Shown here: positions 1-64,000 of the stretch, piece after piece
How the letters are laid out: every line of letters starts with the position of its first letter
Position numbering within the stretch: the stretch's first letter is position 1
Assembly (NCBI GenBank): GCA_963676915.2
Contig: CAXXVK010000072.1
Location: 160,001-224,000 of the forward strand
DNA length: 64,000 nt
Source of the DNA: Myxococcota bacterium
Lineage (GTDB): Bacteria; Myxococcota_A; SURF-8; G963663525
Direction of reading: 5' to 3'
Made by a program: the position numbers and the translations under genes
The notes under the pieces: generated by a model
What the model was told of the DNA's origin: nothing
What the model saw: only the letters and a program-made list of their open reading frames with translations
Database searches by the model: none

Positions 1-754
1 TGGCATTCAGATAGTTCAATTCCAAGCCGAAAACCGGTAGCATGAAAAGAAACAATCCGCCTTCACACAACCAGACCAGCAGGCTTAAAAAAAGTGCCAA
101 GAGCGCTTGAACAGGCGATTTCAAATAGCTGACACCGTTGATGATGGACATGAGATAACGGATGGCTGGATCGTGCCAACTTGGCCGAATGACTTGCAAG
201 GTACGAGAAATCATCGAAGTGACGAGTCCGGGAGCCACCAACAATACTAGAACTGCAACCGAAGCCGCACCGAAGACCAGAGTGGCGAAAAAAATCGATT
301 CTTTGACGAATCCGTCTGCGCCGACGAACAGTGCCGCCAATGCCAGAAGGGCGACCATCACCACGCCATCAAGCAGGCGTTCCAGAAATGTGATGGTCAG
401 AGACTGGGTGTAGGTGATCCCCGTTCGTTCGGTCAGCATTCCGGCTCGTGCGAATTCTCCCATTCTTGCAGGAAGAATGTTGTTGACGGCGTATCCCAAC
501 ACCACGACTTGTGTAGTCGTCCATATGCCAACGCTGGCATCCTTGCTGACGAGAAGGTGTGTTCGTATTCCTCGTAGGATGTGGCCGAATAAATAACTAC
601 CGACGGAAAACGCGATCCATGGAATGAGGTTGGCGTTTTCCAGGGATGAAACTACTTGATTCCATTCCAGTTTTCGCATCGCCAGGAAGAGAAAAAGGAG
701 GCTTAGGACAAATCCAATGGCGACGAACAGTGATTTTTTGTTTTCGTGCAGCAT
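1..754 (-). CDS. UPF0104 / lysylphosphatidylglycerol-synthase TM (flippase-like) membrane protein, truncated by window edge
   Basis: Not in ORF track. Manual translation from ATG at 754 gives MLHENKKSLFVAIGFVLSLLFLFLAMRKLEW...GYAVNNILPARMGEFAR...FLERLLD; the NNxLPxRxGE and ERxxD motifs are typical of this family. Frame runs off the left end. Confidence 0.8.
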   Translation of the reverse strand, partial: MLHENKKSLFVAIGFVLSLLFLFLAMRKLEWNQVVSSLENANLIPWIAFSVGSYLFGHILRGIRTHLLVSKDASVGIWTTTQVVVLGYAVNNILPARMGEFARAGMLTERTGITYTQSLTITFLERLLDGVVMVALLALAALFVGADGFVKESIFFATLVFGAASVAVLVLLVAPGLVTSMISRTLQVIRPSWHDPAIRYLMSIINGVSYLKSPVQALLALFLSLLVWLCEGGLFLFMLPVFGLELNYLNA

Positions 755-995
755 TTCGGACGTTCGAAGGATTGAAATCGTTTGGATCTTATTTCCACTG
801 TATCTCTTAGTATCAAAATTCCTCAACGACCTCAAGGAGATTGTACCGTTAGCCCGTGGTTGTAGCGTCGGAATCAATTGTCGGGCGTAATGAAATGATC
901 TGAATTTGCTTGTCTGGGATAAATAATCGAGTTATATAAAGAAATCAAGTAGTTACTAATATTTTGGTTTCAACACCAGATAGACCACCTTCTCT

Positions 996-3551
996 ATGAC
1001 GGATTACCTGACCAGTCGGCCTTTTATCGTCAATACCATCCTTGCGTTGTTTCAAATCGCCCATTGGTCTAGCGGCTTCGCCAAACCTTCCGTTTTCTCT
1101 GTAACCTTTTTGTTTTCTCTTTTTTGTTTTCCTGCAACGTTGCATTTTCTGTCGAACAGATCGAATCGGGAACCCATTGGCAGGGGAGAAGGCGAATACT
1201 ATCGTCCTTTGGATACATTCTCCACGTGGCTGCTTCCATTCCTGTATTTCGTCGTTCTGGTTCCTTATCGTGAACAGGCTTTCGGAATCGATACCTGGAG
1301 CTGGAACGCTTTGGCCTCCCCGACGCTTTGCTTTCTTTGGGTTGGGGGAATTCTGTATGGATTGCTTGGTTTGCTCGGAAAAAAAATCGAGTTCGGTTCG
1401 TTTCAAATAACAGCGAAAGTACGGGCTTTTTTTCAATCCGTGTTGTCGTTTGCCGAAAAATTCCTGCTTTGCATTCTTCTGTCTCTCGTTCTTCTGCAAA
1501 GCACACAAAACCTGACCTTTCTTGTCATTCAATGGCTGAAAGGAGAAAACACCGATTCAACTCCGTTTTTGTTTATGATGGTTTGGTTCGGTCTGCTGAT
1601 TTCGACGGTCGTTCTCTATCGTTTTCGAGAAGAGGTCGGAAAATGGATGACAAACCATGATCAAGTGATCTGGAGTGTTGCCATTTTGTTGTTGTTTATG
1701 GAAACCATTGCTCTTTCCATTCATTCTCCCTATCTGAGCGATTTAGCCGGAAAAATCAAGTGCGCTGGTTACGGCTATTTCATATTCTTGCTTCTAACCC
1801 ACAGTGTTCGTTTTTACGGTTCTTTGGCGTATCATGGGGCAAAAACGTTTGAAAGCATTCAGGCTTCGAACAATAGACTTTGGAATTCCTCGAAATTTCA
1901 TCGGATGCTTTTCATTTTCGCGCTTGCACTGCTTGCTGTTTATCTGGCACCGTTTTTGGTTTTCGGACATGATACGTACGTGCTGATTCACGACAATCTC
2001 GACCATATTCACACATCCCTGATTCTTTTGGTCAATAGTGGGAAAGTTTTCGCAGGTAGCCTGGAGCCGATTCCGCAGATGTTTAACGGCATCCCGAGAG
2101 GTGTGCTCCACTCCGAATGGAACCTACGATTGTGGCTCTATACCTTGTTCGATCCATTCGTTGCATACACGATCAATCAATTTTTGATGCGTATTGTCGC
2201 GTTTTTCGGGATGTTGCTGCTCCTCGATCGCATCCGTAATCCCGATCCATCGTTCAAGATTCTCAATATCTTGGTTGCCTCTGGTTTTTCGTTGTTGCCG
2301 TTTTGGCCTGAAAATGGTTTGGGAATCGCCGGTCAACCCATGGCACTGTACGCTTTCCTGTCGATTCGAGACGGCAAAGCCCGGTGGCCTAGTTATCTTT
2401 TTCTATTCATTTTACCTTTTTACGCCGAGTTTTTCCGTTGTTTATTCTTTTTCTTGATTCTCATCGGTGGGATTTTTCTTGTGGATCTTGTTCGGTACCG
2501 CAAACCGAATCTGCATTTTTTCGGTGCCATCGTTGGATTTTCCTGTTTGACGCTATGGGCCAATTACCGCATGCTCTGGTTGTCGTTGACGCACCCGTTC
2601 GTCAGTCATCGGGCGGGAAATTTCCAGTACGATCAGTCCGTTGTCGATGTTGGAAAAACTTTTTTAGATCTGTTGATAAATGGCCAGTACCATGCACATT
2701 CCCTGCATTTTCCCATTGTTTTACTGACGGCATTGCTGGCTCTTTCTGCAAGTCTCATTTGGACGTCGAATCGCAATCACTTGCTCGGCTATTTCGCTCT
2801 TTTCTTGTTTGTTTGCGGTGTTTCCGCCATCGCTCCTATGATCGATTTCGGAGCGGTTTTACCGTTTTTGAAGGGATTTAATTTCAGTCGGTTCTACTTT
2901 TTGCTGCCTTTGGCGAGTTTTCTGCTATTTGCAGAAGGTCTTTCATTTTTGGCAAGTCGTTGGAAGAAAGGACGAATCGTTGTTGCAACGTTGGCTTTGT
3001 TGCAAGTTTTTAATGTTTTTGCCCATAGCGATTACGAAAACGAGAAACGAACGCACGGCATAACGTACGCAGAATTTTATGCGGAGGAGCAATTCGCCGA
3101 AATCCGTGACTTCATCGGGCGATCTCCTGAAGAATACCGTGTCGTAAGTATCGGGATGCATCCTGCTATCGCACAATACAACGGCTTTTATACTCTCGAT
3201 GGTTATTGGTACTATTATCCCCTCTCGTATAAAAAAGCGTTTCGGGAAATCATTGCGCCTGAACTGAAGAAGAATGAACATTTCAGAAAATACTATGATT
3301 CCTGGGGAAGTAGGGCTTATCTTTTTCTGGACGATCTCGAAGCCTATGAAACAATCGAACCGAAAAAATCGGTTGTTGTGCGACATCTTGATTTGAACGT
3401 GAAAGCGCTTCAAGCGATGGGGGGAGAGTACGTTATTTCCTCCGTCAAAATTGAGAACTGCCATAAAACCGGCTTGGTTTTTCTTAAAAAATTCACACAT
3501 TTTCAGTCTGCCTGGGATATTTACCTTTACAGTGTAAAACCAGCGCTTTAG
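996..3551 (+). CDS. Polytopic membrane protein, DUF6044/YkoS-like (possible GT-C glycosyltransferase-like), with an extra N-terminal membrane region
   Basis: 851 aa with many TM segments; IHDNLD, MFNGIPR, YRVVSIGMHPAIAQYNGFYTLDGY and WGSRAY motifs recalled from DUF6044 proteins; next to galU. Confidence 0.6.
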   Translation: MTDYLTSRPFIVNTILALFQIAHWSSGFAKPSVFSVTFLFSLFCFPATLHFLSNRSNREPIGRGEGEYYRPLDTFSTWLLPFLYFVVLVPYREQAFGIDTWSWNALASPTLCFLWVGGILYGLLGLLGKKIEFGSFQITAKVRAFFQSVLSFAEKFLLCILLSLVLLQSTQNLTFLVIQWLKGENTDSTPFLFMMVWFGLLISTVVLYRFREEVGKWMTNHDQVIWSVAILLLFMETIALSIHSPYLSDLAGKIKCAGYGYFIFLLLTHSVRFYGSLAYHGAKTFESIQASNNRLWNSSKFHRMLFIFALALLAVYLAPFLVFGHDTYVLIHDNLDHIHTSLILLVNSGKVFAGSLEPIPQMFNGIPRGVLHSEWNLRLWLYTLFDPFVAYTINQFLMRIVAFFGMLLLLDRIRNPDPSFKILNILVASGFSLLPFWPENGLGIAGQPMALYAFLSIRDGKARWPSYLFLFILPFYAEFFRCLFFFLILIGGIFLVDLVRYRKPNLHFFGAIVGFSCLTLWANYRMLWLSLTHPFVSHRAGNFQYDQSVVDVGKTFLDLLINGQYHAHSLHFPIVLLTALLALSASLIWTSNRNHLLGYFALFLFVCGVSAIAPMIDFGAVLPFLKGFNFSRFYFLLPLASFLLFAEGLSFLASRWKKGRIVVATLALLQVFNVFAHSDYENEKRTHGITYAEFYAEEQFAEIRDFIGRSPEEYRVVSIGMHPAIAQYNGFYTLDGYWYYYPLSYKKAFREIIAPELKKNEHFRKYYDSWGSRAYLFLDDLEAYETIEPKKSVVVRHLDLNVKALQAMGGEYVISSVKIENCHKTGLVFLKKFTHFQSAWDIYLYSVKPAL

Positions 3552-3707
3552 TTTCAATTTTACAGAGGATTTTCGCAAACAATTGCCTTTGAAATACGGT
3601 TTCAGATGTCTGAAAAGGAACGTGGAGAAATTGTTTTGGGTTCTTCGAATAAAAGACTAGAATGACCACGCAATTTGAAAAAGATACTCATTTATTGACC
3701 TAACGGC

Positions 3708-4604
3708 ATGGAAGGATCAATGAAGATTCGCAAAGTGGTTTTGCCGGTGGCTGGGCTTGGTACACGTTTTTTGCCTGCATCCAAATGTATTCCCAAAGAA
3801 ATGTTTCCCATCGTGGATAAACCCGTTATCCAGTGGTTGATGGAAGAATGCGCTGCCTGCGGAATCGAGGAAGTGATTTTCGTGACGGCTCGGGGAAAAT
3901 ACGCTTTGGAGGATCATTTCGATAGTGCTACCAGCCTGATGTACTGGTTGGAAGCCAAAGACAAAACCGGCCTGGCCGACCGCATGAGAAGCCTGGAGAA
4001 TCTCGTGCGTGTTACCGCTGTGCGGCAAAAACATCCGCTGGGTTTGGGGCATGCCATCTGGTGCGCCAAGGAAGCCGTTGGTAACGAGCCGTTTGCCGTG
4101 ATTCTGGGAGACGAACTGGTGCTTTCCAAGAAACCGGCCATCGGACAGTTGATCGATGCCTCTGAGCGTCTTGGCGGAAGTGCCATTGCCGTGGATGAAG
4201 TTCCTGCCGATCAGACCGATCGCTACGGCATTGTGGATGGTGAAGAGATCGAACCCGGTATCATGCGTTTGAGCCGCCTTGTAGAAAAACCTAAGCCGGA
4301 ACAGGCACCTAGCTGCATGGCGATTACCGGTCGCTACGTTCTTCCTGCCGAAATCTTCGAGATTCTCGAAAATACGGAAAAAGGGCAGGGGGGAGAAATT
4401 CAATTGACCGACGGTTTGAACGAACTGGCTCGTCGTCCGAATTCTCCCATGTTCAGCGTGCAGTTGGAAGGCAAACGGTTGGATGCCGGATCACCGTTAG
4501 GATTGCTGCAAACGTCACTATGCTATGCCATGGAAGACGAGCGGTACCGTGCGGATGTCCTAAACATCATGGAAGAACTGTTGGAAACCTCCAAAGCGAA
4601 ATGA
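3708..4604 (+). CDS. galU: UTP-glucose-1-phosphate uridylyltransferase
   Basis: KVVLPVAGLGTRFLPASKCIPKEM, LGLGHA, VEKP, GEIQLTD motifs; start may be 3720. Confidence 0.95.
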   Translation: MEGSMKIRKVVLPVAGLGTRFLPASKCIPKEMFPIVDKPVIQWLMEECAACGIEEVIFVTARGKYALEDHFDSATSLMYWLEAKDKTGLADRMRSLENLVRVTAVRQKHPLGLGHAIWCAKEAVGNEPFAVILGDELVLSKKPAIGQLIDASERLGGSAIAVDEVPADQTDRYGIVDGEEIEPGIMRLSRLVEKPKPEQAPSCMAITGRYVLPAEIFEILENTEKGQGGEIQLTDGLNELARRPNSPMFSVQLEGKRLDAGSPLGLLQTSLCYAMEDERYRADVLNIMEELLETSKAK

Positions 4605-4620
4605 GCTGAACTTGGCGTAG

Positions 4621-4642
4621 GTCGGAAAAATTCCTTGTCCGA
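4621..4642. terminator. Short hairpin between convergent galU and the next gene
   Basis: GTCGGA...TCCGAC inverted repeat just after the galU stop; no strong U-tract. Confidence 0.25.
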
Positions 4643-4734
4643 CAACCGCAAGGTATCAGGGCAGAAATTAGCCCGAGTTCACGAATGATTTTGGATTATA
4701 GAAAGTCCAAACAATTTTAAGGAGATACGGCGTG

Positions 4735-7700
4735 TTAACGCCCCGTTTCCTCGATGATGTATTGGGTTGGAGTGAGGCTTTCCAATACTTCGAAAGAATC
4801 GTCCAGCCATTCGATTTTCGTTGCCGACGGATCGAATGGATAAGATTCCCGGATGGCAACCCCTCGGATTCCTTCCACACAGTCAGGAAACACTACGAGA
4901 AATCGCTCTTTCCAATTGTGGTGGTCGGCGCTGTAGACCAGTCGGAAGTAATCGTTGACGTGGATGTCGTCCTCCGTCCTGAACCAACTTGCTCCCAGTA
5001 GAGCTGCCGGACCGCTGCTTAACAACGATTCCTGGAAACGTACATCCAATTCGATGCGCTCTCCTGAAGGCAACCATGCCGTTCGTTTGAATCGAGGCAG
5101 GTTGTCGAAGTGGCAGGACAGCAGGGAAATCGTTTGTTCCCTTTCTTCCGATACCGCTTGAAGACTCCAGCCGTTGCTAAACGTTTCGAGTTGTTTTTCA
5201 CTGATTTGAATGGTTTCGGGGCGTTGGTGTAATGCGCCCGTGGTTCGTTTCTCCCAACCGAGGTGGAATTCCTGCTCTCCATCGGTGAATGTCTGCTCGA
5301 ATCGGTAACGATAATAGAGCTTTCCGTCTCCCGGATCGGCGGTGTCAAGATGCCATTGCGGTGAATCCATTGCGACGAGTTCCGTTTTTTGCGGACCGAA
5401 GATCACCCGTTTGATGATGTCTTGCTCGGGAAGCGGTCCCGAGGTGGGTAGTTCGAAGGTTTCACCCTGCAATTCAACTTTCGTTCGCAACCTGTATTCC
5501 TCGAAAAGGTCGCGATTATCCCGAAATCGTCCACATAAGGTTGTGTCGTCGTCGATTTCAATGGTTACTTGATTGATGGCCGAATCTTTTTCTTTGCGTT
5601 GCAGTGGAATGGCACGAACGAAGAGCGCCTCGTCATTCTCCGCTTTTTCGAATTCGAGAGCTAAAACCGCTTCTTGAGTGGAGTAACTCGTAAAATCGAA
5701 AGGAAACTCTTGTCGTAAGTTGTCTAGATTCGTAGCTAATTCGATATAGGTTTCATCATCGAGAACGACCTCAGATGGTTCTACAAGGGACGAAAGTCCA
5801 CCTCGATACAGAGTTGTAGTTTCTTCTTCGACCGTCATAAGTACCGATTCGGGTGATTCTGCGGAATCAACGGATTCCTGCGTGGTATTGCCGATTTGAG
5901 TATAGGCCACCATGCGCTCATCTCCGGCTGTTTGCGGTAATCCGCTAAAAATCATGCCGTGGGCGTCAAGATCGTGACATTCCTTCGTTATCACGACGGC
6001 AACAGCCGCCCGATCAGGATCGACGATCCGATGGAACCAGCGTTTTTCGAAGGATTCAGGCTCCCAGAAATCAGCCCAAAGTATGCGCAAGGCGTTTTCG
6101 ATCGCTTGCGGATCGTTGCTTTCACCTGTACAGGCGGATGGATGTCGGTCATCTTCGCAGGCCGAAGGAGAGGCAACAAGGGTTTCGTCGGAAAATTCGG
6201 GCAACGTGTCGAGATTGGACGAAGAATCGAACCGGAGCGTGTTTCGACCGTTTCCGAAAACTTCGGATATTCGTGAGCTAAGTGCTTGAATTCGTTCGCG
6301 TTCGATATCTCCATGTCTCTGCATGTGCTCGGAAAATTCTTCCAATTGCTCGCGGCGAAACGCTGGATCGGTCGAAAACTCCGGTTGGTCTGTCATGGCA
6401 AGGACGTGTTCCCGATAGCTTCGGGATTCTGTAACACCATCGATTTCCGCAACGATTTCATTGGTTTGAAGGAATTCCAGATAATAGGCAAACGGAACGA
6501 CAACCCCTTGTGTCCGGTGTTTGGACGCCACGTTTTGAGAACCAATCGCCAAGGTCGTTCCGCGTCCTCCGAAACGGCTCAATGCCTGTTCACGCTCTTC
6601 GGCATTGTCAACGTGCATTTCGAGCAAAGAAGGAAGTTCGAAAGTTTCTTGATCGGGAACGATGATTTCCGGCGATTCGGGACGGCTTGCCTCCCAATAC
6701 AATTGTGCTTTATCCACCGTGATGTTTTCTAGGGTTACGTTTCCATCGGATTCGACGCTTACCTTCACAAATTGGTCTTCATAAGGCGAGAAACGTTCAA
6801 GCGCGTCGTTTAAAAACAGGTTGGGGATACCATTTTGGGCAGCCAATAAGCCGGGTTCAGAAAACATCGTTTGACGCTCTTGCGTGACGACTCCCGCGAC
6901 AGGGTCGTCTAGCTCATCGAGAGCGTTTTCCGATACGATGATTTCCTGCCATCCGTAGTCGTCGAAATCGTCTCCTTTTCGTCTGCCGCGATCCGATAAA
7001 ATCCTTACATATCCAACGCTTACGCCTGCAGTGTAGATTTCCGTTTCGGAGGGGACTTCGCAGTCGTATACATCGACCAGATCTTGATTCCATGACTCTG
7101 AGGCTTGTCGGTCTCGATTTGTGACGGGGAAAAACAGGGGAGCTTCTTCCGGCAGGACATCTCCCAATTGTTGTCTCACACTTGCCAGAAGATTTTCGTC
7201 CAACTTGCCTGGATTTTCGTTTTGATTCGAGAACCGCTGTTCAAGGGTGAATCCATACGCATGACCCTTACAGGTCTCGGAAAATTTCAGGACCGATCCG
7301 ACGAGATATTGTCTCGATTTTTCTTCGAGAAACAGGCTGGAATAGTTTTCCGAGGTTAGCCAACCGTAATAAGCCGGAAAAGCTTTTGACAAAAAATCCA
7401 AACGGCTCGGAAGATGGCGCAGGTTCTGGAAGGTTACCGGTACGTAAGATTTATTTAATGGAATCAGGTATTTCGTAAAAGAAGCGATTGCGGGCCGAAC
7501 GTTGTCATCCACTGCTACTTGATTGAATGCGGCATCATCTGCGAGTTTATGGCTGCATACGAAGACACCTGTTTCGTTCTCCAATTGTGAACAAGGTTGC
7601 GGGGTGATGTCTCCATTTTCCTCTTGTTCTTCTTTTTCCTGGTCTTCGAACTCTTTTTCAAGCTCGACGATCTCTTTTTCGTCGACTTCACCTTCAATCC

Positions 7701-7818
7701 AATCCGTATCTGTCCAATCCGTATCGGCAAACGGTGAAGAGTTATGGCTCGATTCGCAGGCCCCCAAAGCGAATGCTGCGCAAAAAAAGACGTGGAGAAG
7801 GATTACAAACCGCCACAT
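4735..7818 (-). CDS. Large lipoprotein with degenerate PEP-utilising His-swivel and PEP/pyruvate-binding (PPDK_N-like) domains
   Basis: Lipobox ALGAC, acidic linker, VAGVVT...SEPGLLAAQNGIPN swivel-like segment, FGGRG...GVVVPFAYY, LRFDSSSN...LPEF, ALRILWA, LEFEK. Confidence 0.65.
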   Translation of the reverse strand: MWRFVILLHVFFCAAFALGACESSHNSSPFADTDWTDTDWIEGEVDEKEIVELEKEFEDQEKEEQEENGDITPQPCSQLENETGVFVCSHKLADDAAFNQVAVDDNVRPAIASFTKYLIPLNKSYVPVTFQNLRHLPSRLDFLSKAFPAYYGWLTSENYSSLFLEEKSRQYLVGSVLKFSETCKGHAYGFTLEQRFSNQNENPGKLDENLLASVRQQLGDVLPEEAPLFFPVTNRDRQASESWNQDLVDVYDCEVPSETEIYTAGVSVGYVRILSDRGRRKGDDFDDYGWQEIIVSENALDELDDPVAGVVTQERQTMFSEPGLLAAQNGIPNLFLNDALERFSPYEDQFVKVSVESDGNVTLENITVDKAQLYWEASRPESPEIIVPDQETFELPSLLEMHVDNAEEREQALSRFGGRGTTLAIGSQNVASKHRTQGVVVPFAYYLEFLQTNEIVAEIDGVTESRSYREHVLAMTDQPEFSTDPAFRREQLEEFSEHMQRHGDIERERIQALSSRISEVFGNGRNTLRFDSSSNLDTLPEFSDETLVASPSACEDDRHPSACTGESNDPQAIENALRILWADFWEPESFEKRWFHRIVDPDRAAVAVVITKECHDLDAHGMIFSGLPQTAGDERMVAYTQIGNTTQESVDSAESPESVLMTVEEETTTLYRGGLSSLVEPSEVVLDDETYIELATNLDNLRQEFPFDFTSYSTQEAVLALEFEKAENDEALFVRAIPLQRKEKDSAINQVTIEIDDDTTLCGRFRDNRDLFEEYRLRTKVELQGETFELPTSGPLPEQDIIKRVIFGPQKTELVAMDSPQWHLDTADPGDGKLYYRYRFEQTFTDGEQEFHLGWEKRTTGALHQRPETIQISEKQLETFSNGWSLQAVSEEREQTISLLSCHFDNLPRFKRTAWLPSGERIELDVRFQESLLSSGPAALLGASWFRTEDDIHVNDYFRLVYSADHHNWKERFLVVFPDCVEGIRGVAIRESYPFDPSATKIEWLDDSFEVLESLTPTQYIIEETGR

Positions 7819-8015
7819 GGGGCAATATCCTGTTTTTAGGAAAAAGCGATACTCCTGAATGGAGTTTTTAAGACACTACTGAGAAGTCATTTCGGTATGC
7901 TTACCGAATCCGTCGTCAATCCTGTAAAATGTAACGCAAACTTATTTAAATGGCCAGATTATTTGTAAAAAGTAATGTATTTTAATGATTTTCGTTTTCC
8001 TGTTTTATAGGTTCG

Positions 8016-8411
8016 TTATTGAGCGGAGGAAGACTTGGCAAATGCCAGAACATGCCCGTCCGGGTCCGCTCCATAAGCTACGACATCACCCCAGGGGCGT
8101 TTTTGGGGTTCGCTTACTGGCTTACCTTTTGCTTCGATTAACGAGCCGTAGCATTTTTCGGGATCATCTACGAATAGGTACAATTCACAACGTGGTATTC
8201 CACGACCACTTTCCGCCGGAGGGAGATTTTTTCCCAAAAACGATACTGTCCCTTGGTCGGGCATCAAGCCTAGCGTTGCTCCTTCACAGAGAGGAAACTC
8301 TGTCATTCCGGGAACATCCAGCAGCGGTTCTTTATCGAGGATGGCACGGTAAAAGTCCCGACTACGTTTTTGATCGGCCACGTAAAGGATGGTCATCACT
8401 TTTTTCATCAT
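8016..8411 (-). CDS. VOC/glyoxalase family protein
   Basis: ILYVADQKRSRDFY...PWGDVVAYGADPDGHVL. Confidence 0.85.
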   Translation of the reverse strand: MMKKVMTILYVADQKRSRDFYRAILDKEPLLDVPGMTEFPLCEGATLGLMPDQGTVSFLGKNLPPAESGRGIPRCELYLFVDDPEKCYGSLIEAKGKPVSEPQKRPWGDVVAYGADPDGHVLAFAKSSSAQ

Positions 8412-8477
8412 GATTCCTTTCAGGTTGCTGTTTATGTACAGTACCCTGATAAAGTAGCGAAAACAAGTCTTAGGGTT

Positions 8478-10400
8478 TTATTCCGAAGGCGTAAATGCAC
8501 AGCGAAAACCGCAACCTATGGAAGAAAACGTGCTGGGAATGAACGACATCGGCGTCCGTAGGTGACTTCTAGCGTGATGCATTTCCGAATAGACCCAGTT
8601 GCTACCACGGGAAAGAAATCCTTTCGCCAGCGGCGGCCACCAGACGGGATTGACCGATTCGTTCGGCCAGTCGTCGTAGTCGGAAGGGAAATCCAGGACG
8701 AGTTCCGAAACGTTGTGTGTCATGTCTTTAAGTCCGAAGGGGGAGGAATCGTCACAGGTCTGGAAATCGTCAGGGCCGAACAGCCAGCCGCCTTCTTCGC
8801 GGCTTTTTCGTTGCCCGTCGAAAAAGCCAACCGGCGAAGTCTCTTCGAACGGATCGTTCCCCCAGATGTTGGCGCGGCATTCGTTGCGGTCTTCTCCCCA
8901 GGGAAAATTCGTCAAATCCTCATCCGATTCCATCGGACCTACCGCCCCATATTCCCATTGAGCTTCCGAAGGCAGCGTGCCTCCGGCCCAGTGGCAGAAT
9001 TCAAGCGCCTGATAGCGGTTAATGCAGTTGACCGGATGGTTGGTTCGTAACGGATTGTCGATGTTGGGTTCTCCTACGAGATATGAGCCATCGACGTGGC
9101 ATAGTTCCGCCACGGGACGTCCGCAGCCGCCGTCTTCGATACACTGCCGATACTCGCCAACCGTTACGGGAAAGCGGGAAAGTGCGTACGATGTCAAATG
9201 GACCGTATGGCGGGGCATCTCTCTTTGGTCGAAGTAATACCAATTATCCGGCAGGTTTCCCATCCAGTAGGTATGACAGGAACCTTGCGGAACGATTACG
9301 CAGGTTTCGTGGTCCATGCCGCCGGGTAGTGAAACGGTATGTCCGCAATTGGGAAGGCCGGTCATTCCGTGGGCGGGAAGGCAGTTTTCGGGCGCTTCCT
9401 CTTGGCTTTCCCATTGCTCTATATCCGTATCCCACTCGATTTCAACATCAAGATCTCCCCCAATGAATTCACAGGGTTCGTTGGTTTCACCAGGCGTGCC
9501 ACGATCATCGTTGGGCATTCGTTCGCCCGAAACGCGCCAGTTGTCGTAAGAATCGTTTTGTTCGGCGTCGAGATGGTCGGGACAAAGGGAAACGCTAGCC
9601 CCGAACATCAGGTACATCCCCATGTTGTTTTCACTGTAGGTTACGGAATCGATCATGGTTTCTCCGCAGCTTATCCGCAGGGAATCCCACCCGGTTTTCA
9701 AAATGTAATTTCCCCAATTCCACGCAATAGTTACGTCGTTTGAATACGTTGTAGCGCGTTCCACTCCGATCAGGATTTTTCCCCTTGGATCGATCTGCAA
9801 AGGGCTGTCGATTGTCGTGGAGTATGAAGACGTTGCGAATTCGCATCCTTGAAGCGTGATGGGGTGTCGAGCGCGGTTGGTCAGTTCCACCCACTGGCCT
9901 TCGTTTTGTTGCAAAGCCAGAGGGAAAGGCATCAGTTCGCTGAAAATCACGTCTCCTGCTTCAGGTGGAACCGGAGGAACATCCCATTCCAGCTCTTCTT
10001 CGACTTCTTGTTCCCAAGGAGGGTCGAGGTCCGGCTCGCATTCCTCCGGGATTTCCTCGGTTTCTTCAACGTCTTGTTCTTCCGAGGCATTCTCATCGTT
10101 TTCGATATCGGAAATGTCCTCGGAATCCGGGAATTCTTCCTCGTCGATATCTGGAAGATGTTCATCCGAATCGAGATCGTCATCAGCGGAAACATCCTGT
10201 TCCTGCTGAGGGTCCAGGTCGGCATCGTGATCGAAAGGTGAAAGGTCGGATTCCTCCGAGCAGCGGGTACAAAGCAGGAATATGACAATTCCAATAAAAA
10301 GCACGAATAACCGAGCATGGTTGTGAAAATTTATCATTTTTCGAGCCAATAAATTCATGTGAACAATATGAGCTTCCGACCAATTTTTCAGAGTATACAA
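8478..10400 (-). CDS. Secreted/lipoprotein with lamin-tail domain and FGE-sulfatase (SUMF1) domain
   Basis: VIFSELM...QWVELTN...GTPGETN (LTD); PVTVGEY, HPVNCI, LPSEAQWEY, FGLKDM, GFRCA (FGE domain). True start probably downstream (about 10358-10335). Confidence 0.8.
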   Translation of the reverse strand: MYTLKNWSEAHIVHMNLLARKMINFHNHARLFVLFIGIVIFLLCTRCSEESDLSPFDHDADLDPQQEQDVSADDDLDSDEHLPDIDEEEFPDSEDISDIENDENASEEQDVEETEEIPEECEPDLDPPWEQEVEEELEWDVPPVPPEAGDVIFSELMPFPLALQQNEGQWVELTNRARHPITLQGCEFATSSYSTTIDSPLQIDPRGKILIGVERATTYSNDVTIAWNWGNYILKTGWDSLRISCGETMIDSVTYSENNMGMYLMFGASVSLCPDHLDAEQNDSYDNWRVSGERMPNDDRGTPGETNEPCEFIGGDLDVEIEWDTDIEQWESQEEAPENCLPAHGMTGLPNCGHTVSLPGGMDHETCVIVPQGSCHTYWMGNLPDNWYYFDQREMPRHTVHLTSYALSRFPVTVGEYRQCIEDGGCGRPVAELCHVDGSYLVGEPNIDNPLRTNHPVNCINRYQALEFCHWAGGTLPSEAQWEYGAVGPMESDEDLTNFPWGEDRNECRANIWGNDPFEETSPVGFFDGQRKSREEGGWLFGPDDFQTCDDSSPFGLKDMTHNVSELVLDFPSDYDDWPNESVNPVWWPPLAKGFLSRGSNWVYSEMHHARSHLRTPMSFIPSTFSSIGCGFRCAFTPSE

Positions 10401-11126
10401 GGTTTTTATTGAAAAGGAAAAAGGAGGGAAATGTAATGTTTTTTCACTTTTTAATCGAACCGTTGAAAGTCATTTGTAATTATTGTCGACAAAAGTCTCA
10501 TGGCGAAGAAATCTCACTCAAACGAGCAAGTTTTGAACGGAGCAGCCTTAAAAGGGCTGGTAATGTATTTATAAAAGCTTACCATATTCTAATTTGGGAC
10601 TGGATGTTAATTTTTTACCTATGAAACCTGTTTGTAAAATGTGTGCCGATGAATGATGCAAAAAGTAACCGTTGAAATATTTTTATGGATTATGTTTGGA
10701 ATAATAAACGCTATGCGTTATTATAAAAATGAAAAGGGAGTTGACGAAGCACGTTCAGCTATAGGTCATTCAGCAGTCTACTTACACATCTTTGTGCAAC
10801 ATGGCAGTTCTTTGTTCCAAGTGTTTCCGAACTTTTAATAACACTAAGGACGGTGTAAAGTGTATTCGGAAGCGAATCATTTTTGCGTAAGGGTGTACGT
10901 GTGTCTGCAAATGAAACCATATAGAAATTTTTCTATTTCAAAGGCAAGTTTCGGGTTGATTGGAAACGGGACTATTTTGATGAACGTTTCTCGTATTATC
11001 GATGGGGTAAAGAAACGGACTCGGATGAAAGTTTTTTTAGATATCTAAGGTCAGGATTGAAAAGAAAAGAAACGGAAATCAGCAAAAAGTATAAAATTTA
11101 ATGGTTACATGAAAAAGGGGTAAATC

Positions 11127-12104
11127 ATGACAACCAAAGAAGAAACCACAAAAAAAGAATCGTTCGAGACCCGGTTTGAAAGGACGATTTTTCAATCTAT
11201 TAACCGAATATTCAAAGAACGCATCCATTGTGAAACTCTTAAAGAACTGAGCGAAACATGTTTGAGTGTTGCGGAAGAGTTGACCGGATCGAAATTTGGT
11301 TGGATAGGAGAACTGAATCCGGTCGGAAAGCTCGATACCATCGCCATTAGCAATCCAGGTTGGGATGCGTGCAATATGCCGGAGTCCGATGCTACTATCA
11401 TGATTTCAAATATGGAGTTGCGAGGACTTTGGGCCAGTGTGATTCACAATGGCCAATCCATGTACACCAATGACCCAATGGATCATCCCGATTCGGTCGG
11501 CATCCCGGAAGGTCATCCTCCTCTTACGTCATTCCTGGGAGTTCCTTTGAAAAAAGGGGATCAGGTTGTTGGAATGATTTCTTTGGGCAACAAGGAGGGA
11601 GGATACGACGATAGCGATATTTATTCTATGGAACGTCTCGCTGTGGCAGTGAATGAAGCTATCCACTCCAAGCGCTCTGAATTGAAAATTGCGCGTCAAA
11701 CTCAGGAGTTATTAGAAATTTCAACTCCGGTTTTGCAAATTTGGGATGGAATGGTGGTTGCGCCGTTGATCGGCACGCTGGATAGTCAAAGGACACAGCA
11801 CTTTATGGAACGACTTCTTCAGTCCATTGTTGATTATCAAGCTCCTATCGCACTGGTTGATATTACCGGTGTTCCTACCGTGGACACGCAAACCGCTCAT
11901 CATCTCATTGAAACTGTCAGTGCGGCGAAATTGCTTGGAGCAAAAGTCATTCTTACCGGAATCAGTCCCGAAATAGCACAGACCCTTATTCATTTGGGAA
12001 TAGATTTATCAAGCATTGATACGCGATCTTCGTTGGCTAGTGGGCTGATCATGGCTCTCGAAAAGATGAACATGATGATTGTCGACAAAAAAAAGCAGCT
12101 GTAA
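11127..12104 (+). CDS. rsbR: Stressosome RsbR-like sensor (GAF + STAS)
   Basis: GAF domain, then ELLEISTPVLQIWDG...PLIGTLDSQR...DITGVPTVDT STAS domain. Confidence 0.88.
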   Translation: MTTKEETTKKESFETRFERTIFQSINRIFKERIHCETLKELSETCLSVAEELTGSKFGWIGELNPVGKLDTIAISNPGWDACNMPESDATIMISNMELRGLWASVIHNGQSMYTNDPMDHPDSVGIPEGHPPLTSFLGVPLKKGDQVVGMISLGNKEGGYDDSDIYSMERLAVAVNEAIHSKRSELKIARQTQELLEISTPVLQIWDGMVVAPLIGTLDSQRTQHFMERLLQSIVDYQAPIALVDITGVPTVDTQTAHHLIETVSAAKLLGAKVILTGISPEIAQTLIHLGIDLSSIDTRSSLASGLIMALEKMNMMIVDKKKQL

Positions 12105-12146
12105 GCGAAATTTTATATTTGCACGTCCACAGAAAGGGTAAATGCC

Positions 12147-13490
12147 ATGATAATCAACGATGAATCTACCCAATCCAAAGACAGTATGAACAAACTTCAG
12201 GGAATCAAAGAGATCATTCGGAGATTTCCCGAAGTGATTTACGTCGCCGATCCCAAAACTTACGAGGTAATCCTTGTTAATGATCTTTTCGCTCAAGCTA
12301 TCGGGGAGGATCCGGTCGGAAAAAAATGTTACAAAGCGTTTCAGAATTTGGATGAACCATGCCCGTTTTGTACGAACGATATCATCGCGAAAAGCGATGA
12401 ACCCTATATATGGGAGTTTTACAACGAGAACTTAGATCGTCATTATTACATTTCCGATCAGATGGTTCCGTGGCCGGACGGGCGAAACGTTCGTTTCGAA
12501 GTCGCCATCGATATCACTGAAAAAGTGAAGGCGACGCAGGAGCGCAATAAAAATGCGTTGCAACTTCAGGAGCGAATCAAAGAACTTCATTGCATGACAT
12601 CGATTTCTTTGTTGCTGGCCGATGTGGAGACGGATTTCGACCAGGCGATGCAGCACATCGTCGATCTAATCCCCGAGTCCTGGCAATTTCCGGAACGAAC
12701 CAGTGCAAAAATCACTTTCGACGGTCAAACATTTTCATCTTCAAACCTGAAAGAAGGAGAAATTCGACAGATCGTGAAAATCGTCCTTCCGGATGAGGAG
12801 CGTAATGGCAAAATCGAAGTTTTCTACCATGATGAGAGAGAATCGGTTGTCGGTGAACCCTTTTTGAAAGAAGAAGAAGTTCTTCTAAAATCTATTGCTC
12901 GCGAGATTCGAAAATTCATACTTCGCAAAAGGGATCTGGAAGAACTTGTGCAACACAAGGAAAAACTGGAAATGTTGGTATCAAAACGTACCGCAGATTT
13001 GCAACGTGCCAACAACAAAATTGAATTGGAAATGTCTGAAAGCAATCGTAGAGCGGACATAATCAAGCAGCAGGCGGAGGATATTCTTGAGTTATCCACT
13101 CCGGTGATGCAGGTTTGGGATGGTGTGTTGCTGGCCCCGTTAATTGGAAATCTCGATAGCCGACGAGCCCAAAATTTCATGGAAGTACTGCTCAATTCCG
13201 TAGCAAAAGATAATGCCGAAGTCGCTATTATCGATATTACGGGAGTGGGTATCATCGACACGGAAACAGGACGAAACGTTTTAGAAACCATTTCTGCTAT
13301 TGGCCTTCTGGGGGCGCAGGTGATCTTAACCGGAGTACGAGCTACGGTTGCACAGACTCTTGTTCACCTCGGTGTGGATTTATCTGCGATTGAAACGTGT
13401 TCATCTCTTAAGTCGGGATTGCAGTTGGCTTTGTCGAAGCGAATGAAAAACGGTGCTTCGAGAATAGCTGGAGGTAAAGATGTTGGTTGA
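12147..13490 (+). CDS. rsbR: Second RsbR-like sensor (Cys-motif PAS + GAF-like + STAS)
   Basis: GKKCY...EPCPFC PAS; ELSTPVMQVWDG...PLIGNLDS...DITGV..IDT STAS. Confidence 0.85.
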   Translation: MIINDESTQSKDSMNKLQGIKEIIRRFPEVIYVADPKTYEVILVNDLFAQAIGEDPVGKKCYKAFQNLDEPCPFCTNDIIAKSDEPYIWEFYNENLDRHYYISDQMVPWPDGRNVRFEVAIDITEKVKATQERNKNALQLQERIKELHCMTSISLLLADVETDFDQAMQHIVDLIPESWQFPERTSAKITFDGQTFSSSNLKEGEIRQIVKIVLPDEERNGKIEVFYHDERESVVGEPFLKEEEVLLKSIAREIRKFILRKRDLEELVQHKEKLEMLVSKRTADLQRANNKIELEMSESNRRADIIKQQAEDILELSTPVMQVWDGVLLAPLIGNLDSRRAQNFMEVLLNSVAKDNAEVAIIDITGVGIIDTETGRNVLETISAIGLLGAQVILTGVRATVAQTLVHLGVDLSAIETCSSLKSGLQLALSKRMKNGASRIAGGKDVG

Positions 13491-13857
13491 GAACATATCC
13501 GTAATTCGTGTCAGAGATAAATTGTTGGTGACGGTACCTGCCGATCCGGACGATCAGACCATTTCCTTGCTTCAGGAAAAGGTGCTCGGAGCTATGGAGC
13601 GATCCGAAGCGCTCGGTTTGATACTGGACGTATCAATGGTTGAAACATTGGATTCCTATTTTGCGAGAACCATCGTGGAAACTTCCGACATGGTTTCCAT
13701 GATGGGCGGGGTTACCGTGATTGCCGGGATGCAGCCAATGGTCGCGATAACCGTGACGCAGCTCGGCCTTTCGTTGGGGCGAACGCAGTCTGCACTTGAT
13801 GTGGATCGTGCACTTGATCTACTCGACGAAATAAACAGCGGAGTTCGTAATGGTTAG
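13480..13857 (+). CDS. rsbS: RsbS anti-anti-sigma-type STAS protein
   Basis: LDVSMVETLDSYFAR (phospho-Ser motif), AGMQPMVAITVTQLGL. Confidence 0.9.
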   Translation: MLVENISVIRVRDKLLVTVPADPDDQTISLLQEKVLGAMERSEALGLILDVSMVETLDSYFARTIVETSDMVSMMGGVTVIAGMQPMVAITVTQLGLSLGRTQSALDVDRALDLLDEINSGVRNG

Positions 13858-14288
13858 ACAAGTAAATGGTGATGTTAATATCACGAATGAAATGGATATT
13901 ATCACCGCACGCAAAGTAGTGCGAAATGTGGCCGCTGAAATTGGTTTCAGTCTGACCGATGTCACACGAATCGTAACGTCGGCTTCGGAATTGGCCCGTA
14001 ATATCGTGACATATGCGGATAGCGGTGTGATGACCTGGCGGAAAATACACTCGCTAGATGGGCAGGGCATTGAAATTATTTTCACGGATAAAGGTCCGGG
14101 GATTGAAAACCTGGAAGATGCGAAAACCCCTGGTTTTTTCTACAGGCAAAGGGCTGGGTATGGGGATATCCGGTGCCAAGAGACTGATGGGAGAGATGGA
14201 AATCGAATCTGAAATAGGTATGGGTACGAAAGTCACCGTACGAAAATGGGCCAAGAGGTACAACGTTGAACGAACAGCAGGTGCTTAA
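13850..14288 (+). CDS. rsbT: RsbT Ser/Thr kinase, split by a +1 T in a T6 run at 14134-14139
   Basis: SELARNIVTYA, DKGPGI in one frame; removing one T restores GFSTGKGLGMGISGAKRLM...GTKVTVRKW. Confidence 0.85.
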
Positions 14289-15288
14289 AATAAACGTCCG
14301 AGGGGGAGAGGATACACTTAGAGCACCGCGTCTTGCGTCCGAGTTTTTAGAACGTTGTTTGTCCTTGAAAAAAAACAGGGACGAAATGCAGTTGGTGATT
14401 GTTGAACTGGCGACGAATTTGGAGAAACATGCCAAAGGTGGAGTTTTGATATTAAAAGAAATCCAGGAAAGTGACGAGAAAGGAGTGTTGATTCAGTCGT
14501 TGGATTGGGGACCGGGTATTGCCGATGTGAACGAAGCGATGAGAGATCGGTTTTCCACTTCCGGGAGTTTGGGTTTGGGACTTGGGACCGTCAATCGCCT
14601 GATGGACGAGATAAGAATTGAACCGAGGGCCAAAAACGGACAAGGAACGGTCATTACCTGTAAAAAATTGGATAGTGGAGTACAGGAGAGTTCGATAAGA
14701 TCTCCGTTACAAATCGGCGCAGCGAGCAGACCGCATCCCAATATGAGACAAAACGGTGATTCTTTTGTTGTAAAATCGACCAAAGATACAGCTTTTTTTG
14801 CAGTTATTGACGGATTGGGACATGGACAGTTTGCTCATCGAGCTTCGCATAAGGCACGATTGTATCTGGAAAACCATTACAAGGGATCTTTCAACGAAAT
14901 ATTCCGTGGAGTTGGGTATGAATGCCGTTCGACTCGAGGTGTGGTCATGAGCGCTGCACGAATAGACTGGAAAAGCAAAAAGCTATCTTTGGCTTCTATC
15001 GGTAATGTGGAAACAAAGATTTACGGCTCTTTAGCACCAGTCCGCATACCAACGAGGCGTGGAATTCTTGGCCAAGGATATCCTAAACCGAAAATTATCG
15101 AACAAGATTGGGATCCTATGATGCAGATCGTGATGTTTTCCGACGGATTGTCCTCTCATTGGCATGAAGAAGACGTGCAAAGGCTTTCTATGGAATCGGC
15201 ACAGAAAAGTGCGGCACATTTTTTAAGAAAATATGCCAAAGACAGCGATGATGCAACGATATTGATAGCCAAAACGAAAAAGTCATGA
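14266..15288 (+). CDS. rsbX: RsbT-like ATPase fused to an RsbX/SpoIIE PP2C phosphatase
   Basis: ELATNLEKHA, DWGPGI, GSLGLGLG, then NGD, VIDGLGHG, FSDGL, DDATIL. Confidence 0.85.
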   Translation: MNEQQVLKINVRGGEDTLRAPRLASEFLERCLSLKKNRDEMQLVIVELATNLEKHAKGGVLILKEIQESDEKGVLIQSLDWGPGIADVNEAMRDRFSTSGSLGLGLGTVNRLMDEIRIEPRAKNGQGTVITCKKLDSGVQESSIRSPLQIGAASRPHPNMRQNGDSFVVKSTKDTAFFAVIDGLGHGQFAHRASHKARLYLENHYKGSFNEIFRGVGYECRSTRGVVMSAARIDWKSKKLSLASIGNVETKIYGSLAPVRIPTRRGILGQGYPKPKIIEQDWDPMMQIVMFSDGLSSHWHEEDVQRLSMESAQKSAAHFLRKYAKDSDDATILIAKTKKS

Positions 15289-16178
15289 CAGAAAGAAAAT
15301 TACAAGAAGAGATTTCGTTTCTACGCCAACAGAACCACGATCTTATGGAAGAGTTGGAACGTACGAATCATGATTTGATGGAATTTGCACTCGTGCTTGA
15401 TGCCAAGGTGGAAGAGAAAACGAAAACCATCATGGAAATCAACAGTCAGCTCGAAAAACGAGTCGCTCAGCGAACCCATGAACTTGAGGTGGCGAATAAA
15501 GAACTCGAAGCGTTTGCTTATTCGGTATCACATGATTTGCGTGCTCCATTGCGGGCTATCGACGGATTCAGTCAGGCAATTATCGAAGATTTCTCGGATT
15601 CCTTCGATGATACGGCGAAGCTATATTTCGAGCGCATTCGAAAAGCAACCTTGAATATGGCAAGTCTGATCGATGATTTGCTGGAGTTGTCACGTATCAC
15701 GCGATCTGAGTTCAATGTCAGTGCAATCGATCTCGTTGCTTTGGCAAATGAGACGATCAAACTTTTACACCTGACGGAGCCGGAGAGAAAATACACTTTC
15801 CTTTGCCCTGAACGATTGGTTGTACAAGCAGACCTTGGACTCATGAGCATTGCGCTGAACAACCTGATTGGAAATGCCTGGAAATACACTTCCAAAACGG
15901 AAAGAAGTGTCATCGAATTCGGTACTATTGAGCAGAACGGCAAACCTCTGTATTTTATTAAAGACAATGGGGTGGGCTTCAATAACAAGTATGTGAAAAC
16001 CTTGTTTCAACCTTTTCAGCGCTTACATCCAAGCTCGGAGTTCGAAGGAACCGGAGTTGGTTTGGCAACCGTAAGTCGGGTTATTCAAAGACACAACGGA
16101 GAAATATGGGGAGAAGGCGAAGAAGGAAAAGGTGCGACCTTTTTCTTTACATTGGGTACTCGGTCGGAGGTTTTATAA
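15285..16178 (+). CDS. Sensor-less histidine kinase (coiled coil + HisKA + HATPase)
   Basis: FAYSVSHDLRAPLR, NLIGNAWKY, DNGVGF, FEGTGVGL. Confidence 0.92.
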   Translation: MTERKLQEEISFLRQQNHDLMEELERTNHDLMEFALVLDAKVEEKTKTIMEINSQLEKRVAQRTHELEVANKELEAFAYSVSHDLRAPLRAIDGFSQAIIEDFSDSFDDTAKLYFERIRKATLNMASLIDDLLELSRITRSEFNVSAIDLVALANETIKLLHLTEPERKYTFLCPERLVVQADLGLMSIALNNLIGNAWKYTSKTERSVIEFGTIEQNGKPLYFIKDNGVGFNNKYVKTLFQPFQRLHPSSEFEGTGVGLATVSRVIQRHNGEIWGEGEEGKGATFFFTLGTRSEVL

Positions 16179-16630
16179 TGAATGCTTTTAAGAGAAATAT
16201 TATTTTTTTAGTCGAAGACAATCCTGACGATGAAATTCTCACTCGTCGTGCCCTGAAAAGTAACAATCTTATCAACGAAATAGTAGTGGCACATGATGGA
16301 CAGGAAGCCATCGATTACCTATCCAATGAAAAGCCTTACGATAAAGGTCGCTTAACAGATTTTATCGCTTTTATTTTGCTGGATTTGAAACTACCGAAAA
16401 TCGGTGGTTTGGAAGTGTTGAAATTTGTCAGGTCCAACCCTGAAACAAAATTGACTCCGGTAATCATCCTAACATCTTCCAAAGAGGAAAGTGATATTGC
16501 GGAAAGTTATCGATTAGGAGCCAATAGTTATGTGCAAAAACCCGTCAGTTTCGCAAAGTTTACTGAATCGGTAAAACTGATGGGAGAGTATTGGTTGATA
16601 TTGAATGAATCTTGCTATCGGGATTTGTAA
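16178..16630 (+). CDS. Single-domain response regulator (Rcp1-like)
   Basis: LVEDNPDD, LLDLKLPK, LTSS, GANSYVQKP; ATG overlaps the kinase stop (TAATG). Confidence 0.9.
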   Translation: MNAFKRNIIFLVEDNPDDEILTRRALKSNNLINEIVVAHDGQEAIDYLSNEKPYDKGRLTDFIAFILLDLKLPKIGGLEVLKFVRSNPETKLTPVIILTSSKEESDIAESYRLGANSYVQKPVSFAKFTESVKLMGEYWLILNESCYRDL

Positions 16631-19600
16631 ATGAAAGAAACACTTAACATCCTGTTTGTTGAAGATTCAGAAACGGACGAACTTCTCTTTCTACGGGAAC
16701 TAAGTAAGGATGGTTTTCACGTAGAGTCTTTTCGTGTACAAACTCGTAACGAACTATTTCACGTTTTACAAGAAGATAAATGGGATCTGATTGTTATCGA
16801 TTATGTCGTCCCGGGCTTCGACGGACTGGAAGCTTTGAAAATCTGTACCGAAAAGAAACCGTTTCTCCCTATTATCTCAACAAGTGGAATCGTTAACGAA
16901 AGTGTCATTGTAGAAACCTTGCAATCCGGTGCTTACGATTATGTGTTGAAATCCAACCTCAAAAGAATTCCATCCGTTGTTAAACGAGCCTTGGAAAACG
17001 CGGAAATTCGTAAAAAAAGTGCACGGAACGAAGAAGAAAACATTCGCCTGCAACACGAATTGAAGCTGAAATATGAGATTGCGGAAATCTGCTTGTCAAC
17101 ACCGGAAAAGGATATGTACTCCGCAGTGCTGAAAATTGTGTTGAAAGAACTCAATAGTCCTTTCGGAGTATTTGGTTACGTCAACGACAGAAACTCGCTC
17201 GTATGCCCGTCGATGTCCCATGAGGTATGGGAACGCTGCAAGATGCCGAAGAAAGAGATAGAGTTCCCCAAGAGAAGTTGGAGTGGAATTTGGGGAAAGG
17301 CGTTGGCTGAAAAAAGGATTACTTTAAAAAACGAACCTGGCAAGGTTCCAGATGGTCATATTCCGATTACAAGATCACTCAATGTACCTGTTGTCTTTAA
17401 AGGCAACGTTATTGGTTTGTTTATGGTAGCGAATAAAGAAACCGACTATTCGCAAGCCGACACGTTATTGCTGGAAATGATTTCAAAACATATTTCACCA
17501 ATTCTGCAATCCAGACTTGAGATGGCCAGAGAATTGTATCGCCGTAAAAGGGCGGAGAAACGTTTTGCTCTCGCAATCAGGGGAGCAAATGACGGAGTTT
17601 GGGATTGGGATTTGCGAACGGATGAAATGTATTTTTCACCTCGTTGGAAAGAAATGATCGGCTATCGTGATGACGAATTAGAGAGTCGAATGGAGGTTTG
17701 GGAAGAACGCATCCATCCACAAGATCTGGAACATGTTCGGGGAGCAATTCAATCGTGCATATATGGGGAAGTAGAACGATTTACGCAAGAACACAGAATA
17801 CGACACAAAAATGGGGATTATCGATGGATTCTTATTTGTGGCGCATGTGAAAGGGACGATTTAGGAAAGCCGGTATTACTGGCAGGATCTTATACGGATA
17901 TTACTGAGAAAAAAACGGCAGAGCAGGAACGCAGTCGGCTTTATGAAGAAGCTCGACAAAAAGCGCATGATATGAGTTCGTTACTAAATGGAGCCAAGAA
18001 TGTTTTAGAAAAAGATGATTTTCGAGTGATTGCCAGACAATTATTCGATGAGGCGTGCGAGAATACAGGTGCTACTTCCGGGTACGTTGCATTACTAAGT
18101 GAAGATGGAGAGGAAAACGAAGTATTGTTTCTGGAATCAGGAGGATTGCCTTGCGATGTAGATCCTGGTTTGCCGATGCCTGTTCGAGGGTTGCGTGGTG
18201 AGGTTTATCGGTCCGGAAAAGTAGTCTGCCACAACGATTTTACGAATAGCGAATGGCAAAAGTTCCTACCCCAAGGACATGTTTCACTGAAAAACGTCCT
18301 GTTTGCTCCTCTAAATGTAGGGAAAAGAACTATAGGGATAATAGGGTTGGCCAACAAGGCTTCCGACTTCACAAAACGGGATTTGAGTATTGCAGCAGGA
18401 TTTGGGGAGCTGGCAGCTATTGCGCTCAAAAACTGGAAAATCCACGAAGCATTACGGAAAAGCGAAGAACAGCATCGCTTGTTGGCCGAAAATACGTCCG
18501 ATGTAATCTGGATGATGGGTCTTGATACTACCTTGACCTATGTGAATCCTGCCATACAGAAGAAGTTTGGGTTTTCACCGGAGGAGTTTATTGGAACTCG
18601 CCTTGGTAGCCATACGGACCCAAAAAATTTGCATATTATAAATAAGGCGCTCAAGGATAGTTTAACCAGGTCTCCAAATTACAAGACAATAACGTTCGAG
18701 TCTGAAATGTTTAGAAGCGATAAAACGTCGGTTCCTGTTGAAATATCCGCGAAAATCATTTCGGACGATGTTGGAGAACCCATAGCGCTGCAAGGCGTAA
18801 TTCGAGATATAACCGACAGAAAAAAAGCGGAAAAAGAAATTCTTGAACATCAGGAGCAATTGGAAAGAAAAGTAGAGGAACGCACTGTTGATTTGAAAAA
18901 AGCGCTTCAGCAGACCGAAGAATCACGAGAACGCATCGACACGATTTTAAAATCCGTAGCGGATGGATTGATCGTAACGGATAAGCACAATCATGTGTTG
19001 TTGATGAACCGAGCTGCAGAGGATATTTTGGGAATTCGTTTTAGTGATGTACTCAATCGTTCTATCGAGTACGCTATAGATGACAATACTCTTCGAGAAA
19101 AAATTATTACTACATTGGGTAAACAGCAAACCGGGTACGAATTCCACTTCACGCATGAAGACCCGGATACCCGGATAACCAAAACCATGCGTGCACGAAC
19201 CTCGGTCGTGCCGGATCATTTCGGGGGAATCAGCGGGATTGTAACCATTTTGCAGGATATTACCAAAGAACATGAAATCGACCGTATGAAAACGGAATTT
19301 ATATCCACAGCGGCTCACGAGTTGCGCACGCCGTTGACATCTATTCGTGGTTTTTCAGAAATATTGATGATTCGAGACAATATTCCAAAAGAAGAGAAAA
19401 ATAAATACCTTGGGCATATTCATAAACAATCGATTGGCTTGTCAAACATTATCAACGATCTGCTCGATATTTCTCGGATTGAATCAGGACGGGGATTTTC
19501 CCTGGATAAAAAACTTTGTGATGGTCAAACTGCGATAAAAAATGTTTTGCCGCATTTCAAAGAAGTTAGTCCAAAACATACATTTGTGGCAAAATTACAT

Positions 19601-19975
19601 GAAAAACCCGTTGAGCTATGGGTTGATGTCGAGAAAATGGAACAGGTTCTACGCAATCTTCTGAGCAATGCCGTCAAATATTCACCCAATGGGGGAACAA
19701 TAACCGTTAGTACGTGCTTGGATCAAAATGAGGATGAAGAAAATAAAGAATACTTTGTCATGTCCATTCAAGACGAGGGAATGGGTATGACACAGAACCA
19801 AGTTTCTCGTATTTTTGAGAAATTTTATCGAGCGGATGCTTCAAATACTGCGATTGAAGGGACAGGGTTAGGTATGAGTATTGTGAGGCACCTTGTGAAG
19901 GCTCATGACGGGAAAATAACAATCTCGAGTGAAAAAGGCACAGGAACGACCGTAAATATTTATTTGCCTTTATAG
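16631..19975 (+). CDS. Hybrid histidine kinase REC-GAF-PAS-GAF-PAS-PAS-HisKA-HATPase
   Basis: N-terminal REC (VEDS, IDY, YVLK), GVWDWD PAS, AAHELRTPL, NAVKYS, GTGLGM. Confidence 0.9.
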   Translation: MKETLNILFVEDSETDELLFLRELSKDGFHVESFRVQTRNELFHVLQEDKWDLIVIDYVVPGFDGLEALKICTEKKPFLPIISTSGIVNESVIVETLQSGAYDYVLKSNLKRIPSVVKRALENAEIRKKSARNEEENIRLQHELKLKYEIAEICLSTPEKDMYSAVLKIVLKELNSPFGVFGYVNDRNSLVCPSMSHEVWERCKMPKKEIEFPKRSWSGIWGKALAEKRITLKNEPGKVPDGHIPITRSLNVPVVFKGNVIGLFMVANKETDYSQADTLLLEMISKHISPILQSRLEMARELYRRKRAEKRFALAIRGANDGVWDWDLRTDEMYFSPRWKEMIGYRDDELESRMEVWEERIHPQDLEHVRGAIQSCIYGEVERFTQEHRIRHKNGDYRWILICGACERDDLGKPVLLAGSYTDITEKKTAEQERSRLYEEARQKAHDMSSLLNGAKNVLEKDDFRVIARQLFDEACENTGATSGYVALLSEDGEENEVLFLESGGLPCDVDPGLPMPVRGLRGEVYRSGKVVCHNDFTNSEWQKFLPQGHVSLKNVLFAPLNVGKRTIGIIGLANKASDFTKRDLSIAAGFGELAAIALKNWKIHEALRKSEEQHRLLAENTSDVIWMMGLDTTLTYVNPAIQKKFGFSPEEFIGTRLGSHTDPKNLHIINKALKDSLTRSPNYKTITFESEMFRSDKTSVPVEISAKIISDDVGEPIALQGVIRDITDRKKAEKEILEHQEQLERKVEERTVDLKKALQQTEESRERIDTILKSVADGLIVTDKHNHVLLMNRAAEDILGIRFSDVLNRSIEYAIDDNTLREKIITTLGKQQTGYEFHFTHEDPDTRITKTMRARTSVVPDHFGGISGIVTILQDITKEHEIDRMKTEFISTAAHELRTPLTSIRGFSEILMIRDNIPKEEKNKYLGHIHKQSIGLSNIINDLLDISRIESGRGFSLDKKLCDGQTAIKNVLPHFKEVSPKHTFVAKLHEKPVELWVDVEKMEQVLRNLLSNAVKYSPNGGTITVSTCLDQNEDEENKEYFVMSIQDEGMGMTQNQVSRIFEKFYRADASNTAIEGTGLGMSIVRHLVKAHDGKITISSEKGTGTTVNIYLPL

Positions 19976-19998
19976 AAAAGGCGATATTCTGGAGTTGT

Positions 19999-20370
19999 TT
20001 GATGAAAACCATACTTGTAGTTGATGATCGGGCGGAGATCCGTGAAATTGTAAAAGTAACCTTGAGTATTGAGGATTTTACGATTTTAGAGGCAAAGAAC
20101 GGTGATGAAGCCGTGCGGCTGGCAAGATTGCACAAACCGGACTTGATTATTATGGATTTGATGATGCCAGGTACTATCGATGGTCTCAAAGCAACAAAAA
20201 TCATCAAAGCCGACAATCGTTTGAATGCATGTAAAATTATCATTCTGACTGCTAGAAATCAAAAAGAAGATGAGGAAGCCATTGCCCAAGTGGGAGCCGA
20301 TGATTATTTCATTAAGCCGTTTAGTCCGTTGGAATTGATGAATAAGGTGGATCAGATATTGTCAGAATAG
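19999..20370 (+). CDS. Single-domain response regulator
   Basis: VVDD, MDLMMP, LTA, KPFSP. Confidence 0.9.
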   Translation: MMKTILVVDDRAEIREIVKVTLSIEDFTILEAKNGDEAVRLARLHKPDLIIMDLMMPGTIDGLKATKIIKADNRLNACKIIILTARNQKEDEEAIAQVGADDYFIKPFSPLELMNKVDQILSE

Positions 20371-20717
20371 AGCGAAAGATCCATTTAAATGACAGAAATG
20401 CGTTTGTGACATGGAGGGAGAAACGGAAGTCATGTCAAAAAAGTCGACTTCAAAAAGACAAGGTGTGGACCGTATATGCCGAAAAAATGACGATAGTCCT
20501 GTTTGAATTGGTCGCAAATTGTGAAGTTTTATCCCTGTATTTGTTTGTCTACGACCTAAAAGTGTTAAAATTTAGGGAGAATAGGAAATAAATAAAGGAA
20601 AAAACGAAGAAATTTAAATACCAGAATTTACCAAAAATACTGTAAATATTCGATAAGACAACAAAAAACTGCCATTTCGTAATCTTCTTACTCTCTTTCT
20701 AAAGAAACTCCCAAATC

Positions 20718-20734
20718 CTTAGGACTCTCTTAAG
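20718..20734 (+). promoter_or_regulatory. Possible OmpR/PhoB-family direct-repeat box
   Basis: CTTAGG-ACTCT-CTTAAG, an 11-bp periodicity, about 140 bp upstream of the Cthe_2159/VTC operon. Confidence 0.3.
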
Positions 20735-20870
20735 AAACGTTTGTTAGCGTTTTATTAAGGACAGGTTGCATTGTCGTCGATCGGGTGTCAATCGACCGCT
20801 TTCAAGGTGTGTAATCACAAATCTTACCCGATGCAACGGCAAAGCGATGAGTAGGAACAGGAGATGGGTC

Positions 20871-22784
20871 ATGAAAAAGAAAAGCCGGACAATTAATATG
20901 GCTCTGTTGCTTGCCATACTGCTGTTCGTCGGAATCGGCGGATGCAGTGACTCGGGGAGTATCAGTGGAATCGACGGGAACAATGACGGAGACGATGACT
21001 GGACCGTTTCCGATGGCGACGGCGACGACGATACGGGCTATCCGTACCCATCGAACGGCGGCGATACCAGTGGAGAAAGCGAAGTCGATATCCAGAATCC
21101 GGCTGACCGCGATGTGGAAGAGTTGCCGGAAATCGACTACGAAGGTGCAACGGAAATCGCTTTAAGTTGCAGTGGAAGCACTATTACCGGTCCTGGAGCC
21201 GTTGAAGATGATAGCGACATTGTGATTTCCGAAGCGGGTTCCTACATTATTAGCGGGAAACTCTGTGACGGTCAGATCCGTGTGGATACCGAAGACAAAG
21301 ATCCCGTGGTCATCGTTTTCAACGGTATCGATGTCACCTGTTCCGATAGCGCACCGTTCTATGTTCTGGATGCGAAAGACGTGCAGATTATGCTGCAAGA
21401 AGGAACGGACAACAGCCTAACCGATGGAAGTTCCTACGTTTTCGAGTCCGCCGAGGAAGATGAACCCAACGCGGCACTGTTCAGCAAGGCCGATCTGGTT
21501 CTCTGCGGTAGTGGGAGCCTTACCGTCAAAGCCAATTATAACGACGGAATTGCTAGCAAAGACAGCCTTTGGATTACCGACGGATCGTACACCATTTCCG
21601 CGCAGGACGACGGCATCCGAGGCAAGGACGATCTTACGATCGACGGTGGAGAGTTCAATGTCGTCGTTCGTGGCGATGGCATGACCTCGGACAACGAGGA
21701 AGATGCGGAAAAAGGGTTCATTTTGATTACAGACGGTACCTTCGACATCGTGGCGAGTGGGGATGGCCTTGTCGCTGAGACCGGGATGATCATTTCCGGC
21801 GGTACCTTCGATATCACGGCAGGTGGCGGCAGTTCGGCGACGCTTTCCGATTCGGAATCCGGTAAAGGAATCAAAGGGATAGGTAGCGTCAGCATCACCG
21901 GCGGTTCGTTCATTATCGATTCCGCCGATGATGGCGTGCACTCGGATGGTGACATTTACATCGGTGGCGGAGCATTCGAGATCAGTGTGGCTGAAGGTGG
22001 TGGCGGTGGAGGCATGGGAGGTATGACCTCGAATGGCCAGGATGGTATCCATTCCGACACCACCATCCAGATCGATTCCGGTGCTATTGTTGTTACCAAG
22101 TCTTACGAAGGCATCGAAGCGACGACGATTATCATCAATGGCGGAACGATCGACGTTACGGCGACGGACGACGGATTCAACTGCGCCGGTGGCGATGGTT
22201 CGAGCGGTTGGGAGCCGGGACCGGGGCAAACCACAAGTGGCGATTATTACTTGTATATCAATGGTGGAAATATCTGGATGGACGCCGCAGGCGACGGACT
22301 TGATTCGAATGGCAGCATCGAAATTTCCGGCGGCGTGATCCTCGTAAACGGTCCGACCAACGATGGCAATGGCGCGATCGACTCGGGAGATTCTCGGGAC
22401 GACACCATCAGCGTCAAAGGCGGGTTGCTTGTTGCGGCGGGAAGTTCCGGAATGGCCGAAGCGCCTGATACCATTTCAAGTCAGAATTCTGTAATTGTTT
22501 ACCTTTCCAATGCGCAACAAGGCGGGCAGATTTTCCACATCGAGAAAAGCGATGGAACGGATATGTTGACCTACGCGCCGTCGAAAACCTACGAGTCGGT
22601 CGTGTTTTCCTCTCCGGAATTTACGACGGGCCAGTACAGCGTGTACCTAGGTGGGAGTTCGACTGGTACGTATTACAAAGGGTTGTATACCGACGGAACG
22701 TATACTCCCGGCACCTTGTACACGACATTTACGGTAAGTTCGGTCACAACACAGGTTGGTAACGGCGGGAATCCTCGTCCTTAA
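20871..22784 (+). CDS. Cthe_2159/DUF4353 beta-helix carbohydrate-binding lipoprotein
   Basis: Lipobox GIGGC; ISEAGSYIISG, repeated DGI/DDG motifs, DGLDSNG, NGAID, AAGSSGMAE. Confidence 0.85.
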   Translation: MKKKSRTINMALLLAILLFVGIGGCSDSGSISGIDGNNDGDDDWTVSDGDGDDDTGYPYPSNGGDTSGESEVDIQNPADRDVEELPEIDYEGATEIALSCSGSTITGPGAVEDDSDIVISEAGSYIISGKLCDGQIRVDTEDKDPVVIVFNGIDVTCSDSAPFYVLDAKDVQIMLQEGTDNSLTDGSSYVFESAEEDEPNAALFSKADLVLCGSGSLTVKANYNDGIASKDSLWITDGSYTISAQDDGIRGKDDLTIDGGEFNVVVRGDGMTSDNEEDAEKGFILITDGTFDIVASGDGLVAETGMIISGGTFDITAGGGSSATLSDSESGKGIKGIGSVSITGGSFIIDSADDGVHSDGDIYIGGGAFEISVAEGGGGGGMGGMTSNGQDGIHSDTTIQIDSGAIVVTKSYEGIEATTIIINGGTIDVTATDDGFNCAGGDGSSGWEPGPGQTTSGDYYLYINGGNIWMDAAGDGLDSNGSIEISGGVILVNGPTNDGNGAIDSGDSRDDTISVKGGLLVAAGSSGMAEAPDTISSQNSVIVYLSNAQQGGQIFHIEKSDGTDMLTYAPSKTYESVVFSSPEFTTGQYSVYLGGSSTGTYYKGLYTDGTYTPGTLYTTFTVSSVTTQVGNGGNPRP

Positions 22785-22797
22785 ACTCACAACGGTT

Positions 22798-22834
22798 TGT
22801 TTGCTCGGGATGTTTAAAACCTCCCGAGCAAGCA
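22798..22834 (+). terminator. Stem-loop after the Cthe_2159-type gene
   Basis: TTGCTCGGGA...TCCCGAGCAA perfect 10-bp stem, extendable; a second hairpin AAAACGG...CCGTTTT lies at about 22848-22870. Confidence 0.45.
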
Positions 22835-23016
22835 GAAGCAAACGCAGAAAAACGGTGGTCATTCCGTTTTGACTCACGACCCGGGTTGGTTGAAGTGTGG
22901 AGGCTCGACTTGAAACAGCAGGCGATCCGCACCGGTTCTCGAACGATGATATTGGCAGTGTGCTGACGTGATCCGATTGCAAGAAGGCTTCGAGCGCGAG
23001 AGAGGCAGGGCGAACC

Positions 23017-23697
23017 ATGGAAAGTTTACTACTAAGTTTCGGATCGGTGAAACTGGAATGGCAGCATTCATTGTTGTCGCTGCTATTGGCCTTTCTGCTT
23101 TCGAGCCTCGTTGCCGTCATATACGAGAAGACGTTTAGAGGTCTTTCCTGGTCGGTGAACCTGCTCCAGGCCATGATTCTCGGCAGCATGGTGGCCTGCA
23201 TCATCATGATCGCGATTGGTGACAACATTGCCCGAGGTATTGGTATCGTAGGTTCGTTGGCGATTATCCGTTTCCGAACCAATCTTCGTGATCCTCGCGA
23301 CCTTGTGTTCCTTTTCGCATCATTGGCGATTGGTGTGGCCTGCGGTGTTCAGAGCTATTCCACCGCCATCGTCGGTACGGTCATGTTCTCGATGGTCAGT
23401 ATCGGTTTGCAGATTACGGAATTCGGAAAGCATCGCCGCCACGATGGTATGGTCCGGTTCCAGGTTCCTGCCAATGGCGAAGCCTCTGCGAAAGTGTCCG
23501 AGATCCTGGAGCGTATCCCTCATCATTTCGCTCTCGTCACCCGGCGTAGCGTGGCCCAAGGTTCCATGATGGATTACGCCTACCAGGTGAAATTCAATCA
23601 AGACAAGGATTGTGAGTTGTTGATGCAGGAGTTGGAAAGCATCAAGGGAATTACCGGATTGGCCTATCTGAACCAGCAAACCACAGTGGAAGTGTAG
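23017..23697 (+). CDS. DUF4956 membrane protein (MgtC-like TM region + C-terminal ACT-like domain)
   Basis: IGDNIARGIGIVGSLAIIRFRTNLRDPRDLVFLF..LAIGVACG signature. Confidence 0.88.
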   Translation: MESLLLSFGSVKLEWQHSLLSLLLAFLLSSLVAVIYEKTFRGLSWSVNLLQAMILGSMVACIIMIAIGDNIARGIGIVGSLAIIRFRTNLRDPRDLVFLFASLAIGVACGVQSYSTAIVGTVMFSMVSIGLQITEFGKHRRHDGMVRFQVPANGEASAKVSEILERIPHHFALVTRRSVAQGSMMDYAYQVKFNQDKDCELLMQELESIKGITGLAYLNQQTTVEV

Positions 23698-23704
23698 GTG
23701 GACC

Positions 23705-24886
23705 ATGAACTTCATCAAGAAATACGGCTTTATCGGTCTATGGGGTATTTTTGCTGCTGTGGCATTCGGGATGTACTACTTTTACGCGGTCAACGCCGAT
23801 TTCATCGGGGTTGTCGAAACCCGAACCCACAAACTCAGCGCACAGGAATCGGGACGTATACAAAAAATCCTTGTTTCCCTAGGTGAGCAGGTGTCTGCCA
23901 ACCAACTCCTTGTTGCGATAGACACATCGGACCTCGATACGGAAAAAACCTGGTTGCAGGAAGAACTCAAGCGCTTGAAAAGCCTCGAAGAAGCCGACCG
24001 CAGCAGGTACGCACTGGAGTACGAAAAACTTCGCCTCCAGAGCGATGCGGATGCCTCACGTCTCGATCAATGGAGATCGGAACTCGAAGTGAAAAAGGCG
24101 GAGTTGCAAGCGGTAAACGATCAAATCCACCGTTTGGAACAAGCTCAAAAAGCCGGGCTTGGAAGAACCAAGGAAATGTCCGATCTTGTGATTCGGCGCG
24201 ATTCCCTGGCCAAGTACATCAGCGAACAAAACGCTGTCATGAAGAACAACTCGCGCAAATACGTGTCACGCAAGAAATCCGATAACCAAACGGAAAGCGA
24301 GCGCGTGGTGATGTCGTTGCTCGGCGAGCGAATGGAGCGTATCAACGAAATCAAACTTCGACTGAAAATTCTCGAAACGCGCAAAGACCGGAGCCAGGTG
24401 ATTACTCCCTGCGAGGGACGGGTTGTCAAAATCAATTACATGCCAGGCGATGCCGTAGAAGCTTTCCAAACCATTCTGACGATTGAGGAACCTCAGGCGG
24501 AGTTCATCGATGTCTACGTTCCTGAAACCTCCGACCGAACGCCTCTTCTGGGGGAACGTGTCGCCGTGTATCCTCACCGAACCGGAAAATTCGATTGCGA
24601 AGGTACGGTTGTTTTCGTCGATCCGGGATTCTCGGCAATTCCCGAACGTCTGACCTTCCGCAACCTCGTGTACTGGGCCAGGAAATTTCGTGTGCAACTC
24701 GATCCGGATCATCACATGATGCCGGGAGAAGCCGCCAAAGTTCGAATGCTTGGAAATGTTTCGACGGCTTCTTTGGCTCAAGTCGCCAAGTTGGCCAAGA
24801 CTGTACCCGTCGATGATTCGGCACATAAAAAGCCGGAGCGAAGCCAAGCCAAACCTCTTCTTGTGGCTCAACCGGAAGGAAGGTGA
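23705..24886 (+). CDS. HlyD-family periplasmic adaptor (membrane fusion protein)
   Basis: N-terminal TM anchor, SGRIQKILVSLGEQV and TPCEGRVVKINYMPGDAV lipoyl halves, long coiled coil, MMPGE. Confidence 0.85.
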   Translation: MNFIKKYGFIGLWGIFAAVAFGMYYFYAVNADFIGVVETRTHKLSAQESGRIQKILVSLGEQVSANQLLVAIDTSDLDTEKTWLQEELKRLKSLEEADRSRYALEYEKLRLQSDADASRLDQWRSELEVKKAELQAVNDQIHRLEQAQKAGLGRTKEMSDLVIRRDSLAKYISEQNAVMKNNSRKYVSRKKSDNQTESERVVMSLLGERMERINEIKLRLKILETRKDRSQVITPCEGRVVKINYMPGDAVEAFQTILTIEEPQAEFIDVYVPETSDRTPLLGERVAVYPHRTGKFDCEGTVVFVDPGFSAIPERLTFRNLVYWARKFRVQLDPDHHMMPGEAAKVRMLGNVSTASLAQVAKLAKTVPVDDSAHKKPERSQAKPLLVAQPEGR

Positions 24887-24890
24887 TGTC

Positions 24891-26174
24891 ATGGTTCGTA
24901 TGCCGTCACAGATTCTGATCGCTTGTCTTCTCGTGATGGGTGGATCTTTGAACGCCTTTTCTCAGGGAGAGAATGCAAACGGCGATTCTTTTGAAAACGC
25001 TTCCATCACGGAAAGCGAAGCCATACAAAAAAGTCTCGAAAAAAGTCGTGGATTGCGAAAAATCCAAAGCGAAGTAGCTGCCCAGAGCAAAATCTCTGCC
25101 TCTGCCAGATACGATGTAAAAAACCCGGAACTCCGCTTGCGGGACATTTCCACGAAATATTTCGATAAAGACGAAGACAACAAGCAATTCCAATTCGGGC
25201 TTCGCTGGAAACCTCCGCAGATCGGCGAGTTGGGAACGAAACAGCGCAAAGAACGCGTCAACTTGTGGGAAAAGAAAACGAAAGCATGGGAAGCCCGTCA
25301 GGCTCTGATTGCTGATGTCAGGGAAGTTTACGCTACGCTTGGTATGCTTCAATCGTACTCCGGTCTTACCCAACAACAAGCAGAGTTGCATAGACAATTG
25401 TTTCTCGTGGTCGAAAAACTCGGAGAGCTTGGACGAAGATCCCCGCTCGATCGCATCAAAGTGCGTCGAAAATATTTAAAAGCCAAAAAAGAGGCCGCCG
25501 GAACCGCACAGCGATACGAGGAGACGAAGCAGCAATTCTCGGCACTTACAGGAGAAGAAGAAGGCGTAACGGTTTTGTGGTCCGAACCGGAGGTACTTCC
25601 TATAGATGAAGCCATCATTCACGAACGAGCGGTTACCGCTCATCCTGCGGTAGAGTTGGCAAGGCAACGCAGCGAATTTTTCGCTTACCGGTACAAGGCG
25701 GAGCGATATAAGCTTATTCCCTGGTTTACCTTCGTCGATGTTTCCTACCAGTATGAAAGCAAAAAGAAGGATTCGGGAGAGCTGGTATTGGGCATCGAAT
25801 TGCCGCTTTTCAATTGGAATCTCGGCGAGTTGCGTGCCACCGAAATCGAGCGGAAGCAAGGGAAGCTCTCGTCTAGTCTGGCCATCGCTTCGATCGATCG
25901 CAAATTGAAAGAACGTTTGGCCGAATATGACAAAGCTGTGGCTGAATATCGATCCTTGAAAGAGGAAACGGACGGATCGCTTTCGCAATCGGAAAACATG
26001 GTCGCACAAGCGAAGCTACAGGAATTGCCGGAAGACGAAATTCTTGAGATGGAAATCTCGAATATCGAACTGCGAATGATGCTGTTGGAAGCAGGATTTC
26101 GAGTTAAAAAAGCTGCAATCGAACTCTGCCGAACGGCCGGAGTGGAAAACGACAGAGAATTGACTCGGGAATAG
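24891..26174 (+). CDS. TolC-family outer-membrane channel
   Basis: Signal peptide, NPELRL, LIADVREVY, HPAVE, LGIELPLFNWNLGE. Confidence 0.8.
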   Translation: MVRMPSQILIACLLVMGGSLNAFSQGENANGDSFENASITESEAIQKSLEKSRGLRKIQSEVAAQSKISASARYDVKNPELRLRDISTKYFDKDEDNKQFQFGLRWKPPQIGELGTKQRKERVNLWEKKTKAWEARQALIADVREVYATLGMLQSYSGLTQQQAELHRQLFLVVEKLGELGRRSPLDRIKVRRKYLKAKKEAAGTAQRYEETKQQFSALTGEEEGVTVLWSEPEVLPIDEAIIHERAVTAHPAVELARQRSEFFAYRYKAERYKLIPWFTFVDVSYQYESKKKDSGELVLGIELPLFNWNLGELRATEIERKQGKLSSSLAIASIDRKLKERLAEYDKAVAEYRSLKEETDGSLSQSENMVAQAKLQELPEDEILEMEISNIELRMMLLEAGFRVKKAAIELCRTAGVENDRELTRE

Positions 26175-26963
26175 GTGGTTGCCATGTCTGCTGGAAAATC
26201 GATGGTTATCAGTCGGTACGAGAGCAAATACCTTGTTCCAGAGGCTAAAGCGCGTGCCATTCGTAACTTCATCATGGGTTTTTGCACCCCCGATAGTCAC
26301 GCCGACGCCAACGGTCGGTACGTCGTCAATAATTTCTACTTCGACACGCCCGACCTGCGGTTTTATTACGACACGAAGTACAAACAGTACAATCGTTTCA
26401 AGCTAAGAATGCGATATTACGGGGATATTCCTGAAGAACTTCTCTGGCTCGAAATCAAGCATAAGGTACAGAACGTAACATGGAAAACCCGAAGAAACTG
26501 TATGGTATCCGATTGGGATTCGATTTTCGAGTGCGAAGACTCTTTGGCGCAAAAATCGGAGAACGTCTCCCTGAGGGATTCTTTCGAAAATGCCGTCATC
26601 CGGTTCGGAGCCGAACCCAAGGTTCACGTTCGTTACGTACGTGAACCGTATATTTGCGATTTCGAAGAATATTGCCGAATCACGTTCGATCGTTGCCTTT
26701 CTTTCCGATCAACGGACGGGTCCATGAACCTCGTAAGCAACAAACCCTTCCTATATTATGATGATGTCGTAACCTCCGTTTTCGAGGACGACGATTCGCC
26801 GGTGATTCTCGAAATCAAAACCGAAAACCAGGTTCCCATATGGGTGATGGAACTGATTCGGACGTTCCAATTGCGGCGGCGCGGGTTTTCGAAATACTGT
26901 TACGCCATCGATAACAGCAAAGAAAGAGCCGGAGGAGGATTGCGGGTCAACGCATGTCTGTAA
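26175..26963 (+). CDS. VTC-domain polyphosphate polymerase (CYTH/TTM fold)
   Basis: RYESKY, YFDTPD, KLRMRYY, LEIKHK, RITFD, ILEIK, FSKYC motifs. Confidence 0.9.
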   Translation: MVAMSAGKSMVISRYESKYLVPEAKARAIRNFIMGFCTPDSHADANGRYVVNNFYFDTPDLRFYYDTKYKQYNRFKLRMRYYGDIPEELLWLEIKHKVQNVTWKTRRNCMVSDWDSIFECEDSLAQKSENVSLRDSFENAVIRFGAEPKVHVRYVREPYICDFEEYCRITFDRCLSFRSTDGSMNLVSNKPFLYYDDVVTSVFEDDDSPVILEIKTENQVPIWVMELIRTFQLRRRGFSKYCYAIDNSKERAGGGLRVNACL

Positions 26964-27059
26964 TTCTTTTCAATATATGCTTTTGAAAAGAATTATGCCA
27001 TATTCAAGTGATTCGACGTCTTGTGACATCTCATGCTGTTGGATTCGTAGTGTTGTAAA

Positions 27060-28025
27060 TTACTCGAAACGTTTGACACGCCGATGGCAGTATGGTGCTT
27101 TTCCTGTTTTGAAATAGTAATCCTGATGATAACTTTCCGCTGTCCAGAAAGTTCCGGCCGGTTCGAGCTTCGTGGCGATGCTCAATCCTTTCTTTTTCAA
27201 TGTTTCCATCAGCTTTTCGGCGATTTCACGTTGTTTGTCTGAGGTATAGAACACTGCCGAGCGGTATTGTTCTCCGATATCCGGTCCTTGCCGATTGATT
27301 TGTGAAGGATCGTGGATTTCGAAAAACAGCTTGGCCAACGTCTCATAGGTCGTTTTTTGAGGATCGAATACGATTCGTACCGTTTCAGCGTGTCCTGTAG
27401 TTCCCGAACAGACCTGTTCATAACCGGGAGACTCCACGGTACCACCCATGTACCCCGATTCCGCTCGTTCGACACCGGGCAGGTTTTCGAAATGGTATTC
27501 TACTCCCCAAAAACATCCTCCTGCGAAAAAAGCTTCTTCAAATTGTGGTGGAGCTTTTTCCGGTTGGAAATTCAACGAAATGGAATTAACGCAGTGTCTC
27601 GTGTTTTTCGGAGTGAATCCCTCCCCGCGAAAGACGTGCCCCAAATGCGCCCCGCAGGTATTGCAAAGAATTTCGGTACGTTGGCCATCCGCGTCGAGTT
27701 CTTCGCGCACCGCTCCGGGAAGGGCTTCATCAAAGCTTGGCCATCCGCAATGTGCGTCGAATTTGTCCTCAGACCGAAACAGGGTCGCACCGCAGCGTTT
27801 GCAACGATATACGCCTTTTTCATGGTGGTCGGAATAGAGACCGGTGAAAGGTCGTTCCGTTCCTTTATGAACGATGACTGCTTCTTCTTCCGGGGTCAGT
27901 TTATTCCACGTCATGTCGTTGTACTCTTTTCCTTGTTCGGCAGGGCTATGTGTTGTCACCGCAAGAATGAAAACCAGGGCGAAAACCAGCGAAAATAGTA
28001 TCCACCGTATTTCGAATCGTCTCAT
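27060..28025 (-). CDS. msrAB: Bifunctional methionine sulfoxide reductase MsrB-MsrA with N-terminal signal
   Basis: GTERPF, CGWPSF, RHCVNS (MsrB); GGCFWG, GHAE, AESYHQDY (MsrA). Confidence 0.93.
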   Translation of the reverse strand: MRRFEIRWILFSLVFALVFILAVTTHSPAEQGKEYNDMTWNKLTPEEEAVIVHKGTERPFTGLYSDHHEKGVYRCKRCGATLFRSEDKFDAHCGWPSFDEALPGAVREELDADGQRTEILCNTCGAHLGHVFRGEGFTPKNTRHCVNSISLNFQPEKAPPQFEEAFFAGGCFWGVEYHFENLPGVERAESGYMGGTVESPGYEQVCSGTTGHAETVRIVFDPQKTTYETLAKLFFEIHDPSQINRQGPDIGEQYRSAVFYTSDKQREIAEKLMETLKKKGLSIATKLEPAGTFWTAESYHQDYYFKTGKAPYCHRRVKRFE

Positions 28026-28166
28026 GATGCAATTACTATCAATTTCTCAATTAACAATAATTATAAAATAACAATGTTTTTGCTGAAATCAATGCTCTAT
28101 GTCTTGAATGAAGGTTTTTGAAAAAGCGAGACGATTTCCGAATTATGCGTGGAAGACAACACTGAA

Positions 28167-28195
28167 TTGACACTCCTTTCTACAAGGTGTATAGA
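28167..28195 (+). promoter_or_regulatory. Sigma70-type promoter
   Basis: TTGACA-N17-TATAGA, 25 bp before the ATG at 28220. Confidence 0.5.
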
Positions 28196-28219
28196 AGAGA
28201 AAAACGCAATGGAGAAACC

Positions 28220-28621
28220 ATGGAAAACACAGGAAGATTCAATCAGGCGATGAGGAACAATCGCGGGTATTCGATGATGCAATGGATGGTCTTCATCTTG
28301 ATCGGTGTGGTCCTCTATGCATCGTATATTGTGATTCCGGTGTATATGGCCGATTATCAACTTAAAAAAGGGTTGACTCGGATGGCGATGGACTTGGCCG
28401 GAGAAACGGATACCCATGATGTTTACAAGCGGATGTCTAAAAAGATTTTCGTGAAAATCGGTATCGATCTAACCGCTGAGCAGTTGAAAATCTCCCGAAA
28501 TGGAAACACGTTGATAGTGGATGTCGAATATGAGGCTCCTGTGGAGTTTCTTCTTTACGGACCGCATACGTTCAAATTCCGTCATCATGCGCAAGCTACT
28601 GCAACTCAGATGATAGAATGA
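28220..28621 (+). CDS. DUF4845-like protein with a pilin-like N-terminus
   Basis: RNNRG|YSMMQW + hydrophobic helix, PVYM, IVDVEYE; GGAG RBS before the ATG. Confidence 0.55.
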   Translation: MENTGRFNQAMRNNRGYSMMQWMVFILIGVVLYASYIVIPVYMADYQLKKGLTRMAMDLAGETDTHDVYKRMSKKIFVKIGIDLTAEQLKISRNGNTLIVDVEYEAPVEFLLYGPHTFKFRHHAQATATQMIE

Positions 28622-28683
28622 GTTTTCCTGAAGCATCTTTTCTTTTTAGCCGATTCTTTTTCTAAATCAACCAGCGGTATGAC

Positions 28684-29304
28684 ATGAGTTTACTTTCTTC
28701 GACGCCTTCGAATTCTCGTTGGCGTAATGGTTTTTGGGGGATAGCCCTTCTCATCGTAGTGAACTTTTGCATGGCTTGTGGAGGCGGATACACGCCCACC
28801 CCTCGACTCATCGAAAAAAGTATGAAAATCTCGAAAAGCTGCCAGCTTGATTTCAGATCCGAAACAGGGCAATGTCTGGCTTTGGAAGACGATCGTCTCG
28901 TAGAAGGGGAATGCCAACTCATTGACGAGGAATGTTCCGAGCGCTTTTTCATTACCAAGAAATCTGGACGGAGCCGCTTCGTTCTGGTCAACGCGCTTCG
29001 TCCTTGCTACTCGCAATGGCTGGTGGACAAATACACCGACGAGGATTCCGACTGGTACGAACATGGTGACTACCGGGTTGTGGAATTCAATCTGGGAACC
29101 CCGATAGAAAGCCCTAAATACTACGAGGAAGCGGTAATCCAGCTTCTATTTCAATCCCATTGGGATGCGTTGGAAAGTCCTTCGGGAGAGATGTGCTATT
29201 ACCGCGTGGAAACCAGTGTCAAAAACCTGATTGGCGGTTCGTATTCCCTCAAACTCTGGGATGAAGATCGCGAATTGATGCTGGAAACAACGTTCGATCA
29301 CTAA
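28684..29304 (+). CDS. Hypothetical lipoprotein
   Basis: 206 aa, hydrophobic signal ending CMAC. Confidence 0.65.
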   Translation: MSLLSSTPSNSRWRNGFWGIALLIVVNFCMACGGGYTPTPRLIEKSMKISKSCQLDFRSETGQCLALEDDRLVEGECQLIDEECSERFFITKKSGRSRFVLVNALRPCYSQWLVDKYTDEDSDWYEHGDYRVVEFNLGTPIESPKYYEEAVIQLLFQSHWDALESPSGEMCYYRVETSVKNLIGGSYSLKLWDEDRELMLETTFDH

Positions 29305-29350
29305 ATTTCAAACGAAGCCTTTCATTTTCCTGCATTTTCAACACAAAGCA

Positions 29351-31747
29351 TCAGTTTCCATGTTGGTCTTCGACAACATCGGTCGAAGCGTTGATGATTG
29401 CCGCTGATCCTCTCAACCAGCGGATGTCGCAAACGTGCCAGCGGTGATGTTCGTCGGGGAAGGTGACCGACTCGGCATGCTCCTGGCTACCGTTGATGAA
29501 AATGCGTACCGTGGCGGTTGTAAGTCGGGCCGGGTCTTCGTCGTCCACACACGGGTGGTTGGGATTGTAACAGTCATCCCAGAAGTGCACGTACACGCCG
29601 AAATCGCCGATGTCTCCGGCATCATCCAGGTTGATGTTTTCCGGACCATAGCCATCCCGGTCGTCGATATCCAACGACGGTTTGCCGAAAACGAACCAAT
29701 CCACCGGATCTGGATTGTCCTCTGTCGGAACGCAGGTGGCGTAATAGCAATCATCGGGCAGGGAAGTGTTCCAGAGATCTCCATCGGGTCGTACAAGATG
29801 CAGATCCAGGTCGGTGTTGTTGGTGTCCCACGTCAATTGAATATGGATTTTTTCCTCTGGAACAGCCTGGAACATGACCTCGGAATATTCGGGATTGCAA
29901 CTCCAGGCAAGGTCGTCGTCCTGAACTCGCAGACGAAACACGAAATATCCTGCAAGATCGAAGAAAAACGTCGGACGGGCGTCGAGCAGTGTCAGTGGCT
30001 GGCTACGACTTCCCGGAGGACGGGTGACGACTTCCCAATGGTAGCGTGTAACTTCGCCATCCGGGTCGGAGCTTCCGGTAGCGTCGAGAATGATGGTGTC
30101 CAGGGGGGCAACCTGGTAGCCTTCACCTGCATCGGGAATGGGGCAGAGATTGAGACCGTCGCCGCTTAAAGGAATTTCCACCAGTGTTTCGTCCGGGTCG
30201 TTGGTGGAAAAACGTAACGTACCCAGGTCTTCGGTCTCATTTCTGGGAGAATAACCCACCGGTAACGTGACGGCCTGTCCCGGTCCAAGGCGACCTATCG
30301 GCGGTAAGTCAACGAAATAAAAAGCGTTTTCGTTACCCTGGTCGATGGTGATGGAGAAATTACGAAGCTCCAGCAGTCCTGCCCCAAGGTTGCGAATCCG
30401 CAGTTCCTTGATACTGGCGTTCGAACTCCAGCGCAGTTCCTCGGGTGTGACTTCCACGTCAGGAGGTACGGAACTGGCTGAAAACACGACGAAAACTTCC
30501 GGCTCGTCGGCGTCGTTTGTTGTCAAAACAATGGCGCCGTTATCGTCATCGAGGCTTTCTCCCGGTTCGAAACGTACCGAAAGATCGAGACTTTCGTTTT
30601 CTTGTAACGTGACGGATTCCGGGGGTGTTTCTTCCCATGTGAAGGACTCCGTCGTCAGGTCTTCGTCTAACGAAACGAGCATTTCCAGCGGCCAGCATCC
30701 GAGGTTTGTTACGGTGGTTGTGCGTACTTCGCTTTGTCCTGCAGGAACCGTGGAAAAGTCAAGTACGATAGGAACCACATCGATCTCCGGTTCGCAGACC
30801 GTCACCGTTACCGGGACAACGTACCGGCTGTTGGTTTCGTCGTTGCTTTGGATGATCAGATGGTCCGTATAGGTGCCCGGTCCCTCGGGAGTGAATCCAA
30901 GGTGAACCTCTTTCGTGCTGAATACAGGGATTTCCAAAGGATTGAGCTGGTTTATCGACTGCAACTCCAAGGGCAACTCGAAACCGCTGTTGCCGGGATT
31001 TTCTAGCTTGATCTGGAAAATCACCAATTCGCCTCCCCCCTGGTTTTCAAGGTCGAAAGGCAGCTCTACACCAATGGAGCGCAACGTGCCGAAATCCAGA
31101 GGATCGGGGGAAACGGCGAGAATCGGTTGTTGCTTCACCGCGCTGCGTAACTGCACGGTTGCTTTGGGCAAGATCGGGTCGTTGGTGGTGAGAATCCACT
31201 CGGCTTCCAGGTCATCTACACGGATTGGACGGAAAAAGACAGAAATCGTCCGTTCCTCGGAAGGTGAGAGGGTGATTGGTGTTTCCGCAAGGATTTCCAC
31301 GCCTTCTGCGCTTTCCGAAAGCTCCCATTCGGAAATTGTAAGGTCGGCTCCTCCGTAATTGGTAATCAACAGGTCGGCTGTAGCGGAACCTCCATGGTTT
31401 ACCGCGCCGAAATCCAACAGCGTCGGAGTCAGTACGATCCAGGGTGCGTCGGGGTCGCGCTCGATTACAGGTTCGGACTCGATAGCGTCATCATCGCCAT
31501 CGGGATAAGCATCGACGGGATAATACGGAACCGTCGCCGTACAAAGGCCATCCACGCAAAACAAATCGTCGCCGCAGTCCGGGTTTTTCCGGCACATCGG
31601 GCGGCAGCCCTTTTCGTCGTCACAGGGCCAACCTGCCGGACAATTCTGACAATCCACCGTTTGAGTGCTTGCGGAATCGTCAGAGCAACCGCTCGAAAGC
31701 AGTATCCAAACCCACACTATTGCCGTTATCCATAGATATCGTTTCAT
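29351..31747 (-). CDS. Surface lipoprotein with tandem choice-of-anchor-D/ASH Ig-like repeats, a PKD domain and a C-terminal DUF2135-like domain
   Basis: Lipobox LSSGC, Cys-rich module, repeated LDFG...TND units, LDATGSSDPDG, LTWD...DLDLHL, DIDDRDGYGPENI. Confidence 0.75.
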   Translation of the reverse strand: MKRYLWITAIVWVWILLSSGCSDDSASTQTVDCQNCPAGWPCDDEKGCRPMCRKNPDCGDDLFCVDGLCTATVPYYPVDAYPDGDDDAIESEPVIERDPDAPWIVLTPTLLDFGAVNHGGSATADLLITNYGGADLTISEWELSESAEGVEILAETPITLSPSEERTISVFFRPIRVDDLEAEWILTTNDPILPKATVQLRSAVKQQPILAVSPDPLDFGTLRSIGVELPFDLENQGGGELVIFQIKLENPGNSGFELPLELQSINQLNPLEIPVFSTKEVHLGFTPEGPGTYTDHLIIQSNDETNSRYVVPVTVTVCEPEIDVVPIVLDFSTVPAGQSEVRTTTVTNLGCWPLEMLVSLDEDLTTESFTWEETPPESVTLQENESLDLSVRFEPGESLDDDNGAIVLTTNDADEPEVFVVFSASSVPPDVEVTPEELRWSSNASIKELRIRNLGAGLLELRNFSITIDQGNENAFYFVDLPPIGRLGPGQAVTLPVGYSPRNETEDLGTLRFSTNDPDETLVEIPLSGDGLNLCPIPDAGEGYQVAPLDTIILDATGSSDPDGEVTRYHWEVVTRPPGSRSQPLTLLDARPTFFFDLAGYFVFRLRVQDDDLAWSCNPEYSEVMFQAVPEEKIHIQLTWDTNNTDLDLHLVRPDGDLWNTSLPDDCYYATCVPTEDNPDPVDWFVFGKPSLDIDDRDGYGPENINLDDAGDIGDFGVYVHFWDDCYNPNHPCVDDEDPARLTTATVRIFINGSQEHAESVTFPDEHHRWHVCDIRWLRGSAAIINASTDVVEDQHGN

Positions 31748-32046
31748 TATTCGCTGGTTCCGATTGAAGTGATTCTTTCCGAGTCGAATCCGATTCGATC
31801 GGTAAAAACCACCCAAAGTTGTTTTCATCCACTCCGCGTCAAAAGAACAGTATACCGATTCCCGGCTTTTCGAGCAATTCCACAATGTAAAATTCGAAAA
31901 CCTGAAGATGGTCAACAAACCTCACCAAGAATTCTTCATAAGTTGTGCGGCGTAGCCGACTGCGGTACACTCCCCAAAATTTTCTAATGCCTTTAAATGA
32001 TCGGGAAACGAAACGGTTGCGATGGTCCCGATAGGTCGAGGTACAC

Positions 32047-34308
32047 ATGAGTATTCGTTGGATGGTAGGTTTGTGGTCGTGTTTGTGTCTTGGATTCTTT
32101 GCCTGTTCGGACAACTCGGAATCCAACCCTCAGTCCGATGGAGACAACGACATGGAAGCGGACATGGAACGGGAGATCGACTATTCTCTGGCTCCGGTTC
32201 AGGACTGGCAAAAAGAGAGAGAAGAAGCATTTTTGAAATTCTCCTGCGATAACGGGGAGGTGTCCGCCAGCATCGGTGCGCTTTTGGCCCGTCTGGAATG
32301 TGCTCAACGCTGGGAAGGTTACGAGGTGCCGGACGGCGCTTTGGCTGACGATATTTTCGATAGCACGTACGAAAAAATGTTTCGGCTCAAAGATACGAGC
32401 GATTTCAATGCGATGCGTTTCGTCAACCTTTTGTACGCTCACCGGGGACATCCCGTGATGAGTGAAACCGCCTGGACCAAACTCGAAGACAACATGCTGG
32501 ATTTCAAGTACTGGTTCACAGATCCGACACCCGAACGGGAATGGGAGGGAGAGCCGGTGATCGACAACATGTGGTACTGGTCCGAAAACCACGTGCTGAT
32601 CTTTCGTGCCAGTGAATTCCTGATGGGTCAGAAGTACCCGGAACGCATTTTCGGCGTAACGGGTGAGACGGGAGCCTGGCATCGGGATCGTGCCCGGACG
32701 GAAATTCTCTCCTGGGTCGAGGAGCGGATGCGGTGGGGCTTCACCGAGTGGCATTCCGATGTTTATTACAACTGGGACATGATACCGCTGCTTTCGTTGA
32801 TCGAGTGGTCCGAGGATGAAGAAGTCGCGTTTCGTGCAGCCCAGGCGCTCGATTTATTCTTGCTCGATGTCGCCTTGCATCTGCATCGGGGAAACATGGG
32901 AGTGACCCACGGACGTTCGTACATCAAGGACAAGCCTGCCGCCGTCAAGCAAGATGTTTTCGATACGGCAAAACTCTTTTTTAATGATACCCCGCTGGAG
33001 TTCCGCTCGGTGTCGTCTACTGCGGCGGCATTGATCGCGCGTGGAAGCAAGTACGCTTTACCCCAGGCGATTCGGGATATCGCCAACTGGGATGAGCCGA
33101 TGGTGGACCGCGAGCGGATGAATCCTCCGCTGGATGAAACGCCGCCGGAGAACTGGGACGATCCCATACCAGAAAACCCGCTAGGGATTTCCTACACGGA
33201 TGAAAGCACGATACCGCTTTGGTGGTCAATGAGTGCGTTTACCACCTGGCCGTTGTTGCCGATGACGTTGGACGTTGCGGATCGATACGGATTGTGGGAC
33301 GGTCCGTTCAAAGATTTCTCAATGGTGCGCGATCTTGTGGGACTTGGCGCGTCGGACGATCCCCCGATGAAGCTCGTTCATCCGTTTTATCTTACGCTGT
33401 ATCCCGTGTTGGGTGGCGGGTTGCTTACGGAAGTCAACACCATTACCTATCGTGATGCCCATGTAATGCTTTCTTCCGCACTCGATTACCGTCCGGGACT
33501 GGCGGCCAATCAGGCGCATCATTGGCAGGCGACGTTGTCCGAATCCGCTGTGGTGTTCACCACTCATCCCGCCTATCTCCCGATGGAGGAAGGCGAGGCC
33601 GTTCCCGAGGATTGGAACTGGCAGAAAGAAGACGAACCCGGTCCCGGTTACTGGACCGGCAATGCCTCGCGACCTCGCAGTGCTCAGCATGGAACGGCGG
33701 GGATTCACATCTACGCCCCGCAATACCAGCCGAAACCTCTGGGGCAATCTGTTTTCGACTACCGCGATGAGACGCACGCGTATTTCCCACATGCTCATTT
33801 CGATACGGTCGAACAGGAGGGAAACTGGACCTTCGGTCAAAAAGACGATGGTTATGTGGCGCTGTATTCTTACCTTCCGACGAGTTGGCGGGAAGGTCAG
33901 CCGGAGGTTTTCGAAAACCAAAATCTTCCTTTCGATCTCGTAGCGGCCGGCAGTGCTTCGAACGTATGGATCGTCGAGGTGGGGAGCGTGGATGGCTTCG
34001 GATCGTTCGAAGCATTCAAGCAGGCAATTTTAGCAGCCGTGGTAAACGTAACACCCAACGGCGATACGAATGAAGATAGCTTGGACGACGGGTTCGATGT
34101 GTCGTATGCTTCCCCTTCACAGGGAACGATGACGTTCGGTTGGGACAAGCCGTTGATGGTTGACGGTCAAGAGGTGCAACAAGCCGATTTCAAACGGTTC
34201 GACAATCTTTTCGTACAAGCGGAATTCGATTCGGGACGGTATGAAATCACGGTAGGCGAGAAACATCTGACGCTTGATCACGCTCGGGTGATTCGGGACT
34301 TCGATTGA
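32047..34308 (+). CDS. Uncharacterised 753-aa lipoprotein, possibly with a heparinase II/III or polysaccharide-lyase-like fold
   Basis: Lipobox FFAC; WYWSENH, GFTEWHSDVY, THGRSY motifs. Fold assignment is a guess. Confidence 0.55.
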   Translation: MSIRWMVGLWSCLCLGFFACSDNSESNPQSDGDNDMEADMEREIDYSLAPVQDWQKEREEAFLKFSCDNGEVSASIGALLARLECAQRWEGYEVPDGALADDIFDSTYEKMFRLKDTSDFNAMRFVNLLYAHRGHPVMSETAWTKLEDNMLDFKYWFTDPTPEREWEGEPVIDNMWYWSENHVLIFRASEFLMGQKYPERIFGVTGETGAWHRDRARTEILSWVEERMRWGFTEWHSDVYYNWDMIPLLSLIEWSEDEEVAFRAAQALDLFLLDVALHLHRGNMGVTHGRSYIKDKPAAVKQDVFDTAKLFFNDTPLEFRSVSSTAAALIARGSKYALPQAIRDIANWDEPMVDRERMNPPLDETPPENWDDPIPENPLGISYTDESTIPLWWSMSAFTTWPLLPMTLDVADRYGLWDGPFKDFSMVRDLVGLGASDDPPMKLVHPFYLTLYPVLGGGLLTEVNTITYRDAHVMLSSALDYRPGLAANQAHHWQATLSESAVVFTTHPAYLPMEEGEAVPEDWNWQKEDEPGPGYWTGNASRPRSAQHGTAGIHIYAPQYQPKPLGQSVFDYRDETHAYFPHAHFDTVEQEGNWTFGQKDDGYVALYSYLPTSWREGQPEVFENQNLPFDLVAAGSASNVWIVEVGSVDGFGSFEAFKQAILAAVVNVTPNGDTNEDSLDDGFDVSYASPSQGTMTFGWDKPLMVDGQEVQQADFKRFDNLFVQAEFDSGRYEITVGEKHLTLDHARVIRDFD

Positions 34309-34447
34309 TTTCCCCGATGCCTTGATTCGTACTGCTTATTACCGAATCGGATCGGAACGTCACAAATAGTGAGGAATCGTGCTGAATTCCAACTCGACGC
34401 TTTATCGTTGTTGGCACTCTGGGAAGTGTGCCGTTTCGGACTTTGTC

Positions 34448-35449
34448 TCAGAAGTGAAGCCCCAATGAAAAGTAAGGAATTCCAAACGGTAAGGATCTCC
34501 CAATTCCATTGAAGTAGGATTTGGAGATCGGCAAGATAAACCCGAGATCGCCAAAGATGACATCGCCGACAATAGTCTCGCCGTGTCCGCGAAGACCGTA
34601 ATTCAATAACCATAGACGACAGTTTTTTGCCTTTTTGTCTTTTAGATTGAACACGGGAGCGATGTTGGTCTGAAAGGACCATTTACGGTGGACTTCGGCA
34701 CGATAGCCCAAGGCAGGCATCAACAGGACGAGTTTATAATTATACCAGGAATCAAAATAATGACCTCCTGACATCGAACTGATGCTCAGGTTGATCAGAT
34801 GCTTTCCAAAAAGGAAACTTGCCGCAGAGTAGCCCCCGGCGGTCCAAGCGAACCCGCCATCTTTTCTAGGAAATATCGCAGGTATTCCGGCAAATCCGCC
34901 GAAAGCCAGATACATGGAGTCGGAGACGGCCCCATGTATTTTGAAAGTAGGTATGATCGTGAGAAATACAGGCGGTAGCGTAGAAATGATACCCAACTGC
35001 ACGTTTTCATGAACGCCATATTCAAAGTTCAAACACCGCTATCATATACGCGGTCGCTGTGCTGTGGCCTTTTTCGATTCCGATGGCTGTTGGAGTGTAA
35101 ACGATCCGATCCCGAGTGGTGACGACGTTTCTTTTTTCCTCTTTTTCGTTTTCGGTGGTTTCTATGGGAGGTTCTTCTTCTATTGGAACGTTTCTTCTTC
35201 CGGTTTGGCCTCTTTTATCGTGATCTGACACAAAGGCTCAGCGTGTAACGTTTTGGCTATGGCAAGCGGCAGGCAGCCGGACGGACACTCGGGAAGCGTT
35301 TCGGGGGGCGTCATTTTCTGCGTTTCGACGGTGGCTTCGGGTACGCAAGCGGGTGGACACTCCGGGCAGTCGGGGCGTTCGTCCGCCCAGGCTGCCAATG
35401 TTCGACTTACAATCATCAATACAACAATTATGGATGAAAGTTGGTTCAC
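34448..35449 (-). CDS. Putative outer-membrane beta-barrel protein with Cys/Pro N-terminal module, paralog A (two frameshifts)
   Basis: Fragments 35180-35449, 35022-35231 and 34448-35032 join into one protein colinear with paralog B; C-terminus YFSLGLHF. Confidence 0.6.
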
Positions 35450-35505
35450 ATTCCCTCATGTCGGATGAAAAATGGAAAAACTGCCACTCCTTAGGTCACG
35501 ATAGG

Positions 35506-36472
35506 TCAGAAATGGAATCCCAGAGAAAAATATGGGATACCCAGAGGGAAGTATCTCCACACATGGTCTAAAAAGCTTTTCACGAGTGGCATAGTGAAGC
35601 CGAGATCGCCGAAAAACAGGTCGCCGTGGCCTCGAACGCCGTAATTCAGTAGCCAGAAGTCCTCGCTTTCCAGCTTTTTTGCTTTCACGATCAGAAGGGG
35701 ACTCAATTCGGTTTGAAAAGGACCAGTTGCGGTGCATTTCCAATCGGTATCCCAAAGAGGGAACCAACAGCGCTTCTTCTGCACCATACCATCCGTATTC
35801 GGTTGAGACTCCTGCCGACATAGCACTGAAACTGATGTTGATCAGATGTTTACCGCTTACGAAACTGGCGACGCCTTGTCCGCCACCCAAAAAAACGGAA
35901 CCACCAGATCCCGCGTAAGAAAGAAGGCAGCCTCCGAAACCGCCGATGGATAAATGCAGGTAATCGGTAACAGCACCATGAAATTTAACGGTAGGTATGA
36001 TTCCTATGATGGATATTGGCAGGACGGTTACGACACCTGCTTGAAGGTTTTCATGAAAGCCATATTCGAAATCCCAGGCCGCTGCGATGTATCCGGTGAT
36101 GGTCGCTTCACCTTTTTTTAGTCCAACCGCTGATGGGTTGAAAATAAGCCTGTGACGAGTCGATTCCACATTTCGCTTTTCTTTTTTCTTGGTGGGTTTT
36201 TTTCTTGAAGATGTCGTTTTTTGAGGTTGGGTTTCATTCGTTGTGATTTGACAAGCGGGTTCGTCGAGCATCAACTTGACCGATCCCAGCGGTATACAAC
36301 CCGAAGGACATTCCGGGAGGTTCTCGGGTAAGGGGGTTTTTTGTATATCGACATAAGCGTCTGGCACGCAGTTGGAAGGGCATTCCGGGCAGGCGGGAAG
36401 TCTGCCCGCCCATGCGGGAAGGGTCAGGCCGAAAATCAGTGTTGTTACCAAGCAGAAAAACAGTTTTTGCAA
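35506..36472 (-). CDS. Putative outer-membrane beta-barrel protein with Cys/Pro N-terminal module, paralog B (one frameshift at about 35717)
   Basis: GGAGG RBS + TTG at 36472 (MQKLFFCLV...AWAGRLPACPECPSNC); C-terminus YFSLGFHF. Confidence 0.6.
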
Positions 36473-36504
36473 ATTTCCTCCAATCGAACATAAACAATAC
36501 AACA

Positions 36505-39270
36505 TCACAAGTCCTGTGCCACTATGTGTAATCGTCGCTGCTGATCGGGTCCGTTGTTGTTTGCCTGAACGATTTCCGTATAGTTTTCGCCGGTATGCGG
36601 GTCTGTCGAGTCGATTTCCAAGGTTTCGATTCGTATCACGATGGGATAGTCGTAGGGTACGAGGTCTTGCGGAATATCCCATGGAATGTTCACGTCTTGT
36701 ACAGCGGGGTAGGGGGCGACCGTAACCGTTGCATCGCCGATTTTCACGAGCGATCCGTGAAACTCCTCGCCAAAACCTTCCAGGTCCAGTCGTCCGTCGT
36801 CGTCGTCGGAGAGATCCCATGGAGTCGATTCGTAAAATATTTCCACAAGAGCACGGTCGGCGGCGATATCTCCCAGGTTACGGATCGAGGCGGAGATGTT
36901 CACCGAACTTCCCCTTACCGGTGTTTCAGAGTCGAATACGATATCCGTGACGTTGACCGTCAGGTCCGGTGCGGTGGAGCGGAAACGCTCACCCGTGACG
37001 ACGGCGTTGTCAGGCGGGTTCGTAGCGTTGCCGATCTGTGACTGGAAGTAGTCTCGTAGCCCTTTCCAGGCTAGCATGTGAGTGTCGATAAAAGGTTCTC
37101 CCGTTTCGGACTGCACGACGACGGGGCGTACCGTCTCGCCGGTTTCCGGGTCTTTTGCAGAGATGATGAAGTTGAAAATATAGCTCAAATTGGTGCCCAG
37201 AGAATTGCACCATGGCCAGACGATAGGTGCGGGTCGGGGTCGATCGGTTCGCCACCGACCCGGATGGAGTCGGAGTCGATGCGCTGAAAGTACGGTGCGT
37301 TGAGATCCACTTTGTAATCCATCATACCCGAAAGCTGGATGACATCCAGTTTGAAATCCGAAGCCAGACCACCGGGGAGAATTTCGTCGATCATCGCCAT
37401 GGAATAAACCAGTTCTGTGACGTATTCGGTGGCGGTGACCTGCTTTTTCATGCTTTCTTCGTTTTCCATCAGCGTGAAATCATACAGTCCGGGTTGCATT
37501 TCGAGAATCACCAGCGGTTCGTCGTTGATTCCTTCATCGTCGAGTTGATGAAGCGGAACGATATCGTAAATTTCATCCTCGGTGATGTCCCCCGCGACGA
37601 GGTCGCCCCGGTAAATGGAAGGCACGCCCATGGCTACGTCACAAGGGATATTCTCTTCGTTCAATTTCCACAAAAAAGCGTCCGAAATGATTTGCCCCAA
37701 ACCACTTTGTGCGCCCATTCGGTGGCTGAGATCGATGGGAAAACGTTCCAATCACATTGTCGAAAGGATGGGTATATTTTTCATCCACTTTGTCTTTGAG
37801 TTTCTGAACCTCTTCCAGAATTTCCGCATCGTCGGGGATGCGGTCGTCTACCTGAATCAGGTGGTAGTCAAGCAGCGTCATGGCGTCGGTTTCGGTGTCG
37901 ATTTCCAGCGCCATCGCGGCGACGAACTCCCCCGGCTTCTTTGGCCTGAGAAAGATACGTAAGCCCACCGGCCCGGATTGGTCACGGAAATGGGGTGATT
38001 CAACTGAACATGGGAATAGTGCCGAGAGGATCAGGTCCACCGAACGGCCCTGATTCGCTGCCTTTGAGCGTAGCGCGCAATCGCTTCGTCCTTTCCCGGC
38101 GGAATGTTTTACACGATCGCCGAAACCCAACCCGGCGTGACTAGTGACGATCACCACGTCCGCGCCTTCGGTGTCCAGGCTGTCGATTCCCTGGTTGACG
38201 TACTTGGATTCGCGGGGATCGGGATTGTAGAATTCCATGTTCTGAGAGTAGGTCGTGGGTGCGCCGATGATCTGGTAAAGGAAAGGATTTCCGGCAACTT
38301 GCGTGTAAATGGCGGCGTCCGTCACTACGCCCAGAAGTCCGATTTTGATGCCGCCTTTTTCTAAAACGAGCGTCTGGTTTATAACGGGCATCGTTGGAGG
38401 TATTGCCGAAGTTCGTTTCGAACTTCGGGATAAGGTCGGCGTATTGGGATTTGAGGGTTTCCGGGTTCACGCTGCCCCAGATAAAGCGCATCGGCGAGCC
38501 TTGCAAAGTCCCGGTGAAATCCGGCATTGCACCTTCCACCTGTTCGTCGAGAAACGGAGTGCCGAAATGATAGTCGTGGTTGCCAAGTTGCAGCACGTCC
38601 ACGCCCATTGCATCGAACAACCGGTAAAACGTGCTGATGCCTCCCTCGACATTGTGGAACATCGTGTTCTCGAAGTCGTCGCCGGAATTGACAATCAGCG
38701 TCGGGATGCCTTTTTTGTCGTTCATTCTACGGATTTCTTTAAAAATCGTCGCCAGTCGCGCCAGTCCTCCCAGCGAACCAGAAACGCTCCGCCGGGGAAG
38801 AACCCGAGAATGCCAGTCGTTGATTTCGAGGATGCATAGCGGGCGGCTTTGATCCGATGCCGGTTTGTAGGAGAAAATACGGAACAACATCGGCACCAGT
38901 CGCCGGTCGCCATCCCGCACTTCAATCAGCGCCGTTCCGCTCTCTTGTCCCAGTTGTAAAGAAACATGAGCCAGCCCGTCGTTGTCGGTAACGACGTTTT
39001 CCGAAGAAAGTACGATGTCCTGGACCGTGCTCATTCCTTCACCTGCAAGCAGGCGAAATTGCACCGTAATGCCGGGGATGCCTTGACCGGAATCATTGAC
39101 GGCCTGGACCACGAGGTCATCCAGCAGATCACCGTGAAAGCCGCTCTGGAAATTCCCGGAAGTACCGACAAATTTCGTTGCAACGTTGCTTTTGGAGTCG
39201 TTCGCATCCGAACAGGCACAACACAGAAGCAGCAAAGCGACGATCCATTCCAGGTTTGCAGGCGATTCAT
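36505..39270 (-). CDS. 5'-nucleotidase/metallophosphoesterase lipoprotein with an N-terminal Ig-like domain and a C-terminal CARDB-like domain; many frameshifts
   Basis: Motifs INDWHS, SGDDF, LGNHDY, TSHAG and YRGDLVAGDIT lie in successive ORF fragments; PDLTV...IRNLGD...NNN CARDB-like end. Confidence 0.7.
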
Positions 39271-39370
39271 GGAACTTTCCCTTTTCCCCGTCGATTCGAA
39301 TGGGCGTTTTTCGCCATTCGTTTACATGATCTTGGTTTTTTTGACAGGTGTGCGCGGTCCTTGACTATGA

Positions 39371-39399
39371 TTCGTACCCTGATTTAGAGATCTTGTCAA
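39371..39399 (-). promoter_or_regulatory. Possible sigma70 promoter for the nucleotidase gene
   Basis: Minus strand TTGACA-N17-TACGAA. Confidence 0.3.
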
Positions 39400-39449
39400 A
39401 CGGAACCGGGGAAAGAGGGAATGTCGTTTGCTTTACTGCAAACCAAATC

Positions 39450-41212
39450 TCAGTCGCTGAAGAAGCGGGGGAAGCGTGATTTCATCCATGGCTCGACGGT
39501 TTCGAGCACTTCCTCAACCGTGTGGCCGTCCAGTGCCTGCGTGAAGAGATTTTCGGCTTCTTGGCGGTGGGAATCGCGAATCAGGCCGCGAATGAACGGA
39601 ATGCTCGAAGCCGCCATGCCGATTTCATCGATACCTGCACCGATCAATAACTGTGTATATAAGGGATCGCTGCCGATTTCACCGCATAGCGCAACGGGAA
39701 TTCCTGCGTCTTTGCCTGCCTGGCAGATTTGAGAAATAAGTCGCAATACCGCAGGGTGTAAAGGGCTGTATAGGTAGGCTAGCGCTTGGGAATCTCGATC
39801 GACGGCCAGCGTATACTGTACGAGGTCGTTGGTGCCTATCGAGAAGAAATCGCATTCGGTCGCGAGTCGGTCGGCTACGATACCCGCCGAGGCGGTTTCG
39901 ATCATCAGTCCTATCGGCGTATCCTGGTTGAAAATAACGCCGCACCGTTCGAGGCTTTCCTTAGCGCGCTCGATCAGTCGTTTGAGTTCACGTACTTCAC
40001 CTACGCCGGTAATCATCGGCAGCAGCAGACGCACCGGTCCCACTGCGGAAACTCGTAAAATGGCGCGGACCTGCGCTTCCAGCCATTCCGGGTGCAGGCG
40101 GGCGGTTCGGACGCCTCGGGTTCCCAGGATCGGGTTACGCTCGTCTGCGAACGGCCAGTACTGCGGCTTTTTGTCACCGCCGAGATCCTGTGTTCGGATC
40201 GTGACGGTTCGCCCTTCGGCGCCTTCCACCAGCTTTCGATAGCAGGAATAATGTTCTTCCTCGTCGGGAGGACGCTTCCGGTCTATGAACATGAACTCCG
40301 TACGGAACAGCGTGACGGCATCCGCACCGAAGGTTTCGAGGTTCGCCAGTTTTTCCACCGAGGCGAGGTTCGCACCCAGTTGGATGTGTGTTCCATCGAT
40401 GGTTTTCGCGGGAGCGGTCTTGCCGTTAAGCAACTCTAATGCTAGGGAATTCCAGCGGTTACGCCTGCTTTCGTAGTGGTCTCGCTGTTTTTTTTTGTGG
40501 GATCGACTACAACCCGTCCACGGCCACCGTCCACAATTACGGGAGTGGAATCGTGGATTTCATCCAGCGCATTATGAACGCCCAAAACCGTCGGAATTCC
40601 AAGCGATTGGGCGATAATCGCCACATGGCTGGCGCGTCCGCCTTTTTCAAGGACGATACCGGCGATTTTTGTCTTGTAAAACAACGTCGTTTCCGCCGGA
40701 GATAGATTCTCGGCCACGACAATCGCATTTTCCGGAATATCCGACAGGCTTCGAGACGGAATCCCCATAAGTTGATCGAAAACGTGTCGTGTCGATTGAT
40801 GGAGATCCGTGGTTCGTTCCTGCAACGTTTCGTTGGGGTTGCTGGAAAACACCGTTTCCAGATCGCGAACGGTGTTTTCCAATGCCCATTCCGCATTCAA
40901 CAGGCGTGAGCGAATTTTTTCGCGGGTTCCGTCGAGAAGAATGGGATCTTGAAGCATCAAAAAATGAGCTTGCAGAATATCGTAATGATTCCTGGACGTT
41001 CTGGAATCGATTTTTCCGATTATGTTTTCAAGGTGAGCGGTGGCTTCGGTTACGGAGTTTTCGAAGCGTAAAAGTTCGTCTTTGACGGAGGATTTTTCAA
41101 TATGGTAGCGCTTGAAACCTCGTTGCTCGCATTGCAAGCTAAAGGCGTTTCCCATGCCGATTCCCGCCGAGGCGGCGATTCCGGTAAGTCTTTTGCCGGG
41201 ATTCCGTTTCAA
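39450..41212 (-). CDS. ptsI: PTS enzyme I, frameshifted at an A9 run (T9 at 40488-40496 on +)
   Basis: GGRASHVAI phospho-His, LFRTEF, DLGGDK, ERNPILG, SIGTNDL, LCGE; changing the run length rejoins the two ORFs. Confidence 0.9.
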
Positions 41213-41938
41213 TCACTCCTCCCCGAATCCTTCTTCGAACAAACGGCAGACTTCTTTGAGCATGGCGGATGCTTCGGGGCCGGATGCTCTGAGCAACAGT
41301 TTCGTTCCTTTGGAGGCAGCCAGCATCATCACGCTGGTGATCGATTTGCCGCTGACTTCCATGCCGTCTCTTTCCAACGTGAGAGTGCTTTCGTAACGAT
41401 TGGCAACGTTGACGAGCTTTGCAGAGGCCGAGGCATGCAATCCCAACGTGTTGATGACTTCCACCTGTCGTTCTAGTACTTCCTTTTCATTCATCACATT
41501 TTCGTCATCCTGAACGATGCTCGTGCTCCCGATAGGATCGGCAAAGTTTATACCGCTGATGCTTTCGATGGCCGAGCATCCGGCTTCGGCGGCAATTTTT
41601 GCCAATTCTCCAGGATTCAATTTTTTTCGATTTGACTCGAAAATTTTGATCAACATCGCCAGGTTGATGCCTGTAACCATAGCGTTTCGAGTCTGGTTGA
41701 GCATCGTACGAGCCACGTTGGCAGGGGTTCCGCCGTAGATGTCCACAAGAAAAAGGACGCCTTGACCTTTGTCCACTTCTTTGACCGCTTGAAGGGCATC
41801 TTTACGCAAGGTTGCAAAATCGGTATCCACCTGCTGCGAGAGTACACGAACGCCTGCTTGTGTTCCACAGAGGCGTTGAGCCGTCTCCAATAACGTGTCT
41901 CCCAGGTTCAAATGGGTCAGCAGGATCACTCCGACCAT
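41213..41938 (-). CDS. EIIA-Man-like domain fused to HPr
   Basis: LLTH...VDIYGGTPAN...GINLAM, then NTLGLHASAS...GKSITSVMML. Confidence 0.8.
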   Translation of the reverse strand: MVGVILLTHLNLGDTLLETAQRLCGTQAGVRVLSQQVDTDFATLRKDALQAVKEVDKGQGVLFLVDIYGGTPANVARTMLNQTRNAMVTGINLAMLIKIFESNRKKLNPGELAKIAAEAGCSAIESISGINFADPIGSTSIVQDDENVMNEKEVLERQVEVINTLGLHASASAKLVNVANRYESTLTLERDGMEVSGKSITSVMMLAASKGTKLLLRASGPEASAMLKEVCRLFEEGFGEE

Positions 41939-41966
41939 GTTTTTGGGCTCCCTTCCACGAGACGAA

Positions 41967-42869
41967 TCAGCGCTCGATATCCCGATGTCGAAGCAGGACG
42001 GGATAGGATTCCCCGAATTGTTTCAACCGTTTCTCGATTTCGATGGCCAGGGCGACCGAACGATGTCTTCCACCCGTACAGCCGATGGCTACCGTAAGGT
42101 AGGCTTTTCCTTCCTGGCGGTATTGCGGCAAGCTGAATTTCAACAGCTCCGTAACCAGTTCGATGAATTTTTTCGCCGGGTCGGTCGTTAGGACATATTC
42201 CGAAACTTCCCGGTTTTCCCCAGTTTTGTCTCGTAATTCGGGAACGAAATAGGGGTTTGGCAAAAAACGGACGTCAAAAACGAGATCGGCGTGAAGAGGC
42301 AGACCATACTTGAATCCGAACGACAATACCGTTACCTGGGGACTTACTCTCTCTTCAGCCCAGGAGTCGGTGAGGTCGAAAATACGTGCCCGCAGTTCGT
42401 GAACGTTCGAATGGGAGGAATCGATCACCGCCGTGGCATCGTCTCGAAGCGGCTCCATCATGCGGCGTTCTTCTTTCAATGCGGAAAGAATATCGCCTTC
42501 GGAGGCCAGAGGATGAGGCCGCCGGGTTTCGGAAAAACGCTGAATCAGAACGTTTTCGTTCGCTTCGATAAAGATGATTTCAAGACCGATTCCCTGTTCT
42601 GCAAGGTCTTTTTTAATCGATTCGTATTGCGTGTCGAGGTGAACGTCCCGGCAATCCACACCCAACACCACTTTTTTCGGTGGGACGAAGCCGGAAACAT
42701 CGGGTTCCAGTCCGCTGAATACCTGAATGAGGCTCGGAATCATGATGATCGGCATGTTGTCGATGCAAAAGGCATCGCGATCTTTATACGCCTTGATCAC
42801 AGTGGTTTTACCGGAGCCGGAAAGCCCGGTGACGATGGTTATGGTTTTCAGCCATTCCCTGTCGCTCAT
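41967..42869 (-). CDS. rapZ: RNase adapter RapZ / YvcJ P-loop protein
   Basis: TGLSGSGKT, ETRRPHP, SFGFKYG, DVRFLPNP, GCTGGRHRSV. Confidence 0.95.
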   Translation of the reverse strand: MSDREWLKTITIVTGLSGSGKTTVIKAYKDRDAFCIDNMPIIMIPSLIQVFSGLEPDVSGFVPPKKVVLGVDCRDVHLDTQYESIKKDLAEQGIGLEIIFIEANENVLIQRFSETRRPHPLASEGDILSALKEERRMMEPLRDDATAVIDSSHSNVHELRARIFDLTDSWAEERVSPQVTVLSFGFKYGLPLHADLVFDVRFLPNPYFVPELRDKTGENREVSEYVLTTDPAKKFIELVTELLKFSLPQYRQEGKAYLTVAIGCTGGRHRSVALAIEIEKRLKQFGESYPVLLRHRDIER

Positions 42870-43333
42870 GGTTCTTCCTTCCGATTTTGCTGGATCATCA
42901 GGTTCCAGATGTCTTCGGAGTTTTCGGCTTGCATCACGCTTTCACGAAAGGAACGATGACGGCACATTTTTGAAATTGTCGCCAGCGCCTTGAGATGGTC
43001 TGTCGTTGCCTGACTCGGCGCGACGATCAGGAAAAAAATATGAGAAGGTTTTCCGTCGATAGCTTGAAATTCCACCCCTTGCGAACTTCTCGCAAAGCAG
43101 CAGCGGAGTCGGTCGAGTCCTTCGATTTTGCAGTGAGGGACGGCCACGCCGTTTTCGATTCCCGTACTCCCCAGTTTTTCACGATCGAGAATGTTTCGGA
43201 TAATCGTCTCGCGGTTGAGTTCCGGATAACATTGGAGCAATAAATCGACCAGTTCCCGAATTGCCGGTATTTTTTCACTTGCAGCCAGATCCGTAAAAAT
43301 CGCTTCTGCTGAAAGTACCTCTTCGATCCTCAT
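42866..43333 (-). CDS. ptsN: PTS EIIA-Ntr
   Basis: REKLGSTGIENGVAVPH, HLKALA. Confidence 0.9.
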   Translation of the reverse strand: MRIEEVLSAEAIFTDLAASEKIPAIRELVDLLLQCYPELNRETIIRNILDREKLGSTGIENGVAVPHCKIEGLDRLRCCFARSSQGVEFQAIDGKPSHIFFLIVAPSQATTDHLKALATISKMCRHRSFRESVMQAENSEDIWNLMIQQNRKEEP

Positions 43334-43403
43334 TCTATCGATACTCCTCGGTCTTTGTTGGCGACCGTGCCTTCACTTGGGGTTCAGGTGTTCGTTTGCG
43401 GGA

Positions 43404-44975
43404 TCAGTAGCTCTTTTTTCGTCCGGAAGAGGATAGAATTCCCAGCATTTCCCGGTACTTGGCCACGGTACGTCTGGCGACGTTGATTCCTTCTTCTTTG
43501 AGAATATTGACGATTTTCTGATCGGAAAGCGGCTTTTTGGGATTTTCCCGGTCGATCAGATCTTTGATACGATTTTTTATTGTTTCCGAGGCGATGCCTT
43601 CGCCCTCGCTATTGGTGATTCCGCTGTTAAAGAAATATTTTAGCTCGAAAATACCTTGCGGCGTATGAACGTATTTTCCGGTGGTAACGCGGCTGACGGT
43701 GCATTCGTGCATACCGATGTCTTCTGCGATGTCCCGTAAAATCATGGGTTTGAGATTTTCGACCCCCACATCGAAAAATCCGCGTTGGCGTTGGACGATT
43801 GCCTCGGTGACTTTGTATATGGTTCGTTGTCTCTGATGAATGGAACGAATCAGCCAGGAGGCCGAGCGAATCTTGTTTTTGATATAATCCTTGGTTTCCG
43901 AATTCTTGTGATTGTCTTTCAAGGATTGCTGATAGGCGTTGCTGATGCGCAGCTTGGGTAGACCGTCTTCGTTCAGCAAAATGTGGTAATCGTCCCCGAC
44001 TTTGTATACGTAAATATCGGGAACGACGAACTGCGTCGGAGAATTGGAATAACGGTGGCCCGGTTTCGGGTCCATACCGGCAATCAGGCGAAGAACTTCG
44101 GCAATTTTATCTTGAGGTACTTTGCACGCTCTGGCGATTTTGTCCACCCTGCGTCGTTCGACGAGTTTCCAATGATCTCTGAGCACGCGGGAAACCAGCG
44201 GGTTGGGCGGATCGAGAAAACGAGCCTGGGCCAGAAGGCATTCTTGAAGGTCGCGAGCGCCCGAACCGTAAGGATCAAACATCAAAATACGTTTGTGGAC
44301 GATTTCCACGTCCGACATGTCGAAATCGTTTTGATGGGCGATATCTTCCAGGCTGATGCTTTTGACGCGACCTTTGGCGTCTTTGTATCCCAGGTAGCCA
44401 TCGTCGTCGATGTTTCCGATGATTTGCTCGCCGATGGCGATTTCCTCGTCGGAAGAGCGTGAAAACCGAAGTTGCCACATCAGGTAATCGTGAAGAGAAT
44501 TGTCCTGGGCCATCATCGACTCGAAACCCGGTCGGTCCTCTCCTCCCGTGTCACGGGGGGTGATGTCGGACGGTCCGGCCATGTAGTCGAAATACTTGTC
44601 CCAATCCGTATCGGGATCTTTCGTGCGTTCGGTCCCGGTTTCGGCGTTGGCAGCAAAATCTTCCCGCAATTTCTCTTCGGCGTCTCGTGCGGGTTCTTCC
44701 ATTTTGAGAAGATCGTTGGCGACATATTCATCGCCGGATGTCTCCCCCTGGACGGATTCGGGCTTTTCTCCGTCACTTTCGTTTTCGGGAAGGCTGGAAA
44801 TTTCCTCAAAAGAGGATTCTTCCAGTGTTGGATTTTCTACAAGTTCCTTCTGAACCACCTGCTGCAACTCTATCGTGTTGAGTTGTAGTAATTTGATGGC
44901 CAGTTGCAACTGAGGTGTCATCACCAGTTGCTGGGTAAGTTTTAGGCTTTGCTCAAGTTTTAACCCGATGGACAT
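43404..44975 (-). CDS. rpoN: RNA polymerase sigma-54
   Basis: QLVMTPQLQLAIKLLQL and the RpoN box ARRTVAKYRE. Confidence 0.97.
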   Translation of the reverse strand: MSIGLKLEQSLKLTQQLVMTPQLQLAIKLLQLNTIELQQVVQKELVENPTLEESSFEEISSLPENESDGEKPESVQGETSGDEYVANDLLKMEEPARDAEEKLREDFAANAETGTERTKDPDTDWDKYFDYMAGPSDITPRDTGGEDRPGFESMMAQDNSLHDYLMWQLRFSRSSDEEIAIGEQIIGNIDDDGYLGYKDAKGRVKSISLEDIAHQNDFDMSDVEIVHKRILMFDPYGSGARDLQECLLAQARFLDPPNPLVSRVLRDHWKLVERRRVDKIARACKVPQDKIAEVLRLIAGMDPKPGHRYSNSPTQFVVPDIYVYKVGDDYHILLNEDGLPKLRISNAYQQSLKDNHKNSETKDYIKNKIRSASWLIRSIHQRQRTIYKVTEAIVQRQRGFFDVGVENLKPMILRDIAEDIGMHECTVSRVTTGKYVHTPQGIFELKYFFNSGITNSEGEGIASETIKNRIKDLIDRENPKKPLSDQKIVNILKEEGINVARRTVAKYREMLGILSSSGRKKSY

Positions 44976-45033
44976 GCCCCGATCTCTCCCGATCTTCTAT
45001 GAAATGACAAGTCTGCCATGATAAAAGACCCAT

Positions 45034-45049
45034 TGGCATTAAATTAGCA
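45034..45049 (+). promoter_or_regulatory. Sigma54-like -24/-12 site, oriented away from rpoN
   Basis: TGGCATTAAATTAGCA, which is GG-N10-GC, about 60 bp upstream of the rpoN start. Confidence 0.4.
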
Positions 45050-45440
45050 TGGCCTTGGGGGGACTGTCCAGTGAAAGTTGAGACAGGTTGTAACGAATAT
45101 GTTTCGAACAATAGAAAAATCCCCCGAAATTTCACCGGATTTTTCGAATGCGGTGTTTTTTACTAGAAGTCAACCTAAAAAAAACGACCGAGGATTTCGA
45201 GGTGATTTCGAGACGAATTCGTCGTTGGCGAGACGCGGAATACCGGGAGTCTTTTAAGTCGAGACCGGCGGCGAAGTCGACCGAAAGCATCCGAAAGTCG
45301 ACAGGAGTGTATTTTTAGGATGGCTTCTAAAAAGAATTCATTAAGAAAATGGAGAATTTTCAGGTGTTCCAAAGGAAATTGAGAAAGTCGTTGGAGGCAA
45401 ATTCACAACGGAGATGTTTTGGCTGACAAGTTCTTCAGGT

Positions 45441-45470
45441 TTGACGTCGGACCGATAAAAGGTGTAAAGT
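45441..45470 (+). promoter_or_regulatory. Possible sigma70 promoter
   Basis: TTGACG-N18-TAAAGT upstream of the ATG at 45498. Confidence 0.3.
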
Positions 45471-45497
45471 GAATCCGTAAGGAAATTGGAGGTACGA

Positions 45498-45707
45498 ATG
45501 TCTATTTCATTCGATGAATTGAAAGCTGAGGTCCGAAAGCTTCCTGTTGCGAATAAACGTGAGTTGCTCCTTGCGTTGATCGACGAACTGGATACGGATT
45601 CGGAAATTCTCAAAGCGCTTGATCTGGCGGAGACGAACGCAAAAACCAAAGAGATTTTTCAGTTTCACGCCGATGACGCGGATAGTTTTGAAATTGAGGA
45701 CGATTAA
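45498..45707 (+). CDS. Small acidic protein resembling addiction-module components
   Basis: GGAGG RBS; MSISFDELKAEVRKLPVANKRELLLALIDEL; followed by a hairpin and T-tract. Confidence 0.6.
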   Translation: MSISFDELKAEVRKLPVANKRELLLALIDELDTDSEILKALDLAETNAKTKEIFQFHADDADSFEIEDD

Positions 45708-45867
45708 TCCCCGTTGTTGAAGGGGGGGTTGCGATTTTTCGTATTTTTGGATAATATAACGTTTCCAGTGTAGCTTTTACGAAAAAAAACGGAATTATTT
45801 ACAACTTGCACGGCTTTTTATGTGGGGCGTCGTTTTTTTTCTAAACGAGGATCGGAAAGCGGTGGAA

Positions 45868-46416
45868 ATGGGTAAAATCGAGCGGGGATATTGGTTTTTT
45901 AAAAAAAACGACACGAAGAACAGGTCGAAACGTGCTTTCCAATACGGTGTGATGGTTTGGATTGTGGCCGGGCTTTTCTTTTCATGCGCCAGTAGCCCCT
46001 CTGTTGCGGATCGTACAGAAGACGCTGCGTCCTCCGCTACCCCCTGCCGGATGGAGAAATTATTCCATTGCCCACCAGGGTTGGATCAGTGCATTGAAAT
46101 TCCCTTAACGATTCCAGACGATTACACTGGCAACCGGGACGCCGAACTGATTCGCGTTTCTCACTGTCCTCCCGGTCATTCCATGTGTTACCAGATCGAA
46201 TTGGCTTCAGAGAAAAAACGTCATCCTTCCGATAAAACGTCTCGTCGTTTACAACGTTTGTTGCATTGTCCTCCTGCAAGTGACGATTGCGTAGAAATTC
46301 CGCTCCACGATTCCCTTTCGGATACGGCATCTAAACCTGAGTTGATGCGCCTTTTTCATTGTCCTCCATCCAGTGAAGAATGCTACGAAGTCGAATTGGA
46401 GCCCGATTGCCAATAG
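45868..46416 (+). CDS. Lipoprotein with four HCPPxxxxC repeats
   Basis: Lipobox FFSC; four Cys/His repeats. Confidence 0.65.
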   Translation: MGKIERGYWFFKKNDTKNRSKRAFQYGVMVWIVAGLFFSCASSPSVADRTEDAASSATPCRMEKLFHCPPGLDQCIEIPLTIPDDYTGNRDAELIRVSHCPPGHSMCYQIELASEKKRHPSDKTSRRLQRLLHCPPASDDCVEIPLHDSLSDTASKPELMRLFHCPPSSEECYEVELEPDCQ

Positions 46417-46450
46417 AGCCTTGTCGGAAATCACCTCGCGAGAAAGCATA

Positions 46451-46479
46451 GAACGGTTTGGGATCTTGAAAAACCGTTC
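46451..46479 (+). terminator. Intergenic hairpin
   Basis: GAACGGTTT...AAACCGTTC 9-bp inverted repeat. Confidence 0.3.
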
Positions 46480-46534
46480 GTGCAACTTAGACTATCCAAA
46501 GAAATTGGATGCGATGAAAACAGCGAGGTGAAGC

Positions 46535-47029
46535 ATGAACGAACAACCAACAATCGGTCGCAACAGTCACGTGACCTTTTCTTACCAGCTTTTCGATGAA
46601 AACGGCTTGCAGATCGATGCCAGCGGCAGTGACGAACCGTTGTCCTATATTCACGGGTACGATCTGTTGATTTCCGGTCTCGAAGAAAAGATGGACGGCA
46701 AACAGACGGGAGAAGAATTTACCGTAGCCCTCGACCCGGAAGATGCTTATGGTGAACGGGACGAAAGCCTGATCATGAAAGTCGAACGTACCGAAATTCC
46801 TGAGGAAGTCGATCTTCAAATGGGAGGAAGGTTCACGGCGATCAACGAACAGGGGGACCGGATGAACCTCGTCGTGCTCGACATTACTGACGAAGATGTC
46901 GTGCTTGATGCCAACCACCCTCTGGCCGGAAAAGCGATAACGTACAAAGTGAAAATCAAAAACGTTCGTCAAGCCACCGGTCAAGAATTGACCGCTTTAG
47001 GCGTGTCTCCCGACGGTAAAGTGCATTGA
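46535..47029 (+). CDS. slyD: FKBP-type peptidyl-prolyl isomerase SlyD (no His-rich tail)
   Basis: PLSYIHG, PEDAYGE, LDANHPLAGK, VRQAT. Confidence 0.92.
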   Translation: MNEQPTIGRNSHVTFSYQLFDENGLQIDASGSDEPLSYIHGYDLLISGLEEKMDGKQTGEEFTVALDPEDAYGERDESLIMKVERTEIPEEVDLQMGGRFTAINEQGDRMNLVVLDITDEDVVLDANHPLAGKAITYKVKIKNVRQATGQELTALGVSPDGKVH

Positions 47030-47413
47030 TCTGAAACGTTCGAGAGATTAATGCGAATTAGATTTCCGGGAGGTGAAAAACCGAATGGTCGTTTGACGAT
47101 CATTCGGTTTTTCTTTGAGCTTGTACGTCATGAATGGCAAGGAATTTGGAAAAGAAAAAAGAAGCATTTGTGTCGAAAAGTGCAGGAAATGCATGTTTTT
47201 TTTGCACTTGCGACGTCTTCGAGATACATTTAAGAAAAGCGTTTTATGACACTAGAGCAATAAGTAGTTTCTTTTTCGGGATTTGTCTTCAGAAAAAGCC
47301 TGAAGGTGACGATTTCTGTATTGTATAGGAATGCCCTATTTGAATAAGCGGTGGATCGTTTTTCACTTATGAAGAGTTCTTGATTCAGTGGACAGAAAAG
47401 GGAGGGAGAAGCC

Positions 47414-50400
47414 GTGCACGACCTGGAGAAAACTCGATCCCAGCTGATCGAAGAACTTCAAGCCGCCCATCGGAGAATCGCCGAGTTGGAAGCTCATATC
47501 TCCCCTTTCGAGGAAACAGATAAACGAAATTTGTCGGCTGGCAAGGTTGAACACCTTAATGCTGTGCTTCGCGCTATTCGTAACGTCAACCAGTTGATTG
47601 TACAAGAGGAATCACCCGATCATCTGATTCGTAACGCCTGCAATTGTCTTACGGAAACGCTTGGATATTACAATACGTGGATGGTTCGATTCGATCCGGT
47701 TGGGAACGTCATTTCCATGGCTCATTCGAACGTAGGCGAAGAATATTCACAGCTTGAAAAGAATATTTTGCATGGCGATTGGCCGGATTGCGCGAGAAAA
47801 GCATTTTCTCGCGAAGGTATCGTCATTACCAAAAATCCTGAAACCTCTTGTAAAAACTGCAACTTGTCTTCGCATTATCAACACAGAACAGGATATTGCG
47901 CGGCCCTTCGTTACGATGGAAAAACTTTCGGTCTTTTATCCGTTTCGGTGCCGGGACGTTTTGCCGAGGATGAGGAGGAACAATCTCTATTCAAAGAACT
48001 GGCCGACGATCTGGCTTTTGCTTTGTACCGCATCGATTTGGAAGAGAAAAACCGTCGGGACGAACCCAGGCTTCGGACACTGTTCGAACAAGCCGCGGAT
48101 GCTATTTATATCTGCACGCCGGAAGGTAAATTTCTGGAAGTCAACGAGAGAGCTTGCATACAGAGCGGGTATTCCAAAGATGAACTCCTTGAAATAAATG
48201 TTGTAGATCTGGATGCACGGATCGATGCTCCTTACAAATTGGCTGAATTCACTCAATCTCTAACAACCAGTTATCCAGTTACATTACAGTCCAGGCATCG
48301 CCGCAAAGATGGTTCGATCTATCCTGTGGAAATCACTATCTCAAGGATAGAAACTCCCGATGGAGATCAGGTTTTGGCAATCGCTCGCGATGTGTCCGAC
48401 AGGAACGAGGCGATTCAAGCCTATCAAGAAAGCGAAGAGCGATTCCGTACCGTGATCGAGAATCTCCCGGTAGCCTTGTTTGCCCACGATATGGACGGAA
48501 ACCTCGTGCTGGTCAACAAAACGGCTTGTCAAAGCACAGGTTATTCCTGTGAAGAAATGTTGAACAAAAAGGTACATGATCTCGACCCGGCAAGTGTGGA
48601 ACGTAAAGACAAAGAGCTGTATTGGCGCACTTCCGGATGAGTGGAAACCCACGGTTATCGAATCCAGGCAAGTATGCAAAGATGGAACATCCTTTCCCGT
48701 TGAAATCCACCTAAACGCGATTCGTTTGGATGGAAAGCCTTTGATTTTAGGGATTGCTTTCAATATTTCCGAACGGAAGCGTCTGGAAACAGAACGTGCA
48801 AACCGCGAGTTGTTCCTGAGTCGATTGATCGATCAAAGTCCCTTTGCTACCTGGATTGCGGATGAAAAAGGAACACTCATTCAAGCGAATCCGGCAATAA
48901 AACGATTTCTCAACCTTACCGACGAACAATTGGTAGGGAAATACAATATTTTCGAAGACCCTCAATTGAAGGAACAAGGGATTTCTCATTTAGTAGAGAG
49001 CGTTTTCACGAAAGGAGAAACCGTTCATTTCGAGATAACGTGGAATGGTGAGTTTATCGACAAACAAAAGTTTGCAGGTTCACGAACCGTTCATATCGAC
49101 GCAACGATGTACCCCGTTTTCGACTCTGCTGGTCAATTGACGCATGCGGTAGTTCAATGGGTCGAAATCACCGACAGAAAAAATGTCGAAAGGGCTTTAA
49201 AGGCGGCTCTGCACGAGCAAGAAGCCATTTTCGAGAGCAGCATGGTAGGAATCATGGTGCTTCACCATGATCGGATCATTACCAAGGTGAATCGTCGAAT
49301 GGCGGATATGCTGGGGTACACGCAAGAAGAGATGACGAATGTCAGCCCAAGGCCGTTCCATGTTTCTCACGAGCATTACGTTGATTTTGGCAAATCGTAT
49401 TATTGGCGGCTCGCCGAAAAAGAGCAGGTACAAATCGAATTTCCGTTTCGTCATAAAAATGGCAATACGGTGTGGTGTTTGTTCAGTGGCAAGGCTTTCG
49501 CTCCTCCCGATTTGAAAAAAGGCGTTGTATGGGTGATCGACGACATCACCGAACGTAAACGGATGCAGGACGAGTTAATCAAAAGGAATTCGGCAGCGAA
49601 ACAAGCTGAAATTCTTGCAGAAACCGGTTATTTCGAGCGGAACTGGCTGACGGGAAGAGGGTATTGGTCCGATGGTTTTTGCCGTTTGCTCGGTCTCGAT
49701 CCGGGGAACGTTCTCAATCATGATGACTTCATGGTTTTTATCCACGACGATGATCGGCAACGAACGGCAGATCATATCCAAGATTGTTTGGCTCATCATC
49801 AACCGATGGATGTGGAATTTCGCATCGTGCAAAAGCACGGAAAGATTCTGGATATTCACGGGATCGGAGAAACGGAATACGACGAAAAAGGACGCCCCTG
49901 GAAAACCCGAGGAACGTTCCAGAACATATCGAAGCGAAAAGGGGAAGAGGAAAAGCGCAAGAAGCTAGAGGAACAGCTTCGGCAATCGCAGAAAATGGAA
50001 TCCATCGGAAGACTTGCCGGTGGAATTGCTCATGATTTCAATAACTTGCTTACGGGTATCTCGGGAAATATCTCTTTGGCGCTAATGGATCTTGACATCG
50101 ACGATCCTGTGGTGGAGATGCTGGAAGAGATCGACCATGCTTCGCAGAGCGCAGCGGATCTGACGCGCCAGCTATTGGCCTTTTCCCGCAAGCAGATCAT
50201 CAAGCCGAAAAATCTCGATCTCAACAAGCAGATCGATACCATGCACAGGATGCTGGTACGGCTGATCGGTGAAGATATCGAACTGAAAACGATATTCGGG
50301 TCCGATGTGGGAACGATTAAAGCCGATCCGGGGCAATTGGAACAGATTCTTATCAATCTGGCCGTCAATGCTCGTGACGCGATGCCCAAAGGCGGTAAAA

Positions 50401-51149
50401 TGATCATTGAAACCGCCAATGCTTCTTTGGATCTGAAATATTGCATGATGAATCCGGATGTTGAGCCGGGTTCTTACGTCATGTTCGCGATTTCAGATAC
50501 CGGAGAAGGAATGGACGAAGACACACTTGCGAAAGTTTTCGATCCGTTTTTTACAACCAAACAGGAAGGTGAAGGCACCGGTTTGGGGTTGGCTACCGTG
50601 TATGGAATCATCAAGCAACACAACGGACATATCAGGGCGTATTCGGAAATAGGGCAGGGCACGACGTTTAGAGTCTATTTCCCAAGAGTGCTGGAACATG
50701 CAGAGGATTTCGTCCGGCAAACGTCTGCGGGGGATTTGCCCAAGGGAACGGAAACAGTTCTTGTGGTCGAAGATGAAACGATGGTGCGGAAAATTGCACT
50801 GAAAATTCTGAAACGACAGGGATATGAAGTGCTTGAAGCGGATTGTGGCGCAAATGCTTTGACGTTGGTAGAAAAGACCTCCAAGCACATCGATTTATTG
50901 ATGACGGATATCGTGATGCCGAAAATGAACGGTCGTGAGTTGGCCGAAAAACTGTGCAAGCGGCTTCCCGACCTGAAAGTCCTGTTTACCTCCGGGTATA
51001 CCGAGAACGTCATCGCCCATCATGGTGTGTTGGAAAAGGGACTCCATTTTATAGGAAAACCCTATACGCCTTTGGCTTTGGCCAAAAAAGTACGTCACGT
51101 ATTGGATCAGGAAAAAAATAGGGAAATCTGCAATAAAAAGAAAAAGTGA
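47414..51149 (+). CDS. Hybrid histidine kinase GAF-multiPAS-HisKA-HATPase-REC (CckA-like output), frameshifted at about 48628
   Basis: ORFs 47414-48640 and 48576-51149 split one PAS domain; QKMESIGRLAGGIAHDFNNLL, NARDAM, GTGLGL, C-terminal REC. Confidence 0.88.
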
Positions 51150-51194
51150 TCAACGTTCCTTCTACGGTTTGGCTTTCCCCAAAAGAGCAATCCC

Positions 51195-51935
51195 TTACCC
51201 TTTCAGGATGATAGCCGTTCCCGCGAACAAAAGAACGATATAAACCGCTGTTCGAAAATTTCGTTCGGGCAGGCGGTTGTGGACAGCTTCGCCGAGTAAA
51301 ATCCCGATGAGCAGAGCGGGAAGCAGTTTCATGCTCAACAGCGAGGTTTCCTGGTCGATTCGTCCCGCTGCCAGATGTCCGACGAACAGCACGATGTTCA
51401 AAATCAACCATACGGCGGCCAGAGTACTGCGGAAACGTCCCTTGGTCACGAGGGAACGGCTGGCCCAATAGGCGACCAACGGCCCGCCGGAAACCCACAA
51501 TCCCTGGGCAACTCCTCCGCCGACCAGCCAAAGCCACGAGGCGTCTTCTTCGGGTGTTTCCTGGGTGGTTCTGGAAGCTTTATAGATGCGCCATAGCTCG
51601 AAACCTGCAAGAAACAGGACGAAAACGCCGAAAAGAGGCTTCATCCAATCGGCGTTGGCATGTTCGAATAGCCAGATTCCGAGCGGCATTCCGAGCATGG
51701 ACAGGGGCAAAATTTGTTTCAAAAGGCGTTTGAAATCGATTCCTTGTCGATGGCGTCCGACGAGATAGATGCAGATGACGAGGTTTAGCGGGACAATCAC
51801 CGGAACCAGCAGTGAAAGGGGAAAGAACAACAGGCCGAAGGTCAGCGAAAGGATGGCGCTGCCGAATCCCACTGCCGTACCGACCATGTATCCCACCGTA
51901 ATCACGATGAAGAGAAAAAGATCTTCCAGTCCCAT
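51195..51935 (-). CDS. TauE/SafE (TSUP) family exporter
   Basis: GTAVGFGSA and SGGPLV repeats, about 8 TM segments; start MGLEDLF. Confidence 0.85.
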   Translation of the reverse strand: MGLEDLFLFIVITVGYMVGTAVGFGSAILSLTFGLLFFPLSLLVPVIVPLNLVICIYLVGRHRQGIDFKRLLKQILPLSMLGMPLGIWLFEHANADWMKPLFGVFVLFLAGFELWRIYKASRTTQETPEEDASWLWLVGGGVAQGLWVSGGPLVAYWASRSLVTKGRFRSTLAAVWLILNIVLFVGHLAAGRIDQETSLLSMKLLPALLIGILLGEAVHNRLPERNFRTAVYIVLLFAGTAIILKG

Positions 51936-51948
51936 TTGTGCCGTTCTT

Positions 51949-52791
51949 TCAACCCGAAACACGGGCGGCGGCTCCTCGCGAAAGGAGCAGCACACCCGAA
52001 ACGATAACCAGCATCAATACCACTTGGACGACGACAGGATATAGACCGTAGACGGTGACTTCAAGAAAAAGCGGCGTGAGAATCGTGGCTGAATTCACGG
52101 CGGAAACAACCTCGATGGCTCGGCTTTTCAAAAAGCCGAACTGTGTGACGACGGTGGCGGTGGCGGCGAAGAGAAGGGCGATGTATGGAAACGGATTGCT
52201 CAGTTGTCCCACGAAATCGCCCCCGGCTTCCACCAATGCGATGTCTGCCAGAAACAAGGCCAGACCGATGAGCATCCCGGCCATGGAACCATAGGCCAAT
52301 CCGTGCATTTTGGGCCAGAAACGTGACACGTAGCAACAAACCACACCACCGGCAACCAGTGTGACGACCGCCGTTACCAAGCGCCATGTGGTGAATTTTC
52401 GTATCGATTCACCATGCTCCCCGCCGAGATAGGCCAACAGTGAGGTTCCCACCACCACAAGAGCGATTCCCAAAAAATCTTCGCGTCCGAAACGTTCTCC
52501 GATCACGTACACGGCGTACAGTCCCAGGCCGATCAGTCCCACGCCCGTCATGGCCGACACCGCCGAAGGAGATTGCGACAGCTTCAGGCCCAGAGAAAAC
52601 GGTATGGTGGCGCTGGCGGTCATGGCAAACCCCAGAATCCAGAGAATGAGTTTTCCCCGGTACGGAGGGTGGAACATTTCCCGCCAGTGGCTAAAGACAT
52701 GCACAAACTGTTTTTGCACGCCTTTGCCGACGTTCATCAGCAAGGCGGCAAGCATTCCCAGCGCGAGACCGAGGATAAAAAGGTCGTTCAT
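51949..52791 (-). CDS. DMT/EamA-like membrane transporter
   Basis: About 9 TM segments, GKGVQK, IGERF..DFLGIALVVVG. Confidence 0.6.
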   Translation of the reverse strand: MNDLFILGLALGMLAALLMNVGKGVQKQFVHVFSHWREMFHPPYRGKLILWILGFAMTASATIPFSLGLKLSQSPSAVSAMTGVGLIGLGLYAVYVIGERFGREDFLGIALVVVGTSLLAYLGGEHGESIRKFTTWRLVTAVVTLVAGGVVCCYVSRFWPKMHGLAYGSMAGMLIGLALFLADIALVEAGGDFVGQLSNPFPYIALLFAATATVVTQFGFLKSRAIEVVSAVNSATILTPLFLEVTVYGLYPVVVQVVLMLVIVSGVLLLSRGAAARVSG

Positions 52792-52819
52792 TATAGCTTC
52801 CGTTTCGGTCCTGCCGGAG

Positions 52820-54022
52820 TTACATCATTTTCGACGCTTCAAGCATCAATGTGTCATTCGTACCGTCCATGATGGTTAGCAAGGGTGCGTCTCTTGCATA
52901 TTTTTCGAGCTTGTAATCCTTGGCGATGCCGTAGCCTCCCAGAACCTGAACCATGGTGTTGGTATGTTTTACGGCAAGATCCGTCGTGTAGACTTTCCCC
53001 GTTACGCTGGTGAGCAAGTCTCCGGGGAAGGCGTTTTCGCAATGCCAGCTTCCTTTCCACAACAGCGTTCGTGCCGATTCGATGGCGGCACGGCAATCGA
53101 AAAACTTTTTGGTGACAAGCTGATGCTCGAAAATCGGTTTGCCCCACTGTACGCGCTCTTTGGCGTAGGAAAGCGCTTCCTCGTAGGCGGCGCGCATCAA
53201 TCCCACGGCCAGATAGCCGGTGCCCAGGTTGCCCACCGTCATGATGGAGCGATGCAGGAAGGGATAGGCGTCTCCCGGAGGAAACAGCAGATGATCCTCT
53301 GGAATCTCCACGTCATCAAGGTATACAGGAGCTTGATTCAAGGCCCGCAATCCCATGCGGTCCTCGGCTTTGCCTTTCGTCAGTCCGTCGGCGTCACCGG
53401 GAACGATAAATGCCCCGGACCCCAACAGTCCCTTCGCAGGCTCGACGCAGGCGAAGACGATGTAATTCTTGGCGATTCCACCGTTGCTGATAAAGTTCGA
53501 CTTCACGCCGTTGAGAATCCAGCGGTCCCCTTTTTTTACGGCTGTGGTGCGATGGCGAACCGTAGGATCGAAGTAGTTTTTCCCGTCCGAACCTACGTTC
53601 GGTTCACTGCTGCCCCAGGCCGTCACGGCTTGCCCGGTTTCGTCTTCGCAATAGGGACGGACGTATGTATCGACGAGAGGTTTGTTGGTGGAGGCAAGAA
53701 ACGCCACCAGTGCAGGCACTACGGAAGACGCCATCAGCGACGCCGTAAAGCCGACGCCGTAACGGGCCAGTTCTTCCCATACCAATGCCGTTGTGGTCGC
53801 GCCCAAACCCAGACCGCCGAATTCCTCTTTGATGCCCATCTTGTGAAATCCGAGGGCAAATGCCTGTGCCATGGCTTTCTTAAACGTTTCCGTTTCGAAA
53901 ATCGCTTGGGCGTCGGACATTTTATCCAGTTCGATTTCCGCCGGTTCCAGCACGTTTTTGCCGAAATCGCGTGCAGTTTGCACGAATTGTTCCTGGATGT
54001 CGGAGATTTTGAAATCGATCAT
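52820..54022 (-). CDS. Acyl-CoA dehydrogenase family protein (atypical active site)
   Basis: SEPNVGSD, LNGVKSNFISNG, YAKERVQWGKPI, QVLGGYG, ARDA...IMDGT. Confidence 0.9.
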   Translation of the reverse strand: MIDFKISDIQEQFVQTARDFGKNVLEPAEIELDKMSDAQAIFETETFKKAMAQAFALGFHKMGIKEEFGGLGLGATTTALVWEELARYGVGFTASLMASSVVPALVAFLASTNKPLVDTYVRPYCEDETGQAVTAWGSSEPNVGSDGKNYFDPTVRHRTTAVKKGDRWILNGVKSNFISNGGIAKNYIVFACVEPAKGLLGSGAFIVPGDADGLTKGKAEDRMGLRALNQAPVYLDDVEIPEDHLLFPPGDAYPFLHRSIMTVGNLGTGYLAVGLMRAAYEEALSYAKERVQWGKPIFEHQLVTKKFFDCRAAIESARTLLWKGSWHCENAFPGDLLTSVTGKVYTTDLAVKHTNTMVQVLGGYGIAKDYKLEKYARDAPLLTIMDGTNDTLMLEASKMM

Positions 54023-54795
54023 TATTCTCCCCGCTTTCCGGCAAAGAAATCGGTCATTTTGAAATAATGCGGCAAAAAGGCTTCGCCATCGACTTCCTGG
54101 AGAATCGTTCCGGGAAGCATGGTGTTGTGGCTGACGATGTGGAAGGCCAACATCACGTTAAGACCGTCGAGTTCGTACCACGGGTCGGTTTCGGATTTCT
54201 GGAACGTCACTTCAGCCGTGCCGACTTCGCAACTTACGAGATCGAGATCGGTTTTTTGGGAGGCGAGATATACGGGGCCGTCGAATCCCGGTTGAAGATC
54301 GATGCGCGGCATTCCCTTGAAGAGATACGTTGGTCCGGTGGGGGGCAGTTGGGGCAGAGTGGCGTTCAGTTCCCCTTTGACCTCCACGAAGCGTACGCCG
54401 TTGCGTTCCACCCAGCCGTGAAGTCGGTTGCCGTCTTTTTCGTAGTGAATCGACGCCATTTTTTTGGGAAAACCGAAGATGTCCCGGCCGTTGTAATTGC
54501 GCGCTTCGTTGTCGATGGGCATCGACAGGCAGTATGCGCCGGGTTCGCCTTTGTATTTGCAGCGAATGAAAAGCGCCGCTTCGTGGTATCCCGGCCCGAG
54601 GTTGGTTTCAGGGTATTCGGCGATGAAGATCAGCCCGCCGGGCATATCGGCCTGTTCCAGAGGCGCCGGTAAAAGCGGTGCTGTGGTTTCGGCAGGTGAG
54701 CCGAACATTACGCCCATCATTTTCGCGTTTTCGAAACGTCGCACGCCTAATGCATAGTAGCTATCCAGTTCTTCCGGTGTTTTTACAAATCCCAT
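54022..54795 (-). CDS. Acetoacetate decarboxylase family protein
   Basis: LLPAPLE, YHEAAL, GRDIFGFPKK (Schiff-base Lys motif). Confidence 0.85.
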   Translation of the reverse strand: MGFVKTPEELDSYYALGVRRFENAKMMGVMFGSPAETTAPLLPAPLEQADMPGGLIFIAEYPETNLGPGYHEAALFIRCKYKGEPGAYCLSMPIDNEARNYNGRDIFGFPKKMASIHYEKDGNRLHGWVERNGVRFVEVKGELNATLPQLPPTGPTYLFKGMPRIDLQPGFDGPVYLASQKTDLDLVSCEVGTAEVTFQKSETDPWYELDGLNVMLAFHIVSHNTMLPGTILQEVDGEAFLPHYFKMTDFFAGKRGE

Positions 54796-54825
54796 GATTT
54801 CCTCCTGTTAGGTGTCCTATGTGAA

Positions 54826-55671
54826 TCAAGAAAATTTCTTGTACAAACCCAATTCGGATGATTGGGCTTTCAAAATTGCGCCTTCAACGAGTCCCGGCGA
54901 TAGCCGATAGGCCAGCCATCCCGCTACGCCCGAAGCGGTCATGATCAAGCGCCGTTTGCGTTTTTCGATCATGTCGAGGATTTTTGCGGCGGCCTGTGCC
55001 TGCGTGTGGTGGGCTGGACGATCGGGCAGCACCAACGATCCGTCGGCCGCGAGAATGCGTTTTTCCGGGTCGTGTTCGGTAAATCCGAGGTGCGCCACGC
55101 CGAAGTGCACGCCGTCATCCATCATTTCCAGCCGTAGAGATTCGCACAAACCCGTCAGGGCGGCTTTTCCTGCGCAGTAGGTGGAAGCGCCCGGCAGTCC
55201 GAACAGCCCGGCGATGCTGGAGACGAACACCACGCTGCCTTTGGTTTGGCGAAGATCGTCGATGGCGGCGCGGGTCGGGTAGATGCAGCCCATCAGATTG
55301 GTTTGAATGGTCTGTGAACAGACTTCGGGAGACAGCTCGTAAAATTTCCCCCGCATGGAGACACCCGCATTGTTAACGAGAATGTCCACCGGTCCGAAAT
55401 GCTTTTGCGCCGTTTCGACCATATGCAGAGCATCTTCCCACTTGCCGACATCTCCCGTGACCGCTTCGACGTTGGGGTTGATTTTTCGCAGCTTTTCCAG
55501 CGAATCCATCAGGCGCTTTTCGCCTCGTGCGGAAATGACGACGTTGGCTCCCCGTTCTGCGAGCGCTCGGGCGACCGCCAGACCGACACCTCGGCTGGCT
55601 CCGGTTATCAGTGCCGTTTTTCCCGTAAACCGGGTTTGCACGATGGGCATGCTTTCGTTCTCGTTCGGCAT
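54826..55671 (-). CDS. Short-chain dehydrogenase/reductase
   Basis: TGASRGVG, NNAG, SS, YCAGK. Confidence 0.92.
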   Translation of the reverse strand: MPNENESMPIVQTRFTGKTALITGASRGVGLAVARALAERGANVVISARGEKRLMDSLEKLRKINPNVEAVTGDVGKWEDALHMVETAQKHFGPVDILVNNAGVSMRGKFYELSPEVCSQTIQTNLMGCIYPTRAAIDDLRQTKGSVVFVSSIAGLFGLPGASTYCAGKAALTGLCESLRLEMMDDGVHFGVAHLGFTEHDPEKRILAADGSLVLPDRPAHHTQAQAAAKILDMIEKRKRRLIMTASGVAGWLAYRLSPGLVEGAILKAQSSELGLYKKFS

Positions 55672-55776
55672 GGTTTGGTTCCTTTACTTCCAGTCGTTTC
55701 AAAAGCGATGAAGGATTGACGTTGGTTCCGTTCCTTTAAAAATCTTTCATTTCACGAAGATTCGCTCCAAATCCCG

Positions 55777-58389
55777 CTACAAGGCTTCATGCTCGGTTCG
55801 GGCGATGATTTCGTCCTGGATTTCCCGTCCAAGATCCACGAAATACGTGCTGTATCCCCCCACCTTGACGATCAAATCACGATGCCGCTCCGGGTGTTCT
55901 TTCGCTTCTTTGAGCGTTTCTGAAGAAATGCAGGTCGGCTGAAGCTGTGCCCCACCAAGCTTGAAATACGTACGGATCAGGTCGGCCCATTTTTTTCGTG
56001 CTTCCTGCGATTCTCCGATGGAACTGGGATGAAATTTCATGTTGACGGCACAGCCGAGCACGTCTTCGAACGGCAGAGATGCCACCGAGCGAAGAGCCGC
56101 CGTGGCTCCGCAACGTTCTACGTTGTAGGGATTGCAGCTTGCCGCATAAGGTACGGCTGCTTTTCGACCGTCTGCTCCGGCCATCGACAACCGACCATCG
56201 ATGGTGTGGGTGATCATGCTGATGATATAGACCACGAACGGTCCGTTACGTGTGGTGCGATAATCGTAGGTGATATCGAAAAGCCCTTTGCAGACTTTTG
56301 CCGCCAGTGCATCCGTTTCTTCGTGACCGTTGCCCCATTTTCCCGGCAATTTTTCAATGCTTCGGAGTAAGTCTGCATCGTCCATGAACGAACGATCTAC
56401 CGCTTCGAGCAACCGACGCATCGTGCAGGTTTTCTGTTCGTAGATCAGTTTTTGAATGACATAGAGCGAATCGATCAGGTTCGCCACGGAGTTGATCATC
56501 GAAATCCCGGCGAGGTCGTATGTCGCTCCGCCCTGGGTCACGTCTTTTCTCGATTCCAGGCAACCATCCATGAAGGCCGAAATCTGTGGTGCGGGGAGGT
56601 ATTTGGCGAACAGGTCGTCCCGCAGGTTGGAAGCCCGTACGATTTTGTCGATGAAAAATTTTGCCTGCTGGAAAAAAGCCTCCAAAAACGTGTCGAAATC
56701 GTCAAAAGTGTCCGGATCTCCCGTTTTCAGTCCTTCTCCCCGGATTGTTCCCGCCAGGATCGCCGAATCCCCATTGCGCATGGTAATGTCCAGCAGACGC
56801 GCCAGTTGTAAGGCGTTGGCGCTCATGCTGCCGGTTTTTCCCGGACATATTCCCTCGACACAGCCCATGATGGCGTAGTCCCGTGCATCTTCTTCCTTGA
56901 AGTCTCGGCGCTTCATGGCCTCGACCATCGTTTCGTCGTTGAACAGCGAGAAGCTGGATGTCCCCTGTTGCAGAAAGGAAGCCACGTCGAGCAGGAGGTC
57001 ATCGGGCGTTGCGTCGTGGACGCGCAACGAAATGTTGGTGATGGCTTTGGACTTGTGCGCCGCTTCGAGAAACAGCCGGGTCAACTCGTTGGTGGCATCG
57101 CGGCCTTCTGCATCGACGCCGCCGAGGGTCACGGGCGAAGATCCCAAGAAGCGATGGTAGAAATGACCCAAAATGTTCGATTCAGGTCGAATGTTTTGCG
57201 ACATGATCTTTAAAAGGAGTTCTTCTAAAAGATCCAATGCTTCTTCGCGGGAAATTTCGCCTGTTTCGAGATCCTTCCGGTAGTACTCGATAAGATCCTG
57301 ATCCAGACGTCCGAAACAGTGCAGGTTTACCGGGTGGGCCAGTTCCACTGCGGTTTTGATCGTCCACAGCGCCTGTACCGCTTCACGAAAATTCCGGGCT
57401 GGATGTAGAGGCGCATGGCCGCAGATCGCAGCCATCTGTTGCAATTCCCACTTTCGTTCTCCATCAGGCTCGTTTTTGGCTTCACGCTCGATTTTTTCGG
57501 CAAGTCTGCCGGCAAACACCGCCACGCCTTCTAGGGCGACGAGTTGAGATTCGAGAATTTCCTTTTCTTCACGCTCCAGATGTTGCGAATCCAGCTCGGC
57601 CCGGATGTTTTCCATCATTCCTACAAGACCGAGCTTCAGTGGGGTTCGGTAGTCGAGAATGACATGGCCCTGATAGGTCGCGATGGTCGCGCAGGTGGAA
57701 ATCATCTGGACTTGTCGAGACGTATTTCCCGGAAGCGCTACGGCGAAATCGTGCATGTCTTTCGAGTAGAGTCCTGATTTCAGCGTCTCTTCTTCCAGTC
57801 GATCGACGACGGTTCGACCTTTCCAATAGGGAAGTAACCGTTTTAGTAGTTCATCCCGGTCGTTTTTTTTGATCCGATAGGGGTTGATGTCCCTCTCGGA
57901 CATGGTTTTGAGTTCCATGTTGAGAGGTTGAGCGCCTGCGTGGCGGACGATTTTCTGATTGCGGATGAAATCCCCGAGTACGCCTTTACCCAGCATGTAA
58001 CGGAACGCTTTGGCCATCGATCCCAGACGAAAGCGCAGCATCGAAGAACGGGTCAATTCGGACTCGAACACCTGGTTGAACACGCCGCGTTCGATATCGA
58101 TGGGAATACCCAGAAAAAATTCCGTCCAGGTTCCCGCTATGCGCTCTTCACGGTCGAGGTAGATGGTTACGTTTTCATATACATGTTTCAATGCGCGAGC
58201 GACACGAAGCGCCTGGGTTACGTCCTGACCTTCTTGCGCCTGCCATCCTTGGGTGAAATAGCGGGCGCGTTCCACCGAAATCATGGCGTCCCCGGATTGA
58301 TACCGTTGCTTCATGCTTCGGATGCGGTCCCGTCGTGTTTCCGAAGTTTTTACGCGCTCTACCGTTTCCCTTCCGGCGAACGTTTCCAT
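55777..58389 (-). CDS. Glycyl radical enzyme (PFL2/eliminase-like), substrate unknown
   Basis: ISVERAR, GRLDQ, MGCVE Cys loop, C-terminal LIVKVGGYSTYF Gly loop, QDEIIART. Confidence 0.92.
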   Translation of the reverse strand: METFAGRETVERVKTSETRRDRIRSMKQRYQSGDAMISVERARYFTQGWQAQEGQDVTQALRVARALKHVYENVTIYLDREERIAGTWTEFFLGIPIDIERGVFNQVFESELTRSSMLRFRLGSMAKAFRYMLGKGVLGDFIRNQKIVRHAGAQPLNMELKTMSERDINPYRIKKNDRDELLKRLLPYWKGRTVVDRLEEETLKSGLYSKDMHDFAVALPGNTSRQVQMISTCATIATYQGHVILDYRTPLKLGLVGMMENIRAELDSQHLEREEKEILESQLVALEGVAVFAGRLAEKIEREAKNEPDGERKWELQQMAAICGHAPLHPARNFREAVQALWTIKTAVELAHPVNLHCFGRLDQDLIEYYRKDLETGEISREEALDLLEELLLKIMSQNIRPESNILGHFYHRFLGSSPVTLGGVDAEGRDATNELTRLFLEAAHKSKAITNISLRVHDATPDDLLLDVASFLQQGTSSFSLFNDETMVEAMKRRDFKEEDARDYAIMGCVEGICPGKTGSMSANALQLARLLDITMRNGDSAILAGTIRGEGLKTGDPDTFDDFDTFLEAFFQQAKFFIDKIVRASNLRDDLFAKYLPAPQISAFMDGCLESRKDVTQGGATYDLAGISMINSVANLIDSLYVIQKLIYEQKTCTMRRLLEAVDRSFMDDADLLRSIEKLPGKWGNGHEETDALAAKVCKGLFDITYDYRTTRNGPFVVYIISMITHTIDGRLSMAGADGRKAAVPYAASCNPYNVERCGATAALRSVASLPFEDVLGCAVNMKFHPSSIGESQEARKKWADLIRTYFKLGGAQLQPTCISSETLKEAKEHPERHRDLIVKVGGYSTYFVDLGREIQDEIIARTEHEAL

Positions 58390-58412
58390 GCGTCCATCCT
58401 TTCCGGTGTCGT

Positions 58413-59021
58413 TCAGGGCGCTTCACCCTCTACCGAATCCAACAATGTCGAAGCCATCCATTTCAGGTGTTGTTTGCGCCGAACGATCGATTCGTCCGAC
58501 ATCGGGTCGTCGCCAAGCAGTTGGCTGATAAGCTCTCCGTAAGTGAAATAGCTGATGATGGCTCCGTAAAAACTGATCAGCAGGTGTTCGGCGGCGGCTT
58601 CGCCTTGTTGAGTTTTCGGATACACGTCTTTCAGCGTTTGGATGCCCATCGAAAAAATCGGTGCCATGTGCCCGGCGATGCGTTCCATGTGAGCACCCCC
58701 GGCGGCTTCACGCTGGACGATCCGCCCGAAATTCCGGTTTTCCACCAGAAATTCGATGTAAACGTCTATCAAAGACAACAGGCGCGTTTTGATATCTCCG
58801 TCTTGGGTCAGCGCTTTGGCGAGTTTTCCTCCAAGCTTGCTGTAATAGCGATCCAGCAGCTCGGTCAGCAGTCCTTGTTTGCTTTGAAAATGGTAGTGGA
58901 TTAGTGCTTTATTTACACCCGATTTTTCGGCAATTTCCCGTGTAGTTGCCGCATCGAAACCGACGGTGCCGAACAACTCATCCGCTGCCGACAGAATTCG
59001 TTCTTTCGCGTTTTTATTCAT
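58413..59021 (-). CDS. TetR-family regulator
   Basis: KERILSAADELF...GFDAATTREIAEKSGVNKALIHYHF; ATG at 59021 preferred because it lies downstream of the promoter and operator. Confidence 0.93.
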   Translation of the reverse strand: MNKNAKERILSAADELFGTVGFDAATTREIAEKSGVNKALIHYHFQSKQGLLTELLDRYYSKLGGKLAKALTQDGDIKTRLLSLIDVYIEFLVENRNFGRIVQREAAGGAHMERIAGHMAPIFSMGIQTLKDVYPKTQQGEAAAEHLLISFYGAIISYFTYGELISQLLGDDPMSDESIVRRKQHLKWMASTLLDSVEGEAP

Positions 59022-59042
59022 ATTGTAACGTTTCTTCGCTTT

Positions 59043-59091
59043 TTTAACCAACCGGCCAGTTAAATTGTAGTTCGTTTCTTTTTTTTGTCAA
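59043..59091 (-). promoter_or_regulatory. Sigma70 promoter with an adjacent palindromic operator
   Basis: Minus strand TTGACA-N16-TACAAT, followed at once by TTTAACtggCCGGttgGTTAAA. Confidence 0.65.
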
Positions 59092-59252
59092 ATATTTCGT
59101 TTTTTTGTTGAAAAATAAGAAAGAGAAATACCCCTACGAGCTTCAGTTTTCGGGCACATGTCCCCTAATGAGCAATCGCTCGAAAGCGTGCTCTGAAAAT
59201 GCTCAAACAAACGTATTTTACCGAAACTTAGGCCAAAAAGAGGGGGAGTGGA

Positions 59253-60671
59253 TTACTCCTGCCATCCTCCGTCGAACCAACCTAGGGACTCCATGGCCGT
59301 CCATGTGCTCGGATCGCCAAAACTTCCCAAACCCATTTTGTACTCGTAATTTACAAGTTTATCTACTGGGTCGTTTTCTACGGATTCGTGGTCGATGATG
59401 TAGCCGACATCGTCGTTACCAAGCCCCACGATGAATTTATGCGGGCTGACCATTTTCTCCTTCAGGCGCAGGCTGAATTCAGGGGTGGATTCTCCTGGAA
59501 ACGAAGCGAATTCCGCCGGGCCCAGTTTGTGCCAACTGACTTCCAGTTCTTTGACGATCAGTCCTTCTTCCGGGTCGTCGATGAAAGTGCGAAACGGAAT
59601 TCCGGCATAGTTGACGAGATCGTCGAAAAAGCCATCCGTTGCTGAAGAATAAACAGCCCAGCGGTGACGAATATCGAACTCTTCTGCTTTGGAAGGCGTT
59701 TCGATGGCCTCCATTGCGGCATCCGCGAGAAGTTTTCCCATGTTGTAGGCGCGTTCGTATTCATCGCCTCCGGGAACGTCGGGAGATAGCGGTCCATCGT
59801 GCACGGCGGCGGAAAAACCTTGTAAAAACATGGCAGGTGCGCCGGTGCGTTCTTCGATTTCCTCACGATACCCCCAAATATAATCCGCCGAAACGAGGTT
59901 GTCGGCCCAGGGAAGTTGGGTAGGATGCTTGGCGAAATTGGTCAGTGTCAAAACGACTTCGTCCGAGGTGTTTTTGGCCTGCATCACGGTAACGGAATCA
60001 TCGAGGATCTCCGAGCACCCCTCGTCCCTGCCGGTGTAGCCGACGAGTTCACTTTTTCCGAAATACAACTCTGTTTCATCCATCGAATTAGCGGCATCGA
60101 CGGCGGCTTGCGTGATGCGTTCCACATGCCATTCCAGAAATTCCTTGGGAATGGCTTGGTTGACATCTTGGAAGATGCCCACAAGATCCGGTGTTGTATG
60201 GCTGTGGCTGGAACCGAGTAAAATGTGTTGCGGTTCCAGCGAGATTTTGGGAGAGATCGCCTCAACGATGGATTCCCGAAGGGATTTGACTCCCGGCCCT
60301 TCGGCGCCGAAATCAAAATAATACCCGGCGGAGTCCATGCCGATTAGAACAAATGCCTGTCCTGCATCGTTTTGGAAAATCGCCACCTGCGCTCGCAGCC
60401 GGTCGTTGATCCCCACGCAATCTCGATGGATGCTGGGAGTACCGTATCCGCCGAGGAGTGTCCCGATTTCCGGTGTAATGTCCGCTTCTCCGTATCCCAG
60501 GTAAAATCGTGTGGCCGTAGTGGCTACTTCCTCTTCTTGTTCCTGCTCCTGCTCCGTATCGCCACCATCGTTGGAGGGGTTGGAGTTTTCGTCTTCCGTA
60601 CAGAAGGTCAGCGTAACCAACAACGGGAGCAGAAGAAATGGCAGCAAGCGCAATTGCGAAGAACGGATCAT
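59253..60671 (-). CDS. Neutral/alkaline ceramidase-like lipoprotein
   Basis: GYGEADITP, DRLRAQ, SSHSHTTP, NFAKHP, SADY, FPGE, GLGND..GY. Confidence 0.7.
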   Translation of the reverse strand: MIRSSQLRLLPFLLLPLLVTLTFCTEDENSNPSNDGGDTEQEQEQEEEVATTATRFYLGYGEADITPEIGTLLGGYGTPSIHRDCVGINDRLRAQVAIFQNDAGQAFVLIGMDSAGYYFDFGAEGPGVKSLRESIVEAISPKISLEPQHILLGSSHSHTTPDLVGIFQDVNQAIPKEFLEWHVERITQAAVDAANSMDETELYFGKSELVGYTGRDEGCSEILDDSVTVMQAKNTSDEVVLTLTNFAKHPTQLPWADNLVSADYIWGYREEIEERTGAPAMFLQGFSAAVHDGPLSPDVPGGDEYERAYNMGKLLADAAMEAIETPSKAEEFDIRHRWAVYSSATDGFFDDLVNYAGIPFRTFIDDPEEGLIVKELEVSWHKLGPAEFASFPGESTPEFSLRLKEKMVSPHKFIVGLGNDDVGYIIDHESVENDPVDKLVNYEYKMGLGSFGDPSTWTAMESLGWFDGGWQE

Positions 60672-60925
60672 CGGGAAACTCCTGGAATAGAATGGATTCT
60701 CGAAAACGCCGTATTATTATCCTTCGTTGGACATTCGTCAACATGACAGTTATCATTTGTCGAGTGGGAAAAAAGCTGTCAAACTCTTAAAAATCCTTCA
60801 ATTGTCCGTTGGGATGAAGGAAACATTTTCTTCCCAAGAATCGATTGGCATGGTAATGGGGATTGCGCTAGGATTGAAAAAAAGCCGCATCTACAGTGAC
60901 CTTCAATGGCAGGAATTTAACGACG

Positions 60926-62728
60926 ATGCCACAGGATAATGTTAGAAATTTCAGTATCATCGCCCATATTGATCACGGCAAATCCACGCTGGCCGATCGC
61001 CTGTTGGAACTGACCGGAACGGTGCAGGGTCGCGAGATGCGCGAGCAGTTTCTCGATAAAATGGATATTGAACGGGAACGCGGCATCACGATCAAATCCC
61101 AGGCCGTTCGTTTGCCCTACAAGGCTAGCGACGGTCAGACCTACATCCTCAATTTGATCGACACCCCTGGCCATGTGGATTTCTCGTACGAAGTTTCCCG
61201 TTCGCTCAAAGCCTGCGATGGTGCCCTTTTGGTGGTGGATTCCACCCAGGGCGTCGAGGCTCAGACTTTGGCCAATGCATATCTCGCCGTAGATGCCGGA
61301 TTGGAAATCATTCCTGTAATCAACAAGATAGATCTTCCTTCCGCCGATGTGGAGCGTGTCAAAGACGAAATCGAGGATGTCGTGGGCATCGATGCTTCCG
61401 ACGCCGTGCCGATCAGTGCCAAAACCGGCAAGAATGTCGAACAGGTATTGGAGCAGATCGTTCATCTCATTCCGTCGCCGGAAGGCGATGCCGAGAAACC
61501 GCTGAGAGCGCTGATTTTCGACTCCTGGTACGATTCCTATCTTGGTGTGGTTGCGTTGATCCGAATTTTTGACGGTCAGGTCAAGCGAGGCGACCGAATT
61601 CGAATGATGGGAACGAACGCCCGATTCGAAACGGTCAGGGTAGGGCTGTTTACTCCCGAAATGACAGAGTCCAAAAACCTGGTGGCCGGTGACGTAGGAT
61701 TCATCACGGCGGCGATCAAGCAGATCGGCGATTGTCGAGTAGGCGACACGATCACGCTCGACGAGACGCCTTGCGAAGCTCCGATGTCGGGATTCAAAGA
61801 GGTTAAACCGATGGTGTTCGCCGGATTGTATCCGGTGGAAGCCGCCCAATATCAGCCGCTGAAAGATGCGCTCGAAAAACTCAAGCTCAACGATTATTCC
61901 CTTACCTACGAGCCGGAAAGTTCCCAGGCGCTAGGGTTTGGCTATCGTGCCGGTTTTCTTGGGCTTTTGCACATGGAAATCATCCAAGAACGCCTGGAGC
62001 GGGAATACAACCTCGACCTGATCGTTACGTCACCTACCGTTATCTATCGCGTGAATCCGGTAAAGGGCGAGCCGTTTTTCATCGACAATCCAGCCGCATT
62101 GCCGGACCCGCAGGCGTTTTCTTCCATCGAAGAACCGTTGATCGATGCCAACATTCACGCGCCGGCCGAGTATGTCGGAGCGATTCTGAAACTTTGCGAA
62201 TCACGCCGAGGTATTCAACAGGAAATGGGCTATGCTGGCGAAAATCGGGTGCTGATCCGTTATTCGTTACCGTTGGCGGAAGTGATCCTGGATTTTTACG
62301 ACCGACTGAAAACCGTTTCACGGGGATACGCCAGTTTGGATTACGATTTCCGTGAATACAGCCCCGATGACCTTGTGAAAATCGACATTCTGGTCAACGG
62401 TGATCCGGTGGATGCACTATCGATCATCACCCATCGCAGTGCTTCCCGCGAGCGGGGTTTGTTGCTGTGTCAGAAATTGAAGCAGATCATTCCGAGGCAG
62501 CAATTCGAAGTGGCGATTCAGGCGGCGTTGGGAACGAAAGTCATTGCCCGCACGACCGTCAAAGCCTACCGAAAAAACGTGACGGCCAAATGCTACGGTG
62601 GTGATATCTCTCGTAAGCGAAAGCTGCTCGAAAAGCAAAAAGCGGGTAAAAAACGCATGAAACAGGTCGGAAACATCGAAATTCCGCAAGATGCGTTCCT
62701 GGCGGTGCTGAAAATCAACGACGATTGA
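60926..62728 (+). CDS. lepA: Elongation factor 4
   Basis: [44 protein letters not shown]. Confidence 0.98.
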
Positions 62729-62746
62729 ACAGTTTCTATCAAGGAA

Positions 62747-63700
62747 ATGGGAGTGTCGGACGTTATGAATGATACGACAAGTTTGCTCCGGCAAATGAAA
62801 ATCGCACTCCTGTTTTTGGTGTTGGGAATTTGCCTCGGTTGTTCGGAGGATTCCACGGAACCTCGAACCATGACCGATGAGGATCTCGTGGAAACCGGCG
62901 ATCAAGACTCCGAAGACATGGAAGAAAACGCCGAAAGCGTCGTCGATGCATTCGGGCTGACCTGGATTCGTCTTCCTGCCGGAGAATACGACATGGGATG
63001 CAGTCTCGGGGATGAAACCTGCGACGATGTGGAAAAACCGCGTCACCATGTAAATCTCGAAGGGTTTTCTATTACCCAAACGGAAATCACTCAGGGACAG
63101 TTTGTGGCGTTTTTGAACGATCATGGTAACGATTGCATCGAAAGCGAATGCATCGTGGCCGATCATCCAAGTCTCTCCTGGAATGAATCCGAGAAAGTAT
63201 GGCGCGTTGAAGACGGTTTTGAGCACTATCCTCAAGCCGAAGTCAGTTGGTATGGTGCGAAAGCGTTTTGCGAATGGGTTGGTGGTCGTTTGCCGTCCGA
63301 AGCGGAATGGGAATATGCCGCCAGAGGAGGGACGACGACGAAATACTATTGCGGCGACGATGCCTCCTGCCTGGATGACATCGCCTGGTACTGGGACAAT
63401 AGCGAGAACGGAACTCATCCTGTCGCACAAAAAGATCCAAATGCTTTCGATCTTTACGACATGAGCGGTAATGTTTGGGAATGGGTGGAGGATTGCTTTC
63501 ACGATAATTACGAAAATGCTCCGGAAAACGGTCAGGTTTGGGAAGACGGCAATTGTCTGATGCGTGTTTTGCGCGGAGGCTCCTGGGATGAGGACGGCGG
63601 TACCGAATGGACGCTACGGGTCTCTCGCCGGGGGAGTTATTTTCCAACCGCCCCGGATGACGATGGCGGGTTTCGTTGTGTAAGCTCTGTAGCTGAATAG
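62747..63700 (+). CDS. FGE-sulfatase (SUMF1) domain lipoprotein
   Basis: Lipobox CLGC, RLPSEAEWEYAARGG, DMSGNVWEW, RGGSW, GFRC; start may be 62765 or 62795. Confidence 0.88.
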   Translation: MGVSDVMNDTTSLLRQMKIALLFLVLGICLGCSEDSTEPRTMTDEDLVETGDQDSEDMEENAESVVDAFGLTWIRLPAGEYDMGCSLGDETCDDVEKPRHHVNLEGFSITQTEITQGQFVAFLNDHGNDCIESECIVADHPSLSWNESEKVWRVEDGFEHYPQAEVSWYGAKAFCEWVGGRLPSEAEWEYAARGGTTTKYYCGDDASCLDDIAWYWDNSENGTHPVAQKDPNAFDLYDMSGNVWEWVEDCFHDNYENAPENGQVWEDGNCLMRVLRGGSWDEDGGTEWTLRVSRRGSYFPTAPDDDGGFRCVSSVAE

Positions 63701-63897
63701 CTTTTTCACGTTTTATTGAGGGGTCAAAGGCGTATGGAATAACGCCTTTGGATCGTCGAATGCCGGAATAGCGGTATTCTTCATGAAGCCGTTTTTCTAT
63801 GTTCAATTCAATTCCATTATAGTGCGATTTTTTGTAAGTTTGATGGTACGTTCCATTGGCGTATTGCCAAACAGGCTCCAACGAAAAAGAAAGAACC

Positions 63898-64000
63898 ATG
63901 AAATTATTGTTCTCGACTATGATTTTTGGCTTGTTTTTGTTTGTATTTGCAACAGGATGCGACGAAAGCACAGGTTCCTCGGTTTCGAATGGAGACGAGG
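63898..64000 (+). CDS. Lipoprotein N-terminus, truncated by window edge
   Basis: MKLLFSTMIFGLFLFVFATGCDESTGSSVSNGDE. Confidence 0.6.
   Translation, partial: MKLLFSTMIFGLFLFVFATGCDESTGSSVSNGDE

Follow-up and report, generated by a model that had tools for sequence, protein, structure and literature searches.

Organisation of the locus

Five plus-strand genes occupy positions 20871–26963 of the window (the whole stretch of DNA analysed, 64,000 nucleotides in length); Pfam matches indicate that they encode, in order, a Cthe_2159 protein, a DUF4956 protein, an EmrA/HlyD-type adaptor, a TolC-type duct and a VTC protein. The features are:

20871..22784, + strand: Cthe_2159-family β-helix protein, probable lipoprotein, very acidic (Pfam PF14262, E 3.6e-97)
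22796..22836, + strand: strong stem-loop with no U-tract, directly 3′ of the Cthe_2159 stop codon (RNA fold)
23017..23697, + strand: DUF4956 protein, 226 aa, candidate inner-membrane platform/channel (Pfam PF16316, E 7e-13)
23705..24886, + strand: EmrA/HlyD-type membrane fusion protein serving as periplasmic adaptor; short form of 393 aa (Pfam)
24891..26174, + strand: TolC-type outer-membrane factor, 427 aa, with signal peptide (Pfam OEP PF02321, E 3.3e-12)
26175..26963, + strand: cytoplasmic triphosphate-tunnel enzyme with a VTC domain, of the same type as the polyphosphate polymerase Vtc4 (Pfam PF09359, E 3e-35)

The open reading frames have these limits, with those of the Cthe_2159 protein and the duct starting, in their longer forms, at 20766 and 24750, respectively. 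Read from the sequence, the DUF4956 stop codon and the adaptor ATG are 7 nt apart; 4 nt separate the adaptor TGA from the duct ATG at 24891, immediately 5′ of which lies a Shine–Dalgarno-like run (GGAAGGAAGG); and the duct TAG is followed with a gap of 0 nt by the VTC GTG at 26175. The preliminary description of five co-oriented genes, nearly abutting after DUF4956, is thus confirmed by ORFs, Pfam and sequence. The VTC protein has 262 residues if translated from this GTG; its database copy (P0001) has 259, consistent with an ATG start at 26184, i.e. a 9-nt gap after the duct. Signalling genes lie upstream of the operon, and msrAB lies downstream on the opposite strand.

The Cthe_2159 gene is 232 nt from DUF4956. 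The stem-loop that follows its stop codon has a folding energy of −26.5 kcal/mol (z −5.23; none of 200 shuffles folds equally well) and is absent from the output of a simple terminator scan. Lying between Cthe_2159 and the four-gene cassette, it could act in termination, attenuation or transcript processing, such that Cthe_2159 may form a separate or attenuated transcription unit.

Properties of the encoded proteins

The VTC protein has no signal peptide, transmembrane segment or SPX domain. Its family profile matches the catalytic domain of yeast Vtc4 (3g3q) with an E-value of 1.6e-13 and the non-catalytic Vtc2/Vtc3 more weakly (7e-7 to 2e-4). Six residues that are invariant in 53 sequences (K18, R78, R80, E213, S239 and K240) align to Vtc4 K200, R264, R266, E426, S457 and K458, in agreement with the earlier statement that the catalytic motifs are intact. 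Judged by this sequence relationship, polyphosphate is the presumed product of the enzyme and the presumed cargo of the system; we found no literature report of polyphosphate synthesis by any bacterial VTC protein.

The DUF4956 protein scores 49 bits against its Pfam model (cut-off 30.6), with a second match to MgtC (E 6e-5) that, at 23.8 bits, is below the gathering score of 31.4. An AlphaFold2 model (pLDDT 78.8) predicts five helices (residues 15–133) followed by a C-terminal ACT-like domain (144–219). Foldseek searches with this model returned ACT domains only, including the C-terminal domains of MgtC (2lqj, 7qa5), all with E > 1e-3, and matched the transmembrane part to no solved transporter or channel. 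Pfam gave DUF4956 and the sub-threshold MgtC match only, with no match to Vtc1/DUF202, and by sequence the protein has no relationship to Vtc1/DUF202, the channel of the eukaryotic VTC complex. Invariant residues include R73, R85, F86, R87, D92, D95, D143 and R147. A channel role for DUF4956 is conjectural; its MgtC relatives are presented as regulators of F-ATPase and PhoR, not as channels, in discussion passages of PMC12345266.

The adaptor matches HlyD_D23 (1.1e-10), HlyD_3 (6.5e-7) and Biotin_lipoyl in Pfam; its best NCBIfam model is EmrA/EmrK, far under that model's cut-off. It comprises a 7-residue cytoplasmic tail, one transmembrane anchor, a lipoyl domain, a long α-hairpin (helices of ~78 residues) and a β-barrel, and it lacks a membrane-proximal domain. 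It was modelled via a 68% identical homologue from locus L001 (pLDDT 88.4), for which the best PDB folds are EmrA (8zal and 4tko; E ~5e-16 to 1e-15) and MacA. The adaptor is of the type that docks a small inner-membrane partner, as opposed to a large RND periplasmic domain. A C-terminal β-propeller, weakly similar to phytase-like, DUF3616 and DUF6929 families, is carried by 39 of 66 adaptor homologues and is missing from the window protein, which may therefore be a reduced form.

The duct matches OEP over two stretches (47 bits, cut-off 22), and the NCBIfam TolC and NodT models far under their cut-offs. A divergent group of ducts in related loci (‘TolC2’) is homologous by profile–profile comparison (probability 98.5%, E 2e-15).

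The N-terminus of the Cthe_2159 protein (MKKKSRTINMALLLAILLFVGIGGC), with a signal ending in IGGC, fits a lipoprotein, and on this sequence evidence the protein is probably one. It is strongly acidic (pI 4.05; 103 D+E vs 25 K+R), so that binding of a polyanion would be possible only via bridging cations.

Conservation of the cassette and absence of a pump

An alignment search with the VTC protein in species-representative genomes gave 207 relatives, the best 80 of which were kept; 57 of these 80 loci are informative, in that at least 4.3 kb of sequence is available upstream of VTC. DUF4956 and the adaptor are present in all 57 informative loci, and a TolC-type ORF lies between adaptor and VTC in 56 (48 recognised by gene-call clusters, 7 by a TolC HMM, and L056 by the TolC2 HMM at 6.3e-15). 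Gene order is near-constant among the 57, and the other 23 loci are interrupted by contig ends, with the surviving genes in the expected order. The distances at the junctions have medians of +5, −4 and −4 nt (n = 62, 67 and 76 junctions). The informative loci cover at least 12 diderm lineages, and the lineages mentioned in record titles are Myxococcota, KSB1, Calditrichota, Neomarinimicrobiota, Ignavibacteria, Gemmatimonadota, Latescibacterota, Fibrobacterota/Chitinispirillia, Campylobacterales, Gammaproteobacteria, Planctomycetota, Bdellovibrionales, Delongbacteria and Nitrospiria. As the sample consists of the best 80 of 207 matches, this conservation is stated for VTC proteins that share at least ~32% identity with the query, a range that stops short of remoter diderm loci such as those of Bacteroidota. 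Linkage of an HlyD/TolC pair with VTC and DUF4956 is thus conserved and, recurring in 56/57 informative loci of other genomes, is far beyond chance; DUF4956, adaptor, duct and VTC very probably constitute one functional module.

No credible gene fusions joining parts of the cassette were found. The one apparent DUF4956–adaptor fusion (P0119) appears to be due to a frameshift; of 6455 DUF4956 relatives, none of the best 150 is longer than 351 aa; and a lack of long VTC forms that might represent fusions is weak evidence.

DUF4956 is the sole polytopic inner-membrane protein of the cassette, as the preliminary description had it, and ABC, RND and MFS families have no match among the 50 ORFs of the window that were scanned (the five of this locus, plus 12 and 33), which bears out its statement that the operon lacks such a transporter. 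The same holds for the relatives. The 80 loci contain 886 called genes, among which 33 non-cassette genes are polytopic and one has ABC motifs; Pfam was run on 28 of these candidates and on 2 more. Pump families occur within 10 kb in only 4/80 loci (MacB-like in L022, AcrB in L041 and L003, ABC in L067), and in none of the 80 is a pump gene inside the cassette. Nor did we find another conserved biosynthetic enzyme in the cassette among the relatives.

By hand tally, genes near the cassette encode lamin-tail-domain (LTD) proteins in 39/80 loci, CotH proteins in 19/80 and arylsulfotransferase-like proteins in 7/80; sulfotransferase-like and FGE-sulfatase-like proteins also occur. The accessory proteins are overwhelmingly secreted or surface proteins, many with T9SS sorting tails. 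LTD and CotH proteins are commoner accessories than Cthe_2159, which adjoins the cassette in only 2/80 related loci (L001 and L036). Cthe_2159 is accordingly an accessory neighbour outside the conserved cassette, and the receiving end suggested in the earlier proposal is not a conserved component. A Pit-type phosphate transporter lies beside the cassette in one locus, and a metallophosphoesterase lies within it in another.

In four monoderm loci (Planococcus, Paenibacillus, Enterococcus and Nonomuraea) VTC is followed by a directly adjacent DUF4956 gene (HMM E-values 1e-25 to 4e-43 and 2e-20 to 6e-48, respectively), and no adaptor or duct was matched in any of the four. CotH accompanies the pair in Planococcus and Cthe_2159 in Paenibacillus. 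The diderm–monoderm survey suggested earlier is therefore favourable: adaptor and duct, present in 57/57 and 56/57 informative diderm loci, are found in 0/4 monoderm loci, a contrast that matches the prediction for an envelope-crossing product. Loci combining CotH, a polyphosphate polymerase and DUF4956 are described in streptococci, clostridia and bifidobacteria in passages of PMC7112168 and PMC12345266; the latter reports that deletion of the DUF4956 and CotH homologues of S. intermedius reduced Pel-dependent aggregation, a cell-surface phenotype.

Possible function and comparison with known systems

We tentatively propose, as a reading with slightly less than an even chance of being correct, that the cassette is a polymerisation-coupled trans-envelope exporter in which VTC and DUF4956 replace an ABC, RND or MFS pump. 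Cytoplasmic VTC would lengthen a polyphosphate chain using ATP, as yeast Vtc4 does, and the nascent chain would enter an oligomer of the small membrane protein DUF4956, in which an invariant cluster of Arg and Asp (RFRTNLRDPRD) is predicted to sit on the cytoplasmic side of the membrane. The membrane-anchored EmrA-like adaptor would bridge the periplasm as a sealed tube linking DUF4956 with the TolC-type duct, through which the polymer would leave the cell or arrive at its surface, bypassing the periplasm. Secreted proteins that vary between loci might meet it there: the acidic Cthe_2159 β-helix lipoprotein in the window, LTD and CotH-kinase proteins elsewhere. Assembly of the four proteins, propulsion by polymerisation, and in which direction and to what destination the polymer would travel are all inferred. 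The trans-envelope polyphosphate export machine of the preliminary description is thus partly supported, by its linkage, its absence of a pump and the monoderm contrast; its Cthe_2159 end lies outside the conserved system. We found no paper describing a VTC/DUF4956/adaptor/TolC cassette, and a pumpless four-gene cassette conserved across many diderm phyla is a strong candidate for an undescribed polyphosphate export route.

The module might instead export a cargo other than polyphosphate. VTC would then hydrolyse NTPs or triphosphate as a motor or regulator, and the MgtC-like DUF4956 would pass another solute to adaptor and duct, for instance cations, an anionic metabolite of small size, or a sugar or phosphate compound in modified form. 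Tunnel enzymes (the TTM/CYTH superfamily) do include triphosphatases and cyclases, DUF4956 has an MgtC-like architecture, and the sulfotransferase-like and FGE-sulfatase-like accessories suggest that the surface chemistry may not concern phosphate alone; conservation and pump absence argue for a unit and are silent on what it carries. The much better fit of the profile to catalytic Vtc4 than to Vtc2/3, the invariance of all residues aligned to the Vtc4 polymerase site and the lack of another conserved biosynthetic enzyme nevertheless make this unlikely. Delivery that ends in the envelope is very improbable: here polyphosphate would cross the inner membrane only, and adaptor and duct would bring it as far as the periplasm or the outer membrane, for example as a periplasmic chelator, a chaperone or an envelope component, with no release outside. 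The β-propeller of most adaptor homologues, with its phytase-like, DUF3616 and DUF6929 similarity, does suggest periplasmic handling, and the phosphate transporter and metallophosphoesterase noted above also speak for this reading, but the solved EmrAB–TolC and MacAB–TolC, which the adaptor resembles, bypass the periplasm via sealed tubes, and the T9SS tails of frequent accessories place those proteins at or beyond the outer membrane.

A looser grouping, in the style of a regulon, is improbable. According to it, VTC and DUF4956 make or regulate cytoplasmic or membrane-associated polyphosphate, while the co-regulated adaptor and duct serve an unlinked pump. Outer-membrane factors, and sometimes adaptors, can indeed work with pumps whose genes lie elsewhere, as is established for E. 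coli TolC (see the review PMC8277102), and MgtC-family proteins are regulators in passages of PMC12345266. Against this, adaptor and duct lie between DUF4956 and VTC, in most loci the stop codon of one gene overlaps or nearly abuts the start codon of the next, the arrangement is maintained in at least 12 lineages, and monoderms retain VTC–DUF4956 without adaptor and duct. Adaptor genes usually adjoin that of their inner-membrane partner, and the neighbour here is DUF4956.

The proposed polymerisation-coupled exporter can be set beside several known systems. Synthase-dependent secretion of exopolysaccharides (cellulose, alginate, Pel, PNAG) couples polymerisation at the inner membrane to translocation and co-encodes the outer-membrane exit. 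The likeness is functional only, without homology: glycosyltransferase synthases, TPR scaffolds and β-barrel porins serve there, whereas the cassette combines an enzyme of phosphoanhydride polymerase type with an adaptor and duct of efflux-pump type. With EmrAB–TolC and MacAB–TolC the cassette shares an adaptor alike in fold, membrane anchor, long hairpin and lack of a membrane-proximal domain, and an adjacent TolC-family duct gene. It differs in that neither cassette nor window contains an MFS, ABC or RND transporter and none is conserved in relatives; in that its inner-membrane protein has only 226 residues and five helices; in the co-encoded cytoplasmic polymerase-type enzyme; and in the extra β-propeller of many adaptor homologues. 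MgtC/SapB proteins resemble DUF4956 in combining an N-terminal helical membrane domain with an ACT-like domain at the C-terminus. The matches in fold are weak, the score of DUF4956 against the MgtC model is below that model's gathering score, and passages of PMC12345266 present MgtC as a regulator and not as a component of a tripartite system.

The monoderm VTC–DUF4956–CotH/Cthe_2159 cassettes, e.g. those next to pel loci of Gram-positive bacteria (S. intermedius SIR_1592-1594), have homologous VTC and DUF4956 and the same accessory families; their VTC and DUF4956 genes are direct neighbours, whereas the window and its diderm relatives have adaptor and duct in between. The eukaryotic VTC complex (Vtc4 with Vtc1 and Vtc2/3; PDB 7ytj, 8i6v, 3g3q) shares the catalytic domain family and the aligned catalytic residues, and the proposed logic, a cytoplasmic polymerase feeding a small membrane channel, is alike. 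The bacterial enzyme is, however, a free 262-residue protein with neither SPX nor transmembrane domain; its putative membrane partner is an MgtC-like DUF4956 protein with an ACT-like domain in place of the three-helix Vtc1/DUF202; and, whereas the eukaryotic product is destined for the vacuole, that of the cassette would cross two membranes via adaptor and TolC duct.

The VTC operon and its genomic surroundings

Five co-oriented open reading frames (ORFs) were identified by ORF listing and Pfam analysis on the + strand at 20871-26963.

Genes of the operon
20871-22784, + strand: Cthe_2159 protein (Pfam E 3.6e-97)
23017-23697, + strand: DUF4956 protein (Pfam E 7e-13; MgtC below threshold)
23705-24886, + strand: membrane-fusion adaptor (Pfam HlyD_D23, HlyD_3, Biotin_lipoyl)
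24891-26174, + strand: outer-membrane factor, or duct (Pfam OEP E 3.3e-12, two repeats)
26175-26963, + strand: VTC protein (Pfam E 3e-35)

The last four genes (hereafter, the cassette) are separated by gaps of 7, 4 and 0 nt, as read from the sequence; the DUF4956 gene starts 232 nt 3′ of the Cthe_2159 gene, whose product (pI 4.05) carries a lipoprotein-like signal. The preliminary description of this operon is borne out in every checkable detail (ORFs, Pfam assignments, gaps and the absence of a pump), and the co-encoding of VTC, DUF4956 and a secreted Cthe_2159 protein is that of a bacterial VTC-DUF4956 cassette with a CotH/Cthe_2159 neighbour. A very stable hairpin without a U-tract (22796-22836; -26.5 kcal/mol, z -5.2) lies directly 3′ of the Cthe_2159 stop codon and may serve to separate the cassette's transcription or to attenuate it; Cthe_2159 may therefore be partly its own transcription unit. 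A scan of the + strand for promoters and terminators revealed nothing beyond shuffled expectation.

The operon is flanked on its 5′ side by partner-switching and two-component signalling genes, and on its 3′ side by msrAB, on the opposite strand. The long + strand run of signalling genes directly upstream (11127-20370) encodes GAF-STAS and STAS proteins, HATPase_c_2 anti-sigma-like kinases, a histidine kinase, response regulators, and a hybrid kinase of 1114 aa that has PAS and GAF domains; the cassette may be under their control. In relatives from Myxococcota, the genes adjoining the cassette divergently are instead those of an OmpR-type regulator and a HAMP kinase. PhoB/PhoR identity was considered for this pair and rejected, since there were only generic OmpR/BaeS-like matches, far under every cut-off, and thus no specific phosphate-regulon link. 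Elsewhere in the window, PTS enzyme I appears split into two adjacent ORFs on the - strand (39450-41209; N-terminal and mobile domains at 40442-41209, PEP-binding domain at 39450-40430) within a cluster of rpoN, ptsN, rapZ and HPr-type genes (41213-44972); the split could be genuine or the product of a frameshift.

Conservation of the cassette and the search for a pump

A VTC alignment made from 52 of 118 homologues was used to scan one genome per species; 261 stretches matched, 207 of which encode a relative. The comparison set consists of the best 80 of these 207 loci, with flanks of up to 10 kb and with Bacteroidota outside the set; ORFs were defined by longest-ORF heuristics and searched with profiles from the window's own proteins. 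Within this set, 57 loci in which the sequence upstream of VTC extends for 4.3 kb or more were taken as informative. DUF4956 and the adaptor are present in all 57, and a TolC-type ORF lies between the adaptor and VTC in 56 (48 found through gene-call clusters, seven with a TolC profile, and one, L056, with a profile of the divergent duct group TolC2). The exception, L072, has no duct and carries four other ORFs at this place, one of them a metallophosphoesterase. The 23 shorter loci stop inside or before the cassette, with the expected genes present up to the contig edge. The best 80 of 207 loci share the gene order DUF4956, adaptor, duct, VTC except for L066 and L071, which have DUF4956 after VTC, and L015, with two ORFs between DUF4956 and the adaptor; the junctions along the cassette have medians of +5, -4 and -4 nt. 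The carriers are labelled as at least 12 diderm lineages.

All four proteins divide along the same line. VTC has a deep split (32-38% versus 40-68% identity to the query), which is mirrored by DUF4956 (39-47% versus 54-85%) and by the adaptor (15-23% versus 32-68% identity to the homologue in L001); the duct splits likewise into TolC2 and a first group, the two being homologous (hhalign, probability 98.5%). The four genes have thus diverged together as a unit. Judged from these sequence comparisons, they very probably constitute a single functional module in which DUF4956 is the inner-membrane partner of the adaptor.

No ABC, RND or MFS family was found by Pfam among the 50 window ORFs scanned. 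In the best 80 of 207 loci, 886 called genes include 33 non-cassette polytopic genes, and one with ABC ATPase motifs; Pfam was run on 28 of the 33 and two more were otherwise identified, leaving out two L044 genes that resemble scanned L037 genes and a 137-aa ORF of L068. Pump families occur near the cassette in four of these 80 loci, none of them inside it and none conserved.

Pump-family genes near the cassette in the best 80 of 207 loci
L022: MacB-like permease, 879 bp upstream
L041: AcrB, opposite strand, 1.5 kb downstream
L003: AcrB with its own adaptor, 6.3 kb away
L067: ABC exporter, opposite strand

A protein search of a plasmid collection gave four further VTC loci, all from monoderms. 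DUF4956 lies directly 3′ of VTC in all four, and neither adaptor nor duct is detectable in any; the Planococcus locus adds CotH and the Paenibacillus locus adds Cthe_2159 (E 4e-136). Whereas VTC and DUF4956 are adjacent in the monoderm loci, in the window the adaptor and duct are inserted between them; their presence in diderm and absence from monoderm loci marks them as an addition where a second membrane must be crossed. The earlier expectations on gene linkage and pumps thus hold: the linkage of HlyD and TolC genes with VTC and DUF4956 is kept in other genomes (adaptor in 57/57 and duct in 56/57 informative loci), it distinguishes diderm (56/57 with both) from monoderm loci (0/4), and no ABC, RND or MFS pump lies in the operon or inside the cassette of any of the 80 loci.

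Properties of the encoded proteins

The VTC protein matches PF09359 with 122.3 bits (cut-off 23), covering profile positions 2-231 of 235, and contains the VTC domain alone (Pfam), without SPX. A profile of its family matches the catalytic domain of yeast Vtc4 (E 1.6e-13) more strongly than the non-catalytic Vtc2/3. K18, R78, R80, E213 and S239/K240 align to Vtc4 K200, R264, R266, E426 and S457/K458 (HMMER, 3g3q/5iiq), with Vtc4 numbering fixed by the full-length chain 8i6v_E, and are invariant in 53 sequences. We take these Vtc4 residues to be basic and acidic residues of the active-site tunnel that are essential in Vtc4. In domain and active-site residues, the window VTC conforms to a Vtc4-type polyphosphate polymerase, with polyphosphate synthesis itself putative. 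A search for VTC fusions found no long forms, which is weak evidence. A 1146-aa 'VTC fusion' ORF in L052 was rejected: the same region in L045 is a separate secreted 1135-aa protein, and the fusion is therefore probably a read-through or assembly effect. In one clade (L045:10970-14377, L052:3043-6480, L047:1023-3176) a secreted protein of ~1135 aa follows VTC; its C-terminus resembles that of outer-membrane proteins, and it has a very weak SprA-like match.

The model of DUF4956 (pLDDT 78.8) has five helices and an ACT-like domain, and a fold search returned ACT domains alone, including the C-termini of MgtC proteins, all weak. Orientation by the positive-inside rule would be N-out/C-in, and the invariant stretch RFRTNLRDPRD would then lie on the cytoplasmic side of the membrane. 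In Pfam the protein matches only DUF4956 and, below threshold, MgtC (PF02308, 23.8 bits against a cut-off of 31.4); the MgtC model NF011912 scores 19.6 against 255, and the likeness to the MgtC family is, as far as the model indicates, architectural only. In a profile search of 1.84 billion representatives, the best 150 of 6455 matches were all stand-alone proteins of at most 351 aa, with no fusions. A separate search for DUF4956 fusions gave a single match, a metagenome protein (P0119, 512 aa, on a 2-kb contig) with DUF4956 and adaptor domains, which was discarded as evidence of fusion; a low-complexity stretch replaces the DUF4956 C-terminus and is followed by a normal adaptor N-terminus, most likely through a frameshift joining two neighbouring genes. 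Prediction of a DUF4956-VTC complex with locus-matched alignments, run without controls, gave a median of 0.18 against a mark of 0.32 (runs 0.37, 0.18 and 0.01).

The duct belongs to the TolC family (OEP 47 bits, cut-off 22, with two repeats); the NCBIfam TolC and NodT models score only 25 and 16 bits, far under their cut-offs, and it is therefore a divergent member. The lipoyl domain, α-hairpin and β-barrel expected of an adaptor are accounted for by the Pfam matches and by the model of the L001 homologue, which is 68% identical to the window adaptor (pLDDT 88.4). The L001 model comprises a TM anchor, a lipoyl domain, a hairpin of two ~78-residue helices and a β-barrel, without a membrane-proximal domain, and its best matches among solved folds are EmrA and MacA.

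Most related adaptors are longer. In the best 80 of 207 loci, 39 of 66 adaptor ORFs (L001:6653-8704 and those of 38 other loci, e.g. L004, L012, L018, L032, L058 and L080) encode ~650-716 aa, with a confidently modelled C-terminal β-propeller after a disordered linker; the propeller is weakly similar to the DUF3616, phytase-like, DUF6929 and SdiA-regulated families. The window adaptor is a short form without the propeller, and both it and that of L003 either lost the domain or never had one. An HMM built from the 39 C-terminal domains, run on every ORF of the related loci, the monoderm loci and the window, found no stand-alone propeller outside the adaptor genes and none in the window; the possibility that 'SdiA-regulated' propeller genes standing alone in some loci with short adaptors are split-off copies gained no sequence-level support in this search.

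Secreted proteins accompany many of the cassettes and vary from locus to locus. A hand tally of the best 80 of 207 loci gave lamin-tail domain (LTD) proteins in 39, CotH in 19 and arylsulfotransferase-like proteins in seven; only two of the 80, by profile search, have Cthe_2159. Often a triple-LTD protein of ~680 aa with a T9SS sorting tail stands directly after VTC (e.g. L018:6473-8536, L024:10791-12827, L029:11763-13793, L032:11108-13153). From their gene context, the LTD and CotH proteins look like a fifth, semi-conserved component; neither occurs in the window. FGE-sulfatase domain proteins adjoin the cassette in six related loci (e.g. L002:6566-7582, L057:4697-6265), often with arylsulfotransferase-like proteins, and are found twice in the window (8478-10397, - strand; 62747-63697, + strand), in both cases at a distance exceeding 10 kb from the operon. 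In L055, 29 bp separate the cassette from a Pit/PHO4-type phosphate transporter gene (10794-11810, - strand), and in L072 a calcineurin-like phosphoesterase gene lies between adaptor and VTC (6385-7530); these single cases hint at a phosphate link.

Putative polyphosphate export and its relation to known systems

The most economical mechanism, and the one proposed in the preliminary description, is synthesis-coupled export with polyphosphate as the putative cargo, to which we give tentative preference at a little below an even chance. The VTC polymerase and the small MgtC-like membrane protein would take over the role that a pump has in a tripartite system, with polymer synthesis driving the polyphosphate chain through the EmrA-like adaptor tube and the TolC duct. 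In a wider reading, the exported polyphosphate would act outside the cell, where there is no ATP, as a phosphoryl donor or scaffold for secreted CotH kinases, LTD proteins and the acidic, cation-binding Cthe_2159 β-helix, and the outcome could be a surface matrix that is phosphorylated or made of Ca/Mg-polyphosphate. The core of this wider reading, secretion of polyphosphate by the four-gene module, is possible and falls somewhat short of even; the whole, an unrecognised class of trans-envelope secretion machine whose product is used outside the cell by CotH, LTD and Cthe_2159 proteins, is rather improbable.

There are three rival readings. The module might export a cargo other than polyphosphate; the Vtc4-type active-site residues point to polyphosphate, and we consider another cargo unlikely. 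A regulon-like grouping that depends on an unlinked pump is quite unlikely, and delivery of polyphosphate to the periplasm only is slightly less likely still. Synthesis-coupled export, if true, would represent a new type of inner-membrane engine for tripartite systems, in which polymer synthesis takes the place of ATP hydrolysis or proton flow as the driving force, and would suggest a substrate or donor of secreted CotH kinases.

We found no prior description of the cassette in the literature searched, most subscription journals and PDF/bioRxiv supplements lying outside that search. The searched literature held nothing on a polyphosphate polymerase together with TolC; the matches listed included none on a VTC domain or polyphosphate polymerase with HlyD, efflux or the outer membrane, and nothing relevant on bacterial VTC polyphosphate with a tripartite adaptor. 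No paper naming DUF4956 concerned diderm loci, and those found give no function for bacterial VTC/DUF4956/CotH cassettes, which are widespread (DUF4956 alone, 6455 clusters at 50% identity). Two papers describe Gram-positive pel loci that have CotH, a polyphosphate polymerase and DUF4956 next to them (PMC7112168, PMC12345266), and the latter reports that S. intermedius aggregates less when its DUF4956 or CotH homologue is mutated. For Bacteroides thetaiotaomicron, a table in PMC10434189 lists a DUF4956 gene with a DUF2490 gene (BT3498-BT3499), and PMC4827864 classes DUF2490 as a putative outer-membrane porin family (TC 1.B.81); DUF2490 may be a different outer-membrane partner of DUF4956 in Bacteroidota. 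Extracellular, kinase-independent polyphosphate with no known route of synthesis or export is described for the B. cereus group in a 2026 preprint (PMC13484657), according to which B. cereus also lacks a VTC4 homologue. The cassette offers a candidate route of polyphosphate export that is concrete and testable, and as a simple four-gene unit it is expressible in a laboratory host.

The cassette differs from each of the systems it recalls. In tripartite efflux and type I-like systems an ABC, RND, MFS or PET transporter goes with the adaptor, whereas the cassette has none. Type I secretion HlyD proper has a cytoplasmic N-terminal region of ~60 aa and a partner ABC exporter; the window adaptor was rejected as such a protein, having ~7 residues before its TM helix, no ABC gene and 28.8 bits against 208 for TIGR01843 (type_I_hlyD). 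The eukaryotic VTC complex combines, by fusion or association, an SPX regulatory domain with a DUF202 channel; the window system, without SPX or a Vtc1-type (DUF202) three-helix TM channel, is not of that type, but may still work like it.

Follow-up and report, generated by a model that had tools for sequence, protein, structure and literature searches.

The described enzymes closest to the glycyl radical enzyme (GRE) presented here are the B12-independent glycerol and 1,2-propanediol dehydratases, the C-S lyases HpsG, IseG and IslA, and the isomerases YbiW/PflD and HplG. In glycerol dehydratase, His164 acts as the proton donor (PMC13450708, section 5.6.1), while HpsG and IslA possess a sulfonate-binding Arg-Gln-Arg triad (PMC13450708, section 5.6.3). 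The same 2026 review gives the GRE fingerprint as RVxG[FWY]x6-8[FL]x4Qx2[IV]x2R and describes cross-activation between GREs as uncommon (PMC13450708). Its section 7 states that whole clades are without experimental validation and that a function has not been assigned to any archaeal PFL-like member (PMC13450708). The gene cassette discussed below was not described among the matches listed for the GRE literature since 2023. Literature joining a GRE with an acetoacetate decarboxylase (ADC) consisted only of reviews, which in their accessible parts cover other topics, and nothing was found that pairs an ADC-like protein with an acyl-CoA dehydrogenase (ACAD). A study on limonene (PMC12583861) deals, as far as its accessible text goes, with a fumarate-adding enzyme.

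The locus lies in the window, which is the whole 64-kb stretch of DNA that was analysed, and its features are listed in Table 1. The sequence-only reading had described seven co-oriented minus-strand genes behind one promoter and operator, and all of the open reading frames, the promoter-like site and the palindrome were indeed found. The genes are separated by spacers of 23 nt (TetR-GRE), 105 nt (GRE-SDR), 30 nt (SDR-ADC) and 28 nt (ACAD-DMT); the stop of the ADC gene overlaps the start of the ACAD gene by 1 nt, and the DMT and TauE genes overlap by 47 nt.

Table 1. Features of the GRE operon and its control region, with positions in the window
Feature	Position	Strand	Evidence
Predicted sigma-70-like promoter TTGACA-16-TACAAT	59064-59091	minus	11/12 consensus matches
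20-bp palindrome, predicted operator, TTAACTGGCCGGTTGGTTAA	59044-59063	minus	directly after the -10 hexamer
TetR-family repressor gene	58413-59051	minus	Pfam TetR_N 2e-17
GRE gene, 870 aa	55777-58389	minus	Pfam PF02901 PFL-like 3e-136; PF01228 Gly_radical 1e-21
Classical SDR gene, 281 aa	54826-55671	minus	Pfam/NCBIfam matches
ADC-fold protein gene	54022-54795	minus	Pfam ADC 5e-43
ACAD-like flavoprotein gene	52820-54022	minus	three ACAD domains (Pfam)
DMT/EamA-like membrane carrier gene	51949-52791	minus	weak match, 20 bits, below cut-off
TauE/SafE-family anion permease gene	51195-51995	minus	Pfam 3e-28

The first gene of the operon encodes the TetR repressor, whose likely true start is the ATG at 59021, resulting in a protein of 202 amino acids; the alignment with the orthologue from a related locus (L015) begins at residue 11. 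The protein has the N-terminal HTH domain of its family, and the conserved palindrome at its own promoter is a putative operator. A scan of 8.6 kb gave only two promoter-like sites, compared to a mean of 4.9 in shuffled sequences, so that it proves little by itself; the candidate promoter gains weight from its location in front of the TetR gene and the operator. Terminator-like sites were no commoner than expected by chance (12 found, 11.8 expected). The operator consensus TTAACTGGGCGCCCGGTTAA, searched with up to four mismatches, occurs 23 times in the 1.31 Mb covered by 105 related loci; 15 of these matches are located at most 150 nt upstream of a TetR gene, six further ones precede ADC-ACAD-TetR-GRE operons, and the window itself contains a single match. 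The palindrome also precedes the same cassette in other phyla, and it overlaps the predicted transcription start region. Judged from its sequence, the locus is a genuine seven-gene operon under repressor control, with a predicted oxygen-sensitive radical enzyme at its centre. Among the five sequencing runs listed, three cover the stretch or part of it, and none is recorded as RNA.

By its domain content, the GRE is a member of the PFL-like superfamily. It has every core feature of these enzymes, among them the PFL-like barrel, the C-terminal glycyl radical domain and a Cys loop of the eliminase kind. The Cys loop GCVEGIC (C510-V511-E512) is of the Cys-x-Glu type; C510 and V511 are invariant in the family, and the Glu is found in 20 of 22 members and replaced by Asp in the other two. 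The loop had been read as a single-Cys loop on account of its MGCVE motif, which is present, but a second family-invariant cysteine, C515 (GCVExxC), sits in the same loop. The unusual Gly loop KVGGY, reported in place of RVxGY, was found at K842-Y846, with K842 kept in 22/22 family members. The segment KVGGYSTYFVDLGREIQDEIIAR fits the GRE fingerprint at all positions but one, the initial R being replaced by K. The AlphaFold model of the GRE has a pLDDT of 82.5 and a pTM of 0.88. In Foldseek searches, it matched all eliminase and isomerase structures at 22-26% identity with E-values of 1e-48 to 1e-42, and the TM-scores with glycerol/propanediol dehydratases were 0.79-0.82 by model length and 0.82-0.89 by target length; for the solved eliminases and isomerases in general, they were about 0.8-0.9 by target length. 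The invariant family motifs GNTSRQ 221-226, 405-410, 725-734 and 747-758 lie in segments with a pLDDT below 50, which is why the pocket could not be read. An insertion of around 65 residues (about 90-155) does not align with solved GREs and forms a helical hairpin at about residues 105-151 in the model. It carries a net charge of about +6 and contains the basic segment near the N-terminus that had been noticed before (residues 117-138); its amphipathic, membrane-binding character was not borne out, as the helical hydrophobic moment is at most 0.34 compared to 0.6 in ordinary helices of the same protein.

The GRE scores far below every NCBIfam equivalog cut-off: the best match, the HpsG-type sulfopropanediol enzyme, reaches 416 bits (cut-off 1000), the hydroxyproline dehydratase HypD 385 (cut-off 1100) and the choline TMA-lyase CutC 348 (cut-off 1050). 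Together with the low identity to solved structures, this agrees with the earlier placement of the enzyme outside all characterised classes; it does not cluster at high identity with any of them, and its neighbours are conserved. The family itself is tight, with 55-82% identity (59-82% among the 120 matches listed), and extends over at least eight labelled phyla, Asgard archaea being one of the groups represented. Neither an extra Pfam domain among the 120 near-length homologues listed nor a fused form among longer homologues of 1524-4350 amino acids was found, and a cluster look-up for eight homologues returned no functional name beyond "formate C-acetyltransferase".

The family was followed through 105 loci, 25 genomic and 80 metagenomic, and the partners were counted in the 37 well-flanked ones. 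The usual order is TetR-GRE-activase-(extended SDR + SDR)-ADC-ACAD. The neighbours recur with the GRE, which supports the sequence-only reading: the extended SDR is present in 35 of these loci, the ADC-fold and the ACAD-like protein in 28 each, the classical SDR in at least 28, a TetR orthologue directly upstream of the GRE gene in 24 and the activase in 22, leaving 15 cassettes without it. Rarer partners are the DMT-like carrier (12/37) and TauE (5/37), the latter being kept in the three related genomes with an examined cassette (G001, G005 and G007). Since the ADC and ACAD genes are missing from 9/37 well-flanked loci, they may represent an accessory branch. Among 41 related genomes, GRE orthologues and the ADC-fold protein share the same distribution, both occurring in the same four. 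In most genomes, the classical SDR is the C-terminal half of a fusion of around 600 amino acids with the extended SDR. In the wider neighbourhoods, DeoC, class II aldolases, GH31, heme genes, esterases and SCP2 were not recurrent. The L015 locus has an SCP2 gene and MlaD/MlaE genes nearby.

The ADC-fold protein keeps the FPKK Schiff-base lysine and the equivalent of Glu76 in 36/36 sequences, and 32/36 have Ala where Arg29 binds the carboxylate in the true enzyme, in whose numbering the lysine is Lys115. It scores 57 bits with NCBIfam (cut-off 150), its PDB matches are exclusively true acetoacetate decarboxylases, and the ESM Atlas returned generic ADC clusters only. It is always paired and translationally coupled with the ACAD-like flavoprotein, in which the catalytic Glu position (YEGT motif) is Asp in 39/39 sequences. 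The flavoprotein matches genuine short-chain acyl-CoA dehydrogenases and reductases best, and it weakly resembles 3-sulfinopropanoyl-CoA desulfinase (164 bits). For the extended SDR, the best named matches are the hopanoid-associated HpnA (NCBIfam, 211 bits), SdmB of sterol C4-demethylation (153 bits), both below their cut-offs, the 2-alkyl-3-oxoalkanoate reductase OleD and NSDHL; it also matches NAD_binding_4, thioester-reductase, cinnamoyl-CoA reductase and dihydroflavonol reductase. The SdmB, NSDHL and OleD families interconvert beta-hydroxy and beta-keto acids.

The operon probably encodes an as yet uncharacterised pathway by which a small hydroxylated compound is degraded anaerobically. 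The best explanation, to which we assign a probability of about 0.55, is a TetR-autoregulated catabolic operon in which a GRE of the Cys-x-Glu (1,2-eliminase/isomerase) type, from a widespread uncharacterised clade, would form a carbonyl by radical 1,2-elimination. TetR would be released by a small hydroxylated and probably anionic molecule taken up by the cell, and the activase would install the radical on G845. C510 could then abstract a hydrogen from the carbinol carbon and E512 deprotonate the hydroxyl, and the departure of a neighbouring leaving group would yield a ketone or aldehyde. The most speculative step, which we propose only tentatively and against the odds, is that the substrate is a beta-hydroxy acid whose adjacent carbon bears a leaving group, and that it is converted to a beta-keto acid. 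Decarboxylation of this product would fall to the ADC-fold enzyme and proceed via its lysine Schiff base, the extended and the classical SDR could oxidise, re-reduce or stereo-invert the hydroxyl, and DMT and TauE would serve as transporters for substrate and product. The beta-keto-acid theme is consistent with the named matches of the extended SDR and with the invariant lysine and glutamate of the ADC-fold protein; however, the latter lacks the arginine that holds the carboxylate, and the proposed route leaves the ACAD-like flavoprotein without a function. A CoA ligase or transferase was not found in the cassette. It is conceivable, if doubtful, that the clade performs a GRE reaction not yet described, either the conversion of a beta-hydroxy acid or acidic polyol to a beta-keto acid or a lipid-type polyol chemistry; if true, either reaction would be a new anaerobic pathway common to bacteria of many phyla and Asgard archaea.

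Other substrates have to be weighed against this. The enzyme could resemble a diol dehydratase and convert a vicinal diol to an aldehyde, which the extended SDR, working backwards in the manner of a cinnamoyl-CoA or fatty-acyl-CoA reductase, would turn into an acyl-CoA, with the ACAD-like protein and the SDR catalyzing steps of the beta-oxidation type. Such a route would fit the nearest structures, the conserved His164, the reductase-type matches of the extended SDR and the likeness of the flavoprotein to true short-chain enzymes. We nevertheless consider it unlikely. Asp447, Ser282, Tyr339 and Tyr640, pocket residues of glycerol/1,2-propanediol dehydratase, correspond to Ala524, Leu356, Ser417 and Ile723 (mapped by hand), the catalytic Glu of ACADs is replaced throughout, the cassette contains no hydratase, thiolase, phosphotransacylase or kinase, and a Schiff-base ADC-fold enzyme would have no place in it. 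A membrane lipid or lipid-like polyol with a hopanoid- or sterol-type side chain, on which the GRE would act with its basic hairpin docked on the membrane, would account for the HpnA and SdmB matches, the SCP2 and MlaD/MlaE genes near the L015 cassette and the positive charge of the insertion. This is improbable, because the two scores stay below their cut-offs, SCP2 occurs in 1/105 loci, the core is devoid of lipase and acyl-handling genes and the recurrent transporters DMT and TauE are small-solute carriers; the low hydrophobic moment of the insertion also argues against the lipid-like substrate and membrane-binding segment suggested previously. The sulfonated substrate suggested in the same place would imply a pathway of C-S cleavage in organosulfonates, the sulfite being exported by TauE, in line with the HpsG-type best match, the presence of TauE in this operon and in three relatives, and the faint desulfinase likeness of the flavoprotein. 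That suggestion was not supported: the Arg-Gln-Arg triad reads Ile236 (R183)-Gln240-Tyr721 (R672) when mapped by hand, so that only the glutamine of the sulfonate-binding residues is kept, the HpsG score is far below its cut-off, and TauE is confined to a handful of loci. We regard it as very unlikely.

The operon could also be a decaying remnant, inactive since the loss of the activase and extended-SDR genes. Both genes, which are normally located between GRE and SDR, are gone from this operon, a fact that the sequence-only reading had missed; the 105-nt spacer alone is left, and no remnant of either gene was found in it. A broken GRE and activase pair is located on contig C4 of the same genome. 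However, the genome encodes an intact radical-SAM activase of 307 amino acids unlinked to the GRE (G000:C62:92786-93709; TIGR02494, 324 bits, cut-off 174) and an intact extended SDR on contig C49. The sister species has the same seven-gene order and also keeps both orthologues at unlinked sites (extended SDR 90%, activase 62% identical). Furthermore, all frames are intact, and dN/dS values of 0.05-0.16 relative to this congener reveal purifying selection on each of the seven genes. The activase is also absent from many cassettes elsewhere. A decaying remnant is hardly credible, and these sequences indicate that the function appears to have been kept despite the dispersal of the cassette. A point against the best explanation is that a single intact activase would have to act on two GREs whose Gly loops differ, KVGGYST in this operon and RVSGYSA on contig C4. 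With only one non-cassette outgroup, the activase tree provides no proof that the orphan activase arose from a cassette copy.

If the operon is indeed a TetR-autoregulated catabolic one, its interest lies in a compact GRE clade that is spread over many anaerobic phyla, Asgard archaea among them, and is accompanied by partners that form an unusual and constant set. The conserved TetR with its 20-bp operator provides an experimental handle for fishing the inducing metabolite. Knowing the substrate would extend the anaerobic carbon cycle of sediments and bioreactors by one more reaction, and would reveal the roles of the ADC-fold and the Asp-type ACAD-like proteins beside a radical enzyme.

Compared to known systems, the GRE has the same fold as the B12-independent glycerol dehydratase (1R8W) and the 1,2-propanediol dehydratase (5I2A/5I2G, 9RCO), and shares with them the single catalytic Cys in a Cys-x-Glu loop and the need for a radical-SAM activase; His164 of glycerol dehydratase corresponds to the family-invariant H242. 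In contrast to these dehydratases, to which it is 26% identical, it possesses the helical-hairpin insertion, the invariant Cys515, the KVGGY loop and a 12-residue insertion with an invariant NTSRQ, and its locus encodes SDRs, ADC-fold and ACAD-like proteins and neither microcompartment proteins nor an aldehyde dehydrogenase. The C-S lyases HpsG (6LON), IseG (5YMR) and IslA (7KQ3) have the Cys-x-Glu loop and a TauE-type permease in common with the operon, whereas the identity is 24-26% and most of the sulfonate-binding triad differs. The isomerases YbiW/PflD and HplG (8ID7, 8ID0, 7VUA; E-values of 1e-46 to 1e-42) likewise have a Cys-x-Glu loop and hand a carbonyl product downstream, as would happen here, but they are 22-25% identical to the GRE, and the cassette has no aldolase or kinase partners. 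The ADC-fold partner shares the FPKK lysine and Glu76 with acetoacetate decarboxylase (3BGT, 3BH2, 3C8W), and differs from it in the exchange of Arg29 for Ala and in its coupling to the Asp-type ACAD-like protein.

The glycyl radical enzyme (GRE) is encoded in an operon of seven genes on the minus strand, which code for a TetR regulator, the GRE, an SDR, an acetoacetate decarboxylase (ADC)-fold protein, an acyl-CoA dehydrogenase (ACAD)-like protein, a DMT/EamA-like protein and a TauE protein. All seven ORFs lie where they had been placed, within 51195-59091 of the window, and Pfam and NCBIfam searches recovered their expected families, including all three ACAD domains of the ACAD-like protein; the EamA/DMT family match is weak. 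Counted from TetR to TauE, three spacers of 23, 105 and 30 nt are followed by an overlap of 1 nt, a spacer of 28 nt and an overlap of 47 nt, which is operon-like. The promoter-like site and a palindrome were also found, so that the sequence-only reading of seven co-oriented genes behind one promoter/operator holds and the operon is a real feature. The listed TetR ORF begins with a TTG within the palindrome; the ATG at 59021 is the likelier start because the alignment with the orthologue from locus L015 begins there. The gene upstream of the operon matches ceramidase-N weakly and shows no conservation alongside the GRE gene set.

Coordinates of the features in the window, on other contigs of the same genome (C4, C49, C62) and in locus L017
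Feature	Location	Coordinates	Strand	Remarks
Promoter-like site TTGACA-16-TACAAT	window	59091-59064	minus	11/12 match
20-bp palindrome, candidate operator	window	59063-59044	minus	directly after promoter-like site
Terminator-like hairpin	window	59259-59245		between operon and upstream gene
Upstream gene	window	59253-60671		
ptsI, two ORFs	window	39450-41212	minus	ORFs 8 nt apart
ptsI, first ORF	window	40442-41212	minus	N-terminal + mobile domains
ptsI, second ORF	window	39450-40433	minus	PEP-binding domain
FGE-sulfatase domain protein	window	8478-10400		640 aa
FGE-sulfatase domain protein	window	62747-63700		
Signalling block	window	11127-20370		
Sole intact activase	C62	92786-93709		TIGR02494, 324 bits vs cut-off 174
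Stand-alone extended SDR	C49	49930-50919		57-58% identity to cassette copies
Second intact GRE, other clade	C4	5704-8313		33% identical; Cys loop GCVEPTG, Gly loop RVSGY
Third GRE, broken	C4	40000-43000		at least 3 frames
~500-aa protein upstream of GRE	L017	8414-9940		same strand as GRE

A search of 1.31 Mb of the GRE-homologue loci with the operator consensus TTAACTGGGCGCCCGGTTAA, at a tolerance of 4 mismatches, gave 23 occurrences. Fifteen of these lie no more than 150 nt upstream of TetR, among 33 loci with TetR and upstream DNA, and a further 6 are some 2.1 kb upstream of that gene, ahead of ADC-ACAD-TetR-GRE operons. The 64-kb window contains the operator once, at the operon promoter. 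Judged from these matches, the putative operator is conserved across phyla, and it stands together with the TetR gene at the start of the operon, which would be induced by ligand-mediated derepression.

Elsewhere in the window, ptsI (PTS enzyme I), located in an rpoN-ptsN-rapZ-HPr cluster, appears as two separate ORFs; the split may be natural or may come from a frameshift or an error of assembly. Two proteins contain FGE-sulfatase (formylglycine-generating-enzyme-like) domains, and the N-terminal half of the 640-aa one is without a family match. A dense signalling block of GAF-STAS and STAS proteins, anti-sigma-type kinases, histidine kinases and response regulators resembles a partner-switching module.

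The GRE, encoded at 55777-58389 of the window, is a PFL-like protein of 870 aa, whose translated sequence contains the Cys loop MGCVEGIC and the Gly loop KVGGY, both as read before. It fits the published fingerprint RVxG[FWY]x6-8[FL]x4Qx2[IV]x2R, taken from a review (PMC13450708), throughout but for an R to K exchange. The alignment of 22 family members shows no variation at K842, G844, G845, Y846, C510, V511, H242 or C515, which is a second cysteine, and position 512 is Glu in 20 and Asp in the other two. P0085 and P0103, two family members with 60-61% identity, have Cys-Val-Asp in place of Cys-Val-Glu in the Cys loop. The GRE reaches none of the NCBIfam equivalog models, all scores being far below the cut-offs (HpsG 416/1000, HypD 385/1100, CutC 348/1050, PFL 94/994). 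An AlphaFold model built from the 22-sequence alignment (pLDDT 82.5, pTM 0.88) is about equally similar to B12-independent glycerol dehydratase (GD), propanediol dehydratase, HypD, HpzG, HplG, HpsG, CutC, IseG, IslA, PflD and YbiW, with E-values of 1e-48 to 1e-42, a TM-score of around 0.8 (by the model's length) and 22-26% identity. Because the equivalog scores are far below the cut-offs and the solved structures are about equally distant, the GRE is assigned by sequence and model to the eliminase/isomerase type, outside every characterised class, in agreement with the sequence-only reading.

At least 120 GRE homologues with 59-82% identity were found in a word-index search, all with the two GRE domains and no others; scans of genomes and metagenomes yielded 25 and 80 GRE loci, respectively. 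The bacterial depositor labels comprise Myxococcota, Planctomycetota (Planctomycetales, Phycisphaerae), Nitrospirales, Deltaproteobacteria/Desulfobacterales, Gemmatimonadota, Hydrogenedentota, Syntrophomonadaceae and Actinomycetota, and Promethearchaeia (Asgard) are also among the labels. Partners were counted by tblastn with the window's proteins and representative neighbours in the 37 loci with at least 6 kb downstream and at least 3 kb upstream of the GRE. Gene-cluster conservation is borne out by these counts: an extended SDR is present in 35 loci, a classical SDR in 28 (with a 50% identity threshold, below which there are further copies), ADC and ACAD in 28 each, TetR in 24, an activase in 22, DMT in 12, and TauE and a URO-D-like fusion protein in 5 each. 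In its usual order, this cassette reads TetR-GRE-activase-(extended SDR, in many cases as a ~600-aa fusion with SDR)-ADC-ACAD, and ADC-ACAD precede TetR in some Myxococcota cassettes. In four Asgard-type loci (L033, L034, L085, L109), a 512-aa GlcD-like FAD-binding protein follows the GRE, replacing the activase and the SDRs. Directly upstream of the GRE, L017 and about nine further loci encode a protein of ~500 aa, in which an HMG-CoA_red_N-type domain is joined to a URO-D/MtaA-like barrel.

The operon studied here is without the activase and the extended SDR between GRE and SDR, and the 105-nt spacer contains no remnant of either. The sole intact activase of the genome, encoded on C62, shares 46-48% identity with cassette activases and has no adjoining GRE; these data indicate that an activase is available in trans, the C62 copy being the candidate for the GRE. 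G001, a genome of the same genus, has the same seven-gene order with proteins 79-93% identical; its extended SDR (90% identical) lies on another contig and its activase (62% identical) is distant from the GRE. Since G001 matches this genome and G005 and G007, two genomes of the same order, have the complete nine-gene cassette including DMT and TauE, the scattering goes back to the ancestor of the genus, after which the separated parts were retained. GRE orthologues (at least 67% identity) and the ADC-fold protein occur in the same 4 of 41 genomes (this one and 40 relatives), and the extended SDR in those and one more. In a tree of 42 activases, which says little on origin because it has one outgroup only, the orphan copies of this genome and G001 are sisters and fall among cassette-linked activases, apart from those of G005 and G007. 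The second intact GRE has no adjoining activase in any of these four genomes; in G005, a second, paralogous extended SDR adjoins this sister GRE. A third GRE, on C4, is broken, and its adjoining activase is interrupted by a TAA stop and by breaks in the frame; the two are probably a pair of pseudogenes.

The GRE carries, by its sequence, every catalytic hallmark of the Cys-x-Glu eliminase/isomerase group. C510 would take a hydrogen from a carbinol carbon and E512 would deprotonate; a neighbouring leaving group would depart, and the product would be a carbonyl. The best named matches of the extended SDR are HpnA (211 bits, cut-off 368), SdmB (153) and OleD (94), and in the PDB it matches the putative oxidoreductase 3WJ7, NSDHL, cinnamoyl-CoA reductase and dihydroflavonol reductase; SdmB/NSDHL-type enzymes and OleD interconvert beta-hydroxy and beta-keto acids. 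The ADC-fold protein, which by sequence matches true acetoacetate decarboxylases and nothing else in the PDB, keeps the FPKK motif, with the Schiff-base Lys in 36/36, the second Lys in 35/36 and the Glu in 36/36; where true ADCs have the Arg that holds the carboxylate of the substrate, 32/36 have Ala. The leading guess, with a probability of about one in four, is that the GRE product is a beta-keto acid, or is converted to one by the extended SDR, that the ADC-fold enzyme would decarboxylate it via a Schiff base and that the SDR would reduce the ketone left; alternatively, the SDR pair would invert hydroxyl stereochemistry.

The main weakness of the beta-keto-acid scheme is that it has no role for the ACAD-like protein, in which Asp occupies the position of the catalytic Glu of ACADs in 39/39 sequences; a route from a diol to an acyl-CoA is a rival. 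Another rival, an organosulfonate lyase, corresponds to the sulfonated substrate suggested earlier and is disfavoured by the pocket, whose residues were mapped by hand from HMMER alignments: the sulfonate anchor of HpsG, Arg183, Gln187 and Arg672 in PMC13450708 (section 5.6.3), reads Ile236, Gln240 and Tyr721. In the same mapping, His164 of GD is retained as H242, whereas Asp447, Ser282, Tyr339 and Tyr640 are replaced by Ala524, Leu356, Ser417 and Ile723. The pocket is not readable from the model because pLDDT drops below 50 exactly at family-invariant motifs (residues 220-230, 405-410, 725-734 and 747-758); these segments, which contain the family-specific GNTSRQ, NILG, MITHTIDGR and PYAASCNPYNVE, are probably substrate-binding loops. 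Compared with solved GREs, the enzyme has two insertions, one of around residues 90-155 and one of 12 residues with the invariant N222-T-S-R-Q226, of which the invariant Arg225 would fit an anionic substrate if it lies in the pocket.

A lipid-type substrate is a further rival, and a basic amphipathic segment had been proposed as possibly membrane-binding. The 90-155 insertion is predicted to form a hairpin of two helices (114-135 and 138-151, pLDDT 75-83), which is indeed basic (net charge of about +6) but not notably amphipathic, with a hydrophobic moment of at most 0.34, where ordinary helices elsewhere in the enzyme have 0.6. The operon, separated from its activase and extended SDR, could also, though improbably, be a decaying remnant; between this genome and G001, dN/dS is 0.05-0.16 for all seven genes at a dS of about 0.8-1.3, which is near saturation, and the conserved partner set is under purifying selection.

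The characterised GRE classes named in the available part of a 2026 review (PMC13450708) are six C-O eliminases, CutC, three C-S lyases, three isomerases, decarboxylases and X-succinate synthases as well as formate lyases, RNR and aminoacyl radical enzymes, and none is presented there with a TetR/activase/SDRs/ADC/ACAD partner set. The same part of the review states that whole GRE clades, archaeal GREs in particular, await validation, and no description of the GRE-SDR-ADC-ACAD cassette was found in the literature searched. The present analysis tested the sulfonate and amphipathic-helix ideas, both with a negative outcome, and adds an unlinked extended SDR, a putative cross-phylum operator and counts for an Asp-type ACAD and a Lys-retaining ADC.
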